From: a virus
Lineage: Duplodnaviria > Caudoviricetes
IMG/VR virus record: IMGVR_UViG_2663763509_000001
Coordinates: 5,533-69,532 of that record
Length of the DNA stretch: 64,000 nt
Reading direction: 5' to 3' (one strand)
Shown here piece by piece: positions 1-64,000 of this stretch. The notes under the pieces were generated by a model. That model ran no database searches, was not told the origin of the DNA, and saw only the letters and a program-made list of their open reading frames with translations. The position numbers and the translations under genes are program-made. Numbering within the stretch: position 1 is the first letter of the stretch; each line of letters starts with the position of its first letter.

Positions 1-2038
1 ATTTAATATTATAGAAATTTACAAATGGTATATGTCTAACTAATACTTCTTGTTTATCTGAGGTATTGTTTTTAAATGATACATAATCTTCAGAAATGTA
101 ATCATATTTAGTTTTACCATTCTCTATATATGTTATAAGAAATACATTATCTAAACCTGATAATGTACCTTGTAAATTAGCTAAATCTTTATTTATTTTA
201 AACTTATATTCTTTAGGTTCTCTATAATTAGTTACTATTGTTTTAGTAACTATTTGAGGTTGTCCTACTGGATTAGGTATTTCTATATCTTTTATTTCAT
301 AATCATCTAGTATATATAGAAAAGGACAGAATTTAACTTTTTCATATCCTCTAAATATTTCTTTAAAATTAGTTGTAGGCAATTCTGTAGAACCTTCAGG
401 AACTTCTATCTTAGTTCCTTGTGATCTAATTTTATAGATATCTAATTCTAAAGGAAAGTTTCTTAACTGAAACATAGGTTTAATAGTTACTTCTTTGTAT
501 GTATCAGTATCTACTTCATTTATTATATTAGTTTTATAAGTAATATCAAAACTTTCTCTAGTTGTTATATCATCAGGTTTAAGTAACTCAGTAAAGTTCT
601 CAAAGTTATTATTCATTAGAATAGTTTTTTCTTTATCTAAATACCAATCTAATGGTGATTGTTGTATTAGATTTATATCTCTATTACCATACCCTTCTAT
701 TGAATTATTAAATTTCCTTAATAAATTAGGTTGATCTTTGTCTGTTAGAACATAATAAGAAGATGATTGTACTGTAGTATTTCTAGTTCTTAGTCTAGTT
801 AAATAATCAGAATATTCATCATAACTAAAATTATTAAACCACTCAGCATTAGAATTAGAATTAACTATATTAGAAAAAGGTAATCCACTAGTAGAATCAA
901 ATAGTTCATTAAAATAGACACTATCTTTAGGTATAACTACTATAGGGTATGATGTTTTATATTTACCTATATCTAATGTTTTCCAGTTATCTAAATTATA
1001 TACTATTTCATTATTCTTAATTTTATTAATAAGTTTAATTGCATAAGGAGTAACTAATTCTTTAGTCTTTTCTATAAAGAACGAATTATAATCAAAAGAT
1101 AATATAACATTATTTACTTCACAATAATCAAATAATTGTCCATCATTAGTTATAAACTTAAGGTTAGTAGTATCTACAGTTAGATTCTCTACTGTATTAT
1201 TTCTAACTATACCTTGAAAAGATAATCCATTAGATATATCATAGTTATTTATTATTTTAGATAATATAATACTCCAGTATATATCATCATTAGGAGATAA
1301 TTTAGTATATTTACTATCAGTAATAGTTATATTAGTTTTACCTAATTTAGATTTTATATACTTATCTCTTTTAGTTATATTTTCTACATAGTCTTCTCTA
1401 TGATAAAAACTTCCATAGTATTTAAATTCAGCTAATGCTCTTCTTTCTTCTTTAGATACCTCTGTAGAAGCTGATCCACAGTTTAGCTGTAGTTTAGTAT
1501 TAGTATCCCATTCTGGAGCATTCTTAACGATTGTAGGGTCATTTAGTATAGTTCCATTTTTATGTTTTCTATAAACCCATCCTTTACTAGTATCTAAGAA
1601 GTATTCTTCCAATCTAGAAAATTTTCTATATAGAACACCTGAATTATTTCCTATAATGTATTGATTCATAAATTTAGATCTAGCAGAACCAGAACTTTTA
1701 CTATATTGTCTAGAGTATTCTAATTCTTCGTGAACTCTGCTTTTAGGAAATTTTACACATATAGGTTTCTTAGAGTTAGGAGGTAATTGTACAGTAAGTA
1801 TCGAATCTAATCCTTGATAAGGATTACATGCCATATTTAGTACTTGATTCTGAAAATGCATTTGATCGTGATATCTATCTCCACTGATAAATAAAGTAAT
1901 GCTAAACACAGAGTTTACATTACCATTAGGAGTAATTATTCTACCACCTTGTGTATCACCTTGTTCACCACCATTTAGGTAAGGAACACTATATCCCTTA
2001 CCACCTATAGATATGGATCTTACATTTTCAACTGCCAC
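1..2038 (-). CDS. Large virion structural protein, N4 gp53 position (runs off the window)
   Basis: GTG at 2038 overlaps the upstream TAG. Reads VAVENVRSISIGGKGYSVPYLNGG... and the same frame is still open at position 1. Not in the ORF track. Assigned by synteny. Confidence 0.7.
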   Translation of the reverse strand, partial: MAVENVRSISIGGKGYSVPYLNGGEQGDTQGGRIITPNGNVNSVFSITLFISGDRYHDQMHFQNQVLNMACNPYQGLDSILTVQLPPNSKKPICVKFPKSRVHEELEYSRQYSKSSGSARSKFMNQYIIGNNSGVLYRKFSRLEEYFLDTSKGWVYRKHKNGTILNDPTIVKNAPEWDTNTKLQLNCGSASTEVSKEERRALAEFKYYGSFYHREDYVENITKRDKYIKSKLGKTNITITDSKYTKLSPNDDIYWSIILSKIINNYDISNGLSFQGIVRNNTVENLTVDTTNLKFITNDGQLFDYCEVNNVILSFDYNSFFIEKTKELVTPYAIKLINKIKNNEIVYNLDNWKTLDIGKYKTSYPIVVIPKDSVYFNELFDSTSGLPFSNIVNSNSNAEWFNNFSYDEYSDYLTRLRTRNTTVQSSSYYVLTDKDQPNLLRKFNNSIEGYGNRDINLIQQSPLDWYLDKEKTILMNNNFENFTELLKPDDITTRESFDITYKTNIINEVDTDTYKEVTIKPMFQLRNFPLELDIYKIRSQGTKIEVPEGSTELPTTNFKEIFRGYEKVKFCPFLYILDDYEIKDIEIPNPVGQPQIVTKTIVTNYREPKEYKFKINKDLANLQGTLSGLDNVFLITYIENGKTKYDYISEDYVSFKNNTSDKQEVLVRHIPFVNFYNIK

Positions 2039-3105
2039 TATAAATCCTGAGATTTAGCTTGAGAATATAATGACATCAATTCAGCATTATTGTTAGTAGG
2101 AGGAACTGTTTCAGTCATACCTGCTGTAAATGCTGAACTTGAAGCATCTAATTGTGCTGATAGAAGTTTAGTTATGTTATTAGATTTAATACCTTTAATT
2201 TGAGTATCATACATCTTAACTTGTATTTTATTTATAGCTTTATTTAAAGCTTTTACTTCATAATCAGCTAATGTTCCTATAGAATCTAATTGTAATTTAA
2301 TTAATCCTAGATAGAAATCTAATTGAGATTTAACTCTAAATTGTTCTGCTTGTTCTAACATATTTAATCTATATTTATCTAGTTCACAAGCTTGTATCAT
2401 AGCAGTTTGAAATAATTGAGTAAAGTACATAGCATAGCTATCACCTTTTAATTGATCATTGTCTACTAGAATATCTAAATTAGATTGAATTACATTTATT
2501 AATATATCTAATGGATATGTTCCTCTCCAAGTGTATACAGTCTTACCACTCATACCGTTTTCACCTGGTTTTTCTACTTTTTCTACAACACCATTAGATA
2601 GCATATAGCAACTAGGATCTTTATAGATATCAGAATAGCCTTTACCGTCTCTTTTTAGTAATTCATTGATATCTAAATCAGGTAAAGTTATCCCATCTAA
2701 TGTATCTAAAACTTTATCTAACACTTGAGTAGTTTTCTTAGTATCTGCACCTGTATCTATTAAGTTAACAATAGTACTATTTAGTCTATTTACACTTACT
2801 GTCTTACCTGTTGTATTAATTAAATCAAATGGAGAAATACTTTGGATATCTAATGATTCATTAGTAGTTATAGTTACAGAAGTAGATATAGTTACATATT
2901 TAGAATATGTAGCTGTAATATTATCATTTACTTCTTCATCTCCTGAAGGTACTTTTTGATTTTCAACTATACATCTTGCAGATAGAACACATTTATATGT
3001 ATTAGGAGTATTTGTTTCTACTCCTTCAATATATATTCTATCTTTATCTAATAATACATTTGATAAGTTTTCAGGTAATACAGGAATATATCCATATATT
3101 TCCAT
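2038..3105 (-). CDS. Virion structural protein (N4 gp54-like)
   Basis: 355-aa ORF; helical C-half (GDSYAMYFTQL...QIKG); synteny downstream of the capsid gene. Confidence 0.6.
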   Translation of the reverse strand: MEIYGYIPVLPENLSNVLLDKDRIYIEGVETNTPNTYKCVLSARCIVENQKVPSGDEEVNDNITATYSKYVTISTSVTITTNESLDIQSISPFDLINTTGKTVSVNRLNSTIVNLIDTGADTKKTTQVLDKVLDTLDGITLPDLDINELLKRDGKGYSDIYKDPSCYMLSNGVVEKVEKPGENGMSGKTVYTWRGTYPLDILINVIQSNLDILVDNDQLKGDSYAMYFTQLFQTAMIQACELDKYRLNMLEQAEQFRVKSQLDFYLGLIKLQLDSIGTLADYEVKALNKAINKIQVKMYDTQIKGIKSNNITKLLSAQLDASSSAFTAGMTETVPPTNNNAELMSLYSQAKSQDL

Positions 3106-3758
3106 TAGTTACTTACTCCTATACCATTTGCTTCATCTCTTATAACAGCAACATTATATTTATTAGCTAAGTATATTTGAAATGTTTTTTTCTGTAGAGC
3201 TTGTTCTGATTCACTTAGATTGTGTACTTTAGAAATTCTTGCATCTCTAATATTCTCATATATACATCTAGGTACTTCTACTGGTTTATTAAATGGTACT
3301 AATAAGGCTTTACTAAAATATTGATTTTCTACACTAATTACTTCTGCAGTTTTACCCATACTAATATCATTCTCACTATTAGGAGATACACTTATAATAA
3401 CAGGTTCAAGTGCTCTATCTCTTTGTGTTTTCATTAACTGTCTAAGCGCTAGTTCACTAGCTATTGCACTTTTTTGTTTTGGATCTAATCCTTCTGTAGG
3501 TATTGAAGTATTTGAATTAGATTCAGTATCTTCTTCTATCCCTAATTCAGTTATTAATTCATCTATATCTACACCTATAATTTTAAATGTAGTTTTAAAT
3601 TCTTCATCACTAATATCTAATTTAGATATTTTACTAATTAATGATTTTGTATTTAGTTTTTTTAAATCTTCTATTTCTTGTGGTTCTGATAAAAAGTTAG
3701 CGAAAAAGTTGATTAAAAGTTCTTTATCTAGGTTACCTAATAATTCTTTTCTATTCAT
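3105..3758 (-). CDS. N4 gp55-like protein
   Basis: 217 aa; ISVENQY...VPFNKPVEVPRCIYENI; directly after the major capsid gene. Confidence 0.6.
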   Translation of the reverse strand: MNRKELLGNLDKELLINFFANFLSEPQEIEDLKKLNTKSLISKISKLDISDEEFKTTFKIIGVDIDELITELGIEEDTESNSNTSIPTEGLDPKQKSAIASELALRQLMKTQRDRALEPVIISVSPNSENDISMGKTAEVISVENQYFSKALLVPFNKPVEVPRCIYENIRDARISKVHNLSESEQALQKKTFQIYLANKYNVAVIRDEANGIGVSN

Positions 3759-3786
3759 TGTTTTTTCCTTTATTTGTTTAAATTAG

Positions 3787-3806
3787 ATAGGGTATTTCTA
3801 CCCTAT
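3787..3806 (-). terminator. Hairpin after the major capsid gene (possible terminator or RNA stabiliser)
   Basis: ATAGGGTA-tttc-TACCCTAT inverted repeat; weak U tract. Confidence 0.4.
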
Positions 3807-3809
3807 ATG

Positions 3810-5141
3810 TTACGCACTAGCAAGTACGTTTATTCTTAGTAATCTCTCAGGACGAGTGATTAATGCTGCAAACCAAAACTTATAAGCAAAGAAACCTTTA
3901 GTTTTGAATGGATTCAAGATACTAACATCATTTGGACTTAATGACATAAATTCAATTTTATTAGCACCTGCTAAGCCTATAGTAGCAAATGAACCTGCAC
4001 AAGGGATTAGGATAGGGAATACGTCAAATCTATTTTCTTTACCTCCTCCAACTTTATCAACATTTGTATAAGATAGTCTACCTGTGTAACCAGTATCAAC
4101 TACAGCACCTCTACCTCTTTCAACAATAGCAGATTCACTTACAATAAATCTAATATCGTTTACTCTACCAAATTCATTTTCCATAATTGTAGTTTGGTTA
4201 GCATACATATAAACAGGAGTAAATACGAAATTCTTTTCGTAAGTTACCCCACGAATCATATTTTCTATATCTAGTTTAACTTCAGGTCCTACAATTGCCA
4301 CATAAGCAGCATTGATAGGAGTAGTTCCTATTCTAACATCACCTTTTAGAATTGATGTATGTTTAGGTGCTCTATTTCTAAATAATTTTTGAACTGCTTT
4401 TTGTATTAGTCCATAGTTAATTTTATAACTTTCTTCTATAGCATTAGTTAAAGTTACTGGATCAGGAGTTCCTGCAGCTATACCTGTACCTAAGGTTTCT
4501 AATGATGTAGCTGTTCCTGCATACATAACAGTAGGTGTAGCTAGTAATTCTAATTGTAATAGATCTTCATAAAGACAGTTAGCTCTTTCACCTAATTCTT
4601 CACGATATCTAACTTGCATAGGATCTTCTGAGAAAAGAACAACTTCATCAGTATACTCAATCATTTCACCAAATTTTTCAAATCTAGTTGTAATTGTCAT
4701 ATCTTTTAAACTAAATTTGTTAGCTGGACCTTCACCTTCTAATAATCTAACACCATTATTATCATATGTTTGTCCAGTATAATCTTTACCATCTGAGCCA
4801 TATACATAATTAGTTAGATCAGCTAGATTTCTTCCTGAAATATAACCTAATTTAGAAAAATCTGATGTAAATGTTTTCTTTCCACCTATAGTATTTAAAC
4901 TATTTTCCTCATAAGGCATACGATCATAAGAATGTATTTGTACCTTAACTCTATACTCTTTACCATGTCTTTGAGGCATTTGTCTACTATCAGCAAATTG
5001 AGCATAAACTTTTTTTCTATTTGCAGCTTTAATACCTGCCATATCATAATAAAACGTTTTATTGTTAGGACCTTGACTAGCATTAGCCCCATTACCATAA
5101 TAATTTAAAATATCTCCTGCAACACTACCTGGTTTTGCCAT
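3810..5141 (-). CDS. Major capsid protein, N4-gp56 family
   Basis: Motifs MPQRHGK, LLEGEG, KFGEMIEYTDE, EFGRVNDIRFI, FDVFPIL, SFATIGL, RPERL. Confidence 0.95.
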   Translation of the reverse strand: MAKPGSVAGDILNYYGNGANASQGPNNKTFYYDMAGIKAANRKKVYAQFADSRQMPQRHGKEYRVKVQIHSYDRMPYEENSLNTIGGKKTFTSDFSKLGYISGRNLADLTNYVYGSDGKDYTGQTYDNNGVRLLEGEGPANKFSLKDMTITTRFEKFGEMIEYTDEVVLFSEDPMQVRYREELGERANCLYEDLLQLELLATPTVMYAGTATSLETLGTGIAAGTPDPVTLTNAIEESYKINYGLIQKAVQKLFRNRAPKHTSILKGDVRIGTTPINAAYVAIVGPEVKLDIENMIRGVTYEKNFVFTPVYMYANQTTIMENEFGRVNDIRFIVSESAIVERGRGAVVDTGYTGRLSYTNVDKVGGGKENRFDVFPILIPCAGSFATIGLAGANKIEFMSLSPNDVSILNPFKTKGFFAYKFWFAALITRPERLLRINVLASA

Positions 5142-5152
5142 TTTCTATTCCT

Positions 5153-6214
5153 TTATCTATTAAAATTTAATTTTCTATAAAACTCATTGAAGTCATCATC
5201 ACTAATTTCTTCAATTTGTTCAACTACTTTTTTTACACCCTTGTTGTTATATACAGCATTACCTGATAACCCTGCTTTAGCTCTGTTATTTATTTTTTGT
5301 TCTGTTTGTTTATTTTTAACAGTAGCTTCATATTCTTTTCTTTGGCTATCATATAAAGCATTAGCACTATCAATATAGTATTCTAAATCTGCTTTCTTAC
5401 TACCGTATAATAATGCTTTTTTAGAGGCTTCTGCTTTGATTCTATCAAAATGTCCTGAAGCCATTTCATTAATTAGTATATTTAATGTTTCAGGTTGTCT
5501 TTGAATTATTTCTTTAGATCTAGGATCTAATTGTGAAACATAATCTACTAATTTATTGTAATGTTCTGAAGACTTAATATCTTCAACTATGTCATCTAAT
5601 CTAGTATGTTCTCTGCCATACTTATTAGCTTTATAACCACTTACTTCATCATCAGAAATGTTATCTATATCATTAATATTCATATTCTTAGATCTTAAGA
5701 AATTACTAATAGCTACAGCATTACCATTTCTCATTTCAATAAATTGGTTAATCTCATCTTCTGATACCTGATTTTCTTCTAATGCAGATATCGTTCTTCT
5801 AAATGGAGCAATTTGTTGCATTTTTTTAGTATAGTTCATTGCTTTAGGAGCTAACTTAATTAGTTCATCTAAAGTGAATTCTAAATCTTGTCCATCTGCT
5901 TTAATTTTATATCTTGAAGGTTCTGAGATTTGATTTTCTTCAGTGTTCTCATTACTTTCTATATTATCATCATTAGAATCATTTAACGGTTCTGTATCAA
6001 CCTCTCTTGAAGGTTCTTGTGTTTCTTCAATATTAGTATCAGAATTATCGTCAGATTCTTCTGTAACCTCTTGTTGAGGTACTGTATTAGGTACAGAGGA
6101 GATAGCTTCCGCTCTCCATTTTTCAAAATCCTCATCACTCATATCATAAACAGATTCCCTAGCAGGATCTATTTCTAGATTAGGAGTTTCTTGATTCATA
6201 AAATCATTCTGCAT
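5153..6214 (-). CDS. N4 gp57-like protein (scaffold/tape-measure-like)
   Basis: Acidic N-terminus, KADGQDLEF...AMNYTKKMQQIAPFR; upstream of capsid gene. Confidence 0.8.
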   Translation of the reverse strand: MQNDFMNQETPNLEIDPARESVYDMSDEDFEKWRAEAISSVPNTVPQQEVTEESDDNSDTNIEETQEPSREVDTEPLNDSNDDNIESNENTEENQISEPSRYKIKADGQDLEFTLDELIKLAPKAMNYTKKMQQIAPFRRTISALEENQVSEDEINQFIEMRNGNAVAISNFLRSKNMNINDIDNISDDEVSGYKANKYGREHTRLDDIVEDIKSSEHYNKLVDYVSQLDPRSKEIIQRQPETLNILINEMASGHFDRIKAEASKKALLYGSKKADLEYYIDSANALYDSQRKEYEATVKNKQTEQKINNRAKAGLSGNAVYNNKGVKKVVEQIEEISDDDFNEFYRKLNFNR

Positions 6215-6515
6215 TATCCTCTCCTTCTAATAGATCTGCTCTAGTTGATTCAGCCATATTATGTACAAAGTGTATAAAGTCTTGAAAATTAGCTATACTA
6301 ATTAACAATTCAATTATATCAGATCTCATACCTTTATTAGGTGTATTCAACAAACTTACTCTATCAGAAGCATATTCTTTAGTATAATAATCAAGAAAAA
6401 CTTTCTTAAAATCTGTATTTTCAGATAAACGATAGAGTGATTCACTTAACTCTATATAGGTATTACCTATTGTATCAGGTATTCTAATAGGAGTTACTTC
6501 TTCATTGTTCTTCAT
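6204..6515 (-). CDS. N4 gp58-like protein
   Basis: RLSENTDFKKVFLDYY motif; lies between portal and gp57-like gene. Confidence 0.7.
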   Translation of the reverse strand: MKNNEEVTPIRIPDTIGNTYIELSESLYRLSENTDFKKVFLDYYTKEYASDRVSLLNTPNKGMRSDIIELLISIANFQDFIHFVHNMAESTRADLLEGEDNAE

Positions 6516-6550
6516 AAAATTTCCTTTAAAAATTCAGCTTTTAGAGTCGA

Positions 6551-8665
6551 TCAGAATTTGGACTTAGATGGAACATATGGATTTCTATTAGACGGAGCTT
6601 TAGTAGTAGGTGAATACTGAGTAGCTCTATCTTTTTCTTTATTTACTAATTCCATTTGTTTAATAGCTAATTTAGTTTCATTGTCCATCTGTTTCATTCT
6701 TTCTTTAGATTCTAAATCAGCTTGAGTTTTAGCAAAGTCTTGCATTTTATCGATACCTTGTTGCTTTTGATAATACTCAAGATTTCTAAAGTCTGTATTA
6801 GCACCAAGTTGTCTAGCTTTAGCTTGTTCAACAGGTATTTTAGCTTCTTTAAGACTACCATCAACAATATTCCTTTCAGAACTAGTCATTAATTCATGAG
6901 TTTGAGCTTGTAAGTTCTCTAATTGAGCTTGTAACATAGCTTGTTGCATAGGATCAGGTTGAGGTTGATATGTATCAATAAAATAAGCTAAATCAGGCAT
7001 TTTATATAACTTAGCTATTTGACTCATAATTCTTTGTCTTATTTTAGGATCTTCGTGAGGACCTATAGTTTGTAATAAGAATGATAATTCTCCTGCTTTT
7101 AATTGATTATCTTCATTAGTAGATATTCTTAAATCTATATCTATAGAACCATATAAATCATCTCTTCTAACAGGTATAAAATCAGTTTCTGTTATTCTAA
7201 ACATAGTTTCTTCATCTAAATATTCAGCATTATATTCCATCCATTTTCTTAATAATGGTTTTACTAAGTTTTCTGATATATTTCTAACTATATGTAATTT
7301 TCTTTGATTCCCTCCATCTAATACACCTTTAGAAGTAGAATTCTCTCCCATTTGAGTATATACAGGATTAGTTCCAAATGAATTAACTCCTGTTAGACTT
7401 TCAGCTTCTGAAGTTAAATATTGTAAGAAATTAAATATAGAATTAGGTAACTGATTAAATTGTCCTACAAATATACTATTAGGATCACCTTGGTATTCAA
7501 AGTTCTCTCCTCTAAGCATTCTATTTTTATTAGTTACATCTAATGTACCTTTTCTTATTCCTATTTGACCATTATTAGAAGCAGCCATATTATCTATGAA
7601 ACCTCTTAATATAGCTGTTTTAACTTTTTGTATTTCACTAAGCATTTCAGCATTAGATTCACCATATAAACTAAATGGTTCAGGTAAGAATGGACATATT
7701 ATGAATGGAGGTTTTTTATCTGGATAAGGATTATCTTCTAATCTAATTAGAATGTTACCTACCCAAGAACATACTATAGGCTCAGCAATACCATCTTCAT
7801 TATAATCATAATTACCCCAATATTCATAAACAACTATATTTTTTCTAGCTTTATCTTCGAATCTGAAACCTAAAGCTTCTCGTTTAAAGTCTTCGTCCAT
7901 TGATAATTGAACCTTATCTAAATTCTTATATCTAGAATCTTGAGATAAAGTACTTAGATTAGTTTCAAACCTATGTATAATGAATTGACATTTATCCATA
8001 TCACCTAAACAAGTAGGATCTAAGAATATATCTTCATTTCTACATACCATTGCAGTAGGACGATTAATTAAAGCAATTACTCTTTCTTCTTCAACTAATT
8101 CATTTTCTAATAATGGTTGTCCATTTTGATCTAATATCATTTCACCATTATTATCTAGTATAGGTGTAGGACGATTATATTTAATAGTTCTCTTATCTTC
8201 TTGATATTCCCATCCTGTTTTAATTACACAAGTTCCTTCTGTATCTAAAACTTTTATAGCTCTTGATAAAAAGTTAAATCTATTAAATTGTCTACAAAAT
8301 TGTGTATTTAATACTAGTTCATTAGCTTTAGCAGCATTAACTGAAGACGGATGTGTAGGATCACATTTAACAATATCAGGTGTAGATACAAAAGGATCAA
8401 TGATTGAAGGATTTAACCATTCAGAATATTTTTTAATATCTCTAGCTACTATTTGAGATTTACCTTTAACTTCATTACCGTATTTATCTCCATTATATTC
8501 TTGTTTCCAAGCAACTATCTTAGATATCCAAGCACTAGAGTAAACTTTAGCATCTCTATAGTTACCTTGTAATGTTTGTAGTAATGCTGTTTCTTTACCA
8601 TTCATATTCATATTAGGTTCTATATCGAAACCACTAGTTATAGGCATAATTTGATCTGCTGTCAT
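6551..8665 (-). CDS. Portal protein (N4 gp59-like)
   Basis: 704 aa; LNTQF, IVVYEYWGNYD..DGIAEPIV, LEDNPYPDKKPPF, AESLTGV, ELSFLLQTIGP. Confidence 0.93.
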   Translation of the reverse strand: MTADQIMPITSGFDIEPNMNMNGKETALLQTLQGNYRDAKVYSSAWISKIVAWKQEYNGDKYGNEVKGKSQIVARDIKKYSEWLNPSIIDPFVSTPDIVKCDPTHPSSVNAAKANELVLNTQFCRQFNRFNFLSRAIKVLDTEGTCVIKTGWEYQEDKRTIKYNRPTPILDNNGEMILDQNGQPLLENELVEEERVIALINRPTAMVCRNEDIFLDPTCLGDMDKCQFIIHRFETNLSTLSQDSRYKNLDKVQLSMDEDFKREALGFRFEDKARKNIVVYEYWGNYDYNEDGIAEPIVCSWVGNILIRLEDNPYPDKKPPFIICPFLPEPFSLYGESNAEMLSEIQKVKTAILRGFIDNMAASNNGQIGIRKGTLDVTNKNRMLRGENFEYQGDPNSIFVGQFNQLPNSIFNFLQYLTSEAESLTGVNSFGTNPVYTQMGENSTSKGVLDGGNQRKLHIVRNISENLVKPLLRKWMEYNAEYLDEETMFRITETDFIPVRRDDLYGSIDIDLRISTNEDNQLKAGELSFLLQTIGPHEDPKIRQRIMSQIAKLYKMPDLAYFIDTYQPQPDPMQQAMLQAQLENLQAQTHELMTSSERNIVDGSLKEAKIPVEQAKARQLGANTDFRNLEYYQKQQGIDKMQDFAKTQADLESKERMKQMDNETKLAIKQMELVNKEKDRATQYSPTTKAPSNRNPYVPSKSKF

Positions 8666-8686
8666 TTAAATCCTTTCGTAACTTTT

Positions 8687-8695
8687 ATTATAGCA
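8687..8695 (-). promoter_or_regulatory. Extended -10 sigma70-type late promoter upstream of portal
   Basis: TGCTATAAT on the - strand about 20 nt before the portal ATG, followed by an AAAGGA SD. Confidence 0.55.
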
Positions 8696-8706
8696 TAAAA
8701 ATTAAA

Positions 8707-9129
8707 TTAAATAAACCCTTTAGTGTGAACATCTCTTTTATTTAATCCTAATTGGTATAAAAATCCTTCACCTATAACTTTTTCAATAGCTTTTTCATAT
8801 CTTTCTATATAAACATTAGGCATATAAGATGTACCTGTTCTAGGATCATTTGTTAATTGTCCTATATTACTAACTTTAGATGCTATTCCTAATAATAAAC
8901 ATTCTAATAATGCTTCAGGAATATCAACAATTTGCTGATCTGCAGGTAAAGCATCTGTAACCATTTTAGGTTGCTTAGTATATAAAATATGTAGTGTATT
9001 ACTATCATACTTATTAGCTAATTCTTTTTCAACTTGTATTACATTAGGACTAACATTATGAACTAAATTATCATTTAGAACTATAGGACTTTTGTAATCA
9101 TCTTTTACTTCTAGAATCTTATTTATCAT
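8707..9129 (-). CDS. C-terminal half of N4 gp67-like head-tail adaptor
   Basis: INKILEV..VLND...VDIPEALLECLLLGIASK...YIERYEKA...KGFI resembles the gp67-family C-half as recalled. Confidence 0.6.
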   Translation of the reverse strand: MINKILEVKDDYKSPIVLNDNLVHNVSPNVIQVEKELANKYDSNTLHILYTKQPKMVTDALPADQQIVDIPEALLECLLLGIASKVSNIGQLTNDPRTGTSYMPNVYIERYEKAIEKVIGEGFLYQLGLNKRDVHTKGFI

Positions 9130-9496
9130 ATGAATCCTTTAATTTATATATTTTTTGTAATTCTGAATTTCTTATTTCGTTTGTTCCTCTTATATCTAAT
9201 TCTATTTTAGTAAGTTTATTCTCTAAATTATCTATTTTTTTAGATATTAAAGATTCTAAGAATACCATTTTTTCCTTAGTAAATTCTAATTGATTACTGG
9301 CTATAACATTACTAGTTCTTAATTCTGCTACCATAGTAGTCTGTGTTTCTAATGCTCTTTTATTAAGATTTCGTATATCTTTTATACTTTCTGCATTATC
9401 GTTCATTTTACCTATAACAGAATACATAAACCATAAAAATAATACTAGTACTATACCTAGTAATAAATAAATAGAATTTACAAGAGTATCATTCAC
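9119..9496 (-). CDS. Membrane protein with N-terminal TM helix and coiled coil (holin/antiholin candidate)
   Basis: IYLLLGIVLVLFLWFMYSVI; lies in lysis cluster. Confidence 0.5.
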   Translation of the reverse strand: MNDTLVNSIYLLLGIVLVLFLWFMYSVIGKMNDNAESIKDIRNLNKRALETQTTMVAELRTSNVIASNQLEFTKEKMVFLESLISKKIDNLENKLTKIELDIRGTNEIRNSELQKIYKLKDSYDK

Positions 9497-9738
9497 TTTA
9501 TACTCCTAAGTTGAATTAGTAATGTTTTTAATTCTTGTATATCATCTTTTATTTCATCTAATGATTGCTCTAGTTTAACTTTTAGAAACTCACTATCTTT
9601 AACCTTAGATCTAAATAAGTACCAAGATGAGGCTAATGATATAATGAGTAAAACTAATAGAGCACCTGTTACAGGTAGATTACTAAATTGTTCTGAAGCA
9701 ATTATAAATTTTTCAAAACTACTAGTTGTTTCATTCAT
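9493..9738 (-). CDS. Small membrane protein (holin candidate)
   Basis: One TM segment GALLVLLIISLASSWYLF; lies in lysis cluster. Confidence 0.5.
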   Translation of the reverse strand: MNETTSSFEKFIIASEQFSNLPVTGALLVLLIISLASSWYLFRSKVKDSEFLKVKLEQSLDEIKDDIQELKTLLIQLRSIK

Positions 9739-10003
9739 TGTTTAACTCCTTTATTTTTTCTATTTTTATTTTACATTCTTGATAACTATAGAATAGAGTC
9801 GCATAAGCTTTTATAATATCTAGCTCATTAGTTACATTTGGTTTTTGTAATGGTTCTAATTCTAATAAACTATTAGGTATTTTATTTGTTATTACTTGTG
9901 TTTGTGTTACTACTTGAGTTGTTTTCCCACAACCTATCAATAACATTGTTAAAAGTAATAACAGTACTATCTTTAGAGTTTTCAGCATAACGAAGTACCT
10001 CAC
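9731..10003 (-). CDS. Outer-membrane spanin (Rz1-like lipoprotein)
   Basis: Signal peptide with lipobox LLIGC; IPNSLLELEP; overlaps the i-spanin gene in another frame. Confidence 0.8.
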   Translation of the reverse strand: MRYFVMLKTLKIVLLLLLTMLLIGCGKTTQVVTQTQVITNKIPNSLLELEPLQKPNVTNELDIIKAYATLFYSYQECKIKIEKIKELNNE

Positions 10004-10244
10004 TTAATTTAGATTTTAAACCTAATATTTCTTTATTAGATTCAACTACTTTTTCTATTTCTTTTTTATACCTATCTTGTAGATTATTTAAATCTACTGA
10101 TAACTGTTTATTTTCATTAATCACTAAATTTAGATTGGATTCTGCTATATTTAGTTCCTTATATAAATATTTAACAGTTATACCAAGTGACACTATAATA
10201 ACTAGGGATACACTCCCTAGTATAAAAGATACTTTATTTAACAT
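9882..10244 (-). CDS. Inner-membrane spanin (Rz-like)
   Basis: N-terminal TM helix followed by coiled coil; overlapped by o-spanin. Confidence 0.75.
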   Translation of the reverse strand: MLNKVSFILGSVSLVIIVSLGITVKYLYKELNIAESNLNLVINENKQLSVDLNNLQDRYKKEIEKVVESNKEILGLKSKLSEVLRYAENSKDSTVITFNNVIDRLWENNSSSNTNTSNNK

Positions 10245-10395
10245 TTTTACTTATATTATTTTTAAGATCATCAAATGTGCTTTCAGTCTTATCAGTAAAA
10301 TTATCCATTTTTTCTTTATTATTTTTATAAATGAATAATCCTAATATGACACCTAATCCTATCAACAAAACTATTATAATTATATCTAATATCAC
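10234..10395 (-). CDS. 53-aa membrane peptide in lysis cassette
   Basis: AAGGA SD then GTG; VILDIIIVLLIGLGVILGLFIYKNNKEKMDNF...; below the ORF-track cutoff. Confidence 0.6.
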   Translation of the reverse strand: MILDIIIIVLLIGLGVILGLFIYKNNKEKMDNFTDKTESTFDDLKNNISKNVK

Positions 10396-10503
10396 ATTAT
10401 ATCCTTTATGTTTTATTTATTCATTTATTTATTTTATTTTTTCTTTTTAGATTTACAAGCCATATTAGTTATCCTCCTTTCTATGTGATTAATATATTAA
10501 ATG

Positions 10504-10899
10504 TTATTTATATTCCCATCTAGCTTTTCTACCTCTAGTATCTAAATGTACAAATCCTGCATATTCATTTTGACTATTAAATTTAAAAGCTATTCCTAAT
10601 GGTCTATCACCATACTTGCTTATAACATAATCATATACATCTTTAGTTTTAACACTTTCAACTACAAAATCAGCTGCGCTTCCTACTGTATGTTGACTAG
10701 TCTTAGCACCTCCTACTTTAGCATTATGCTCAGGACATCTATAACCGCTATTTATAGATATAGGAGCATTAAAGTGTTCTCTAATTTCACATAATATATC
10801 TACAAGTTCATCACTAGGAACATTGTTAGGTAAACTACATTTACCACATTTACATTTAAATTCGTTTTCTGTAAAGTACTTATTTTCCTTCATTTTCAT
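10504..10899 (-). CDS. Endolysin, peptidase M15 family
   Basis: EFKCKCG, SGYRCPEHNAKVGG, SQH..G.AAD, FVHLDTRG zinc-peptidase motifs. Confidence 0.92.
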   Translation of the reverse strand: MKMKENKYFTENEFKCKCGKCSLPNNVPSDELVDILCEIREHFNAPISINSGYRCPEHNAKVGGAKTSQHTVGSAADFVVESVKTKDVYDYVISKYGDRPLGIAFKFNSQNEYAGFVHLDTRGRKARWEYK

Positions 10900-11170
10900 T
10901 TCCTTCTTTGGTACTAATGATATCTTCCATAGTAAATGGAAAGTGTTTTCTTTTCAGTTCATTTTCATAAGCTTTTCTACAATGATCTGTAGTTTGCCAT
11001 AAGAAAAGAAAATCAATTAGTATTTTAGCATAATTTGCATACCAATATCTAGTATGTAACCTATAAGCTCTACTACTTAGTGTTTCATCAGGATAACCAT
11101 TAAATAAAGCATTGAATAACTGATCTATAGCTATACCTAAATTATAAAAATAAGTTCTGATTTTTTTCAT
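10880..11170 (-). CDS. Conserved phage protein next to lysin
   Basis: IAIDQLFNAL..GYPDETLSSRAYR...DHC motif common in phage tail/lysis regions. Confidence 0.7.
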   Translation of the reverse strand: MKKIRTYFYNLGIAIDQLFNALFNGYPDETLSSRAYRLHTRYWYANYAKILIDFLFLWQTTDHCRKAYENELKRKHFPFTMEDIISTKEGNENEGK

Positions 11171-11342
11171 TGTATCTCCGATAGGTGAAATAGGTATAAA
11201 CCTATTTCATATTGTGTATATAATATAAAGTTTTAACTGCATCTTTTACTTTGTGCATAGACTCATTACTTACAAACTGACTTTCTTCAATTTCATCATA
11301 AGCTGAATGTATAGCCATTTTAGCAACCTTCAAATGGCAATA

Positions 11343-11957
11343 CTACCAAACAATTAGATTAAGTTCTTCTAATGTTTGTGCTTTTTTGATATCATCTTCT
11401 AATTTTTGTCTTTTACCTAAGATTTTAGCTAACTCTGTTTCATATAAACTTGACTTTAATAAACATTTATCAACTAAATCTCTTAAAGGCATAGCCCTTA
11501 TTTCAGATATAATCTTTAGCATAGGACATAAATTATCATTAGTATATCCGCTATTTCTATAAGCTATAGCTTCACTTCTCTGAGTGGTAAAGGTTGCTAC
11601 TTCACTATCTGGTATCTTATCTACTAGTAGTTCATTAGGCAACTTCTCAGCTTTTAATTTAATCACTACAAACATAATGTCTTTAGTTTCATTAAGTAAC
11701 GCTTCATCTTGTAGAACTAAGGGAAGATATTGTTTAAGTAATTCTAACTCATTATTTTCTAAACAATATTTTTTAATTGCTTGCGTTCCTGCTTGAATTT
11801 CTTCATGTGTGATGTCGTCTATTCTGTTACCGTTCTCATCTTCAGTAAAATCTCTATTTATTATAGCTAATACTGCTTTATTTTGAATAGCAAACAATAT
11901 ATGTTCTTTTAAATTAGTATCATTTAGATACGATAGTGTTGTTTTTGAAACTAGCAT
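11343..11957 (-). CDS. Tail fibre assembly/chaperone-like protein
   Basis: Follows the tail fibre; EVATFTTQRSEA...ILGKRQKLED..TLEELNLIVW. Confidence 0.65.
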   Translation of the reverse strand: MLVSKTTLSYLNDTNLKEHILFAIQNKAVLAIINRDFTEDENGNRIDDITHEEIQAGTQAIKKYCLENNELELLKQYLPLVLQDEALLNETKDIMFVVIKLKAEKLPNELLVDKIPDSEVATFTTQRSEAIAYRNSGYTNDNLCPMLKIISEIRAMPLRDLVDKCLLKSSLYETELAKILGKRQKLEDDIKKAQTLEELNLIVW

Positions 11958-11966
11958 TTAAACTCC

Positions 11967-13919
11967 TTATTTATAAATTATTCCATTTCTTGTTACTGTA
12001 TTAGTCGTAAAAGGCAACTCTGATATACTCCAAGTACAAGATGCGGTATTAACACCGTATAAATTAGTTTGTGCCCCATTATCATTTATTACTAGATGCT
12101 TTCCTTTTGAACCTGTGAAATTAGTATGTTGAGCATTAACATAAGAATTATTATTATTTATTATCTGATAGTTTGATTTATTATTAGTACAAGAACAGCC
12201 AAGTAGTGATAATCTAGAATTATACCCGCAATAATACAACCAACCATTTACCAATGAACCATTGTTATCTAGCTTACCATTAAAAATACTCAATTCGCCA
12301 TTGGTTGTTGCTTTCAATACATCTTGATTTATTTCAGTATTTAAATTTTTAGCATTTTCACTTAGGTTATATCCCTCTAGTGTTACTTTTGAATTGTCTA
12401 CAAGAATAGCGTTCATTTTTAAATTGATAAAGCCAAATTTATGCTTATTACTATTTAAAGCTAGCATTTTTGCATAACTATGTAAAAAATACATACCTTT
12501 GGCCGTAGTTCCATTTGCGTCAAATAAACAACTCAATTGAGGAGCAATACAACCTATAAAAGTAAATAAATAACCTTCTCGTGGGTCATAATCTACATTA
12601 ACTATATCATCTTGACTAGTTATTGTAATATGACTAGCTAGTGAATTAACTAATTTAATTTTTTCATTTAACTTATAACCAGATTTTAAAGTGATAACTA
12701 TTTTATATGTATCATTTATAGTTATATACTTACAAGCTTCTGATAAAGCATCACTTAGTTTAGAAAAATTTCCACCAGTTCCTACTGTCCAATTAATATT
12801 TTTTACAAGTATTTTTGAGTATCTACCATCTGCTTGTCCTAAAGGTAATGAATGATTATTAGCAGTAGCGTTTGGGATAATTATAGGACTACTAAAGGTT
12901 TTATTACCTTTTATAGTTTCATTCCCTGTTAATCCTACTTTAGTCTTTAATTGTCTTAATGTAACAAAATTAGCATCTTCAGTTCCATCTATACCTGATT
13001 GGGTTTTTGTAAATATATTAGCTTCATTTTTCTTAGCATAGTTACTATCATCTAATGATACATCTTTATTAATCCATTTAGTTCCATTATATACTAAAAC
13101 TTGATTAGCTTTAGGTGTATTTATAGTAGTATCCTTTAGATTACTAATAGTTGTTCTATGAGGATTACTAAAGTCAGCCATATGAGTATCCATACCATCA
13201 GTTTCTACATCTTTAGATACCCATTTACTTGTATCTTGATCCCAACCTAAGAATTGACCTCTTCTAGGATCACTTGCGTTTACATCACCTAAATCATTTA
13301 AATTAGTAACTTTACCAGCTTCTGTTTGTGCTCTCTTTACTTCATTTATAGCTGCAACTACTGTATTTTTTACACCTGTTTCTAAAGTATTTAGATTACC
13401 TACTTTATCACTAACTGCTTTAACTTTACTATCCACTTCAGTAGATAAATCATAGTTATCTAATGTAGTTGTATCTACTTTATTTGTTAATTTATCATCA
13501 ATATCAGATTTATTATAATAATTTTCTAATACTGTATTATCTGCTTTATTCCTTAATAGATTATCTGTTTCTGTTTTATTGTAGTGATTAGTTGTTAAAG
13601 TTGTAGTATCTACTTTAGTACTTAAAGAAGTATCTATTTCACTTTTATTATAATAATCACCTAGTTGTGTTTTATCTGTTTTTAATTTTAATTTTTCATC
13701 AACTTCACTTTTATTATAATAATTAGATAAATCTGTACCTTGACCACCTTGACCAGTAGCTTTGTACTTTATAGATTTATCATTTCCTAATCCTAACACT
13801 ATTTGTGTTTCAGTAAAAGTAATCCTAGCTTCTGTATTAGATTCTGTTGTAGGAGTTTCTAAATCCTTATCCAATTCACAAGCAAATGATATTTTACCAC
13901 TGTCTATCATATCAGCCAT
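11967..13919 (-). CDS. Tail fibre / receptor-binding protein
   Basis: YYNKSE-type repeats, LNDLGDV and NQVLVYNGTKW shaft motifs, WTVGTGGNF followed by a beta-helix-like C-terminus. Confidence 0.85.
   Translation of the reverse strand: MADMIDSGKISFACELDKDLETPTTESNTEARITFTETQIVLGLGNDKSIKYKATGQGGQGTDLSNYYNKSEVDEKLKLKTDKTQLGDYYNKSEIDTSLSTKVDTTTLTTNHYNKTETDNLLRNKADNTVLENYYNKSDIDDKLTNKVDTTTLDNYDLSTEVDSKVKAVSDKVGNLNTLETGVKNTVVAAINEVKRAQTEAGKVTNLNDLGDVNASDPRRGQFLGWDQDTSKWVSKDVETDGMDTHMADFSNPHRTTISNLKDTTINTPKANQVLVYNGTKWINKDVSLDDSNYAKKNEANIFTKTQSGIDGTEDANFVTLRQLKTKVGLTGNETIKGNKTFSSPIIIPNATANNHSLPLGQADGRYSKILVKNINWTVGTGGNFSKLSDALSEACKYITINDTYKIVITLKSGYKLNEKIKLVNSLASHITITSQDDIVNVDYDPREGYLFTFIGCIAPQLSCLFDANGTTAKGMYFLHSYAKMLALNSNKHKFGFINLKMNAILVDNSKVTLEGYNLSENAKNLNTEINQDVLKATTNGELSIFNGKLDNNGSLVNGWLYYCGYNSRLSLLGCSCTNNKSNYQIINNNNSYVNAQHTNFTGSKGKHLVINDNGAQTNLYGVNTASCTWSISELPFTTNTVTRNGIIYK
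13425..13735 (-). repeat. Five imperfect coding repeats of about 21-22 aa in the tail fibre
   Basis: NYYNKSEVD / DYYNKSEID / NHYNKTETD / NYYNKSDID / NYDLSTEVD. Confidence 0.75.
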
Positions 13920-13929
13920 TTTTCACTCC

Positions 13930-15105
13930 TTAATTACCATATGGTTTTAATAATTCAATACCTTCTAAGTCATAATCTTTGAATACAGCAGGTATTGTTG
14001 CTTTAATAACTTCTAAAATCTTAGCTTTAGTATATTGTTCTACTTCATCTCTAAATTTAGTATAATCTGCAGTTAACTGGTTTACTTCTGCCTTTAAAGT
14101 ATTTATTTCAGTTTTAGCATCTAATATAGCTTGTTTTAATTGTATATCAGTTTCTTTTTGAAGTAATAATGCTTCATTTATTTTTATACTTAAATCTTGA
14201 ATTTGAACAACTAATTCTTTGTATTTAACTTCTTCAGTTTTTATTGTACTAACTAGATCATTACTTAATTTATCATATAAATCTTGTAATTTCTGTGTAT
14301 AATTTTTCACAGCAGTATCTAGTTCAGCAATAGCTCTTTGTATTACATCAGGAGCGTCTTGTATGATTTTAACTAATGTTTTTATATCTTCTACATTGGT
14401 ACTAATTAGTTTAAGATCGTCTATATTATCAGCTATTAGTTTTTGAAGATCATAGTATTCTGAATCTGTAAATCCTTTAGAATTTTTTAAATCTTCATAT
14501 ATACTTACCCATCTAGAATTTTTTAATAACTCAGGAAGGTAGTCAAATATAGTAAGTAATCTTTCTAGATTAGCTCTAATTTGAATAAGTTCATTTTTAT
14601 ATTGAATAACTTCTGATATTTCAGCGGATAATCCTGAAACTATAACTATATCATCAGTCATAGCAGAACAATCTAGTATTGCATTTATATTATCAATAAC
14701 TGATTGTATATTATCTTTTATACCATTTACAGCTAGTATATCATCTTTTATATTGCTAACATTAACTATTTCATTTTTAATAGGAGAAATATTTGATATA
14801 CTAACTAAAGTACCATCATTATTTAAAGTCAAAGCTTCATCTATAATTTGTAATCCTGTTTTAGTATTACTTTGATAGATTTGATCTGTAGCTAAACTAT
14901 CATAATTAGTATTAAATTCATTAGTATTGTCTAATAATCTATTCATATTAGATGCTACTATTTTAACACTATCTATGTTATCAGCAACTATTGTAACATC
15001 TGTATCAGCTTGATATGTAATCACTTGAGTAATAGTTTTAGTACTATCTTTGTGATTAGATAACGGAGCTTCAACATCTGGTTTAGGTTGATTGTCTATA
15101 ACCAT
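13930..15105 (-). CDS. Tail/appendage structural protein (coiled coil)
   Basis: 391 aa; VADNIDSVKIVA-type repeats; N4 gp66 position. Confidence 0.55.
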   Translation of the reverse strand: MVIDNQPKPDVEAPLSNHKDSTKTITQVITYQADTDVTIVADNIDSVKIVASNMNRLLDNTNEFNTNYDSLATDQIYQSNTKTGLQIIDEALTLNNDGTLVSISNISPIKNEIVNVSNIKDDILAVNGIKDNIQSVIDNINAILDCSAMTDDIVIVSGLSAEISEVIQYKNELIQIRANLERLLTIFDYLPELLKNSRWVSIYEDLKNSKGFTDSEYYDLQKLIADNIDDLKLISTNVEDIKTLVKIIQDAPDVIQRAIAELDTAVKNYTQKLQDLYDKLSNDLVSTIKTEEVKYKELVVQIQDLSIKINEALLLQKETDIQLKQAILDAKTEINTLKAEVNQLTADYTKFRDEVEQYTKAKILEVIKATIPAVFKDYDLEGIELLKPYGN

Positions 15106-15323
15106 TACACATCCTTTATATAGTCATTAATATTATAGATAAATTTATCTTTCTCTAAAGGTATATCAACTATACCTTGATTGATAGTAAATCTACTATG
15201 TAAGTCAATTAATACCATATTCACAATATTGCACATATCAGGATATTTATCTGCTATGGCAAGATTCTTTAGATCTGTGGCTTTAGCAAATTCAATCACT
15301 TGTTTTAATGTTAAATTACCCAT
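15105..15323 (-). CDS. N-terminal half of N4 gp67-like head-tail adaptor
   Basis: LTLKQVIEF...DLKNL...VNMVLIDLHSRF; directly after TerL, where N4 has gp67. Confidence 0.6.
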   Translation of the reverse strand: MGNLTLKQVIEFAKATDLKNLAIADKYPDMCNIVNMVLIDLHSRFTINQGIVDIPLEKDKFIYNINDYIKDV

Positions 15324-15334
15324 TACTATTTCCT

Positions 15335-18300
15335 TTAGAATATGACATTATTTCGTATTATATCATTTTTTTCTTCATTTATTATCATTCTATCAAACGA
15401 ATCTATAATAATATCTGGTTTTTCTTCTATATATTCCTGTTGAGAAGGAGCAAATAATTCTAAATATTGAAGCATAGATATTGTATCTAGTACATCATCG
15501 TGTTTAGATTTAAATCCTTTTTTAGTTGTTTTAAATAATTCATCCTCTAACTCTCTAAAATATTCAGTATCTTCCATAAATTTAGATACAAACATTTTCT
15601 TAGCGTGAAAATTAGGAGAGAATAGTACAAATCTACCAAACTTATCAGAAGTAGGACGAACTTCATTTATATTGAAATAAACATTTTTAGATACTTGTTG
15701 ATCTCTAATCCAACTAACAAAACCTCCTTGTTGTCCTGTAACTTCTATACCTACTTCCATAGGATTATATTTTTGAACTAATCTAAATAAGTTATTAATC
15801 ATATCTGATACAGGATCTTGACTAATATAACCATCAACTAATATAAAGTCTTTATTATGTGTATATGCCCAAACAGATATAACTCTATAATCTGCTGAAG
15901 TTTTTTCACTAGAAGCAAAGTCTGTAGTTATATAATAATTATATATATCAGGTCTAGGTTCTATTAAATGCTTGCTATCTAATATTTGTAATTGATCTCT
16001 TTTAATTAGTAAATCTTCTTCAGAAACAACTCTTAGCATAATTTCTTGATTAAATGAATCTAATTTACCATTTTTTTTAGAATCTTCATACATTTCTTTA
16101 ACATACTCATAAGGGAATCTATCTTCCCAAGAACCTTTAAATTCTTCTTTAGTACAAGGAAACTTTTCACATACAGGAAATAGGTTTACTTTCCAAGATC
16201 CTGATTCTATAGCTTTATATAGAGGATCTCTAGAATTAAATGGAGTACCTATGTATATAATTTTCTGTTTTGTAGGGTGTAAAGCATACTGAATACTTTT
16301 ATATATTGTATCTTCAACTTTTTCTAATATGATATCGCTTCTAGCATCTTCATCAGTTAGTATATCGTCAAGTATACAATTATGACTTAATCCAAATTGT
16401 GTGGTATATGTATGATTAGGTGTTTGTATAGGAATAAATAAATCTTTCTCTAATCTATTAGATGATGATTTAACTTTTCTATATAACCATCCATTTTCTA
16501 TAAACACTTCAGTACTTATAACACTATCTATATTGTAACCTAATACTTCTCTAACATTTTGAGATAGTCTTATTTCCCATTGTTGTCTAGATATATAAGT
16601 GTATCCATTAAAGAAAGTAGTATAGGGTTCCTTAGATCTAGTTATTCTAATATGATATGGTAGATTTAATCTCTCACATATAATACCAAGTTTATCTATT
16701 ACATCTTTATTTATACTATTAATTCTTATTTGATTATTTTTATAATCGATATAACCATCACCTGATATATATCCTAATAGTAGTTGTTTTTGATAGTCTA
16801 TTTTAATATCTAATATCCAATTAGGTATGTCTTTAACACTATTAGAAATATGATTACTAGATAGAAATCTAGCTAGTACACTATTACATATTTCACAAAC
16901 AAAATGGTTATCGAACTCTTTAGATATTCGTAATTTATAACCTAATTTATCACAACATTCTTTTAATCTGTCATAAATATGAGGCTTATATTTATTCATA
17001 CAAAAACTTATCCTAGTTTGTGTAGATGAACCATCAGATAAATATAATCCGTATATAAACCAGAATTCTTCATTGTACATTCTTTTATATTTATCTTTAT
17101 ATTCAATAATATTATTATTTATTATTCTACCTGAAGAATCTCGTTTAGATATACTATTCTTTTTAAATAGTATACTTTCTATATCTTTTTCTATATAATT
17201 TATAGGTTTAGCAATATAATCGGTTCTATATTGTTGTTTACCTAGTAATTTCTTATAACATAAATCTTTAGCTTCTACCCATCTATTATCTATTCTTTCA
17301 TAACTACAACTAGTTTTAGTTTTACCATTAGGTAAGTATTCTTTCTTATTAGTTTTTATTAAAGACATAACCATATATCTATGTTCTTTAGTAACTATTT
17401 CTGAATCTGTTAATCCAAATAGTTTAACCTCACAACCAAATTCGTACCTATAATCACCTTTCTTATAGTAATCTTCTACTTTATGAGTACCTAAATCAGT
17501 AGTAACAATAGTACCTATTTTATGACATAATGTAGGTCTTTCTGCATATTCTTTAAAACCCCTAACACCTTTAGTAATACCAAATCCTCTAACAACAAAT
17601 GGTATATTTTTTATATTTACAAATTCTAATCTAACATCTGTAAATTTAATACCTGAGCTATTTAGATCATTCATATCATTGTTACTAAGTGGTATATTAT
17701 CATATTTATCTGTAGAACCTGTTATTCGTATTTTTTTATTAGGTATCATTTTCTGTAAAAACTCACTATTAGAGTATCTTGCTTCTATATTGTTTCTTAA
17801 ATCTTTTACACCTTTTTCCATAGAGTTAGCTACATACATAGCTACATTTACTCTTCCAAAATTAGGTAATGTATTAAAACAAGCAATATATAGAACTAAA
17901 TACTCACCTAATAATGATGTATTATGTGTTATATATAGATTTTCTATCAAGTATGATTTAGTTTCTGAAGATACACTAATACATTGAGTTTTTACTTCGT
18001 AATCTAATTTAACAATATTAGTTATAGAAGCATATAACTCTTTATGTTTGTAGTTCTTTCTTAGTAAATATCTAGGATCTTTAGATAATTTAGGTATAAA
18101 TAATCTGTGTCTTTTGTAACTAATTTGATTAAAGAATTCATATATTTCTTTAGTAGTTAATACATCTTCATTATTACCTTTATTGTCTTTAGTTACTATA
18201 TGTAAATGATCTTCATTAGCTATAAACTTAAATCTAAAGTGATTAAAACTAACTGTTATTTCGTAACATTGATTAGTAAATATTTCACTTTTATTAGTTA

Positions 18301-18622
18301 CTATTGTTTCTTTACCTTCTCTATCATAAACAATATCTCCTACTTGTATATCTTTCATTGTAGTGTAACCATCAGGAGTTAATATTTTAGTATCTAATGC
18401 TAATGCTTTAGCAAAACCTCTGTGGCAACATACTGCATTCTTTTTAGTTTTACTAAATATTGTATCAATTAGATTTAAATGTGCTAATGGTGATTTATTA
18501 CTATCATTACTTCCTTTATTAACTTCTTTAATAAAATTTATAAAAGCTAATGACTCTATAGAAGGTGTGTAACCTTTAAATGAATAATCTACCTCATTCA
18601 GTAAATCAGTATATGATTTCAA
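15335..18622 (-). CDS. terL: Terminase large subunit (N4 gp68-like) with two inteins
   Basis: Spliced Walker A CHRGFAK|TSL and Walker B RPTL|CILDD; GTPFN, YITTDFA, GIEVTGQQGGF, KHDDVLDTISML. Confidence 0.95.
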   Translation of the reverse strand: MKSYTDLLNEVDYSFKGYTPSIESLAFINFIKEVNKGSNDSNKSPLAHLNLIDTIFSKTKKNAVCCHRGFAKALALDTKILTPDGYTTMKDIQVGDIVYDREGKETIVTNKSEIFTNQCYEITVSFNHFRFKFIANEDHLHIVTKDNKGNNEDVLTTKEIYEFFNQISYKRHRLFIPKLSKDPRYLLRKNYKHKELYASITNIVKLDYEVKTQCISVSSETKSYLIENLYITHNTSLLGEYLVLYIACFNTLPNFGRVNVAMYVANSMEKGVKDLRNNIEARYSNSEFLQKMIPNKKIRITGSTDKYDNIPLSNNDMNDLNSSGIKFTDVRLEFVNIKNIPFVVRGFGITKGVRGFKEYAERPTLCHKIGTIVTTDLGTHKVEDYYKKGDYRYEFGCEVKLFGLTDSEIVTKEHRYMVMSLIKTNKKEYLPNGKTKTSCSYERIDNRWVEAKDLCYKKLLGKQQYRTDYIAKPINYIEKDIESILFKKNSISKRDSSGRIINNNIIEYKDKYKRMYNEEFWFIYGLYLSDGSSTQTRISFCMNKYKPHIYDRLKECCDKLGYKLRISKEFDNHFVCEICNSVLARFLSSNHISNSVKDIPNWILDIKIDYQKQLLLGYISGDGYIDYKNNQIRINSINKDVIDKLGIICERLNLPYHIRITRSKEPYTTFFNGYTYISRQQWEIRLSQNVREVLGYNIDSVISTEVFIENGWLYRKVKSSSNRLEKDLFIPIQTPNHTYTTQFGLSHNCILDDILTDEDARSDIILEKVEDTIYKSIQYALHPTKQKIIYIGTPFNSRDPLYKAIESGSWKVNLFPVCEKFPCTKEEFKGSWEDRFPYEYVKEMYEDSKKNGKLDSFNQEIMLRVVSEEDLLIKRDQLQILDSKHLIEPRPDIYNYYITTDFASSEKTSADYRVISVWAYTHNKDFILVDGYISQDPVSDMINNLFRLVQKYNPMEVGIEVTGQQGGFVSWIRDQQVSKNVYFNINEVRPTSDKFGRFVLFSPNFHAKKMFVSKFMEDTEYFRELEDELFKTTKKGFKSKHDDVLDTISMLQYLELFAPSQQEYIEEKPDIIIDSFDRMIINEEKNDIIRNNVIF
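16379..17527 (-). mobile_element. Intein (383 aa) with LAGLIDADG endonuclease, at TerL Walker B
   Basis: Starts CHKIGTIV, ends GLSHN, +1 Cys; YGLYLSDGS and LLGYISGDG motifs. Confidence 0.9.
17921..18406 (-). mobile_element. Mini-intein (162 aa), Ala1, class 3-like, in TerL Walker A
   Basis: Starts ALALDTKILTPDG; block B ANEDHLH; block F TQCISV; ends ITHN; +1 Thr. Confidence 0.88.
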
Positions 18623-19371
18623 TCTTCATCCTCCTTACATTTTACATTTATAATATCAAACGCATCATCTTTATTAGTACTTATTAATTTTAATTGTTGT
18701 TCTGCTAATTTTCTTAATTCATCTTGATATCCATCTATAATATTTATTTGATTAGAATTACCTAAATGAATATTAACATTGTTTTGTTGAGCTTGTGGTG
18801 CTAAGTGAGTAAGTAATTTATCAGCAGCCATAATTCTATCTCTTGCATGTGAAGCATTATTCATTTCTTTCCTTAACCTATCTATAGCTTGATATCTATA
18901 TCCAGCATATAAAAGGTTTAATGGTACATCACTAGATTGCTGTATAAGTATAACTAATTTAGATTTAGAAAATAGTTTAGAAGCACTATCTATTTGTTCT
19001 TCTAAATGTTTACTCTTATCTCTCATATATACTTGTACTACTTTAGAATAGCTATGTGATCTAATATAGGCTTCAAAAGTACTACAACCTAAATTCATAT
19101 AACTAACAAATTTCATACTTGTTAGAAAATGTTGTATAGACTTACAATGTTCTGATTTAATTAAATCTCTAAATTCTACTATATTAGCTATAAAATCTCT
19201 AACACTGTCAGGATCTTCACCTTTAAATGTACTATTAATATTATCTATATCACTATCTTTTATATCTACATCAGGGAATAAGGACATAAGATAGTTTTTA
19301 CTAATAGTAGGTTGTTTTACTTGATCTTCACTTTCAGGTAATGAATCTATATTATCTTTATTTAGTTTCAT
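18619..19371 (-). CDS. N4 gp69-like protein (putative terminase small subunit)
   Basis: MKFVSYMNLG...AYIR...YQAI...RIMAADKLLTHLAP; upstream of terL. Confidence 0.75.
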   Translation of the reverse strand: MKLNKDNIDSLPESEDQVKQPTISKNYLMSLFPDVDIKDSDIDNINSTFKGEDPDSVRDFIANIVEFRDLIKSEHCKSIQHFLTSMKFVSYMNLGCSTFEAYIRSHSYSKVVQVYMRDKSKHLEEQIDSASKLFSKSKLVILIQQSSDVPLNLLYAGYRYQAIDRLRKEMNNASHARDRIMAADKLLTHLAPQAQQNNVNIHLGNSNQINIIDGYQDELRKLAEQQLKLISTNKDDAFDIINVKCKEDED

Positions 19372-19915
19372 TATTCTCCTTTTTAAGTAAACCTTCTAAG
19401 TATTCTATTTTAGTTTGTATCTCATTATATGCTAACTCTTCAGTACTAATGTTCTCTCTATGTCTATCATAATCTTTTTTTAACTCTTCTATTATTAGTT
19501 TATCAGTTTGTTTTATATACTCATTAATAGCTAACATAACATCATTATCGTCAAACTTATAGTGAATAGTATCTTTATCTATGTTATGTACTTTTATCAC
19601 ACTTCCTTTATGTAATGTATCTAAGATAAGAGATAGTATATTAAACTTTTTATTCACTTTATCATAAAACATCTTATCTTTAATATCTTTAGGTATTATA
19701 ATATCTTCATCTTCTACAAAAATACTAAATATAGATAACAACATACAAGACGTATTATCATTTTGTTTAAACAATAACTTAGAAGCTTCTACTTCTGACA
19801 GTTTAGATAATTCATTATAATCTAATGATAATTTACTAATTAATTCATTTAATTCCATATACTCTCCATTTATTTTAATTTTGATAAGTATATCATAATA
19901 ATAGAGTTCATACAA
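19358..19915 (-). CDS. Hypothetical protein
   Basis: ORF; likely start is MELNELI after a GGAG SD. Confidence 0.6.
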   Translation of the reverse strand: MYELYYYDILIKIKINGEYMELNELISKLSLDYNELSKLSEVEASKLLFKQNDNTSCMLLSIFSIFVEDEDIIIPKDIKDKMFYDKVNKKFNILSLILDTLHKGSVIKVHNIDKDTIHYKFDDNDVMLAINEYIKQTDKLIIEELKKDYDRHRENISTEELAYNEIQTKIEYLEGLLKKENNETK

Positions 19916-20150
19916 AATAAATTTATGAAAAAGATTAACTGATTAAAAAATAATTTTAACAAAGAGGTTTATAATATATTTTTAAGGATCGACACAAAAA
20001 GCAAAGTATATGGCAAAATGTATGAACTCCTAATGAAAGTATATCAAATTAGAAACTAAATTGCAAATACTAATTTTTTATAAAAAATCTAATATAACGG
20101 TAACAATGAAAGTACCATATGTCTAGTGAAGTATCCATACTTTGAAGCTA

Positions 20151-20179
20151 TTGACAAAATTGAGTATCCTTGTTATAAT
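20151..20179 (+). promoter_or_regulatory. Consensus sigma70 promoter
   Basis: TTGACA-N17-TATAAT with TG extension. Confidence 0.7.
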
Positions 20180-20576
20180 GGAGGAATCCATTACTTAATG
20201 GTTATATGACGACTGCGAATGCACACAAATGAAAAATCCTTATGAGCATCACCGAAGGTGATTAGTGCGAATAAGGAAACGAAGCTGATTAACCATGTTT
20301 GGTTAATGCTGAGTTACCGATTAGCCTCTATACCTAAAAACATACATTATAATCAGACTGAAATCTAAGGGAACTGCTATTATACATTACCGACACAACT
20401 AACATAACCGACACATAATCTTAATCGAAACTGAATTTTGTATTATATTTTTTATTTTTTGTGTAGGTGTAGTACATCCCCTAATGACTCTATCGAGTCA
20501 ATCAATACCCCCCTATAGGGGAGAAAAAAAGAATTCTTTTTAGTATCCTTGAAAATTAAATTTAAAAGGAGTAACA

Positions 20577-20807
20577 ATGGAAATACTTTTATGGGTAGTA
20601 GCTCTAGCAGTTGCAGGATGGTTTATGGGATTCAATTTCTTTAAGTTCAGTGGTAGAACTTTAAAAACCCTTTGCATTAAAGCAGATGAAGTACTCTTAG
20701 ATGAGGTTGTTTCAAGTATTGATATGAATAGACTTAAAGCTAACAAAGCTAAACAGCAAGAAATATTTGATGCTTATGATAACCTTGATAAGACTTCAAA
20801 AAAATAA
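20577..20807 (+). CDS. Early membrane protein
   Basis: AAGGAG SD; N-terminal TM helix; first gene of the + strand block. Confidence 0.7.
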   Translation: MEILLWVVALAVAGWFMGFNFFKFSGRTLKTLCIKADEVLLDEVVSSIDMNRLKANKAKQQEIFDAYDNLDKTSKK

Positions 20808-20829
20808 GCCTATTTATAGGCTTTCCTTT
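20807..20829 (+). terminator. Hairpin after first early gene
   Basis: AAGCCTA-ttta-TAGGCTT then T-rich tract. Confidence 0.5.
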
Positions 20830-20885
20830 AATTTTCTTTTAAGCAACTTAATTTTCGACACTAAAATAACATTAAAGGATAGCAT

Positions 20886-21074
20886 ATGCACATAATTTTT
20901 ATTCCAACAGTATTAGTAGTTTCATCAGTACTAGGTTTATATCATTCACTATCATTGATAGTTGATTATAAAGAATATTTTATAGGTTCAGTACTGCTTG
21001 TATCTTTTGTATTACTACTATTCATGTATGCAACTATATTCCTATTTGATTCATATGAATACCATAGGAAATAG
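20886..21074 (+). CDS. Early membrane protein (2 TM)
   Basis: AAAGGA SD; two hydrophobic segments. Confidence 0.65.
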   Translation: MHIIFIPTVLVVSSVLGLYHSLSLIVDYKEYFIGSVLLVSFVLLLFMYATIFLFDSYEYHRK

Positions 21075-21080
21075 ACTATA

Positions 21081-21108
21081 GAGAGCAATTAAGCTCTCTT
21101 ATTTTTTT
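21081..21108 (+). terminator. Intrinsic terminator
   Basis: GAGAGC-aattaa-GCTCTC-TTATTTTTTT. Confidence 0.65.
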
Positions 21109-21148
21109 CGTTTATTTGATTTAATTTTATTTATAAGGAGATATAAGA

Positions 21149-21514
21149 ATGAGAGATACAGATATTACTAATTTGTTTCTAAGTGATATACAAGCAATGT
21201 TAAAACTTATGAAGAGTATTGATTATACTAAAACAGATCACAATACACATCACGAGTTTGTTAAATATATTAACTCTAATACTAAGTATACAATAAAATT
21301 TCATTTACAAGATGATAAAGGTTACTTATCTTGGAATTTTGTTAAACAAAAAAATAAAACATTTATCGGTAGTTTAGAATTAACTGTAACACATAATTTA
21401 GTACTAGTTGATTCTACAACAGTAAAGCTAATACAACAGCATTACACAAATGACCCTAAAACTATACACAAACTATATGATGATATAGTATACTATATGT
21501 CTAATCACGAGTAA
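21149..21514 (+). CDS. Hypothetical early protein
   Basis: ORF with AAGGAG SD. Confidence 0.7.
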   Translation: MRDTDITNLFLSDIQAMLKLMKSIDYTKTDHNTHHEFVKYINSNTKYTIKFHLQDDKGYLSWNFVKQKNKTFIGSLELTVTHNLVLVDSTTVKLIQQHYTNDPKTIHKLYDDIVYYMSNHE

Positions 21515-21673
21515 AAGGATATAATATGTGTAAATCTAAGTTTAATTATCTAGTTAATTATATATGCTCTAGATACGGATTTAATGTTGATAATGTATTA
21601 TGTTATCTAAAACCTTCTAGTTATTACACTGACATATGTGAGCTAGAAAGAGATATATTGCTAGGAGGAGAAA

Positions 21674-21931
21674 ATGAGTAAGATATTAGTATTCTTACTC
21701 CTAACAATCAATTCTAAAGCTTTGATGAGTGATAAACAGTATGAATATTTATCATACTTAGAAGTTACTCTAAAACTAACTGATGTATGCTTAGAACTCA
21801 AAGATACTAAAAATCCAAGCATATATAAACTAATCAAAATTCAATTAGGTTCAAATGGAGTTTATACATATAAAAGTAATCTATATGAACTAATTGACTT
21901 TTGTAAAACTACATTAAATAAAGGAGAGTAA
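21674..21931 (+). CDS. Hypothetical protein with signal-peptide-like N-terminus
   Basis: AGGAGG SD; MSKILVFLLLTINSKA. Confidence 0.65.
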   Translation: MSKILVFLLLTINSKALMSDKQYEYLSYLEVTLKLTDVCLELKDTKNPSIYKLIKIQLGSNGVYTYKSNLYELIDFCKTTLNKGE

Positions 21932-22126
21932 ATGGAATCAATGAAACAGGAAACTAAAGCTATGCTAATACTATTATATGGTATTAGTACAGATACAAGT
22001 AAAGTAGATAGAATGAGTTATATTGAACTAAAAAACTTTAAAAACTATCTAAATAAAGAATACAAACGACTTGCTGTTAAAAAGCAAATAAATAACACTA
22101 TTAGTCAACTAAGGAAAATAAAATGA
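21932..22126 (+). CDS. Hypothetical protein
   Basis: AAGGAG SD; coupled to the previous stop. Confidence 0.6.
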   Translation: MESMKQETKAMLILLYGISTDTSKVDRMSYIELKNFKNYLNKEYKRLAVKKQINNTISQLRKIK

Positions 22127-22412
22127 TTAAACTAATTATTACTAATCCTTACTTTAATATATCTAAGGAAATAGATTGTACTGACTATACTGTAGAAGAG
22201 TTTATACGAACTACTAAAGTATACTCTTCTCATTTTACTATTACTTTACTACGTGAAAACTTTTGATTTTTTCGTATTTTTGCTACTTATACTTCTTATT
22301 CTTCTAAGAACTAATACTTACTAAATTAATTGTCTTGCAGTTGTTTAGATTACTAAGTATTAGTTCTCTTTTTTTTCGTATTTATGAATTAAATTATTAC
22401 AAAGGAGATAAA

Positions 22413-22889
22413 ATGTTTACATTTGAAATTAAAGGTGCTGAGGCTATTCAGGATACTAACTTATTTAGAAAAGTAAAAGTAGGTGATGAGTATAAAACTT
22501 TTAATAGAGAGAACTTTATTAGCTTTATTAAAAACTATTCAGGAATATTAGCTATTTCTGCTTCTCATACTAATATGCAATGGGAAAACAAAGAATATAA
22601 AAGATTATTTAGAAAATCATTTAAATTCAGTAAATTAACTCCAGAAGCATATGCAGAAGTTGAAACTAAATGTTATGAATTAGATTCTTATCTAAAAGAA
22701 ACATATAGTTTAGATGATAGTGATATTATTAATATTGAAGTAGTATTCTTCCCAGATGATGATAGTGCAGAAGACATTCAAGAAGTTACAGTGGAAAAGA
22801 AAACTGTAATAAAAAGAACACAAAAAGGTGTTAAAGCTAAAGATAGTATCTTAAAAGAACTTGATGATAATAAACAATTACCTTTCTAA
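22413..22889 (+). CDS. Early protein with SSB-like acidic C-terminal tail
   Basis: Start moved to ATG 22413 (AAAGGAG SD); ends ELDDNKQLPF. Confidence 0.65.
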   Translation: MFTFEIKGAEAIQDTNLFRKVKVGDEYKTFNRENFISFIKNYSGILAISASHTNMQWENKEYKRLFRKSFKFSKLTPEAYAEVETKCYELDSYLKETYSLDDSDIINIEVVFFPDDDSAEDIQEVTVEKKTVIKRTQKGVKAKDSILKELDDNKQLPF

Positions 22890-22898
22890 ACCATTTAT

Positions 22899-22928
22899 GC
22901 CATTCAAATAAGAATGGCTTATTTTTTT
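22899..22928 (+). terminator. Intrinsic terminator
   Basis: GCCATTC-aaataa-GAATGGC-TTATTTTTTT. Confidence 0.65.
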
Positions 22929-22940
22929 AAAGGAGATTAT

Positions 22941-23249
22941 ATGACAAGAATAGATTTAATGTTTAAAGAAAGAGAAATTAGATCAGAAATACTAAGAAGT
23001 TTTTCTATTGCTTTCTCTGATCTGACTAAAGGTAAAGTAACTAGTTCAGGTATGACCTATGAAGAATTAGGTATAAACAATTATTTTGCTGATGATATAG
23101 GACTAATTACTATAAAATTTAAGAAAAGAAGAATAAATATAAAAGTAGTTCTAAAAGATAATTATATATCATTAGATAACATATATGATATACCATTAGA
23201 TTCAGATATACCTAACAGTATAATGAAATATGTTGAATCACTTATATAA
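22941..23249 (+). CDS. Hypothetical protein
   Basis: ATG 22941 after AAAGGAG. Confidence 0.65.
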   Translation: MTRIDLMFKEREIRSEILRSFSIAFSDLTKGKVTSSGMTYEELGINNYFADDIGLITIKFKKRRINIKVVLKDNYISLDNIYDIPLDSDIPNSIMKYVESLI

Positions 23250-23280
23250 TTATTTTTTCATAAAACTATACGACAAGGTT

Positions 23281-23367
23281 TATACTGAAATTATATTTTA
23301 AGACATAGGTATAGGGATTTTTCAATCACTAGAATATTCAGAAACAAAGGATAATAGGAGAAAAAAA
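23281..23367 (+). pseudogene. Relic of a histidine-kinase-like (GHKL) ATPase
   Basis: Translates YTEIIF*DIGIGIFQSLEY (DxGxGI G1 box) in frame with and just upstream of the STAS gene. Confidence 0.45.
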
Positions 23368-23682
23368 ATGAAAGGAAAACTAGAATATAATTTTGCTAAA
23401 GAATTTACAGAAGAACCTGGACCTAGATTTAGACATCTAGGAAAAAAATCGGGGGAAGAATTTAGAGAAGATGTTTTAAAACCCATGCTTAAAGAATATG
23501 ATTTTATAGATATTGATGGAACTGATATTACTTCATATTTTAACCCGTCTTTCTTATCTGAGGCTTTTGGAGTGCTTGCAGAAGAGCTTGGCGGAAGTGA
23601 AGAGTTGTTGAAAAGGATTAGGTTGTATAGTAGAAAAAATTTAGGATTAGAAGAGAAATTTAAAGAATATATAGATATTTAA
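23368..23682 (+). CDS. STAS-like domain protein (DUF4325-type)
   Basis: FTEEPGPRF...SGEEFREDVL...IDGTD...PSFLSEAFG. Confidence 0.8.
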   Translation: MKGKLEYNFAKEFTEEPGPRFRHLGKKSGEEFREDVLKPMLKEYDFIDIDGTDITSYFNPSFLSEAFGVLAEELGGSEELLKRIRLYSRKNLGLEEKFKEYIDI

Positions 23683-23928
23683 GACTAAATAATGTTAGAA
23701 ATAATTACACTTGGTTCAATTATAGCATTTGCCAAATAGAAGCTTTATAGTATACAAGACTTATTTAGGTTACATTAAAACGTTTTTTCGTTTTTTTCGT
23801 TTACGATTTACTTCGTTGTTTACTATTACTAACAAAAGGAATAAAATGTCAATAAATAATATGATTAAAGATATTGAGAAAGAATTTAAATACATAATAA
23901 AAATATTCACAGAAAGTAAGGAATAAAA

Positions 23929-24558
23929 ATGAACAAAGACATCAATAAACAAGACTTTTTAGTATTAAGAGATATACTAAATACATCTGAAAGATCATCT
24001 TTAAATACAAGATATAAAGAATTTAAAAACTTTAGGTATGTTAGAATAAATAATTTAAAAGTAAAATGTCTAGAGCATAAATACATTAATGACTTTATTA
24101 GGTGTTTAAGAGAAAGAGAAACTAATTATAAAAGTTATAGTTGTTATTCAGAAACTACATTAGGTTCTATAATAACTAAACTATTAGATTACTGTAAGTC
24201 TAATAATATACAAGTAGATAGTGATTTATTAGAACCTTTTAAAAAGAAACCAATAGATAACACTAAATTTGAAGTAAAAGATTCTGATTTAATTCTATTA
24301 AAGGAATTAATACAAGAGCAAAAAGTTAGAAGTGAATTTGTAGAATTCTTTAGAAAGAGAGGGTTAAATAAGTACTTTATACAAAGACAAGGAGTATCTT
24401 ATGTATTTGATATTTACATAGCTAAAAATAAAATACAAGATATGTTAAATGACTATGATACGTTGTACTCATTACTATCTAAACGTGTAGAAAATGCAAA
24501 ACACAATATAGGATACAATAAAATAAAGGAATACTATGATAGGATTATTAACATCTAA
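23929..24558 (+). CDS. Hypothetical protein
   Basis: 209-aa ORF with AAGGA SD. Confidence 0.7.
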   Translation: MNKDINKQDFLVLRDILNTSERSSLNTRYKEFKNFRYVRINNLKVKCLEHKYINDFIRCLRERETNYKSYSCYSETTLGSIITKLLDYCKSNNIQVDSDLLEPFKKKPIDNTKFEVKDSDLILLKELIQEQKVRSEFVEFFRKRGLNKYFIQRQGVSYVFDIYIAKNKIQDMLNDYDTLYSLLSKRVENAKHNIGYNKIKEYYDRIINI

Positions 24559-25270
24559 TATATCTAAATTATTATATAATAATACTAAGGACTTACTCTC
24601 TAACTTAGTACACTATATGGCACATATAGATTTTGTAACAAAGAAAACTACTTACATTGAGTACTATAGAAAACTAAGGGTAGAACACATTAAAGAATGT
24701 AGAAATAAGATTAAAGAAATAGAATCTAAAATATATAACTTATCTAAAATAGAAACAAATGACAGATACTTAAAAAATTTAGTTAGAATGTCTATAAATA
24801 GAGAAAAAAAGAAACTAAATAATTATAAGACTCTAAAAAATAAGTATCCAGAAAGTTATACTAAATACTATAAGAAAACTTATCGCAATACTGTTGTTCT
24901 ACCTTTTTCTGATATGATATCTAAGAATGAAGTAGAAACTATATTAGATTACATAGATTCTATTCATAAACACTTTAGTTTGTACAAATATGGAACTTAT
25001 AAACTATCTCAGGTTATACCTAATAAGAATATTAGAAAAGCATTTCTAGCTGAATTAGGTAGAAGAAACATTACTATCCTTAGAACTCTAAATAAAAGAT
25101 ATAATGATTATATTCTAACATATGATGTGTTAGTTAAACTAATTAATGAGTATAATGATACTAGTAAGATACCTAATTGTAGAGTAGATTACTTGACAGA
25201 TTATGCTATGAGAACTAAAGGATTCAGACAATTAAAAACATTTGTAAAGGAGATTGAATATGCTATTTAG
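24536..25270 (+). CDS. Hypothetical basic protein
   Basis: 244-aa ORF overlapping the previous gene. Confidence 0.7.
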   Translation: MIGLLTSNISKLLYNNTKDLLSNLVHYMAHIDFVTKKTTYIEYYRKLRVEHIKECRNKIKEIESKIYNLSKIETNDRYLKNLVRMSINREKKKLNNYKTLKNKYPESYTKYYKKTYRNTVVLPFSDMISKNEVETILDYIDSIHKHFSLYKYGTYKLSQVIPNKNIRKAFLAELGRRNITILRTLNKRYNDYILTYDVLVKLINEYNDTSKIPNCRVDYLTDYAMRTKGFRQLKTFVKEIEYAI

Positions 25271-25421
25271 AATAATAGTAACAGCTTTAGGTATATTGTT
25301 ATTATACTTATTATTACCTGTACTTAGTACAGCATTCTTAGTTATAAGTGTAGCAATAGTGTTTGCAATACTATTAGTATTAAGTGTACTAAGTATTGTA
25401 GAAAAGATAAGAGATAGTTAG
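25260..25421 (+). CDS. 53-aa hydrophobic membrane peptide
   Basis: AAAGGAG SD; MLFRIIVTALGILLLYLLLPVLSTAFLVISVAIV... Confidence 0.55.
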   Translation: MLFRIIVTALGILLLYLLLPVLSTAFLVISVAIVFAILLVLSVLSIVEKIRDS

Positions 25422-25426
25422 GAGTT

Positions 25427-25798
25427 ATGAAAATGAAAAGATATACCACAGTTTATGAAGAATGTTTAAAACTTTTTATAAAGTTACAAAATAGTAATGA
25501 TGAAGAAAAGTTAAAAATTTATTCTGAAATGATGAGCATTATTAAATCTAATTTCGATACATTAAATACTGTATCTAGTATGGAAAAAATTGAAAAAATG
25601 TTAGATACATATTATGAAACTGAATTAGATGATCCTAAAGGTAATAGTACAATATCTTTGTATGACTTAGTATACCATATAAGGAATATTCAACATATTA
25701 GTAACAAAGAAATAAAACAAGATTGTATAAATAGTATTATTGAACTATATACTACTATATTATTTTTAAAGAAAAAACTAGAAAAAGGAATAGTATGA
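25427..25798 (+). CDS. Hypothetical protein
   Basis: ORF with AGGAG SD. Confidence 0.7.
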   Translation: MKMKRYTTVYEECLKLFIKLQNSNDEEKLKIYSEMMSIIKSNFDTLNTVSSMEKIEKMLDTYYETELDDPKGNSTISLYDLVYHIRNIQHISNKEIKQDCINSIIELYTTILFLKKKLEKGIV

Positions 25799-25857
25799 AA
25801 CTAAAAGATTTCGATTTTATACACGAAAATAGTGAATTAATAAAGGAGATAGAATGA
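25795..25857 (+). pseudogene. Collapsed YopX gene (20 aa)
   Basis: MKLKDFDF-IHENSELIKEIE*: the N- and C-terminal motifs of the neighbouring YopX genes joined directly. Confidence 0.65.
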
Positions 25858-26123
25858 GTTTAGGTGAAGATGCTTATTATGAAATAATATGCAATATAGA
25901 TGCTGAAATTCAAAGGGAATTAGATGAAATCAGAGAATATGATTTTGAAAACGGTATTTGGACTAATGCTAATAAAGATAAGGTTAATTTATTTGAAATA
26001 AATGATAATTACTTTGATAACATTATTAAATATGTTAGATCTAATAAATTAATAGATCCAAATATAATTAATAAAGTTATAAATGAAAGAAACAATAAGT
26101 TTTCGAAAAGAATCGGGAAATAA
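25854..26123 (+). CDS. Hypothetical protein
   Basis: ORF with AAAGGAG SD; WTNANKDKVNLFEINDNY. Confidence 0.7.
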   Translation: MSLGEDAYYEIICNIDAEIQRELDEIREYDFENGIWTNANKDKVNLFEINDNYFDNIIKYVRSNKLIDPNIINKVINERNNKFSKRIGK

Positions 26124-26159
26124 AAAATAAAGGAGAAACAATATTTATAAGGAGTAAAA

Positions 26160-26627
26160 ATGAAACTAAAAGATTTTGATTTTAGGATTTGGGATAATAT
26201 TGAAAAGAAGTATGTTAAATCACCTCATGGTTTATATATTGAAAACACTGAACGCAATGATGCTAGTAACTGTAATCGAATTATAGCAAATTATGAACAA
26301 CGTGCATTTTATATAGATTATCCCTTTAATGATAGAAATAATGAATATTATGATAATGAAGAATCACTTTTGATAGAACTTTTTACAGGACTTTGCGATA
26401 AAAACGGAAATAAGATTTATGAAGGGGATATTTTATATTATTTTAAAGATTGCTCTGAAGGTGAAGTTTTTAAATATCAAGTTCTTTTTAAAGAAGGAGC
26501 TTTCTATTTATTTGAATCTTATGATGGTTTTGTAGATGATGAAGATTTAATTTCTGAATTTGATTTAAAAGAATTACAAGTAATGGGTAATATCCACGAA
26601 AACAAGGAGTTGTTAGAAGGAGAATAA
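26160..26627 (+). CDS. YopX family protein
   Basis: FDFRIWD...FTGLCDKNGNKIYEGDIL...VMGNIHENKELL. Confidence 0.92.
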   Translation: MKLKDFDFRIWDNIEKKYVKSPHGLYIENTERNDASNCNRIIANYEQRAFYIDYPFNDRNNEYYDNEESLLIELFTGLCDKNGNKIYEGDILYYFKDCSEGEVFKYQVLFKEGAFYLFESYDGFVDDEDLISEFDLKELQVMGNIHENKELLEGE

Positions 26628-27068
26628 ATGAAATTAAGCGATTTTGACTTTAGAATTTGGGATAATACTGAAAAGAGATATCTTCATGAAATAGAACTTC
26701 ATAAATATGACAAATCTCCTGTAGAAGCAGGAACTACATTTAATGAAACTGACAGAATTAGTGAAGTAGAGTTTGTAAAGAATAATAATGATTTAGAGAT
26801 AGAGTTATTTACAGGCTACTATGATTACAAAGGTAATAAAATCTATATAGGAGATATTATAGAATGCTTAGTATCTACTAATGAAAAAAATTCAGAAATA
26901 TTTTATGAAATTATTTGTTTTGATATGGAGTTGGGATTGTGTTCTAAATTATCTAATGGAGATGGTGGGTACTTATTTGACCTTCGTAGACATAAAAATA
27001 ATAAAACAATTGAAGATGTATATGTCGTAGGCAATATACATGAAAATAAAGAATTATTGAAAGGATGA
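26628..27068 (+). CDS. YopX family protein (tandem paralog)
   Basis: FDFRIWD...FTGYYDYKGNKIYIGDII...VVGNIHENKELL. Confidence 0.92.
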   Translation: MKLSDFDFRIWDNTEKRYLHEIELHKYDKSPVEAGTTFNETDRISEVEFVKNNNDLEIELFTGYYDYKGNKIYIGDIIECLVSTNEKNSEIFYEIICFDMELGLCSKLSNGDGGYLFDLRRHKNNKTIEDVYVVGNIHENKELLKG

Positions 27069-27146
27069 AGATGAAAATTAGCGAACTTATAAAATCTTTG
27101 GAAGATAATTCAATACTTGCTTATTATTATTTTAAAAGGATTAAAA

Positions 27147-27875
27147 ATGACAGAAATACAATTTAATGAAATCAAAGAAAGACTATCAAAATGGAGAAAT
27201 GATAGACACTTAACTTATAGAAAACAAAGAAATGGTTTTTTAGGTAATGTTTATGAAGAAGTAAGTGAATACTATAGATCTATGAACGAGTATGAACAAA
27301 TAGATGCTTTAATGGATATAATTGTATTTACAGTAAATAGTTTTGATTTTGACTATAAATTAAATGAATATGAAGTAATTTCTACTACTTATTTTACTTC
27401 AGTATTGAACACATTAACTAATATAGCTAGAACTCTTAGAGATTACTATAAGGAAGTTTATAAAATAGAAAACTCAGATTTAGATGATAAAGAAAAAGAA
27501 CTGGAATTAGAAAAAATAGAAAAAGAGTTTAGACCTACATTTCAACAACATGCTTGGTCTATTATTTATGAAGTTAAAGACTTGACTGAGGATTTAGGCT
27601 TTGACTTCTATAAATGTATGCTAGAAACTATTAAAGAAATTGAAAGTAGAACAGGGTATTATGATGAGAAGTTAAAGAAGTTTATTAAAGATGAAGGATA
27701 TTATGATATTACTCATTTAAAAAATGAAATAAAATTACCAAAAACTTATGAAATTATAAATATGATTGAAGAAAAAGATTTATTTTTAGTTAAAATAAAA
27801 ACTCCAAATACAATTTTAACTAACAAATTTAAAAAATGGTATAAAGCTGATTATGAAAGTTGCAGGATAAAATAA
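27147..27875 (+). CDS. MazG-like all-alpha NTP pyrophosphohydrolase
   Basis: EEVSEY...EQIDALMDIIV acidic motif; likely start ATG 27147. Confidence 0.55.
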   Translation: MTEIQFNEIKERLSKWRNDRHLTYRKQRNGFLGNVYEEVSEYYRSMNEYEQIDALMDIIVFTVNSFDFDYKLNEYEVISTTYFTSVLNTLTNIARTLRDYYKEVYKIENSDLDDKEKELELEKIEKEFRPTFQQHAWSIIYEVKDLTEDLGFDFYKCMLETIKEIESRTGYYDEKLKKFIKDEGYYDITHLKNEIKLPKTYEIINMIEEKDLFLVKIKTPNTILTNKFKKWYKADYESCRIK

Positions 27876-27938
27876 TGGAAATAACAGATACAATAGTTAT
27901 TTTATCTATACTTTCTTTCTTAACTTATGTAATTTATT

Positions 27939-28145
27939 CTAAAAGATAGAGTTTTTACTTGCGATAATTGTGGATATGTAGAACATAGAGATATAAATGC
28001 AAGTAAAAATATCTTGGATAGAGGCTTGAAGTCGTTTGGGCTAGGAACTATCCTATTAGACTATAAACAAGAAGCCTTGCGTGTTAGCTGACATTGGTTG
28101 GCTTTAGTAAGGAAGCACCTACTTATAGAAGTAGGTGTGGTTCAC
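27939..28145 (+). mobile_element. tnpB: IS200/IS605-family relic: 3' end of tnpB plus right end
   Basis: LKDRVFTCDNCGYVEHRDINASKNI (Zn finger + RuvC-III), stop at 28091, hairpin CACCTACTT-atag-AAGTAGGTG, terminal TCAC. Confidence 0.85.
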
Positions 28146-28241
28146 TTAGCTACAAAGGATTGATATGAAAAGTAATAACAAATCAAATTACAAAGAAGTT
28201 TATATACGTAATTATGATATTAAACTTCCTAAGGAGTAAAA

Positions 28242-28520
28242 TTGCTAATTACAATATTTGAAAATGAGTATTTAACTGCAATTGATAGAAGAGATATATC
28301 TGATAATTTCTTTGATAGGTACTTAGTAAAGTTTAAAGATCTGTATCCTAATTGTAATGTCTTTATACAACCAAAAGAGATATTACCTAATGGAAAAATA
28401 GAATTTAGATGGTATACAGCAAAAGGTGAATCATTAACTGATTTCATACAGAATCATTTAAATAATGAAATTCAGTTTATAAAAAGTATAAATAATAGTA
28501 GACATAATATAAAGGAATAA
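28242..28520 (+). CDS. Hypothetical protein
   Basis: TTG start with TAAGGAG SD. Confidence 0.6.
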   Translation: MLITIFENEYLTAIDRRDISDNFFDRYLVKFKDLYPNCNVFIQPKEILPNGKIEFRWYTAKGESLTDFIQNHLNNEIQFIKSINNSRHNIKE

Positions 28521-28521
28521 T

Positions 28522-28926
28522 ATGTATAGAAGTGAACCTACTTATCATAATATTTATGGATTTAAAACTATAGACTTAATTGAAAAAGTATTACCTTATA
28601 CAGCAAATAAGGTTATCAATTATAGTATAGGAAAAATGATAGAATATGCCTTAGAAACAGATTGTGTAGATCAACCTATTAGACATTTAGAAATGATTGA
28701 ATGGCATACAAAAAGAATACAGAGTATAAAAGTAGAAAAGGAAAATAATGACATAACACTTGATTTATCTTTATTCAGTGAATTAGATAAAATTAAGTCT
28801 ATGCATAAGTATATGTATTGGTTAGTTGTGAATATTATAAAATATGGATATGATCCTAATGAAGAAAACTTTTTAGGAATAAAAAATTATACTAGAATAG
28901 TAAAAGGATCTTATATAAATGGATAA
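28522..28926 (+). CDS. Divergent DUF3310-like protein
   Basis: EPTYH...GFKTIDLIE...IGKMIEY...HLEMIEWH pattern. Confidence 0.45.
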   Translation: MYRSEPTYHNIYGFKTIDLIEKVLPYTANKVINYSIGKMIEYALETDCVDQPIRHLEMIEWHTKRIQSIKVEKENNDITLDLSLFSELDKIKSMHKYMYWLVVNIIKYGYDPNEENFLGIKNYTRIVKGSYING

Positions 28927-30727
28927 AATAAAAGTAACACTTAAAAACTATACACCATTAGATATAGCAATAGATGCTATTAGAACTTGCTGGGACAGTG
29001 GATGTAAGAAAGATAGTTATTATGAAAATGGTAATTATATTATAGGTAATCAAGATAAAGCATTACTAAATAGAATTATACATCAACATAAACATCATAG
29101 CACAATCGAGCACATGCACTTAAGCTTCTATATAGAAGGAATATCAAGAGCTTGTTATGACGATAAAACAGAAGTTTTAACTAGTAATGGTTTTAAATTA
29201 TTTAAAGATTTAACTAATGGAGATTTAATTGCTACTAGAAACTGGAATGGAACTGTAGAATTTCAAAAACCTTATGACTATATAGAATATGATTATAAAG
29301 GATTAATGCACCATTATAGGAATCAAGTAACTGATTGTTTGGTAACTCCTAATCATAGAATGATGTATAAGAAAGTTAACGTAAGAACTAATAAAGATAA
29401 CATTTATTATATGAAGAGTGAAGATATAAATGTAAATCAAATAAAGTTCTTAAAAACTATGAACTTTATACATAAATCTAATATTCCAGAAGTTATTAAA
29501 ATACCATTTTCTTCATATTATAGAAAAAATAGAAATGGAGAAGAATATTTAGTTGACAAAAACGATTTAGAAATAAAAAAGAATGAGTTTTTAGACTTAC
29601 TTGCTATGTATATTTCAGACGGTATTACAACATACATTAAAAGTGAAAATAAGTACGCTATTTGTATTACAAAACCTTATAAGAAAGACTTAATAAAACA
29701 TATAGTGTCTAATGCAGGATTACATCCAGTAAATAATAAAGACGGTATAAGAATTTACTCAAGACATTTAGGAGTATATTTTAAAAACTTAGGACTTTCT
29801 TATCAAAAATATATACCATTAAATGTATATGATTTTTCTAAAGAGGATGCTATTAGATTTTTAGATTGTTATAGTAAGTTTAACGGTTATAAAAGAAAAG
29901 ATTCTGAAGTATACACAATAACAACAACATCTAAAAAACTAAAAGAGCAATTATATTTATTATGCTTAATAGCAGGATATTATCCTACTATTTATATAAC
30001 AGATAGAGTAGGAAAACATAGTACTATAAAATCTAGTGAACCTAAAGTTAACTACATACTATACTCCATTAGTTACAGTAAAAAAATGTTTAGAAATATA
30101 GAAACAACTATAAAATTATCTAAGCATAGAAAGATATCTGAATATAATGGTAAAGTTTATTGTGTATCAGTACCTAATGGGAATTTATTTGTTAGAAGAA
30201 ATAATAAAGGAATGTGGTGTGGAAATTGTCTTCAAGAACTAGTAAGACATAGAATAGCTAGTTACAGTGTAGAAAGTACTAGATACACTTTAAAGAAACA
30301 TCTAAGAAAGGAGGAAGAGTTTAATAGTTTAAGAGATTTAGACAGAGCTTCTAAGTACGTTGTCTTAACTAAAGATATGGATATTAATGCTAAAATACTA
30401 GATAATCTAAATAATTTACTAGAATTAGTAAAATTAGATAAAAGTAATGATACAATTAAGTACGCGTTACCTGAAGCTTTTAGAACTAATTTAGCATTCT
30501 CAATAAATATGAGAAGTTTAATGAATTTCATAGAGTTAAGAACATCTAAAGCAGCTCTAAAAGAAATAAGAATATTAGCAATGAACATATTTCAATCACT
30601 TCCATGTATTTATAAAGAAGTATTCTTTCCTGAATTACTAAAAAGTGAATTATATGTTGAAATGAAAGAAGAAAACATTAACGAAATAAACAATACAATA
30701 AAAGAAATTGAAAAAGGAGATAAATGA
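28919..30727 (+). CDS. thyX: FAD-dependent thymidylate synthase ThyX with intein
   Basis: HHSTIEH, spliced GISRA|CLQELVRHRIASYSVESTRY, YALPEA, NMRSLMNFIELR. Confidence 0.95.
   Translation: MDKIKVTLKNYTPLDIAIDAIRTCWDSGCKKDSYYENGNYIIGNQDKALLNRIIHQHKHHSTIEHMHLSFYIEGISRACYDDKTEVLTSNGFKLFKDLTNGDLIATRNWNGTVEFQKPYDYIEYDYKGLMHHYRNQVTDCLVTPNHRMMYKKVNVRTNKDNIYYMKSEDINVNQIKFLKTMNFIHKSNIPEVIKIPFSSYYRKNRNGEEYLVDKNDLEIKKNEFLDLLAMYISDGITTYIKSENKYAICITKPYKKDLIKHIVSNAGLHPVNNKDGIRIYSRHLGVYFKNLGLSYQKYIPLNVYDFSKEDAIRFLDCYSKFNGYKRKDSEVYTITTTSKKLKEQLYLLCLIAGYYPTIYITDRVGKHSTIKSSEPKVNYILYSISYSKKMFRNIETTIKLSKHRKISEYNGKVYCVSVPNGNLFVRRNNKGMWCGNCLQELVRHRIASYSVESTRYTLKKHLRKEEEFNSLRDLDRASKYVVLTKDMDINAKILDNLNNLLELVKLDKSNDTIKYALPEAFRTNLAFSINMRSLMNFIELRTSKAALKEIRILAMNIFQSLPCIYKEVFFPELLKSELYVEMKEENINEINNTIKEIEKGDK
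29153..30226 (+). mobile_element. Intein (358 aa) with LAGLIDADG-type domain in ThyX
   Basis: Starts CYDDKTEVLT; VTPNHRM; VYCVSVPNG; ends WCGN; +1 Cys; LAMYISDG, second motif degenerate (FLDCYSKFNG). Confidence 0.9.
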
Positions 30728-31350
30728 GTATTCAATACGAAATAGAAATAAATGAATATGATCTACTTAATACACTAAGTGTAAAAGAAGATATATTACC
30801 ATTCTTAAAGAATGAACTAAATAAAGAAGAATTAGAAAATGCTATAGATTACTTAAAAGAAGAATTAGATTCTGAAGATCAACTTAGTACTATAGAAGAA
30901 CTTCTTAATTCTGATTTTAGTAAACATATTAGATTCGATAAATTAAAAGAATGTGTAGAAAAACCTTCACATTACTTACAATATGGTTTTGAATCTAGAG
31001 AACTACAAACAGCTTTATTAGATGAAATAAATATTAGCCCAATTAATGCTCATAACATAGCTACTGCTATTAAATATGTAGTTAGATGTAAATTTAAAGA
31101 AAACTATGAGCAAGATTTAAGTAAGGCTATTCAATACTTAAAGTTTTGTAGTGAGAAGATTGAATTTATAGAAGAGATTAGATCACCATCTATAAAAGTT
31201 ACAAAATATCTTAAAAAGATAGAAGAAGTAGATCTAGCTATAGCTAAAGGATTAACATTAATAGTTAACTATGGATATTGTCCTACTCAACTTAATCTAG
31301 ATAAAGCTATTAGTTATTTAAATAAATTAAAAGAATTTGGTAATGACTAA
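30724..31350 (+). CDS. DUF3310 domain protein (T7 gp1.7-like nucleotide kinase family)
   Basis: KPSHY...AIKYVVRCKFKENYEQDLSKAIQYL. Confidence 0.7.
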   Translation: MSIQYEIEINEYDLLNTLSVKEDILPFLKNELNKEELENAIDYLKEELDSEDQLSTIEELLNSDFSKHIRFDKLKECVEKPSHYLQYGFESRELQTALLDEINISPINAHNIATAIKYVVRCKFKENYEQDLSKAIQYLKFCSEKIEFIEEIRSPSIKVTKYLKKIEEVDLAIAKGLTLIVNYGYCPTQLNLDKAISYLNKLKEFGND

Positions 31351-31747
31351 TGAAGAAGTAAAACAACATCTTAAAAAAATCAAATCTGAGCTATCTAGCA
31401 AGGCTGTAAATACAGTTTATAACTTAAGGTGTAGTTTACTATTAGATTATGCTAATTTTGAAAATTCAGGAAATTATGACGAAGAAGAATACCTATTAAG
31501 ACATATGGTATCTAAATGTCTTTATTTTATTCCTGAAAAAGAGTTTGATAGTATTATAATTAGAATTAAAGATAATCTAAAAGAAGAAAAAAGATTAGAT
31601 TTAATGAATAGTATTATTATTAGAATACTAAATTATAAGAAATCAACTAAAGAAGCTAAAGAAGAGAAATTCTTTATAGAACTATCTTCTGATCTAATTA
31701 CTTTATCCTATTCATTAGGTTACAAGATCTTTGACTATAGTAGTTAA
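31337..31747 (+). CDS. Hypothetical protein
   Basis: ORF coupled to previous gene. Confidence 0.65.
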   Translation: MVMTNEEVKQHLKKIKSELSSKAVNTVYNLRCSLLLDYANFENSGNYDEEEYLLRHMVSKCLYFIPEKEFDSIIIRIKDNLKEEKRLDLMNSIIIRILNYKKSTKEAKEEKFFIELSSDLITLSYSLGYKIFDYSS

Positions 31748-31993
31748 TCTAACTATTTCTTCTAGATAAGGCATATGTATTTTAGTATATATGCCATTGT
31801 CTACACATATGTGAACTTCTATAGGTGTATTTCTATAAAATCTTATCTTAACTAAGGTGTCTTTATATAGAACTAATGGATGTTTTAATATTAGTATTAA
31901 ATTAGGTATCTCTTTATTCTCTATTTTAATATAATAATACTCTTCTATTTGTTTATATACAGACTTTTTACTAACTTTTAAACACTTAATCAT
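31715..31993 (-). CDS. Hypothetical protein, lone antisense gene divergent from RNAPII
   Basis: Fills an otherwise empty gap; AGGT SD before ATG 31993; A-rich on - strand like other coding strands. Confidence 0.5.
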   Translation of the reverse strand: MIKCLKVSKKSVYKQIEEYYYIKIENKEIPNLILILKHPLVLYKDTLVKIRFYRNTPIEVHICVDNGIYTKIHMPYLEEIVRLTTIVKDLVT

Positions 31994-32014
31994 AATTAAC
32001 CTAAAGGATATAAA

Positions 32015-32609
32015 ATGGATTTGACACAATTTTACCATATTTTGGATAAGTTACAAACATCAACTATTCAATCTTACATTATTAATCTAGGTAGGGAGTA
32101 CTCTAGATTATTAGATGAAGATCTAAATATGAAACAAGTAATTGAAAAAGGTTCTGAGATATTAAATAAACTATTCATTAAAAGATTAGTTGTAAAAGAA
32201 AATACATCAGATGGTAAAGTATCTAAGATAATGATTACACCTAAATTAGATATCACATTAAGTGATAGAATAAAATTCTATCCTATAGAAACTGAAGTAC
32301 CTGAGTATAATAAACAATCTTACACACTAAATGATAAAAGATATGGATTAATACTTCATAATCAATTCGGTATATCTAAAGTATCTACTAAGTGCTTAGA
32401 TACTATTAAGAAATTATCTAGTATTCCTATTCAAATAGATAGTTCATTAAGTGATTGGACTAGGATACCTAAGAATATAGAAGCTTTAGAACAAGAAAAC
32501 TTCAAGAAAGAATCAGATTTATTTAGAAATACACAAAAAGAATACCATAATAAAATAGTGTATTTTCATTATAGATTTGATAATAGAGGTAGAATGTATA
32601 ATAATGGGT
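32015..32609 (+). CDS. T7-like / N4 RNAPII RNA polymerase, exon 1
   Basis: YFHYRFDNRGRMY motif; splices to give ...NNGY NLNPQGD. Confidence 0.88.
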
Positions 32610-33676
32610 TAAATTAGCCCCTATAATGAGTGATCATTATAGCAAACTCCATTAATTCAGGGGAAATCTTAGCAAGTAAAGTTGAAGATAATCCTGATCC
32701 AAGCATTATTTATGTTATAATAATGAAGGAGCAACGACTATCGAAAGCATAGTTAAAGTAGTGATACTTTAATGAAGAAGCGAGTAGAGTACACTCAAGT
32801 GAGTGGAAAAATGGAGCATCTAATTATCTTAAATAGATATTTTAGATGATGATATAGTCTAGTCTGTATAGAAATATACAGCTGAAATATGTGTTATTAA
32901 TAAAAAGGAATAGAATGTTTCATTATACATATTTAATTGAATATACTACAGGTAAGAAATATATGGGAGTAAGATCTAGTAAAGTTCCACCTGAAGAGGA
33001 TACTAAATATGTAGGAAGTTCTTTAATCACACCTAACGATAAAATACTTAGAAAAATCATATTACAGCAGTTTGAAACAAGACAAGAAGCGTTACAATCA
33101 GAAATAGAATACCATAAAAAATATGATGTAGCTGTAAATACTGATTATTATAATAGAGCAAGACAAACTTCTACAGGTTTTGATGTTACAGGAACTAAAT
33201 TTACTAAAGAACATAGAGAAAAAATTGGTAAAAGTAATTTAGGTAAGATAATATCTGAAGAAACTAGAAGAAAATTATCAATTGCTCACAAAGGAAAAAG
33301 ATTAGGTTGGAAACATTCTGAAGAAACAAGAAATAAAATATCTAAAGCTAATAAAGGTACTCCACCTTATAGTAAAGGGCTTCATTTTAGTGAAGACTAT
33401 ATTAGAGAAAAGTATGAAAGTAGAACTAAATTCCCAAATACAAAATTCAAATGGATAAATACAAGAATAAATAAAATAGTATATATGTCTTGTAGGGAAT
33501 TAGGTTATAAAGTTAGGGATAATAAAGGTAAACCTACTACTAAGTACTTTACTGCTATTGTACAGTCATATAATACTAAGTACAATAGAGTTTCATATTT
33601 AGGTTGGAGATTACATAAAGAAGATAAATAACACATAAATCGGGATAGGAGTAACGAACCTATCTGAATATAAACG
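32610..33676 (+). mobile_element. Group I intron (IA2-like) 1 in RNAP gene
   Basis: P1 GGGU/GCCC; core GACTATC...AGTAGAGTA...ATATAGTCT; terminal G; splicing restores GYNLNPQG. Confidence 0.9.
32915..33631 (+). CDS. Intron-encoded GIY-YIG homing endonuclease with NUMOD3 repeats
   Basis: HYTYLI...KYMGVR...YVGSS...YYN; SEETRRKLS and HSEETRNKIS repeats. Confidence 0.88.
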   Translation: MFHYTYLIEYTTGKKYMGVRSSKVPPEEDTKYVGSSLITPNDKILRKIILQQFETRQEALQSEIEYHKKYDVAVNTDYYNRARQTSTGFDVTGTKFTKEHREKIGKSNLGKIISEETRRKLSIAHKGKRLGWKHSEETRNKISKANKGTPPYSKGLHFSEDYIREKYESRTKFPNTKFKWINTRINKIVYMSCRELGYKVRDNKGKPTTKYFTAIVQSYNTKYNRVSYLGWRLHKEDK

Positions 33677-34494
33677 ATAACCTAAATCCACAAGGTGATG
33701 AATATTCTAAAGCAGCAATTACACTTGCTAATAAAGAAATCATCACAGATGAAGGTTCTAAGTATTTAATCTATGATATAGCAAATAACTATGGATTAGA
33801 TAAACTTACTAGAGAAAGAAAATTAGCTTGGTTTGAAGACAATAAAGAAATGATTATTGAAACAGGACATAAAAGTCTCTTCAAAGAAGAAGCTGATAAA
33901 CCATTATTATTCCAAAAAGGATGTAAAGCTTACTTAGATTACTTAGAAGGTAAGGAATCAGGATATATTTGTCAAATGGATGCTACTGCTTCATTTGCAC
34001 AGATTATGGCTGTATTATCTAAGGATAAGAATTTAGCCATAATAACTAATCTAACAGATGCTCCTAATCGTTATGACTTCTACTCAGAAGTTATTAAAGA
34101 GTTCTTATTAGTTTCTAAATCTAATGTTGATTTAAAGACAGCTAGAAATTACCTTAAAAAAGCCTTAATGGTTTACTTCTATAATGGAGAAAAAGAATTT
34201 AACAATGTAATTACTAAACCTGAAAATAGAAAACTATTTAAGGAAATATTACAATCTGTTGCAAAAGGAGCATATGAAATAAGAGAAACTATAAACAATG
34301 TTTACTTAGAATTAAGTGATAGAGCTTTGTTTAATTATATACTTCCTGATAACTTTCAAGTATCACTACCACAAATTGATACAGAAAGAGTTAAAGTAAG
34401 CTCTCCATTCTATAATGTTATAGTTCAATATGATGTGAATAGACCTAATGTAGCAAATAATAAAAGATTCTTAGCTCCATCATTTATACACAGT
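33677..34494 (+). CDS. RNA polymerase, exon 2
   Basis: NPQGDEYSKA, DIANNYGLDK, motif A MDATAS, motif B RNYLKKALMVYFYNG, LAPSFIHS. Confidence 0.9.
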
Positions 34495-35523
34495 GAACTT
34501 CTACGCTGTGTTTAAACTCCGTTAATTGCAGGAAGGCTAAGTCGTAAGATATGCTAATCTGCAGCCAAGTTAAATCGGGTTCAGAGACTATCGAAAGGGT
34601 AATTAGATTAGTGATAATCTAATGAGTAACCGAGTAGAGTAGGTTAGACAAGTGTCAACCGAAATGCGGAGCATAGTAAATATCTCAAGTAGATATTTAA
34701 TATGAAGAAATAGTCCGATACTCTTGCGAAAGTAAGAGATTTGTTGTATAATATGTGTCAATACAATGAATTTTTATAAAGGAATAAAATGAATAAACAT
34801 ATCATTGATTTGACAAATAAAAAGTTTGGCTCTTTAAGAGCTATAGAATATGTTTACTCTAAAAATAGAATGGCTTTTTGGAAATATGAGTGTGATTGTG
34901 GTAATATAATTATAAAAAGATCAAACACAATAACATATCAAACTAAAAAGTATATGAAGGTAAAACCTCAATTTCCATCTTGTGGTTGTAAAGAACTTGA
35001 ACAAAAAACTAAACACGGATACAGAAAACTAAAAGATACTCATCCATTATATAAAGTGTATAATAGTATGATGAATAGATGTTATAACAGTAATCTAAGT
35101 GAATATAAACATTATGGAGCATTAGGTGTTACTGTTTGCAATGAATGGAAAAATAATCCTAAAGCATTTATTGAATGGGGATTAAAAAATGGATATAAAA
35201 AAGGACTTAGTATAGATAAAGATATCTTATGCGAGAAAAAAAGAATCTATCCTAAAGTTTATAGTCCTGAAACTTGCCAATTTATATCTAAATTCGATAA
35301 TAATTCATATTCAAGTTCAAGAAAAGAAATAAACACACACAAGAATGTTAAATTAACAATAGAGCAAGCTAATAATTTATACCATAAATACAAAATAGAT
35401 AAAATATCAGGACCTAAACTATCTAAAATGTTTGGTATAGGTACTTCGTCTGTTTATAAAATAATACATAAAAAAGACAAAATTATACAACAAAGTTCAG
35501 AGTAACATCTGAATTAACAATTG
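34495..35523 (+). mobile_element. Group I intron 2 in RNAP gene (motif C)
   Basis: P1 CACAGU/GCUGUG; core CAGAGACTATC...AATAGTCC; splicing restores FIHS|IDAY. Confidence 0.9.
34789..35505 (+). CDS. Intron-encoded HNH-type homing endonuclease
   Basis: ECDCGN, SCGC, YNSMMNRCYN, VTVCNEW, LSIDKD, YSPETCQF; C-terminal HTH. Confidence 0.85.
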   Translation: MNKHIIDLTNKKFGSLRAIEYVYSKNRMAFWKYECDCGNIIIKRSNTITYQTKKYMKVKPQFPSCGCKELEQKTKHGYRKLKDTHPLYKVYNSMMNRCYNSNLSEYKHYGALGVTVCNEWKNNPKAFIEWGLKNGYKKGLSIDKDILCEKKRIYPKVYSPETCQFISKFDNNSYSSSRKEINTHKNVKLTIEQANNLYHKYKIDKISGPKLSKMFGIGTSSVYKIIHKKDKIIQQSSE

Positions 35524-35778
35524 ATAGATGCTTATATAGCTAGAGAAATGATTAGAAGAGTAGATTATGATATGTTAGTGAATCACGATTCATTTATGTC
35601 ACATCCTAACAATTGTAAAAAATCTTTAGAACACTATAAAGATATATTAAATCAAATCAATTATTCTAATCTATTCGATAATTTACTATCTCAAATGTAT
35701 GGACAAAAGATTGAGTCTAAATTCACTAATAGAGAACCATTAAATCTAATCCATCGTTCAACTTACGCATTATGTTAG
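35524..35778 (+). CDS. RNA polymerase, exon 3
   Basis: IDAYIAREM...NHDSFMSHPN...STYALC. Confidence 0.9.
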   Translation: MDAYIAREMIRRVDYDMLVNHDSFMSHPNNCKKSLEHYKDILNQINYSNLFDNLLSQMYGQKIESKFTNREPLNLIHRSTYALC

Positions 35779-35832
35779 ATACTATGGATACTTTTCGTAT
35801 CGATACAAAAATTATTTTATAAAGGAGTTAAA

Positions 35833-35985
35833 ATGACAGAAAAAGAAAGATTAGAGAGCTTAATTCAAAAAGCTAATGAAAGATTAAAAAGTATCTCTGA
35901 TCCAACAACTGAACTAGAAAATGAATTTGCTCATATTGAAAATGCTGATATGACTCAAAAAGACAAATCAGGTTCAGGTAAGTAA
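35833..35985 (+). CDS. 50-aa candidate protein modifier / precursor peptide
   Basis: AAAGGAG SD; MTEKERLESL...TQKDKSGSGK*; first gene of the E1-E2-JAB cluster; below ORF-track cutoff. Confidence 0.65.
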   Translation: MTEKERLESLIQKANERLKSISDPTTELENEFAHIENADMTQKDKSGSGK

Positions 35986-35988
35986 TTA

Positions 35989-36016
35989 AAGGGGTTTATA
36001 TCCCCTTATTTTTTTT
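35989..36016 (+). terminator. Intrinsic terminator after small tag gene
   Basis: AAGGGG-tttatat-CCCCTT-ATTTTTTTT. Confidence 0.65.
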
Positions 36017-36028
36017 AAAGGATATAAA

Positions 36029-37588
36029 ATGACAAGAAACAAATATTTTACTAATTTATCACATTTCATAATCTATACTAGTCTAAAAGACATCAATGAA
36101 ATCTATCCAAATTTCTCATTAAATCAATGTAAATCATTCTTATCAATGTTACTCGTAATTAAAAACTTAAATCCAATAGTAATCCAATACTCAAAAACCG
36201 AACACAATAAAGAAATTGAATATATAAAAATTATACTCACAATAGAACAAGGAATATATCTAAAGGAAATGTTTGATGATATTATATTATCTAGCAATCA
36301 TTCATTAGTTTTCTCAAAAGATCAGTTCTACAAACTTTTTAAAGACGTAGAAGACTTAGAAAAATTAGATATATCAGGTTATACAACAACCTATACTGAT
36401 TACTTTAATAAATTTGATGGTGATACTAACTATTTAAATAATAATTTTTCTTTATCTAATATACAAAGTAATTTATCAAGATCATATGGTAAATTTAGAC
36501 ATAATTTACTACAAAGATTAGTAAGAAGATACAATTTAAAAGTAGAAAAAAAAGTTTTAAATACTAATTGTGAAGAAGATTTTCTAAATAGTATTTTATT
36601 AGGTGATAAGTCTTACTTAAGAAATATACACGATGATTATACATTAATAAGAACAAAAAACAATGTATTAAACGGTAGTAATATTATGTTCATAAATCCT
36701 AATACTGCTACTTTACTTAATAAAGAAGTAGTAGGTGTAGATACTCTATTAAAACTGTTTAATATTGATGAGAAAAGTTTATATAGACATATGTATATGT
36801 TATCTAATAAACAACTAATAAATGTTTTATTAGTAGGTTTAGGAGGTACTATGTCTAACTTTGTTTATTTTGCAAATGAATTAGTTAAGTATTTTAAATT
36901 AGAACCTATCTTTGGTACTATGTATGTAATTGAAGATGATGATTTAGATGTTACTAATTTACCTAGAATACCATTAAATTATGTATCTAACAGAGATACT
37001 AAAGTAATTAGAACTATTTCTAAATTAAATTTGTTGAGTGGTGTAAATAACTTATCTAATGCTACTATACCTATATACGGAAAGTTAGCTACTGTACATA
37101 CTATACAAGGACTCGGTATAGTTAAAAAACCTTTAAGTTTCTATAAGAACGAAAATATTAAAAACTATAGTAGAGTAATAGGTATAAATTATGTTAAAGA
37201 CATTAAGAAAGAGTATTATACAGCCTTTCCTGATAATTGGGTAAAAAAATTCGGTATAAACACAATAATAGGATCTCCTTCCTTAGATGTAAGAGATGAA
37301 TTATCTAAATTAGGTGTTAATTACTTATGCCCATTACATACAGATAATAGTATTGTAATTTATAGAAATATAGACTTAAGTAATATATCATTAAATGCTG
37401 AAAGTTATGGTTCAATTGATTTAAATGTATTCTTATTAAATATGTTTAAAATGACAGTAGAGTTAATAATGAATATTAAACCTAAATATGAATCTTTAGC
37501 TGAAGAAAAAATACTAGATTACTCTGTTTTAGAGGATGAAGAAATAAAATCTAATAGTAAATTAGATAAACAATTTGTTATTTTTTAG
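36029..37588 (+). CDS. ThiF/E1-like adenylation domain protein
   Basis: NVLLVGLGGTMS nucleotide-binding loop; VIEDDDLDVTNLPR...SK motif. Confidence 0.75.
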   Translation: MTRNKYFTNLSHFIIYTSLKDINEIYPNFSLNQCKSFLSMLLVIKNLNPIVIQYSKTEHNKEIEYIKIILTIEQGIYLKEMFDDIILSSNHSLVFSKDQFYKLFKDVEDLEKLDISGYTTTYTDYFNKFDGDTNYLNNNFSLSNIQSNLSRSYGKFRHNLLQRLVRRYNLKVEKKVLNTNCEEDFLNSILLGDKSYLRNIHDDYTLIRTKNNVLNGSNIMFINPNTATLLNKEVVGVDTLLKLFNIDEKSLYRHMYMLSNKQLINVLLVGLGGTMSNFVYFANELVKYFKLEPIFGTMYVIEDDDLDVTNLPRIPLNYVSNRDTKVIRTISKLNLLSGVNNLSNATIPIYGKLATVHTIQGLGIVKKPLSFYKNENIKNYSRVIGINYVKDIKKEYYTAFPDNWVKKFGINTIIGSPSLDVRDELSKLGVNYLCPLHTDNSIVIYRNIDLSNISLNAESYGSIDLNVFLLNMFKMTVELIMNIKPKYESLAEEKILDYSVLEDEEIKSNSKLDKQFVIF

Positions 37589-37596
37589 GAGTAAAA

Positions 37597-38751
37597 ATGA
37601 ATAAAAGTTATTTCTCTTTTAAGAATATATATGAAGAAGTATTAATGAAAGAACGTTTGTTAGGAATGAAGCTATCTGTAGAAGCTAATATAGCTGAAAC
37701 ATTAGAAAATTCCTCATTAGATTTTACCCACTTAACTAACAATGATGTCTTATTTAATAAGTTAATAAAAATAGACAATATGGAACTTATAAAAGAATCT
37801 AATGAATCAGACTATGATGATTATGGTTTAATTAGAACTAATGAATTAAAAAATTTAATAGAAAGTAGTGATGTAAAGAAAGTAACATTTAAACTACCTT
37901 TAAAAGTTTATTCTTTATTAGATTATATATTACCGTTATTAGAATCAGAAGCAGTATATGGAGTGATAGCAATTGATAATTTTGGAAATAGTATGAATAT
38001 ATCACACCCTTGTAGAATTATAGAAATTATTGCTAATGAAAAAGCTAATAAAGATCAATTATTCACTAGTTTATATGTATTTAGTATGCCTGAGAATATA
38101 CCAAATTATCTTAATGAAAAAACTAAAGAAGAAGATGCTATAAATATAATTAATTTAATATATAACTATAAAGAAAGTATTTTAAAAAAAGAAGAATATG
38201 ACACTTCATATGCTAATGATAAAATAATAGTTTATGATCCTGAATATATAAGCAATAATATTGATACAGGATTATACTCGAGAACAAACTTTATGGATAT
38301 AAACATACCAAAGTATAATAACAATTTATTCTTAAACCAGATTTGTATTCGTAGAAGTAAATCTACAAGCAGTAGAAATAAAGTTAATTATTTTTTCAAT
38401 TATATAGATATATTTGTAAAAAACCTATACTTACCTTATTATGGATTACTGCTTCATAGAATTAAACCAAATGAGTTAACTGAATCCTTAAATATTAAAG
38501 GTATCTCTATATCAGGAAATACTAATTTAATAGATGATGGAAAAATTTTACTAGCAGGTAGTACTTGCACAGGAGATTATAAAACTACATCATTAGAAGG
38601 ATTGTTAAGTTTAAGAAAAATGAATCTAAATAGTATGTATAACGGTTCAGATCATAATGGAGTTAAATCTAATTATTTTGATATAGTTAGACTTTTTAAA
38701 CAAATCACAATAAAAGAAGTAAAGGACTTTTTAAATGGAAATAGTAAATAA
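37597..38751 (+). CDS. Putative prokaryotic E2-like protein
   Basis: C-terminal PYYG...SGN...GSTCTG...N motif resembles the E2 active-site Cys; lies between E1 and JAB. Confidence 0.5.
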   Translation: MNKSYFSFKNIYEEVLMKERLLGMKLSVEANIAETLENSSLDFTHLTNNDVLFNKLIKIDNMELIKESNESDYDDYGLIRTNELKNLIESSDVKKVTFKLPLKVYSLLDYILPLLESEAVYGVIAIDNFGNSMNISHPCRIIEIIANEKANKDQLFTSLYVFSMPENIPNYLNEKTKEEDAINIINLIYNYKESILKKEEYDTSYANDKIIVYDPEYISNNIDTGLYSRTNFMDINIPKYNNNLFLNQICIRRSKSTSSRNKVNYFFNYIDIFVKNLYLPYYGLLLHRIKPNELTESLNIKGISISGNTNLIDDGKILLAGSTCTGDYKTTSLEGLLSLRKMNLNSMYNGSDHNGVKSNYFDIVRLFKQITIKEVKDFLNGNSK

Positions 38752-39187
38752 ATCTATGGAAAGTACATTACCAGATAATAAGAAAGTAAATTCTTATTCT
38801 GATAGCAGTACTAATGTTATAGGGATAGCTAGTTATAAATTAGAAGATTTGATAGAAATAAAGAATACATTAAAAGATGTTAATTCTTATGAATATCAAG
38901 TACATTATACTAGTTTAAATAGAATAGTAGAATATCCTGACGGTTCTAAAACCATTATGGTATTTCCTTTAATTTATTTTAACTATAAACAAGAAGTTAG
39001 TTACGCTTCAATAGATGTAGAAATGACTGATGTTATAGAAGAATTAAAAAAGTATGAAGAACCTACTAAAATATTAGCATTAGATTTAAAAAGAAGATTC
39101 AAAGAACTAGATGATAAAGAGATTAATGAAAATGTTAAAGTTTCTTATACTATATGTATGTTAAATAATGTACATAAACACCCATAA
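38735..39187 (+). CDS. JAB/MPN metallopeptidase, N-terminal half
   Basis: YEYQVH (candidate catalytic Glu); YKQEVSYASID; ends exactly at NVHKHP*. Confidence 0.6.
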   Translation: MEIVNKSMESTLPDNKKVNSYSDSSTNVIGIASYKLEDLIEIKNTLKDVNSYEYQVHYTSLNRIVEYPDGSKTIMVFPLIYFNYKQEVSYASIDVEMTDVIEELKKYEEPTKILALDLKRRFKELDDKEINENVKVSYTICMLNNVHKHP

Positions 39188-39196
39188 GGAGTAATA

Positions 39197-40021
39197 ATGT
39201 TTTTTGATTTTAACAATAAATCTTTAAGTTTAACACCACAGTCTTTCTCCACTACAGACTTAAACACAGGAAGCCCATTAGGTGTGTGTTTTCCGTATGA
39301 AGTTAAACCACTACCTGAAGATACATTTGTAGTATCTAGTATTATAGATCACCATAACGGTAATAAAGTACTAAAAAATACAGAAACAAGGTATGTAGAA
39401 TATGTTAAAAATAAATATAATGAAGAATTAAATTACTATAGAATACCTACAATAGGAATAGCCTTAGATACTACTAAAACTCAAAATATGGTAGGGTTAT
39501 GTAAGGATTCATCTTATTATCAATCTAAGGATTTAGGAGAAGTTGATATTAATAGATTAAAACCTTTTAATGATATATACAAAGATTTTGAAACATATGT
39601 ATTTGTAGATGAATCCAAAGTAACTATTAAACAAAGCTATTACTATAATTATGATTATTACGGTAATAAATCCTTTTATGGAGGTACTACTAAGAGTACT
39701 AAAAAGAACAATCATTGGTACGATGTTTGGTATGGAACTTCAAATAAAAAAGAACAAGATAGAGAAAGAAGAGAGTATCTAATAGAATTAAGAGAATTAT
39801 TAGAAACTCAATTACTACCTTTAGATATAGATAGTATTAAAAATATCACAGAATCTAAAGATTTAGTAACTGATTTACATGAACTTATAAATGATGAGTA
39901 TGACGAATTTGGATGGTGTATTGATTATTATAAGATTACACACAATGATTTAAAAATCATTATGAAAGGTATATATGAACAAAAAAGAAAACAGTTATCT
40001 AATACTAGACATAGAAAGTGA
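39197..40021 (+). CDS. JAB/MPN metallopeptidase, C-terminal half plus Tyr-rich extension
   Basis: Own TAAGGAG SD; SFSTTD supplies the SxxD of the JAMM motif. Confidence 0.55.
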   Translation: MFFDFNNKSLSLTPQSFSTTDLNTGSPLGVCFPYEVKPLPEDTFVVSSIIDHHNGNKVLKNTETRYVEYVKNKYNEELNYYRIPTIGIALDTTKTQNMVGLCKDSSYYQSKDLGEVDINRLKPFNDIYKDFETYVFVDESKVTIKQSYYYNYDYYGNKSFYGGTTKSTKKNNHWYDVWYGTSNKKEQDRERREYLIELRELLETQLLPLDIDSIKNITESKDLVTDLHELINDEYDEFGWCIDYYKITHNDLKIIMKGIYEQKRKQLSNTRHRK

Positions 40022-41112
40022 CTCTTTAGATATTTATAATACTAATATATTCTGTATTTGTGCTTTAGATTATCAAACTGATGAAGTATTTGTATTTAAA
40101 AATACAGATAAAGATTTTATAGCAAATGCACTAGAACTGTGTAGTAAGTATGACTATATAGTAGCTCATAATGGAGTAAGATTTGACTTTTTAGTTTTAA
40201 AAAAGTATGGATTTAAACATAAAGTTAGAGATACTCTAATTGATTCTAAAATGGTTTTTCCTAAAACATTACTTCTTGAAAGAGATACTAAAAAGAATGA
40301 TGTTCCTAGTAAATTGCTAGGTTCATATTCTTTAAAAGCTTTTGGTATTAGATTAGGTAACTATAAACAACAATTTGATGATTTTACTAAATTAACTGAT
40401 GAAATGATTGAATATTGTATTCAAGATTGTAGAGTAACTAAAGATTTATTTACTAAAATTCAGGAATCTAAGGTTCTTCCTCCTTATGATGTATTATATA
40501 GTGAGTATATAGTTAGTTACTTATTGTATATGCAAGAATTATACGGATTTTATGTAGATATAAAATCCTTATTTAAACTTAAATTAAAACTATTAGAAGA
40601 AAGAAATAGTATTGATGGTAAACTACAAGAAATATACCCACCTAAATTAGTTAAGAATGGTGAGAATTTAAATCCTAAACTAATGAAAAGAAATGGTTTT
40701 CAAATATGTGGACCTTATTCTAAATTAAAGTTACAAGTGTTCAATCCAGGAAGTAGACAACAAATTGTAGATAGACTTAAAGATGTATGGACTCCAGAAG
40801 TTTTTACTGAGAAGTTTAATCCTGTTGTAGATGAGGACACTCTTAAAAATGTACCTAATAGCAAAGAATTAGTTAGATATTTAAAATTAAATAAAGACTT
40901 AGGACAACTAAGTGAAGGACCGTCTAGTATAATTAATTGTTATAATAAGGAAACAGAAAGAATACACGGTAAAGTAGATTCAACAGGTACTGTTACTTTT
41001 AGAATGACTCATAATAATCCGAATATGACTCAAATACCTAAAGATAGAAGTTTTAGAGAATGTTTTATATCTCCTAAAGGTAAAGTACTAATAGGAATAG
41101 ATGCAGATGCTT
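39975..41112 (+). CDS. polA: Family A DNA polymerase, exon 1 (3'-5' exonuclease + polymerase N-part)
   Basis: LDIES, AHNGVRFD, YCIQDC, FNPGSRQQI, GTVTFRMTHNNPNMTQIP, IGIDADA. Confidence 0.93.
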
Positions 41113-41216
41113 AGTCAACCCCTTGCATCATTCTTCAACTTTTTTACATATTTATTGAGTAATAAATTGTTTATTATACTATAATTTGATTACAAATTTA
41201 ATTATAGGGATGAATC

Positions 41217-41714
41217 ATGTTAGAAGATTTAATTATTAATTCAAAACGTAATATGTTAAGAATAATATACTACTCTCAAGTAAGATCCTCTAAGAGTAGA
41301 GGACACCCTGAGCCTAACTATACATTTGAAGAACTATCTAATCGTTTCTTAGATAATGAAGATTTTAATAGAGTATATAACAATTTCTTACGAAATGGTT
41401 GTAAGCCTAAGGAAAAACCTTCATTAGATAGAATAGATGACTTTAAACCTTATACATTAGATAATTTACAAGTTACAACAATAAGAGGAAACGAAGTAAG
41501 AGGACATAATGATAGAAGATTAGGATTGGGGACACAAGGAAGGTGCTGTAAAAAAGTTATTCAATATAACACTGATGGAGAAATAATTAGAATATTCAAT
41601 TCATCTAATGAAGCAGCTAGAGAGTTAGGGCTGTGGAGACAAAATATAAATAAAGTATGTAATGGTGAAAGAGATTCAACAGGGGGATTTAGATTCCAAT
41701 ATCTAAATTCTTGA
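41217..41714 (+). CDS. Intron-encoded HNH endonuclease with NUMOD1 domain
   Basis: PSLDRIDD..YTLDNLQ; KKVIQY...F.S..EAARELG...VC. Confidence 0.85.
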   Translation: MLEDLIINSKRNMLRIIYYSQVRSSKSRGHPEPNYTFEELSNRFLDNEDFNRVYNNFLRNGCKPKEKPSLDRIDDFKPYTLDNLQVTTIRGNEVRGHNDRRLGLGTQGRCCKKVIQYNTDGEIIRIFNSSNEAARELGLWRQNINKVCNGERDSTGGFRFQYLNS

Positions 41715-41788
41715 GCATATAAAACCCTTTGAATTCAAAGAAAACCCTGAAAATTTTAACAGGATAACTTTGAGCTAAGAATATTATA

Positions 41789-41953
41789 AGTAATAAAAAG
41801 ATAGCTCAATATGATTTAAACAGTAAATTAATTAGAGTATATCACTCTATGAATAATGTTGCAAGAGAACTTAATTTACAATATTCTAATATATGGAAAG
41901 TTTGTAATAATGAAAGAAAAACTTGTAGTAATTTTATTTTTAAATACTTATAA
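41789..41953 (+). pseudogene. Orphan NUMOD1 fragment (relic endonuclease) inside intron 3 core
   Basis: SNKKIAQYDLNSKLIRVYHSMNNVARELNLQYSNIWKVCNNERKTCSNFIFKYL*, no start; flanked by AATATTATAAGTA/TACTTATAATATT. Confidence 0.75.
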
Positions 41954-42139
41954 TATTAAAGTGCAGAGACTATCGAAAGACACAATAGTGAATCGAGTAG
42001 AGTACATTGTAAGTTATTGACAATGGAAGCGGAGGGAATTAGATATAAATCTAATTATGACATAGTCCGATCTCTATGGTAACATAGAGCAGTGATTTAG
42101 TCACGGGTATAGTGTAGCGAACTATACTGAACATAAATG

Positions 42140-42292
42140 TAGAATTAATGTTATTTGGTTACTACTTAGAAAAATTTGGAAATAAGGAGTACATTCATTC
42201 AGTAGCTTTAGGTTCAAAATCTGAAGGTAATGATGTACATACTAAAACACAGAAATTAGTAGGATTACCTACTAGAGATAAAGCCAAGACCT
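42140..42292 (+). CDS. polA: DNA polymerase, exon 2 (153 nt)
   Basis: LELMLFGYY...GNDVHT...PTRDKAKT; absent from ORF track. Confidence 0.9.
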
Positions 42293-43380
42293 TAAACTTA
42301 GGGCTATAGTATAGAAATATATTATAGAAACTTGTCTAATTCGGTAAAACTCCTGTATATTTCAGGACAATACCGAGCTAAGCTATTATTAAGATAAAAT
42401 AAGTAGAATTCCATAAACTAAATGAAAGGATTAATTTATGGAAATTACTAAATATTATTCAATACCATTTTATGGAAAAGGTTCTATTACTAATAGACAA
42501 AAACTAGTAGATAAAAGTAATAAGTATCCTAATGGTTATTTTAAAGATAAAAAATGTAGATTGTGTGATAAGGAATTTAAACCTTATTCACCTTCTCATC
42601 ATTATTGTTCTGATGAATGCACAGAACTAGCCAGAGCTGATGCATATTACTATAGAAATTATAAAATTTCTATATTTCAATATTATGATATTTATATGAA
42701 AAATAATGGTAAATGCTATATTTGTAATTCAGAAGGCTTTACTCTTAGCTGGAATAACCCAACAACTTCTCTAGCTTTAGATCACGATCATAAAACAGGA
42801 AAAGCTAGAGGAATGTTATGTCATAATTGTAATAGAGCATTAGGTTTATTTAATGATTCTTTAGATACTTTAAAAAAAGCAATAGACTACCTAAATACAG
42901 ATTTAGATATAGATGATAATGATAGATCTAATAGAGTATTTAGGAATAGAGGAAATAATAGTGCAAATAAATTATCTAAAGAAGATATTTTTAATATTTA
43001 CGATATGAAGTTTAATCAAAATCTTGTACCATCTGTTATAGCTGAAAAAGTAAATATATCAGCTAATATGGTCACAGGGATATTAAAAGGTAACCACCAT
43101 AAAAAATTACTTATTGAATGGAATAATCTTAATAATAGAAAGTGTAACGACTATCCAGAAATGGAGTACACTATAAGCGATTGATAGTGGAAATGGCAAG
43201 ATGCTAAACAGATAATGCTGTAGTAGTGATATAGTCTGATCTATATGGTAACATATAGCAGTTCGTAACTTTACATTTTAGAACTTCTATTCTATAATAA
43301 TTAAAGTCCAAAATATTTCTTTGTATTTTATGTAAAGTAAGAGAACGCATTTAGAGTAGCGATCTAAATGGAACATAATG
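42293..43380 (+). mobile_element. Group I intron 4 in DNA polymerase motif B
   Basis: Starts TAA after ACCU; core ACGACTATCC...ATATAGTCT; splicing restores RDKAKT|FSYASLYG. Confidence 0.88.
42438..43184 (+). CDS. Intron-encoded endonuclease VII-like (His-Me) homing endonuclease
   Basis: CYIC...LDHDHKTGKARGMLCHNCNRALGLF; N-terminal CxxC...CxxxC; C-terminal HTH. Confidence 0.88.
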   Translation: MEITKYYSIPFYGKGSITNRQKLVDKSNKYPNGYFKDKKCRLCDKEFKPYSPSHHYCSDECTELARADAYYYRNYKISIFQYYDIYMKNNGKCYICNSEGFTLSWNNPTTSLALDHDHKTGKARGMLCHNCNRALGLFNDSLDTLKKAIDYLNTDLDIDDNDRSNRVFRNRGNNSANKLSKEDIFNIYDMKFNQNLVPSVIAEKVNISANMVTGILKGNHHKKLLIEWNNLNNRKCNDYPEMEYTISD

Positions 43381-44057
43381 TCAGTTACGCTAGCCTATAT
43401 GGTTCAGGAGCATTTAAATTAGGTAGAGGTTTATATACTGAAGGTTGTGTAGATGATTATACGGAAGAAGAGTATAGTAAACATAAAAGATTAGTTGAAA
43501 GTAAAATTATAAATAATGATTTTATAAGGATAGATAAATCCACAGTATTAAAGTATGATCCTAAATTTATATTAATGTCTATTTATGGTGAAAGACTTAG
43601 AAGTAGATTTCTTAATGGTACAGAAGGTTTTATAGACTTGATGAATTATTTAACAGAACAATTTAATCAACAGAATCAATTTATAAAATCTTTAGATGAT
43701 AGATTTGTATATTGTAATTCAGCTCATAAATCTCTAAATGTACTTCTTCAATCTAGTGGTGCTATATTTATGAAATACTATCTTTTAAATGTATTCTATA
43801 GTCTAACTAAAGAAGGATTAAAACTAAATAGAGATTATGCAAATATAGCCAATATACATGATGCTTTAGTATTAGAAACATATCCTCAGTATAGAACTAT
43901 TATATGTGATACATTGGTTAAATCTTTTACAGAAGTAAGTGATAGATTTAATTTCTCATATCCTATAAAAGGATACCCTATTATACACAATAATCTGTAT
44001 GATATTTTTGTCGATGAGAAAGAAAAAAGAACTTACTTTAAATTTGATGATTATTGA
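43381..44057 (+). CDS. polA: DNA polymerase, exon 3
   Basis: YASLYGSG, HKSLNVLLQSSGAIFMK, motif C NIHD. Confidence 0.92.
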
Positions 44058-44067
44058 AAGGAATAAT

Positions 44068-44715
44068 ATGTTAGACATAAACAAACCTATATTATTAACT
44101 AATTTATTTATTGATTTTTTAGATTACAATTATAAAGAATTAAATTATAACAATAGTATTCATATTTCTAATCGTTCAAGACTGATAGATTCATTATATT
44201 CAGTTTATGATTCTAATTTAGATAAATATTATAATATATATTATATAGATAAATCTAAATTACATGTACCTATAGAATCACTTAATAAAATAAAAGATCG
44301 TATTATGAATCTAAAACCACAGGATAAAATAGCTATTGAATTTATGAAAGAATTACTTTCAGTTGAAGATCTTAAAACTGTAAATATTAAATTGAATATA
44401 TATTCAGATGAAAGGGCTAAAAAAAGATATCTCAATCTAATTAACTATGCATTAGATAAGTTAAATAAAATGAAAAATTCCAATGAACTTATAATAATAG
44501 AATCAAGTTATAAACATGATCTATGTGTAAAATTTGATCTTATGGTGTATACATCTACAAAGAAAATACATTCTAAAATACATAATTTAAATATAGGGTT
44601 ATCAGAAAAAGATAAAATATACACTTTTAATAAAAATACTCCTAAGTATCAAATAATTAACTATTTTAACAGTTTAGTACACTGTTTATTTGCTAATAAG
44701 GAAGGGATACAATGA
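44068..44715 (+). CDS. Hypothetical protein
   Basis: ATG 44068 after GAAAGGA SD (track starts at 43999). Confidence 0.65.
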   Translation: MLDINKPILLTNLFIDFLDYNYKELNYNNSIHISNRSRLIDSLYSVYDSNLDKYYNIYYIDKSKLHVPIESLNKIKDRIMNLKPQDKIAIEFMKELLSVEDLKTVNIKLNIYSDERAKKRYLNLINYALDKLNKMKNSNELIIIESSYKHDLCVKFDLMVYTSTKKIHSKIHNLNIGLSEKDKIYTFNKNTPKYQIINYFNSLVHCLFANKEGIQ

Positions 44716-46934
44716 CAGATACACTAGTAGAACAATTACAAGATAATTTAAAAGAGTATGGTTTATTTAATAAACCTGATGAAGATAATATTTTATTTGA
44801 TATAGTTAAGTGTTTAGATACTAGATTAGAAGATAGAATGAAGTTACAATTAGTTGTACATAGTTTTATCAATCTAATTAGTAATCTTAGAATACCTATT
44901 AGTATAGATAATCAATTAGTTCCTATAAACAGTATTGCATTCTTATTTAGTCCATCAGGATCAGGAAAAGATTCAACTATCAACAAGATTAATGGAATAC
45001 TTAGTTCATCTGTAGAATTAATACTGGGTAAAAGAGATCAAATTAATTTTGAACAAGCAGAAAAATTACTTAGAAACTCTAAAGAAAAAAATGTAGAATT
45101 AAATGATTTCTTACTAAAACTTCCACCATTAGACATAGGTATATCAACTGTAGAAGGACTGACTTCATCATTAGAAGTTAATCAAAGAATACCATTAGGT
45201 TCAATTAATGTCAATACTAATGAGTTGATAGCTGAAATGAATTCAAATCAAGCTACTTTAATAGGTATGTTATCAGCTGTAGCTGAAATGTATGACTTAG
45301 GTAATAAGCAATCTAAACAATTAAAGGATAAATCTAAAGAAGTAGGTAATCTAAAAAATGTATTTATTAATGCTTTATTGACTTCATCTTATAATGTCTA
45401 TGATAGACAAGATATAAGAGCTTCATTATCTAATGAATTTCAGTCTAAGTTAGCAAGAAGATCTAGTATCACATTTTCTAACACAGTTATTCCTGAGCCT
45501 CATTATGATAATATTGAAGATATGATAGATAAGATGATAGAAACTAAAGGAAGCATCTATACTAATATTGATACTATTAGTGATAGATTAAAAGATATAA
45601 TAGCTCATTATTTAGAAAATCCTGATCATACTTTATTTATAAGTCCAGAACCTGAAACATTTAGATTATATCTAAAGTATCAATTATATTGTAGACACAA
45701 ATCTAGTAGATTGAATTCTATTGAGTATAAACTATCTAGTTTAAATATTGCTAATAGATATTGGCAAGCATTAAAGCTTAGTGGTGCTATAGCTTTATAC
45801 AACAAAGAAATGTTTATTTCTAAAGAATCTTTTATATTAGCTGTACAAATTGTAGAAGTTATAAATAATGATATTTTTGTCTTTGAAAAAGAACTAAATA
45901 AAGAAGTATTTGAATTATTTATAGACTACTGTGAAGAAGGTATAAAAGAATCTAAAGAATTTAGTATTCCTTTATTTAAACTAAAGAAATTAAACTTTAT
46001 ATCAGGTAAAGGTAATGATGTATCTCAAGTAAATTCTCTAATTAATACTTGTTCTTCAAGAGAAGAACTAAATGGTATATTTAGATTTAATAATAATATT
46101 CTAACTTATGAGAAACTAGAAACTACTAATGACATAGGAATTACATTTAAAGAACTTAAAGGTATTAGTAAAGAAGATAGAGGAAAGTATCTAGGTAAAG
46201 AAGGATGGAGTTATAAAACAGTACCTTTTGAAGCATTAGAAATCTTATTAAAAAAAGATTATGCTTATAATTTCTTTGAATATACTGACAATGTAAAAGT
46301 CATAGAAAATATATTACCTTTTACAAATGTGTTAGTATTTGATATAGATAAAGGAGATTATTCTATAGACAAAATGCATGAATTATTAACAGGAGTATTA
46401 GATCATCATATATCGACTACTTCTAATAAAAGTAATTTGTATAAATATAGATTAATAATACCTTTAAAACAGAAGTTTAAGGTTAATAAGAGTATTTGGA
46501 AAGATTTATTAAAATCTATAGCTAAAGACTACTTATTTGGTATAGAAATTGATAGGCTATCTATTTCTCAAGCATTCTATTCCTATAAAGATTCAATTGT
46601 ATATAGTGATATTCAAGGTAATAAACTAGATATAAAACCTTATCTAACTAAATTAGAATCATTAGCTATGTTTAAGAAACCTTTAACGTCTAAAGAAAAA
46701 GAAGTACAATTAAAGAATACTTTTAGTACTTTTCAGTATGCTTTTAATGCTAAAGAAGGTACTAGGAATCATTCATTAATAAGTGCTATAAATCACGCAT
46801 TTGATTTAGGAGCTTCAAAGGAACAATGTATAGACTTAGTTAGATCAATAAATGAATACTGGGAAGATCAATTAGAAGAAAAAGAAATAGAAACAAATAT
46901 AATGCCACATATAAACAAAAAGTATGGAGGATAA
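44712..46934 (+). CDS. N4 gp43-like DNA primase (P-loop domain + AEP/PriCT)
   Basis: SPSGSGKDS Walker A; VFDID...HISTTS...YRLIIP; EGTRNHSL. Confidence 0.8.
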   Translation: MTDTLVEQLQDNLKEYGLFNKPDEDNILFDIVKCLDTRLEDRMKLQLVVHSFINLISNLRIPISIDNQLVPINSIAFLFSPSGSGKDSTINKINGILSSSVELILGKRDQINFEQAEKLLRNSKEKNVELNDFLLKLPPLDIGISTVEGLTSSLEVNQRIPLGSINVNTNELIAEMNSNQATLIGMLSAVAEMYDLGNKQSKQLKDKSKEVGNLKNVFINALLTSSYNVYDRQDIRASLSNEFQSKLARRSSITFSNTVIPEPHYDNIEDMIDKMIETKGSIYTNIDTISDRLKDIIAHYLENPDHTLFISPEPETFRLYLKYQLYCRHKSSRLNSIEYKLSSLNIANRYWQALKLSGAIALYNKEMFISKESFILAVQIVEVINNDIFVFEKELNKEVFELFIDYCEEGIKESKEFSIPLFKLKKLNFISGKGNDVSQVNSLINTCSSREELNGIFRFNNNILTYEKLETTNDIGITFKELKGISKEDRGKYLGKEGWSYKTVPFEALEILLKKDYAYNFFEYTDNVKVIENILPFTNVLVFDIDKGDYSIDKMHELLTGVLDHHISTTSNKSNLYKYRLIIPLKQKFKVNKSIWKDLLKSIAKDYLFGIEIDRLSISQAFYSYKDSIVYSDIQGNKLDIKPYLTKLESLAMFKKPLTSKEKEVQLKNTFSTFQYAFNAKEGTRNHSLISAINHAFDLGASKEQCIDLVRSINEYWEDQLEEKEIETNIMPHINKKYGG

Positions 46935-46938
46935 TTAA

Positions 46939-47382
46939 ATGGTAGTAGTATGTCCAGATTTTAATTTTGATAACCATCCTAAAGTTGAAAAGTTATTTTC
47001 TATTTTAAATTATAAAGTTTATGAAAAAAATGGTTTTAAACTTTATTCTTTATGTGTAGATAGTTCTATAATAAGTTCAATAGTATATATAGATATAATG
47101 AATGATCTGACTGTAACTTTAGGAGATGCATTCAATTCATATATACATCAAAATTTTATAAATGCTATAGTCACTAATAAAAGATATGAAGGAGAATTAG
47201 AACATAAAAAAACAGATTGTGCATTTGAATTAGTACTTATAACATTTGATAGTAAAATACATGATAGATATGGTGTTGCATATTATTTTAGAAATTATAG
47301 ACCAGCTTTACTTACAGAAACTACTATAGCTATAGAAGAGTTTATTTTAGACTATAAAAAAGAAAGGTTAAAATGTAAATGA
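46939..47382 (+). CDS. Hypothetical protein
   Basis: GGAGG SD. Confidence 0.65.
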   Translation: MVVVCPDFNFDNHPKVEKLFSILNYKVYEKNGFKLYSLCVDSSIISSIVYIDIMNDLTVTLGDAFNSYIHQNFINAIVTNKRYEGELEHKKTDCAFELVLITFDSKIHDRYGVAYYFRNYRPALLTETTIAIEEFILDYKKERLKCK

Positions 47383-47654
47383 TAGTAGAAGAATGGTTTG
47401 ATAATAACAATAATTTAACTATGAAATTTATTGATGATTTTATAACTGATTCGTTTGAAGTTGATCCTAATCCTAAGGTATTTATAATAGATAGATTGTA
47501 TGAATGTTCTTCTAAATGTTCTAGAAATAGTAAATCTATGAAGTATAAAACACATTCATATAATATAGAATCGTTAGAACATTACCAAAATAAGGTTAGG
47601 AATAGTATATTACATTTAAAAGGTAAAATAAATATAAAGGAGGTAAATGAGTAA
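47379..47654 (+). CDS. Hypothetical protein
   Basis: Coupled ORF. Confidence 0.55.
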   Translation: MIVEEWFDNNNNLTMKFIDDFITDSFEVDPNPKVFIIDRLYECSSKCSRNSKSMKYKTHSYNIESLEHYQNKVRNSILHLKGKINIKEVNE

Positions 47655-48444
47655 TTCATTAGGTTATGTAGACAAATCTAAAGATATTCCAGAAGATTGT
47701 TATTTGTTTAGTGCTTCTTCAATAAATAACTATTTTTTTAATCCTAATAAGTTCTTTAGGAAAGTTATATTGAAAGAAGAAGTTAGTGAACAAACTAACA
47801 GTACTATATTAGGTACAGTAGTTCATCATTTTGCATCTAATTATGATAGAAACTATGATGAAGTAGAAAAAGAAGTTATTGAGTTCTTGGAAGAGTATAA
47901 AAGTAGCGAATCTGTAGATATTAATTATATTAAATCTAAATATCCATTTATGGCTCAAGAATTAGTTTCTTATATAAAGAATTTTGATATATTTGAACCT
48001 ACAGAAAGGGAAAGTTCTTATCTATTAAAATTAACAGATAGAGTTTATTTAGGAGGTACTATAGATGTTAGATATGATAATCTATTATTAGATTATAAGA
48101 CTACATCTAATAAGTATATAACTACTGATACTCCTATACCAGATAACTATAAATTACAATTATATACTTATCTTCATTTATTACATAAAAATAATGTAAA
48201 AATTGATAAATACGGTATAACTTGGATTAGTGTTCCTGAGTATGGTAGAATATCAGAAAAAACAGGTAAACCATTAAAAGATTATCCTACTAATATAGTA
48301 ACTAATACTGAATATATTGACTTAGATTTTTATAATGAAGTATGGAAAAAGATTATGTTAGTTGCAGAAAATATAGAATACATATTAGATAATCCTAATA
48401 GTCTATATTTATTTGCTAAAGATTTAGAATTGAAAGGAAAATAA
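47647..48444 (+). CDS. PD-(D/E)XK exonuclease
   Basis: SASS, LGTVVH, GTIDV...DYKT, QLYTY. Confidence 0.85.
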   Translation: MSNSLGYVDKSKDIPEDCYLFSASSINNYFFNPNKFFRKVILKEEVSEQTNSTILGTVVHHFASNYDRNYDEVEKEVIEFLEEYKSSESVDINYIKSKYPFMAQELVSYIKNFDIFEPTERESSYLLKLTDRVYLGGTIDVRYDNLLLDYKTTSNKYITTDTPIPDNYKLQLYTYLHLLHKNNVKIDKYGITWISVPEYGRISEKTGKPLKDYPTNIVTNTEYIDLDFYNEVWKKIMLVAENIEYILDNPNSLYLFAKDLELKGK

Positions 48445-49103
48445 TGGCAATAAAAATATTAATTTCAGGTTTTGAAAATACAGGTAAATCTACACTTGTA
48501 TCTAAATTAGAAGATTCTTTAATAATTAACTGTGATAAAAAGGACTTTGCATTTCAAACACTGCATACTAATAAGCAAGATTATAAAGGATTAGACGACT
48601 TTAAAAAGTTTTGTAATGAAAAAATACTTGCATATAAAAACAAGTATAATAAATTACCTAAGTATGTAGTAATAGATACAATTACTCAATTGTATGGTAG
48701 TATGACTAACTATAATAGTAGTGTGTATAAAGGATTTAATATACATTCACAGAATGAATCAGATACATTAGGTATTAATGAGTATTTAGAACAATTAGTA
48801 TCTAAAGGTATTAATATAGTTATCTCTGCTCATACAAAGTATAATTCTGATACAGGACGATATGAGATACCTAGTCAAGGTAAATTTAGAGATTCAGGGT
48901 CTTGGTTATCTATTGTTAATGAAGCTATTCATATTAGTAGAGATGAAGAAAATCATTTAGTACACTTAAAATCTAAATCACTTCCTGTTAGATCACTAAT
49001 AGATTGGGATAAAGATTCAGTTAACTTTAATGATTTTGATATAAATGAATACTGTTCTAAGATTATATCTGTGCAAGCTGAAAATGAGAAGTTCTTAATT
49101 TAG
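48444..49103 (+). CDS. AAA_24 / Sak4-like ATPase (N4 gp44-like)
   Basis: GFENTGKST, VVIDTIT, ISAH. Confidence 0.85.
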   Translation: MAIKILISGFENTGKSTLVSKLEDSLIINCDKKDFAFQTLHTNKQDYKGLDDFKKFCNEKILAYKNKYNKLPKYVVIDTITQLYGSMTNYNSSVYKGFNIHSQNESDTLGINEYLEQLVSKGINIVISAHTKYNSDTGRYEIPSQGKFRDSGSWLSIVNEAIHISRDEENHLVHLKSKSLPVRSLIDWDKDSVNFNDFDINEYCSKIISVQAENEKFLI

Positions 49104-49237
49104 TGAGGTATTTATGATAAATAAAACAATATCACATATAACAGAGCTACTTAGGTACTTCGATTCCGATAGTATCGAAGCTAGAGATATTATGGAAACT
49201 ATATATTATTTAAATAAAATTAAAAAAGGAGAAATAA

Positions 49238-49900
49238 ATGAGTTTTTTAACTAGAGATGACTCTAAAATTAACGATATGGAAAAAAGTAAAGGAGGTAAT
49301 ATCTACACTAGTGGTATCTATGAAATTGAAATAGAGAGAGTAGAAGCAAAGAAAACTCCTAATGGTGCTAAAGTGTTAGATATTGCTTATGTAATGGGTA
49401 ATGGAGCTAAAGGTTATTTATTTGGATTAAAACTAACAAATAATGATGGTACTGAAAATTTTCAAAGAGCATTGGTAGATGCCTTAATGGCTATTGTAGG
49501 ATTAAAAACAGTAAATAATCCTGTAAAAATGAAAATTAATACAGCAAAAGGTGAGAAAGAAGTACATGTACTAAAAGAATTCTCAGGTAAAAAAGTTAAA
49601 GTATTTGTAGTAGCAGAGTATACTAAATGGCAAAATAAAATCTATAAAAATATTAATATACAAAACTTCTATAGAGCTTCTGATAATGCTTCAGCTAAAG
49701 AGATACTAACAGGAAGTGATGTAGGTACAAGATTTGAAATAGACTCTAAGTATGCTAATGAAGTAGTATATTCACAAGGTGTTACTGAAGAAGAAGCTAA
49801 AGCTTGGGAAGAAGCTAATAAACCTAATAAAGGTACTAGTACTGGTAATAGTAATAAAGAAATAGAATTAAAAGATGATGATTCAGAAATCCCATTCTAA
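49238..49900 (+). CDS. ssb: Single-stranded DNA-binding protein (N4 gp45-like)
   Basis: SGIYEIEI...GAK; C-terminal DDDSEIPF; synteny. Confidence 0.8.
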   Translation: MSFLTRDDSKINDMEKSKGGNIYTSGIYEIEIERVEAKKTPNGAKVLDIAYVMGNGAKGYLFGLKLTNNDGTENFQRALVDALMAIVGLKTVNNPVKMKINTAKGEKEVHVLKEFSGKKVKVFVVAEYTKWQNKIYKNINIQNFYRASDNASAKEILTGSDVGTRFEIDSKYANEVVYSQGVTEEEAKAWEEANKPNKGTSTGNSNKEIELKDDDSEIPF

Positions 49901-50408
49901 AATAGGTATTGATGTAGGAGCTAAAGGAGCTTTAGCACATATAACTAAGGACGAGATTATAAATGTCCTTAGGTTCAATAAAGTAGGATTAAAAGGATAC
50001 ATAGATTATTTAAAATCTATAGATTATCCTGTAGATATCTATGTAGAAAAAGTTCATTCTATGCCTAATCAAGGTGTTAAATCTATGTTCACATTTGGAA
50101 TGAGATATGGAGAAATATTAGGTATATTAGATACTTTGGAACTTAGATATATGCAAGTTCCTGCAAACTACTGGCAACAGGTAATTTTAAACAATGAAAA
50201 TTTTAGCAATATTCACATTAGTTTAAAAACTTTAAATTCCTTAAATAAAAATGTAAACAGTACTAAATTATCTGTTGCAGAGGTAGTCCAATTACTATAT
50301 CCTTTACAAACGAATCTGTATTACACTAAGAGAAACACTCCTAACTTAGATATTACAGATTCTATTGGTATAGCCATATATGGCTTAGTGTCGAAACATT
50401 TAAATTAG
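49875..50408 (+). CDS. RuvC-like Holliday junction resolvase
   Basis: IGIDVGAKGA, VEKVHSMPNQGVKSMFTFG, DITDSIGIA. Confidence 0.82.
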   Translation: MMIQKSHSKIGIDVGAKGALAHITKDEIINVLRFNKVGLKGYIDYLKSIDYPVDIYVEKVHSMPNQGVKSMFTFGMRYGEILGILDTLELRYMQVPANYWQQVILNNENFSNIHISLKTLNSLNKNVNSTKLSVAEVVQLLYPLQTNLYYTKRNTPNLDITDSIGIAIYGLVSKHLN

Positions 50409-50466
50409 ATACTTTGGTAATATTTAATTACCAAATATTCATAATGTATCCTAATTAATTTAATAC

Positions 50467-50475
50467 TGCTATAAT
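50467..50475 (+). promoter_or_regulatory. Extended -10 promoter for tRNA region
   Basis: TGCTATAAT about 35 nt before the first tRNA-like sequence. Confidence 0.55.
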
Positions 50476-50509
50476 AATAGCAGTATTATTTGTAATAATA
50501 AACACAAAA

Positions 50510-50551
50510 GGATATTTAACTCAATGGTAGAGTAGTCTCCTCCTATGAGAC
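50510..50551 (+). pseudogene. Truncated tRNA-Arg(CCT), 5' half only
   Basis: GGATATT-TA-ACTCAATGGTAGAGT-A-GTCTC-CTCCTAT-GAGAC; no T arm or 3' acceptor strand. Confidence 0.6.
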
Positions 50552-50559
50552 TTTTATAA

Positions 50560-50645
50560 GGACACTTGGTAGAGCGGTTTATTACACATCTTTGCTAAAG
50601 ATGAGGTGTTAATAGCATCCACAGGTTCGAATCCTGTAGTGTCCT
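50560..50645 (+). tRNA. tRNA-Ser(GCT)
   Basis: GGACACT/AGTGTCC acceptor; CATCT-TTGCTAA-AGATG anticodon arm; long variable arm; GGTTCGAATCC. Confidence 0.9.
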
Positions 50646-51069
50646 ACATTCACTTATACAAGTCAAATATATTAGGATACATTAAGATTAAAGTATCCTT
50701 ATATATTTTAATTTATATTATAACTAGATACTTTGGTAATAAGTTCAATTAAGATTTTATATAAAGTTTTAATTGTGCTTATTATCCCCAGATAAGCACA
50801 ATGGAAACCTTCTCTAAAACAAAGAAGTATGTATACAAAAAACAACCTAGTCGAGCATATAAAGATCTTAATATAAGTATACATACTTCGTATAAATACA
50901 AATAAGTATTACATTGTTAGTATTTACTTGTGTTTATAGTAAAGTAGACACAAAAGGGACAGAACAGTTGATAGGCATAGGATCTATCTTGACTATACAA
51001 GTTTGTAAAGTTGTAGAATATAATCGAAACATTTTCTTATATCTTAAAAGGGGAGTACTCCCCTTATAT

Positions 51070-51219
51070 GTTGTAGTAATTTAACAGTAGATATTATTAT
51101 CCCAGAGAGTCAGTACATATAGCATAGACACTAATTTAATATAATAGTGTTTTTAATATCTATACGTCAGAACCAGAGAACTAATAATGGTGAAGGTGCA
51201 ACTCCTTCCTACAACACCA
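51070..51219 (+). ncRNA. tRNA-like RNA with expanded anticodon loop
   Basis: GTTGTAG/CTACAAC + ACCA; D arm ATTT/AGAT; T arm GAAGG-TGCAACT-CCTTC; about 84 nt inside TTATT/AATAA. Confidence 0.65.
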
Positions 51220-51224
51220 ACTAA

Positions 51225-51683
51225 TTATTTTACACTTAGGATATTTCTAATACTCCATCCATTAATCGTAGTAGACTTAGATATCCAATATTCTTTTTCT
51301 AAATACCTTAGTATTTCTACTAATATATCATTAGTTACGACATCTAATGTATTTAACTCTTCTAAACACTTCTTACACAACTCTATAAGTATTTTTAAAT
51401 CATCTCTAATAATATTATAAACTTCTAGATACGAATAAAATTTAACATCATTAGATAATTCTTTAATATCTGATTTCTTTATAATTTCAGTTAAATTAGA
51501 TAAAGGTTGTTTATCTAATTGAACAAGTCTTTCATTTATAGTATCATACCATTCAATAAACTTTTCATAGTATTCCTGAGTTTTCTCGTGAGCATCTTCA
51601 AAACCCTCACCTTTAACTAAATAATGTAAAGTAGAAAACTTTACATATAGACTAAATATAGTAGCGTTTAATTTATGTAACAT
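51225..51683 (-). CDS. dps: Dps / ferritin-like protein
   Basis: HYLVKGEGFEDAHEKTQEYY...DTINERL ferroxidase pattern. Confidence 0.85.
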   Translation of the reverse strand: MLHKLNATIFSLYVKFSTLHYLVKGEGFEDAHEKTQEYYEKFIEWYDTINERLVQLDKQPLSNLTEIIKKSDIKELSNDVKFYSYLEVYNIIRDDLKILIELCKKCLEELNTLDVVTNDILVEILRYLEKEYWISKSTTINGWSIRNILSVK

Positions 51684-51692
51684 AGTATCTCC

Positions 51693-54600
51693 TTAAAAAA
51701 TAAATCTATATCTGTTTAGTGTGAATATAGTAGCTATAGTTGAAGGTAATCCTCTAAAGACAAATGTTTCTAATAGAGCAGATAACCCTGACTTTATACC
51801 TAATATATTAGCTAAACCTATTAATGCTATAGAACCTACAGGATTCTTTTGAAATATTTTTGTAGCAGTTCTATGTACTCTTATATAGTATTTTAAGAAT
51901 GCTGCTAAACCTAAAGCATCAAAGTTTCTTAATATCTTTGATTTAATAGGAGAGTTATAATCAACAAATATTTCCTGAGCTTCTATAAAAGCATCTTCAT
52001 CATTATATCCTAATTTATCCCTATAATACTCATAAACTATCTGCCTAGGTAAGAAATCTGTATATCTTTGCCAGTTAGCCATAATCTGATATAAATTAGA
52101 TTTATTAGTTAACCATAATTCATTAATAGTTTTCTTAATAGTTTCATTTAAATCCTTAGAAATAATACCTTTTTGAACCATATTACCTAATTTAGGACTA
52201 GCTAATACTACTTCATTAATAAACTTATCTATAGTATTACTATTAGTTTCATCTGCGTCTTCAGCAATATTTGTCCATAAACCTTTAGAAGCTAATTTAT
52301 GTACTCTATTAGATCTAATTCTAGCATTAATAGTATTTAACTTAGATTCTAATTCTTTCATAGTTTTAATTTCTTCATCGTCTAGAGTTTGTTTATGTGT
52401 ATACAAAGATAACTCTTGTTCTAATTTAACTCTTTCAGTTTCATCACTTAAATATGTTGTCAATGAATCTGTTATTGCAGGTATAGATGCACTAATATCT
52501 TTAGCAGGAACACCTAATAAACTTAATGTAGCTAAGTTAGATGTAAAGTCTAAAGCTGTTAATCCAGGATTTCTAACTATAGTAGTATCCTTAGATTCTC
52601 TACTAGCTATTTTCATAACAGAATCAAACTTACTAATAAACTTAGTAAAAGATCCTTTATGTTTACTAGATATATTTAGTGTATCTATTATATCTTTAGC
52701 TAGATTATCTCTAAATCCAAATACACCTTCAATTACTTCTTTAGGTATCCATAACCTATCATATGTTTTATTATTTACATAAGAGTATCTTTCATATACT
52801 TTATCAAATAAATCTTTATCTCTAGCACTAAAATACTTTTGATAATCTCCTGAATTATTTTCAAAATCTATTAATTTGACAAATCCTCTTCTATTTAATT
52901 CTGCTTCATCTTTAGGATTATCTAAATCTAATCCTAAGTTTTTAATTCTATCAAGAGATCTAACATAATCATTAGCACTCATTAATGATTCAAATATATC
53001 TGTATTATTTATTTCATAGTTCATAGATTTAATAGTATCTTTACTCATTTCAGCATAAACTAAATCTATTTCTTTACCTGTATCTATAACATTATCTTTA
53101 AATGTTCTTGTAGGAAATATTCTATATGTATTTGAATTTCTACCTACTTGTACAAACTGTTCACTATTAGCTGAGTATTCTCCTATTAATAATTTATAAC
53201 TATTAGTATCACTAAATAATCTATTTAATTCATACTCTTTTCTTCTTTTAGCTTCTTTAATTATAGATTCATACTGGCTACTTCCATTCTCATATAAATC
53301 TATAAGATTAAATCCTCTTTGATAATAGTCGTCTTCAACTTTACCATAAGCTGAATATGTTTCATTCTTATTAAATAATCCATATTTCTTGAATATCATA
53401 ACTTTATTATTATGCTTAGATGGTACTTCTGTTTCTAATCCTAATTGATCTACTGTAACATAACCTAAATCATTTACAAGACTATTAAACATTTCAGATT
53501 TTTCCATACCATATTTTAATCTAAATAATTGATCTTCTAGAGAGAAATTAATACTTAACATTTCTACTTCATTATTATATCTATTAGCTATTCTGTTATC
53601 TAAATACTTAGCTGTATATGGATTATCTGCATCTAAATCTGAAGTAACACTAAATAATCTATTTTCCATTATAGACTTTTCTAACTCTTTTAACTTAGAT
53701 GTATCTAATCCTTTCTCTTCGTATTCTTTTATTCTTTTTTGAACATTACCTAGATCTTTATTAGCTTCATCATTATATGATATAGTTTTAAGATTTTTAT
53801 CTTCTAATACTCTATAATTGATTAGTAAGTCTTTTAATAGTTTAGTAGAGTTTTCTTTTAACTTACCAGTATTCTTATCTATAAAAGCCCATTTAATATT
53901 ATTTTTACTAAATTTTATATTAGCTATATCATAATGATATCTAGGATCATATATTTCACTTTGATAGATAGCTTCAGAAGTAATATATCTTTTAAACATT
54001 TTTATCATAGATTTATACTCATCAGATTTATAATCTAATCTAATCTTTTGATTAGTTTTCTCATTATATTTATCTATAACAGTAACTAACATATCTTCTA
54101 CATTTATGAATCCTAATGATGAATATTGTCCTGTTATTCTACTCATAGCTAAGTGTTTTAATCCATTATGTATTGCTTGATTTAATTCCTTGCTACCTTT
54201 ACCATTTTCCATAACTTTATATAGAAGATTTATTGCACCATTATCTTTATCATATAAGTAGTTAGATCTAAGATTCCATATCTTACTATTCTTATTAGCT
54301 ACTAACATATTTAATATTGTTTGTAATTGCTCTTCATCTATTTTATTATCTTTGTCATATATAAGGAAATCATGTAATTTAAATACATTAATTACAGAAC
54401 CTAAATTATGTTTGAATTTATCTGTAGGTTTTAATCTATGATTATAAAATAATGTATGTTTATTACCATTAACTACAAAAGATCTATCTTTATCTCTTAA
54501 ATTTTCCATTATATCAGGAATATACATTTCTAATAGATTATTTATACTATCTTTATGAACTTTCTCACTATTAGCAAGATGTCTTTGTAAAGTAGTTCTA

Positions 54601-57600
54601 ACATTATTTACTTGTGTTAAACTATGTTCTATTCCTCCAAAAGACTTTTTATTATATCCCCTTAGATCTCTATATAAATCATATAGATTTTTAACTAAAG
54701 CTTTATCAGTAGTTATCATAATATTTTCAATCATTTCAGAATAAGTCTTTCTAGACATAGGATCTATAACAAAGTCATAACCACCTTTTAGTACTATATA
54801 GGCTACTTTACTAAAAGGATTATTCATATTATTATATCCTTTTAAGAATTGTATTCTTCTAGCCATAACTTCATCTTTTACTTTGTCTTCATCTAAGTTA
54901 TATGTTTTTATATAGTCATCTACAGTCATAATAGCACCATTAGTTAATCTATGGAATAAACTATTTGCTTTATTTATTGCTTTTACATAAGATCTATCTG
55001 CATTAGTATTAACTAATGTATCTTTAGTTGCTTTATTAAAAGCACTTAGATTAGAAGTTAAGTTTGCTAGTTCTTCACCTAAAGAAAGATTCTTAGATAT
55101 CTCTCTTTTAGTAAATATATTAGATACACCTCTAAAGAATAAATTAACTATAGCATCAGATATTTTAATAACTTTCTTACCTAATGAAAGTCCTTCTAGA
55201 TTTAAATCATTTTTAATAGTAGATTTGTATAGTTTCATATTATTTATGTATTGAAACTTTCTTTCATCTGATAAGAAGTAAGCTATAAATTCTGAAGGAC
55301 TTACATCATTAAATATAGAATTATAAATATCTTTAGTTATACCTAATTCTTTTAGTTTATCAGGATTACTATCTAATGAAGCTTTTACTGTATTCTTAAT
55401 TCTATCTATTGAATTAATTATGTTTTGTACATCACCATATGCACTATTTAAAGCATTCTCAGTAGCAGAGTGTATCAGTTCGTGATAAGCTGTAGTATTA
55501 TCTAAATTAGCTTTATTTAGTACTAATATACCATTAGCATTATCATATTGTCCTTTAATACTAGTATTATAATCTTTACTCATATAAGCTTTAGATATAT
55601 TAAGCATATTATTAAAGAACGATAATAACTTGTTAGATACTTCTTTATACTTTGTATTATTACTTTTACTTATATCTAATTTAGCTTGATTAATAATATT
55701 AGATACATCTACTTCATCAAACATTGTATATTCTATATCTTCATCTATTCTATTACCTAATTGATTTCTTTTATCACTGTCAGGACTAGTAGTATCAGAT
55801 GTATTAGAATTAATACTTTTCATACTTTGTTTAGGTATATACATAGTATTTATATTGTTGTATCTATTTAAAGTATTCTGTAATTTAACTAAATCATTTT
55901 CTACTATATTAGATACTAAATTAGAAATATCTTTAAGATTAGAATTATAATAACGAATTATAGAAGGATATACAATATTCTCTATTAAGATATTACTTAG
56001 TTGTAATGATTTACCATCTATATTAACATTATGCACACTTACATTCTCTCCTAAAGTAGGTATGTAACTTTTAAACCTATTAAAAACTAAACTATTCAAG
56101 TAATTATCATTAGATAAAACCATATCTTCAAATGAATTAAATGTACTGTTTTTATTATCTTTAGCTACAAAGAAAGCATTCTTAAATTTTTTAATAGCAG
56201 CTAAAGTTTCAGGCTTATTATCACTTCTTTTAATAGTATTTATAATATTATCCCAAGATCTAATATCAAACAATCTATTAGGATTAACAGATGTATTATC
56301 ATTAACCATCATATATTGTTCTAATAAAGGAGAAGATTCTTCTAAATGTTGTTCTATATTATTATAGAAATCCTCATCAAATTCTATAGATACAGGTTTA
56401 GTATAACCAAATTGAATAGGTTTAGTTCTTCTAATTTGATCTAACTTATTCTTATGATTTATCCTTAGTTCTCTAATCTGTGTAATCTTATCTTCAGAAG
56501 TAAGTTCATTATTAGATAGTATATTAGTAAGATTTCCTAATTGACCTTTAACATCTATATTAAACTTAATTATATTGTTTTGATTACCAAGTATTCCTGA
56601 TGAATAAATATAATCTAATATTTTAGTATTATTAGATAATCTTCTAACATAATCTATTTTATCTCTAGTAGATTTATTAGTTATATCTTCGTTAAGGTTT
56701 AAACTATTATCATAGTTTTCTTCTAATAGTCTTACATTATTGAATAACTTATTATTTAGATAACTTAATAAATATTGAGTAGTAGGTATATTAGATTTTT
56801 TTAATCCTTTTAAGTTAGCTATATATAACTTATCTTTTTTATATAAATCTGTATTTATAGTATCTATAATAATATCATTTTGAATATTATTTAGGTTCTC
56901 TTCTTCTCTTAAATCAACGATATCTACTAAGTTACTAACTTCAGTTAGATTGATTTCTTCATTAGGTTCTATATCGTAAAAAGAAGTATTATTGTCTATT
57001 ATATTAATATCTTTAGTTTTGTATAAATCAGTTTCAAATATCTTAGGTAAATTCATATTCCAAGTATCATCTTTACCTGTATATAATCTACTAATAGCTT
57101 TATAAGTTTTTTCTATATTCTTAGGTTCAGTAAATGAACCATAAGATAATTTATTAGAACCTAAAGATATAATATTATTTACACCAAAGTTATAGAACTT
57201 ATTAACTTGATTAGATAAATCATCTAAAGCAGATAGTGATCTATTATTTAGTTTTATAGTATTTCCTATAACCTTTTCTCCATTAGATTTAATTTTATCT
57301 AGTATTTGAATTAAGTTAAAATCTTTAGTCTTTCCTGATTGTTCAAATCCTTTATTCCAATAATTAGCATTATCTAATAAATTAAATACTGAACCTGAAT
57401 AACCATCATATACAGATACATTTACTCCGTTACCTATAAGTAATCTACCTACTTCTGCTTCTATACTGTGATTAATAAGAGGAACAACATCTGCAAACAC
57501 AACAGGGACAGACGAATTAGAAAATACTTTAGCTGTGTAGTATTTACCTTCTTTTGTAACATTTAATGATACTTTATTTCTTAAAGAATTGTATATTTCT

Positions 57601-60600
57601 CCTTTATACATTTTAACCATTTTAGCTTGTTCTTCAGTAGAAACATTATTCTTAAACATAGTAGACATAAATGAATTACTAGAACCTAATTGTAATTTAG
57701 TATCTTCTAGTTCGAATAATAAATCAGAAACTTTAGAATGAGTTAGTTTATTTAAATCATTAGATATCAAAGAAATTACATTCATATTATTAGAATTAAT
57801 AACATATTGTAGATATCCATTTTTATCACTAGTATGAGTTATTATTTTAGAATCACTTATATCTAAGGATTCTTTATATTCTGGATTACTATTTATAGCT
57901 TTAGCTACTTCTATTACTACTTTATTATTAATACCCTTTAGTATCTCTTCTTTTATATTACTAAATATAGCATTAGCATTTTCAGACGCATTCCTAGAAC
58001 CTCTAATAGAATCTAATGCTCTACTTATTGGATCATTGTTTTTATCTTTAGAAGCTAACATAACTATATTATAAGTATTATCTCCTAGTATTTGTCTATT
58101 TAAGATACCTAACTTATACAATTCAGTAGTATTTTGATTTTTAAAAACATTTTGTAAGTAATCTAATGAATCTTTAGATAATCTAACATTATTATTATAA
58201 AGTTTATAAGGAGTACTTTTTTTAGTTTTACTATCATATCTATTAAGAGTATTAGTTTTATTATCTATATAATAACCGTTATTTCCTAGTCCTGTTATTA
58301 TTCTTTTTAACTCTGTCATTTTACTATAGGTATCTTGAAAATTATTCATCCATTCTTTACTATAAATAAAATCTTTATTATTAGTAGAGTTAATAAAATC
58401 TTTAGATGACTTAAAATCTACTTGTGTACTTACAAATGTTAAGTGTTCTAAGTCTGATAATAAGAAATCATCTATTAGTTTAAGAGTATTACTTAAATCC
58501 CCACCAAACATATTTTGGTTAGTTTTTCTTTCAATATTATCTAGATAATTAAAATATGATACAATAGAATCAACTAATAGATTATCTTGATCTGTTAGTT
58601 CAGAACCTTTTACAGCTAATAATCTATTAGATAATAAAGTGTTTAAATCATTATTAGCTAAAAACTCGTTTATAGTAGTAGCTCCACTATCATTAAATAT
58701 TTTAAATCCTTCTATAACTTCTGTAGTAAAATGTACTTTTAATTCATTTATTAGACCATTAATAGAAGCTCTTTCTCCAGAACCATATAAAGGAGCTAAT
58801 AGTATCTTTTTACCTAAATCTCTAACTTTTAGGTTTTTACCTTGATAATAATCTAATAATCTCATAAAAGTATTATCCCTACTAATAGAACTTAATCCAT
58901 CCATTAATCTATTAATAGCATTAGTATAAACATCTAATTCTTTTTTAGTTTCATTAGAACTAATTATAAAGTCTTTAGCAGATTTATATTCAGGACTAAA
59001 TTGACTTAGTATTCCCATATAAGAAGCAAACTTAGGATCAGATTGTAATATATGTAATTGAGATTCAAACACACCTGTAGCATTACCATCTATACTAAGT
59101 ATAAAATCTCCTTTAGTTACATTTTCTCCTTGAGATAGTCTATAGAACGAATCTAAGTTAGTTATTTCATTAAACCCATAACCGTGTGATTTATTTACAT
59201 TAGATTGTTTTATTCTAGAATCAAAAAAATCTTTAATATTAAATTCATTGTTAATTCCATTAATAGAAGTTAAAGTCATTGTATCTAAATTACTATCATC
59301 TAGTATTGCATCTAATAAATCTTTAACTAAGTATTCTTGGTTATTGTGAGTAAATACATATTCTATATTATTATCAACTAAAACTGCATCAGCTACTTCA
59401 TTTCCTAAAGCTTCATTTAAAGCTATAAATAAAGATAGCTTATGTTTAGGATCTTTAGTATCAACATAAGTATTCATATCTGTATTATCTAATACTAGTA
59501 AGTTTCTAAGAGATTTATTTAATCTATAATTATATCTAGAACCATTAGGATCAACCCTACCTTGTGATTGCTTAGTAAATGACATATAGAAAGGTTCATT
59601 ATCTTTAAATATACTATGATCTATAATTCCTTGATTAGCTAAATCTATAGATAATAATTCACTAAATGCTCTAAAGTCTTCATCAAACTTAGAATGTGTT
59701 TGAGAAGCATCTCCTATTATATTTAAATTAAATGAAAAACCTTTATTACCTTTAAGTATATTACTTAGTAATTCTTTATCAGTTATTCTAAAATATTCAG
59801 TAGTACCATCACCTTTATCTATAGGGAATATATTAAATACACTTAATTTATCATTTTCATTTAACTTATCTATGTCTAATGAGTAATTACTAGAAATAGA
59901 ATCTCTAGTATAATAGTCAGTATTATTAAAAAGACTAACTCTACTTCTCTTAACATCTGAGTATACTTTATCATTAATATTAGATAATACTTCTATATTA
60001 TTAGAATTAACACCTAGATTTTTAGAGAATATACTTAATACTCTAGTATTTACTTTTCTTTTGTCTTGTCCTACTTTATTTAGTAATTTATCATTTATAC
60101 CTTTTATAGGTTCTCTAGATACTGCATAATCCCTTTTATTTTCTCTTGATGATTCTAATCTATCTTGAACTTCTTTAACAGATTTAAGTATCATAGATGG
60201 ATCATTACTATCATATTCACTTAATGGAATAGTCATTACTATATGGGTTTTTTTATCTACATTATCAGTATAGTTAGTTAGATTTAGTTTAAATCCTAAT
60301 ATATTATTATTACTATCATCTACTTTATGATTTAATATTGTAGAACCTATAGATAATAACAATTGTCCAAATTCATTCTTTAAAACATTACTACTTATTT
60401 TATTACCATCTAAAGTATCCATATCTTTTATATCTAAGTGCATTAAATCAGAAGCAATATCAGCTAATTGAGTAAAACTATTATTTAATGTAATCGCTCT
60501 ATTACTTTTAGAAATATAAGATGGTACATCTGTAGCTATACTAGAACTTTGATTTATATACTGTAATACACTCATAATAGAAGCATATATTAAATTTAAT

Positions 60601-63600
60601 TTATCTGGATCATTTAATGCTTTATCTAATACTTCATTTATTTCATTATCTGTAAAATCAGTAGTTTTATTAGCATTAGATCTTAATGTATTAACATTAC
60701 CTCTATCTATTGTTATATCGCCAAATAGTGTATAAAATACATTATTAAAGTAATCTTTCTGAAACTGATTTTTATTAGTTAATGTAAAGATACTTTTTAA
60801 CGCTTTAGATAGTTCTTGTTTTAAATCTCCCTTAGTATTAAACTTCTTATTAAATATATTAATAAATAAACCTAAGTTTTCATTAGCATAATTAAAAGGT
60901 GAATTAGCTACTATATTCTGTCCTGCAAACGAACCTATAACAATACCTCTAGGATTACTGTCAGCACTCTTTATAATACTAGATATACCTTCACTCATTG
61001 TTTTTAATTCTGCAGATATAATGCTTAAATCTGAAGCTATATTACTAACAATAGTTTTATCTAAGTTCATTAATCTATTCTTATTACTTAGTACCCAATC
61101 TAGTATTTGATTAAACTTACCTTTTATTTTAGTAATTAAGCTACTAATTGTAGTTTCTAACAATGTAGTATCTTTAGTTTCTTGAGATTCTTGAATACCT
61201 TTTAGCAATCTATCTGTTTTATTTAATCTATCTAAATATGTATTTAGTATATTATTCATAACACTTAGATTAGACAAAGCTTTTTCTACTTCTAAAGTAT
61301 TATACTTGTTTGGATTGTTTACGACATATTCAAACTTAGAAATTGTATCTCTAATATAATCTAATTTATTATTAAACTCTTCTCTAGCTTTAGCTATATC
61401 ATTTTGATCTGAATTAGGGTCTTGTAATAACTTATGAAGATATCTAAATGAATTAGCAATTACTTCATTTAAGTCGTTACCTAATTCTCTTTGTTTTTGT
61501 TCTAATTCTTTATAGTTTATATCGACTATACCAAAGTTTTTATCTTGTATTTCATCTAATACACTAGTAATCTTCTCATCAGGTTTAACATCATTTTCAA
61601 TTACCATGTCTGATGATTCAACTAAATCTGAATAAGCAATACTTCCTGTATCAACACTATCTATTAATTGCTTCACTTGTTCAGATTCTAATCTATTATC
61701 AGATTCATTTAGTATTCTTAAAGCTATTGCTGATTTAGTTTCTAAATCTAAATTTCTACTATTTATATCTTCTAGAATTTCATCTACCACTTTAGAATAC
61801 GCTTTCTTATTATCCTTGATGGTGTATAAGGGGTTCTTTTGAAAAGATTCTGAAAAGGGTCTATTCTTAGGTATATCTCCATATTCTTTATTTATAGCGT
61901 CTAATTCTGCTTGTTGTTCTGGAGTTAAATCTTTAGGATTTTCTATATTTTGTAAATCTATATCATTTAATTGATTTCTTCTAAAACCTTTAGCTTTTTT
62001 AGGTTGCTTAATATCTTCTTTTCTTTGTGTAGTAAGTTCTTCTTCATTGTCTAATGAAAAGGTATCATCATCTATAGATTCTTCTTCAGTTTTAGTTTCT
62101 TCTTTAGGCATAAATTTTTCAGCAAATTTATCTCTTATAGATTGTTCTGTTATACCACTTTCATACATTAAAGGTAGTAATTTATCTACAAAGTCTTTAT
62201 AACTTTTAGCTGTATTAACTAGATTAGTTAATTCTGATAGTTTATTATTAGAGGCTAAATAAGGTAACAATTCTGGATATTTATTAGGTATATTAACTAC
62301 AGCTTGAGCAATATATTCATCATTAAAGAATTCATTAACATTATCTAATTGTCTTTTAACTTCCTCATTATTTGGATCTTCTTTTAATCTTTTTTCTAAA
62401 TCAGCTTTTATATTTTTTAGTTTATTTTTATCACCTTCAGATATTCCTTTAACTTGTTCACTATGTTTAATTAGTCTAGAAGATACAGCTTTAGATAATT
62501 CAGTCATACCAGAACTGACATCATTTATATTTACATCAGGATTAATTTCTCTAGCTTTAGAATGAATATCATTAGTTAGATTACCTAAATTATCATTTAC
62601 AAACTTTTTAAATTGAGTTGTATTTATTGTTTCTGTTTTAGTAATATCATCTACTTTAGGAGCTCTACTAGCTTTAACATTTTGTGTTAATGACTTAGTA
62701 CCACTAACAGCCATACCAGTACCTGCAAAAACAGTACCACCTAATGCACCTACAACTCCTGCATAACCTAACTCTTCTCTTAAGTCTTTAGCTTCTTGTG
62801 TATCACTAGTTAGTACTTCTAATGGAGATAATCCTTTATAGTCTTTAGTTGCTTGATATTCAATATAAGATTGTGGTATTTCTGTAATACCTTCTTCTAC
62901 AGCACCTAAACCTAATGCAGCCATACCTTTAGTTACTTTACCTGGATTTGAATATCTAACACTAGAAGGTATTTTATCTACTAGTTTAGATACTTGTTTT
63001 CCTGCAGTTAAACCTAAAGCTAAACCTGCATAATCTAAACCTAAATGAGCAGCTCCTGCTAAGTAATCCATACCTGTTCTATCTAAAACAGTATTAGTAG
63101 CTTCTGCTCTAGACATAGCTAAATCTGTAGATCTTCTTTGTAAATCTACACTTGTTATTACAGTACCACCTAATAACATTAACTTACTAGCATTCTCTAG
63201 TTGTGCTATTTGTGTAGGAGATAATCCAGATATCTTAGCAGTATTAGATAATGTCTTTAATGCTTTAGCACCTTTTATCATACCTGCAGGACCTACTAGT
63301 GTTGCCATTTCAGGTAAAGAATAAACTACTGCTTCTAATCCTCCCATTGTTGAGAATTTATCCCAGAAATCACCTACTAATTTAGGATCAGTATATGAAG
63401 ATCTATAATCATCTACAAAGTATCTTTCAAAATTCCATCCTTGAGGATTATCACCAAAATAAACAACATTAGCTAAACTATCTATAAAACTTATTGTACC
63501 ATTAACTACAGCACTACTAAATCCTGTAGAGTAAGTTCCTATATTTTTATCAGTAGATAATCTTTGTGTTACTGCTTCTAATGCTTCATCATAACTCATA

Positions 63601-63923
63601 ATATGAGTACTATATAGTTGATTAAATACTCTATTCTTTTGATTCTCTCTAGCTATTTGTTTATCAAATTGACTTAATTCAATTCTAGCTGTTTCTTTAG
63701 CTATTTCTAAATTAGTTTGTAAATCTAATCTTTGTTTATCATATTGATTTTTTATACTATCTTGAGTATTTAATAATTTAGTAATAGCATTATCTTGATC
63801 TATAATAGATTTTTTTATAGCTTCTGCTGAATTATAATTAGGTGATAGTCTTTCAGTTATTTCATCTACTGGAGATTTTAATTGATTTCTTATATGAGCA
63901 GTTAATTGATTATCTAAATCCAT
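51693..63923 (-). CDS. Virion-encapsidated RNA polymerase (N4 gp50-like), 4076 aa
   Basis: QGRV, motif A SIDGNATG, motif B RDLGKKILLAPLYGSG, motif C VYDG; HELIH motif; no Cys seen on reading. Confidence 0.93.
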   Translation of the reverse strand: MDLDNQLTAHIRNQLKSPVDEITERLSPNYNSAEAIKKSIIDQDNAITKLLNTQDSIKNQYDKQRLDLQTNLEIAKETARIELSQFDKQIARENQKNRVFNQLYSTHIMSYDEALEAVTQRLSTDKNIGTYSTGFSSAVVNGTISFIDSLANVVYFGDNPQGWNFERYFVDDYRSSYTDPKLVGDFWDKFSTMGGLEAVVYSLPEMATLVGPAGMIKGAKALKTLSNTAKISGLSPTQIAQLENASKLMLLGGTVITSVDLQRRSTDLAMSRAEATNTVLDRTGMDYLAGAAHLGLDYAGLALGLTAGKQVSKLVDKIPSSVRYSNPGKVTKGMAALGLGAVEEGITEIPQSYIEYQATKDYKGLSPLEVLTSDTQEAKDLREELGYAGVVGALGGTVFAGTGMAVSGTKSLTQNVKASRAPKVDDITKTETINTTQFKKFVNDNLGNLTNDIHSKAREINPDVNINDVSSGMTELSKAVSSRLIKHSEQVKGISEGDKNKLKNIKADLEKRLKEDPNNEEVKRQLDNVNEFFNDEYIAQAVVNIPNKYPELLPYLASNNKLSELTNLVNTAKSYKDFVDKLLPLMYESGITEQSIRDKFAEKFMPKEETKTEEESIDDDTFSLDNEEELTTQRKEDIKQPKKAKGFRRNQLNDIDLQNIENPKDLTPEQQAELDAINKEYGDIPKNRPFSESFQKNPLYTIKDNKKAYSKVVDEILEDINSRNLDLETKSAIALRILNESDNRLESEQVKQLIDSVDTGSIAYSDLVESSDMVIENDVKPDEKITSVLDEIQDKNFGIVDINYKELEQKQRELGNDLNEVIANSFRYLHKLLQDPNSDQNDIAKAREEFNNKLDYIRDTISKFEYVVNNPNKYNTLEVEKALSNLSVMNNILNTYLDRLNKTDRLLKGIQESQETKDTTLLETTISSLITKIKGKFNQILDWVLSNKNRLMNLDKTIVSNIASDLSIISAELKTMSEGISSIIKSADSNPRGIVIGSFAGQNIVANSPFNYANENLGLFINIFNKKFNTKGDLKQELSKALKSIFTLTNKNQFQKDYFNNVFYTLFGDITIDRGNVNTLRSNANKTTDFTDNEINEVLDKALNDPDKLNLIYASIMSVLQYINQSSSIATDVPSYISKSNRAITLNNSFTQLADIASDLMHLDIKDMDTLDGNKISSNVLKNEFGQLLLSIGSTILNHKVDDSNNNILGFKLNLTNYTDNVDKKTHIVMTIPLSEYDSNDPSMILKSVKEVQDRLESSRENKRDYAVSREPIKGINDKLLNKVGQDKRKVNTRVLSIFSKNLGVNSNNIEVLSNINDKVYSDVKRSRVSLFNNTDYYTRDSISSNYSLDIDKLNENDKLSVFNIFPIDKGDGTTEYFRITDKELLSNILKGNKGFSFNLNIIGDASQTHSKFDEDFRAFSELLSIDLANQGIIDHSIFKDNEPFYMSFTKQSQGRVDPNGSRYNYRLNKSLRNLLVLDNTDMNTYVDTKDPKHKLSLFIALNEALGNEVADAVLVDNNIEYVFTHNNQEYLVKDLLDAILDDSNLDTMTLTSINGINNEFNIKDFFDSRIKQSNVNKSHGYGFNEITNLDSFYRLSQGENVTKGDFILSIDGNATGVFESQLHILQSDPKFASYMGILSQFSPEYKSAKDFIISSNETKKELDVYTNAINRLMDGLSSISRDNTFMRLLDYYQGKNLKVRDLGKKILLAPLYGSGERASINGLINELKVHFTTEVIEGFKIFNDSGATTINEFLANNDLNTLLSNRLLAVKGSELTDQDNLLVDSIVSYFNYLDNIERKTNQNMFGGDLSNTLKLIDDFLLSDLEHLTFVSTQVDFKSSKDFINSTNNKDFIYSKEWMNNFQDTYSKMTELKRIITGLGNNGYYIDNKTNTLNRYDSKTKKSTPYKLYNNNVRLSKDSLDYLQNVFKNQNTTELYKLGILNRQILGDNTYNIVMLASKDKNNDPISRALDSIRGSRNASENANAIFSNIKEEILKGINNKVVIEVAKAINSNPEYKESLDISDSKIITHTSDKNGYLQYVINSNNMNVISLISNDLNKLTHSKVSDLLFELEDTKLQLGSSNSFMSTMFKNNVSTEEQAKMVKMYKGEIYNSLRNKVSLNVTKEGKYYTAKVFSNSSVPVVFADVVPLINHSIEAEVGRLLIGNGVNVSVYDGYSGSVFNLLDNANYWNKGFEQSGKTKDFNLIQILDKIKSNGEKVIGNTIKLNNRSLSALDDLSNQVNKFYNFGVNNIISLGSNKLSYGSFTEPKNIEKTYKAISRLYTGKDDTWNMNLPKIFETDLYKTKDINIIDNNTSFYDIEPNEEINLTEVSNLVDIVDLREEENLNNIQNDIIIDTINTDLYKKDKLYIANLKGLKKSNIPTTQYLLSYLNNKLFNNVRLLEENYDNSLNLNEDITNKSTRDKIDYVRRLSNNTKILDYIYSSGILGNQNNIIKFNIDVKGQLGNLTNILSNNELTSEDKITQIRELRINHKNKLDQIRRTKPIQFGYTKPVSIEFDEDFYNNIEQHLEESSPLLEQYMMVNDNTSVNPNRLFDIRSWDNIINTIKRSDNKPETLAAIKKFKNAFFVAKDNKNSTFNSFEDMVLSNDNYLNSLVFNRFKSYIPTLGENVSVHNVNIDGKSLQLSNILIENIVYPSIIRYYNSNLKDISNLVSNIVENDLVKLQNTLNRYNNINTMYIPKQSMKSINSNTSDTTSPDSDKRNQLGNRIDEDIEYTMFDEVDVSNIINQAKLDISKSNNTKYKEVSNKLLSFFNNMLNISKAYMSKDYNTSIKGQYDNANGILVLNKANLDNTTAYHELIHSATENALNSAYGDVQNIINSIDRIKNTVKASLDSNPDKLKELGITKDIYNSIFNDVSPSEFIAYFLSDERKFQYINNMKLYKSTIKNDLNLEGLSLGKKVIKISDAIVNLFFRGVSNIFTKREISKNLSLGEELANLTSNLSAFNKATKDTLVNTNADRSYVKAINKANSLFHRLTNGAIMTVDDYIKTYNLDEDKVKDEVMARRIQFLKGYNNMNNPFSKVAYIVLKGGYDFVIDPMSRKTYSEMIENIMITTDKALVKNLYDLYRDLRGYNKKSFGGIEHSLTQVNNVRTTLQRHLANSEKVHKDSINNLLEMYIPDIMENLRDKDRSFVVNGNKHTLFYNHRLKPTDKFKHNLGSVINVFKLHDFLIYDKDNKIDEEQLQTILNMLVANKNSKIWNLRSNYLYDKDNGAINLLYKVMENGKGSKELNQAIHNGLKHLAMSRITGQYSSLGFINVEDMLVTVIDKYNEKTNQKIRLDYKSDEYKSMIKMFKRYITSEAIYQSEIYDPRYHYDIANIKFSKNNIKWAFIDKNTGKLKENSTKLLKDLLINYRVLEDKNLKTISYNDEANKDLGNVQKRIKEYEEKGLDTSKLKELEKSIMENRLFSVTSDLDADNPYTAKYLDNRIANRYNNEVEMLSINFSLEDQLFRLKYGMEKSEMFNSLVNDLGYVTVDQLGLETEVPSKHNNKVMIFKKYGLFNKNETYSAYGKVEDDYYQRGFNLIDLYENGSSQYESIIKEAKRRKEYELNRLFSDTNSYKLLIGEYSANSEQFVQVGRNSNTYRIFPTRTFKDNVIDTGKEIDLVYAEMSKDTIKSMNYEINNTDIFESLMSANDYVRSLDRIKNLGLDLDNPKDEAELNRRGFVKLIDFENNSGDYQKYFSARDKDLFDKVYERYSYVNNKTYDRLWIPKEVIEGVFGFRDNLAKDIIDTLNISSKHKGSFTKFISKFDSVMKIASRESKDTTIVRNPGLTALDFTSNLATLSLLGVPAKDISASIPAITDSLTTYLSDETERVKLEQELSLYTHKQTLDDEEIKTMKELESKLNTINARIRSNRVHKLASKGLWTNIAEDADETNSNTIDKFINEVVLASPKLGNMVQKGIISKDLNETIKKTINELWLTNKSNLYQIMANWQRYTDFLPRQIVYEYYRDKLGYNDEDAFIEAQEIFVDYNSPIKSKILRNFDALGLAAFLKYYIRVHRTATKIFQKNPVGSIALIGLANILGIKSGLSALLETFVFRGLPSTIATIFTLNRYRFIF

Positions 63924-64000
63924 TTGTTCTTTTTGATTTAGAGCTTGCTCTCTAAGTCTATTTGTAGCTTCTAACTTTTCTATACTATTAGATAATTGAT
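63910..64000 (-). CDS. 3' end of upstream virion protein (N4 gp51 position), partial
   Basis: ...QLSNSIEKLEATNRLREQALNQKRTNGFR* overlapping the vRNAP ATG. Confidence 0.55.

What the first reader, a model, noticed from the sequence alone, without database searches (positions are those of the whole stretch)
35833..40021. Phage-encoded ubiquitin-like conjugation system: small tag + E1 + E2-like + JAB
Seen: five closely packed + strand genes between RNAPII and DNA pol. They are a 50-aa peptide ending KSGSGK, a protein with ThiF/E1 motifs (VGLGGTMS; D-D-x4-NLPR), a protein with GSTCTG near its C-terminus, and two ORFs that together give a JAMM motif (E...HKH...SxxD). Established: E1+E2+JAB neighbourhoods define prokaryotic ubiquitin-like systems such as CBASS Cap2/Cap3 and Bil, which are mostly known as host anti-phage defences. 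Inference: this lytic phage carries its own tagging and de-tagging pathway, in the slot where N4 has AAA/vWA and rIIA/B genes. It could mark host defence or replication proteins, or counter host Ubl-type immunity. The E2 call is the weakest link.
Basis: partly seen in the sequence, partly recalled or inferred. Interest (0 to 1): 0.93.

Follow-up and report, generated by a model that had tools for sequence, protein, structure and literature searches.

The report
Phage peptide-tagging cassette with split protease
This N4-like phage, seen in Campylobacter assemblies, carries a conserved and apparently undescribed gene set (a tiny glycine-tailed peptide, a ubiquitin-E1-type enzyme, a cysteine protein and a two-piece zinc protease) that looks like a ubiquitin-style tagging machine using an unfolded peptide instead of ubiquitin.

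Summary
Five packed + strand ORFs lie between a T7-type RNA polymerase fragment and DNA polymerase A.

Twenty of 22 related IMG/VR phage loci keep the same order:
- A peptide of 38-58 aa with Ser-Gly followed by 1-4 variable residues.
- A hairpin after the peptide gene.
- An E1-like gene.
- A protein with one invariant Cys.
- A JAMM-motif gene.

The E1 call is well supported: hhalign against ThiF/MoeB gives 92% probability, P 6e-7, and Foldseek returns only E1/ThiF chains.

The JAMM call rests on invariant E...HxHP...SxTD and a weak profile match, P 0.003. The gene is split right after HxHP here and in many relatives. That is a natural two-chain form, not an error.

The E2 call is not supported. 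The Cys protein has no recognisable fold.

Best reading (about 0.5): the protease trims the peptide to a terminal Gly, the E1 adenylates it, and the Cys protein carries or transfers it. Rivals are a sulphur carrier or a RiPP-like product.

I found no paper describing it. This scan has already reported the same cassette on other DNA.

The parts
35833..35985 (+). Gene for a 50-aa peptide. It has an N-terminal amphipathic helix-like segment, an acidic/polar middle and a C-terminus ...KDKSGSGK. It is the candidate modifier or substrate.
   Evidence: ORF with an AAAGGAG ribosome site. A matching small ORF lies upstream of the E1-like gene in 19 of 21 sources by regex, and in L007 by eye. The background is 1 of 922 other small ORFs. 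Alignment A7 has S46 and G47 nearly invariant.
35989..36007 (+). Terminator-like GC hairpin with a T8 run, between the peptide gene and the E1-like gene.
   Evidence: These are the only terminator-like sites in 35400-40200: 2 overlapping sites against 0.4 +/- 0.6 in shuffles. A GC-rich hairpin sits at the same place in 15 of 15 loci folded, judged by eye without a shuffle control.
36029..37588 (+). ThiF/E1-superfamily adenylating-enzyme homologue. The core is roughly residues 260-490. The N-terminal extension of about 260 aa is variable and of unknown function.
   Evidence: hhalign of A4 against 31 ThiF/MoeB/TcdA sequences gives Prob 92.1, P 6.1e-7 over 167 columns, with controls at P 0.064-0.69. 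All 6 Foldseek matches at E <= 0.001 are ThiF or UBA5 chains, on a poor model with pLDDT 45.9. Invariant residues are G270, G272, G273, N277, N310, R313, H437, E458, Y460 and G461.
37597..38751 (+). Conserved protein with one invariant cysteine (C324 in SVCTG; GSTCTG here). Its fold is unknown. It is the candidate thioester carrier or transferase.
   Evidence: It occupies the slot between the E1-like and JAMM-like genes in all 20 loci that have both. Alignment A3 of 19 sequences has invariant G122, N134, H137, P280, Y282, G283, N308, C324 and S346. No family or fold match was found.
38735..39187 (+). N-terminal half of a split JAMM-motif domain. It carries E53 and H147-x-H149-P150 as its last residues.
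   Evidence: Twenty-five of the 150 listed representative proteins are stand-alone N-halves that end at HxHP. Fused relatives run straight on as HxHPG...QSFSGTD.
39197..40021 (+). C-terminal half of the split JAMM-motif domain (S18-x-x-D21, then E63-x-R65), followed by a variable C-terminal region.
   Evidence: Sixteen of the 150 listed representatives are stand-alone C-halves that begin just after the break. hhalign aligns HxHP...SxTD to the Prok-JAB HSHP...PSxxD motif, P 0.0028.

Best explanation
The five ORFs form one conserved cassette of N4-like phages, sited in the early or replication gene block. It acts on its own small peptide.

Proposed pathway (only the gene content and motifs are shown; every chemical step is inferred):
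1. The peptide is made in excess over the enzymes, because a hairpin or terminator follows its gene.
2. The JAMM-type zinc peptidase removes the 1-4 variable residues after the conserved Ser-Gly and exposes a C-terminal glycine. Here the peptidase is assembled from two polypeptides. Their interface would carry H147/H149 from one chain and S18/D21 from the other.
3. The ThiF/E1-like enzyme adenylates that glycine with ATP. It has no conserved cysteine of its own.
4. The activated peptide passes to the invariant Cys of the third protein, which holds it as a thioester and delivers it to a target. The target is most likely a lysine of a phage or host protein.

This would be ubiquitin-style tagging with a short, probably unfolded peptide in place of a beta-grasp protein. 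The target and the benefit to the phage are unknown.
For: Conserved unit:
- All 22 IMG/VR loci found with the JAMM-like profile have the JAMM-like gene, and 20 of 22 have the E1-like gene 1-2.5 kb upstream on the same strand. L021 lacks it, and L023 has no upstream DNA.
- The order peptide, E1-like, Cys protein, JAMM-like is kept at only 19-32% identity.
- Four of 5 host records tested also share the N4-type primase.

Peptide:
- The C-terminus is Ser-Gly plus 1-4 non-conserved residues (K, MRR, VAA, VHPN, I, C, N, Q, S, AK, NR, Y, LL, TV). This pattern is typical of precursors that are trimmed to a terminal Gly.
- A hairpin follows the peptide gene in 15 of 15 loci folded, and a terminator-like site follows it here.

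E1:
- Profile-profile homology to ThiF/MoeB.
- Foldseek hits only to E1-family enzymes.
- The ATP-site residues are kept: GxGG, an acidic residue at the end of beta2, NLxR and K332.

Peptidase:
- Invariant E...HxHP-x(5-10)-SxTD.
- The hhalign match lies on exactly that motif.

Cys protein: a single invariant Cys in 19 of 19 sequences.

Natural occurrence:
- The split and all five genes are present in near-identical relatives in other runs. These include a 67,000-letter DNA contig with 75 differences in 4,401 letters, and a chicken-gut metagenome contig.
- They are also present in proteins 92-98% identical from other assemblies.
Against: - No step of the chemistry was tested.
- None of the five proteins reaches any Pfam, PHROG or PADLOC threshold. 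Only 1 of 24 E1-like sequences gives a weak ThiF hit (0.042), and only 1 of 30 JAMM-like sequences gives a weak Prok-JAB hit (0.064).
- The MPN fold was not modelled, and the hhalign match is short: 33 columns, Prob 10.9.
- The Asp that canonical E1/ThiF enzymes use for Mg2+ (the 'DN' position by the alignment) is Asp in only 13 of 24 family members and is Ser in this phage. The enzyme may work differently.
- The Cys protein shows no E2 fold or E2 profile similarity.
- By profile the E1-like core is closer to ThiF/MoeB (P 6e-7) than to the Cap2 E1 domain (P 0.01). This fits a sulphur-carrier reading as well.
- Coverage by contigs of an RNA library (X7, 35700-39524) does not show transcription.
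Confidence: 0.5

Rival explanations
1. Sulphur-carrier system. The trimmed peptide's C-terminal Gly is adenylated and converted to a thiocarboxylate, as with ThiS, MoaD, CysO or QbsE. The Cys protein would be the persulphide donor or sulphur transferase. The sulphur would go into a thio-modified nucleotide, cofactor or DNA/RNA base that the phage needs.
For: The E1-like core aligns best with ThiF/MoeB-type enzymes and has no conserved catalytic Cys. JAB trimming of a carrier's C-terminal tail before E1 activation is known for sulphur carriers; the QbsD/QbsE and Mec+/CysO examples are my recollection, while the JAB-ThiS/MoaD-E1 sulphur-assimilation neighbourhoods are described in passages of PMC1779556 read. 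The third protein has one invariant Cys.
Against: Known sulphur carriers are beta-grasp proteins ending in Gly-Gly. These peptides are 38-58 aa with low-complexity middles and end in Ser-Gly. None of the 10 genes downstream of the cassette that I scanned has a sulphur-metabolism, rhodanese or thiolase domain. They are DNA polymerase exonuclease, reverse transcriptase, PD-(D/E)XK, MBL and RlaP.
Confidence: 0.15
2. RiPP-like or peptidyl-nucleotide product. The peptide is a precursor whose C-terminus is adenylated or otherwise modified by the ThiF-like enzyme, as with MccB on MccA or PaaA on PaaP. The JAMM protein would be the maturation peptidase and the Cys protein a tailoring enzyme. The product would be a small effector (toxin, signal or inhibitor) rather than a protein tag.
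For: MccB, PaaA and AclA, which are peptide-modifying ThiF-family enzymes, are among the Foldseek matches. AclA is the only ThiF-type chain in the PDB profile search, at E 0.33. The arrangement of a small precursor gene, then a hairpin, then the enzymes is typical of such operons (the mcc parallel is recalled). The conserved N-terminal helix could be a leader.
Against: The C-terminal residues are not conserved and there is no terminal Asn as in MccA. The conserved part is Ser-Gly followed by a disposable tail, which fits a tag better than a core peptide. No transporter or immunity gene is seen next to the cassette in the 10 loci scanned.
Confidence: 0.2
3. The genes are neighbours without a common pathway. 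Alternatively, the peptide ORF is not translated, the E1-like protein is an inactive scaffold, and the split JAMM gene is a decaying pseudogene.
For: All family matches are below curated thresholds. The Mg-binding Asp position is variable. The JAMM gene is interrupted inside its motif.
Against: Order and strand are kept in 20 of 22 loci at 19-32% identity. The split recurs with its own stop-overlapping ribosome site in three lineages; one has the second half in another frame, and two carry an extra gene in between. Stand-alone halves make up 25 + 16 of 150 representative clusters. The peptide motif occurs in 1 of 922 background ORFs.
Confidence: 0.07

Closest known systems
Type I Bub (6E.1/DUF6527) operons: BubAB, BubCD, BubE (PMC11601596; abstract, outline and section 5 read)
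   Same: A JAB/JAMM peptidase works with an E1. According to that paper's section heading, the E1 lacks a catalytic cysteine and the peptidase cleaves the precursor to make the modifier. It is a compact prokaryotic cassette.
   Different: Bub has a beta-grasp Ubl fused to an E2, a JAB-E1 fusion, a DUF6527 serine protease and oxyester chemistry, and it is a bacterial system. Here the genes are separate, the JAMM protein is in two chains, the modifier candidate is a 38-58 aa peptide, the third protein has an invariant Cys and unknown fold, and the carrier is a lytic-type phage. No PADLOC model matched.
Type II CBASS Cap2 (E2-E1 fusion) with Cap3 (JAB) (PMC10097602; search listing and start of abstract only)
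   Same: E1-type activation of a C-terminus combined with a JAB protease that acts on the same C-terminus.
   Different: Cap2/Cap3 act on a CD-NTase, and Cap2 is an E2-E1 fusion. No CD-NTase is present here. hhalign of the Cys protein against 8 Prok-E2_B-bearing ORFs gave P 0.31, and the E1-like profile matched their E1 part only at P 0.01.
Bil systems (BilA Ubl, BilB E2, BilC JAB, BilD E1), as summarised in PMC11601596 section 5
   Same: The same four roles: modifier, E1, Cys carrier and JAB.
   Different: BilA is a beta-grasp Ubl, and BilD has tandem adenylation domains plus a catalytic Cys domain. Bil is a host defence that tags phage proteins. Here the phage carries the system, the E1-like protein has one adenylation-type domain and no invariant Cys, and the modifier candidate is not a Ubl.
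ThiF/MoeB with ThiS/MoaD-type sulphur carriers and their JAB partners (PMC1779556, passages read)
   Same: This is the best profile match of the E1-like core. The carrier ends in a C-terminal Gly, and a JAB gene sits in the neighbourhood.
   Different: Those carriers are beta-grasp proteins. No sulphur-metabolism genes lie nearby.
MccB/MccA and PaaA/PaaP (structures among the Foldseek hits; their biology is recalled)
   Same: A ThiF-family enzyme acts on a short, ribosomally made peptide encoded just upstream.
   Different: MccA needs a C-terminal Asn and is 7 aa long. Here the conserved feature is Ser-Gly plus a variable tail, with a JAMM-motif gene and a Cys protein in addition.
Pup (prokaryotic ubiquitin-like protein; recalled, not tested)
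   Same: A short, probably disordered peptide modifier whose C-terminus is processed before ligation.
   Different: Pup uses Dop/PafA (glutamine-synthetase-like enzymes), not an E1. There is no sequence relation.

Membership tests
ThiF/E1 superfamily (Pfam PF00899) | Rossmann-type GxGGxG nucleotide loop, an acidic residue at the end of beta2, and the SNLxR(Q) motif with a following Lys | tested here: met
   G270, G272, G273, N310 and R313 are invariant and K332 is nearly invariant in 24 sequences. E or D is present at the beta2 end in all 24.
ThiF/E1 superfamily (Pfam PF00899) | Detectable homology to bona fide members | tested here: met
   hhalign of A4 against 31 ThiF/MoeB/TcdA sequences: Prob 92.1, P 6.1e-7, 167 columns; controls gave P 0.064, 0.69 and 0.19. 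All 6 Foldseek hits at E <= 0.001 are ThiF or UBA5.
ThiF/E1 superfamily (Pfam PF00899) | Score above Pfam's gathering threshold | tested here: not met
   0 of 14 and then 1 of 24 members gave any ThiF hit; the best was E 0.042. PF00899 was not found in the whole phage record at E <= 1.
ThiF/E1 superfamily (Pfam PF00899) | Mg2+-binding Asp of the 'DN...R' motif | tested here: inconclusive
   At the aligned position, 13 of 24 sequences have Asp and the window has Ser (PSLDVR). The Arg is nearly invariant.
Canonical ubiquitin-type E1 (Uba1, BilD, Cap2) | Catalytic cysteine that forms the E1~modifier thioester | tested here: not met
   The 24-sequence alignment has no invariant or nearly invariant Cys. 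C434 of the window is not conserved.
JAB/JAMM (MPN+) metallopeptidase | E ... HxH ... SxxD zinc and catalytic motif | tested here: met
   E53, H147, H149, S172 and D175 are invariant in 30 sequences. Spacing in fused forms is HxHPG-x(4-8)-SFSxTD.
JAB/JAMM (MPN+) metallopeptidase | Homology to bona fide members or an MPN fold | tested here: inconclusive
   hhalign of 107 sequences against 25 Prok-JAB sequences: P 0.0028, Prob 10.9, 33 columns on the motif; controls gave P 0.3-0.76. One of 30 members hit Prok-JAB at 0.064. One Atlas cluster, 48% Prok-JAB, scored 0.88 at rank 11.
JAB/JAMM (MPN+) metallopeptidase | Motif carried on one polypeptide | tested here: not met
   In the window a TAA follows HKHP and a new ATG starts 9 nt later. 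The same break is present in 25 N-half and 16 C-half representatives.
UBC/E2 fold, including Prok-E2 families | UBC fold | tested here: inconclusive
   AF2 model pLDDT is 53.9 and under 50 around the Cys. Foldseek found nothing at E <= 0.001, with 9 E2 rows at E 3-6. VIA wide gave a best Z of 4.0 on other folds. E2 chains gave Z 2.1-2.2.
UBC/E2 fold, including Prok-E2 families | HPN motif about 8-10 residues before the catalytic Cys (motif recalled) | tested here: not met
   The invariant N308 lies 16 residues before C324 and there is no HPN. The invariant His (H137, in NPLHP) lies about 190 residues upstream.
UBC/E2 fold, including Prok-E2 families | Profile similarity to Prok-E2_B (PF14461) proteins | tested here: inconclusive
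   hhalign of A3 against 8 ORFs bearing PF14461 gave P 0.31. One of the 8 (L169) was probably the wrong ORF.
Ubiquitin-like beta-grasp modifier | Beta-grasp domain (about 65 aa or more) | tested here: not met
   The peptides are 38-58 aa. Only a short N-terminal segment and the C-terminal Ser-Gly are conserved, and the middle is low-complexity. The fold itself was not predicted.
Ubiquitin-like beta-grasp modifier | C-terminal Gly, often followed by a removable tail | tested here: met
   Ser-Gly followed by 1-4 variable residues in all 20 peptides found.
Known anti-phage systems with E1/E2/JAB (CBASS type II, Bil, Bub) | Match to the system's curated models or partner genes (CD-NTase, Ubl, DUF6527) | tested here: not met
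   PADLOC gave 0 families for the 4 proteins at E <= 1. No such partner appears among the ORFs of 33000-43000.
MccB-type peptide adenylation | Substrate peptide ending in Asn (recalled) | tested here: not met
   One of the 20 peptides ends in Asn (L009) and L004 ends ...HPN. The last residues vary freely.

The most novel reading that the evidence does not exclude
N4-like phages carry their own E1-driven protein-tagging pathway. Its modifier is a roughly 40-58 aa intrinsically disordered peptide rather than a beta-grasp protein. Its Cys carrier has a new fold, and its JAMM protease can be built from two chains that share one zinc site. Early in infection the phage would use it to mark host or phage proteins, for example to redirect transcription or replication or to blunt host ubiquitin-like immunity.
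Probability: 0.4. Interest if true: 0.9.

Novelty: new variant of a known kind. Interest (0 to 1): 0.8.

Why it matters
E1-dependent tagging in prokaryotes is so far known as host immunity (CBASS Cap2/Cap3, Bil, Bub), and always with a folded Ubl or an enzyme C-terminus as substrate.

A complete, conserved cassette on lytic-type phages would change that picture in three ways:
- It would put this chemistry on the virus side of the conflict.
- It would show that an E1 can serve a minimal unfolded tag.
- It would add two new protein types: the Cys protein and a two-chain JAMM enzyme.

This window adds a practical point. Near-identical copies sit in assemblies that their sources name Campylobacter coli, and in chicken-gut data. 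The system may therefore be reachable in a culturable host, unlike the metagenomic examples.

Because a Lys precedes Ser-Gly in most of the peptides, trypsin would leave a small SG or SGSG remnant on targets. Target discovery by mass spectrometry should therefore be straightforward.

Tried and rejected
Family searches:
- Direct searches of the five proteins found nothing above threshold in Pfam, PHROGs or PADLOC.
- Profile searches of PDB sequences found nothing useful. A1 gave 4 chance hits at E 0.27-0.75. A2 and A3 gave 0 hits. A4 gave a chance hit to biphenyl synthase and AclA ThiF-type chains at E 0.33.

GenBank phages: tblastn against 50,697 records found no match for the window's E1-like protein, Cys protein or joined JAMM protein, nor for the L006 E1-like and JAMM-like proteins. 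That shows absence only at tblastn sensitivity.

Collection scans with the E1-like profile A1:
- It found no relatives in viral contigs, metagenome contigs or genome contigs.
- The JAMM-like profile A2 then found 22 viral loci, and 20 of them do hold E1-like genes. The A1 failures were therefore pattern misses, not absence.

Cys protein:
- The third homologue search, with profile A3, returned only 5 proteins. The Cys-protein alignment therefore stayed at 19 sequences and its model stayed poor.
- The Atlas gave nothing for the Cys protein: scores at most 0.87 and the Atlas's own model at pLDDT 0.27.

JAMM protein: the Atlas gave only a weak Prok-JAB lead for a fused JAMM relative.

Simple read-through of the TAA was considered and rejected as the general explanation:
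- In L019 the second half is in another frame.
- In L009, L013, L015, L017 and L018 a 109-184 aa ORF without any Pfam match lies between the halves.
- The stop overlaps a ribosome site in three lineages.
- Read-through in this phage itself is not excluded.

I looked for a homing endonuclease as the cause of the split, but the inserted ORFs have no Pfam hit. L023 has two overlapping JAMM-like ORFs at a different break, next to a direct repeat. I did not analyse it.

Run X1 laid nothing, and the tool says this can be false. Contigs of the RNA-library run X7 stop at 39524, and I draw no conclusion from that.

Supplementary tables of the Bub and CBASS papers were closed. They may list phage-borne operons that I could not see.

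Full report
**What is there**

The window is an AT-rich (about 25% GC) N4-like phage genome. It has a 4,076-aa ORF on the minus strand. Its 740-aa primase matches Schitoviridae primases at 22-28% identity.

Five tightly packed + strand ORFs lie between the last piece of a T7-type RNA polymerase gene and the first piece of a family A DNA polymerase gene:
- a 50-aa ORF (35833-35985);
- a 519-aa ORF (36029-37588);
- a 384-aa ORF (37597-38751);
- a 150-aa ORF (38735-39187);
- a 274-aa ORF (39197-40021).

In phage N4 the same slot holds gp17-gp38, including an ATPase, rIIA and rIIB. None of the five proteins reaches any threshold in Pfam, PHROGs or PADLOC.

**The neighbourhood is conserved**

I read the last two ORFs through their single in-frame TAA with X at the stop. 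This joined protein found 169 representative clusters at E <= 0.001. A profile of 30 of them recovered 22 loci in IMG/VR.

An HMM scan of all ORFs of those loci gave these results:
- The JAMM-like gene is in 22 of 22 loci.
- A relative of the 519-aa protein lies 1-2.5 kb upstream on the same strand in 20 of 22. L021 lacks it. L023 has only 70 bases upstream.
- In all 20, one ORF of 308-559 aa fills the gap.

Several loci are near-duplicates (L017/L018, L008/L016, L009/L013/L015), so roughly 16 lineages are independent. Four of the 5 host records tested are complete 67-103 kb phage genomes that share the N4-type primase.

The genes after the cassette vary among the 10 loci scanned:
- DNA polymerase exonuclease in 2 of 10, as in the window;
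- reverse transcriptase in 3;
- PD-(D/E)XK nuclease in 2;
- a metallo-beta-lactamase in 1;
- RlaP in 1;
- no Pfam hit in 1.

The conserved unit is therefore the four roles only.

**The peptide**

A small ORF with a C-terminal motif lies within 1.2 kb upstream of the E1-like gene in 19 of 21 sources by a regular expression. L007 has one that the expression missed (it ends ...NSESGK), and L015 lacks the upstream DNA. Only 1 of 922 other small ORFs in the same DNA has the motif. The expression was written after seeing the peptides, so this contrast is inflated, but it remains very large.

The peptides are 38-58 aa and have three parts:
- a short hydrophobic, alanine-rich N-terminal segment;
- a polar low-complexity middle;
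- a C-terminus of Ser-Gly (Lys-Gly in L010) followed by 1-4 unconserved residues.

That is the signature of a precursor trimmed to a terminal glycine. It is too short and too simple for a beta-grasp fold.

A GC-rich hairpin follows the stop codon in all 15 loci I folded (judged by eye). In the window it is the only terminator-like site in 4.8 kb. This suggests that the peptide message is made in excess of the enzyme messages.

**The E1-like protein**

Thirteen relatives were found at first. With the IMG/VR copies, the 24-sequence alignment keeps GxGG, N277, NLxR, K332, H437 and ExYG.

The AlphaFold model is poor (pLDDT 45.9). Even so, all 6 Foldseek matches at E <= 0.001, and every other row listed, are E1/ThiF-family enzymes.

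I built a reference alignment of 31 ThiF/MoeB/TcdA sequences from genome loci. hhalign gave probability 92.1 and P 6.1e-7 over 167 columns, against 0.064-0.69 for three controls. The homology is therefore sound.

Two features depart from canonical E1s:
- No cysteine is conserved.
- The Asp aligned with the Mg2+ ligand is present in only 13 of 24 members, and is Ser here.

**The JAMM-like protein and its split**

In fused relatives the invariant residues read E...HxHPG-x(4-8)-SFSxTD...ExR. hhalign against 25 Prok-JAB sequences aligns exactly this motif, at P 0.0028 against controls of 0.3-0.76. I therefore call it a JAMM-motif protein, probably an MPN fold.

The break after HxHP is natural, for four reasons:
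- 25 of the 150 listed representatives are N-halves that end there, and 16 are C-halves that start just after.
- In the window, L002 and L019 the stop overlaps a ribosome-binding site. In L019 the second half is in another frame.
- In five loci an unrelated ORF sits between the halves.
- Relatives 97-98% identical keep the split.

The zinc site would then be shared between two chains.

**The Cys protein**

Nineteen sequences share G122, N134, H137, PYYG, N308, C324 and S346. The model has pLDDT 53.9 and is worst around the Cys. The fold searches gave the following:
- Foldseek finds nothing at E <= 0.001. Nine of the listed weak rows are E2 enzymes at E 3-6.
- VIA-align gives at most Z 4.0 to generic alpha/beta folds.
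- VIA-align gives Z 2.1-2.2 to E2s.
- hhalign against Cap2-type proteins gives P 0.31.

The E2 label is therefore not earned. An invariant, probably catalytic Cys is.

**Occurrence**

No relative was found in 50,697 GenBank phage records by tblastn. Close copies (92-96% identity) occur in assemblies whose sources name them Campylobacter coli. The cassette is also present in 20 public runs of 7 studies, among them chicken-gut metagenomes and one RNA library. The RNA library does not prove transcription.

**Comparison and novelty**

The cassette works most like the E1 plus JAB systems of bacterial immunity: Bub, CBASS type II and Bil. It meets the defining features of none of them. It has no Ubl, no CD-NTase, no E2 fold, no E1 cysteine and no model match.

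Five literature searches found no description of it. Papers outside the held library, and closed supplements, could not be checked.

Earlier agents of this scan reported what appears to be the same cassette on other phage DNA. Those reports are unchecked notes and not independent evidence. My own loci reproduce the pattern.

I rate it a new variant of a known kind. The best mechanism is peptide trimming, adenylation and Cys-mediated transfer, at about 0.5.

Noticed in passing
window 32015-35778 and 39975-44715: The RNA polymerase and DNA polymerase A genes are each broken into pieces by endonuclease-type ORFs. These are 32891-33631 (NUMOD3), 34789-35505 (no clear family), 41217-41714 (NUMOD1/I-HmuI-like) and 42438-43184 (Endonuclease VII family). 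I did not test whether these are introns or free-standing insertions.
   Followed up: partly
L008 5807-5882 (and the near-identical L016): A tRNA-Gln (anticodon TTG) gene sits between the peptide gene's hairpin and the E1-like gene.
   Followed up: partly
G405 (record of L013), C1:8289-10487: The N4-type primase match in this complete 67-kb phage genome has one in-frame TAG. This could be a split gene or stop-codon recoding in that phage.
   Followed up: no
L004 9108-9851, L012 9312-10061, L014 9235-10017: A reverse transcriptase gene of about 250 aa (RVT_1, E 1e-20) directly follows the JAMM-like gene in 3 of 10 loci scanned.
   Followed up: no
window 39130: Three runs each carry a different in-frame 3-nt insertion (TTT, TCC, TAC) at the same place in the JAMM N-half. 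This matches the 151-aa relative P0020.
   Followed up: no
window 51693-63923 (minus strand): A giant 4,076-aa ORF, presumably the N4-type virion RNA polymerase. I did not examine it.
   Followed up: no
L011 6288-7064: The metallo-beta-lactamase gene after the cassette has a sub-threshold match to the anti-Pycsar Apyc1 family (33.7 bits against a cut-off of 50).
   Followed up: no
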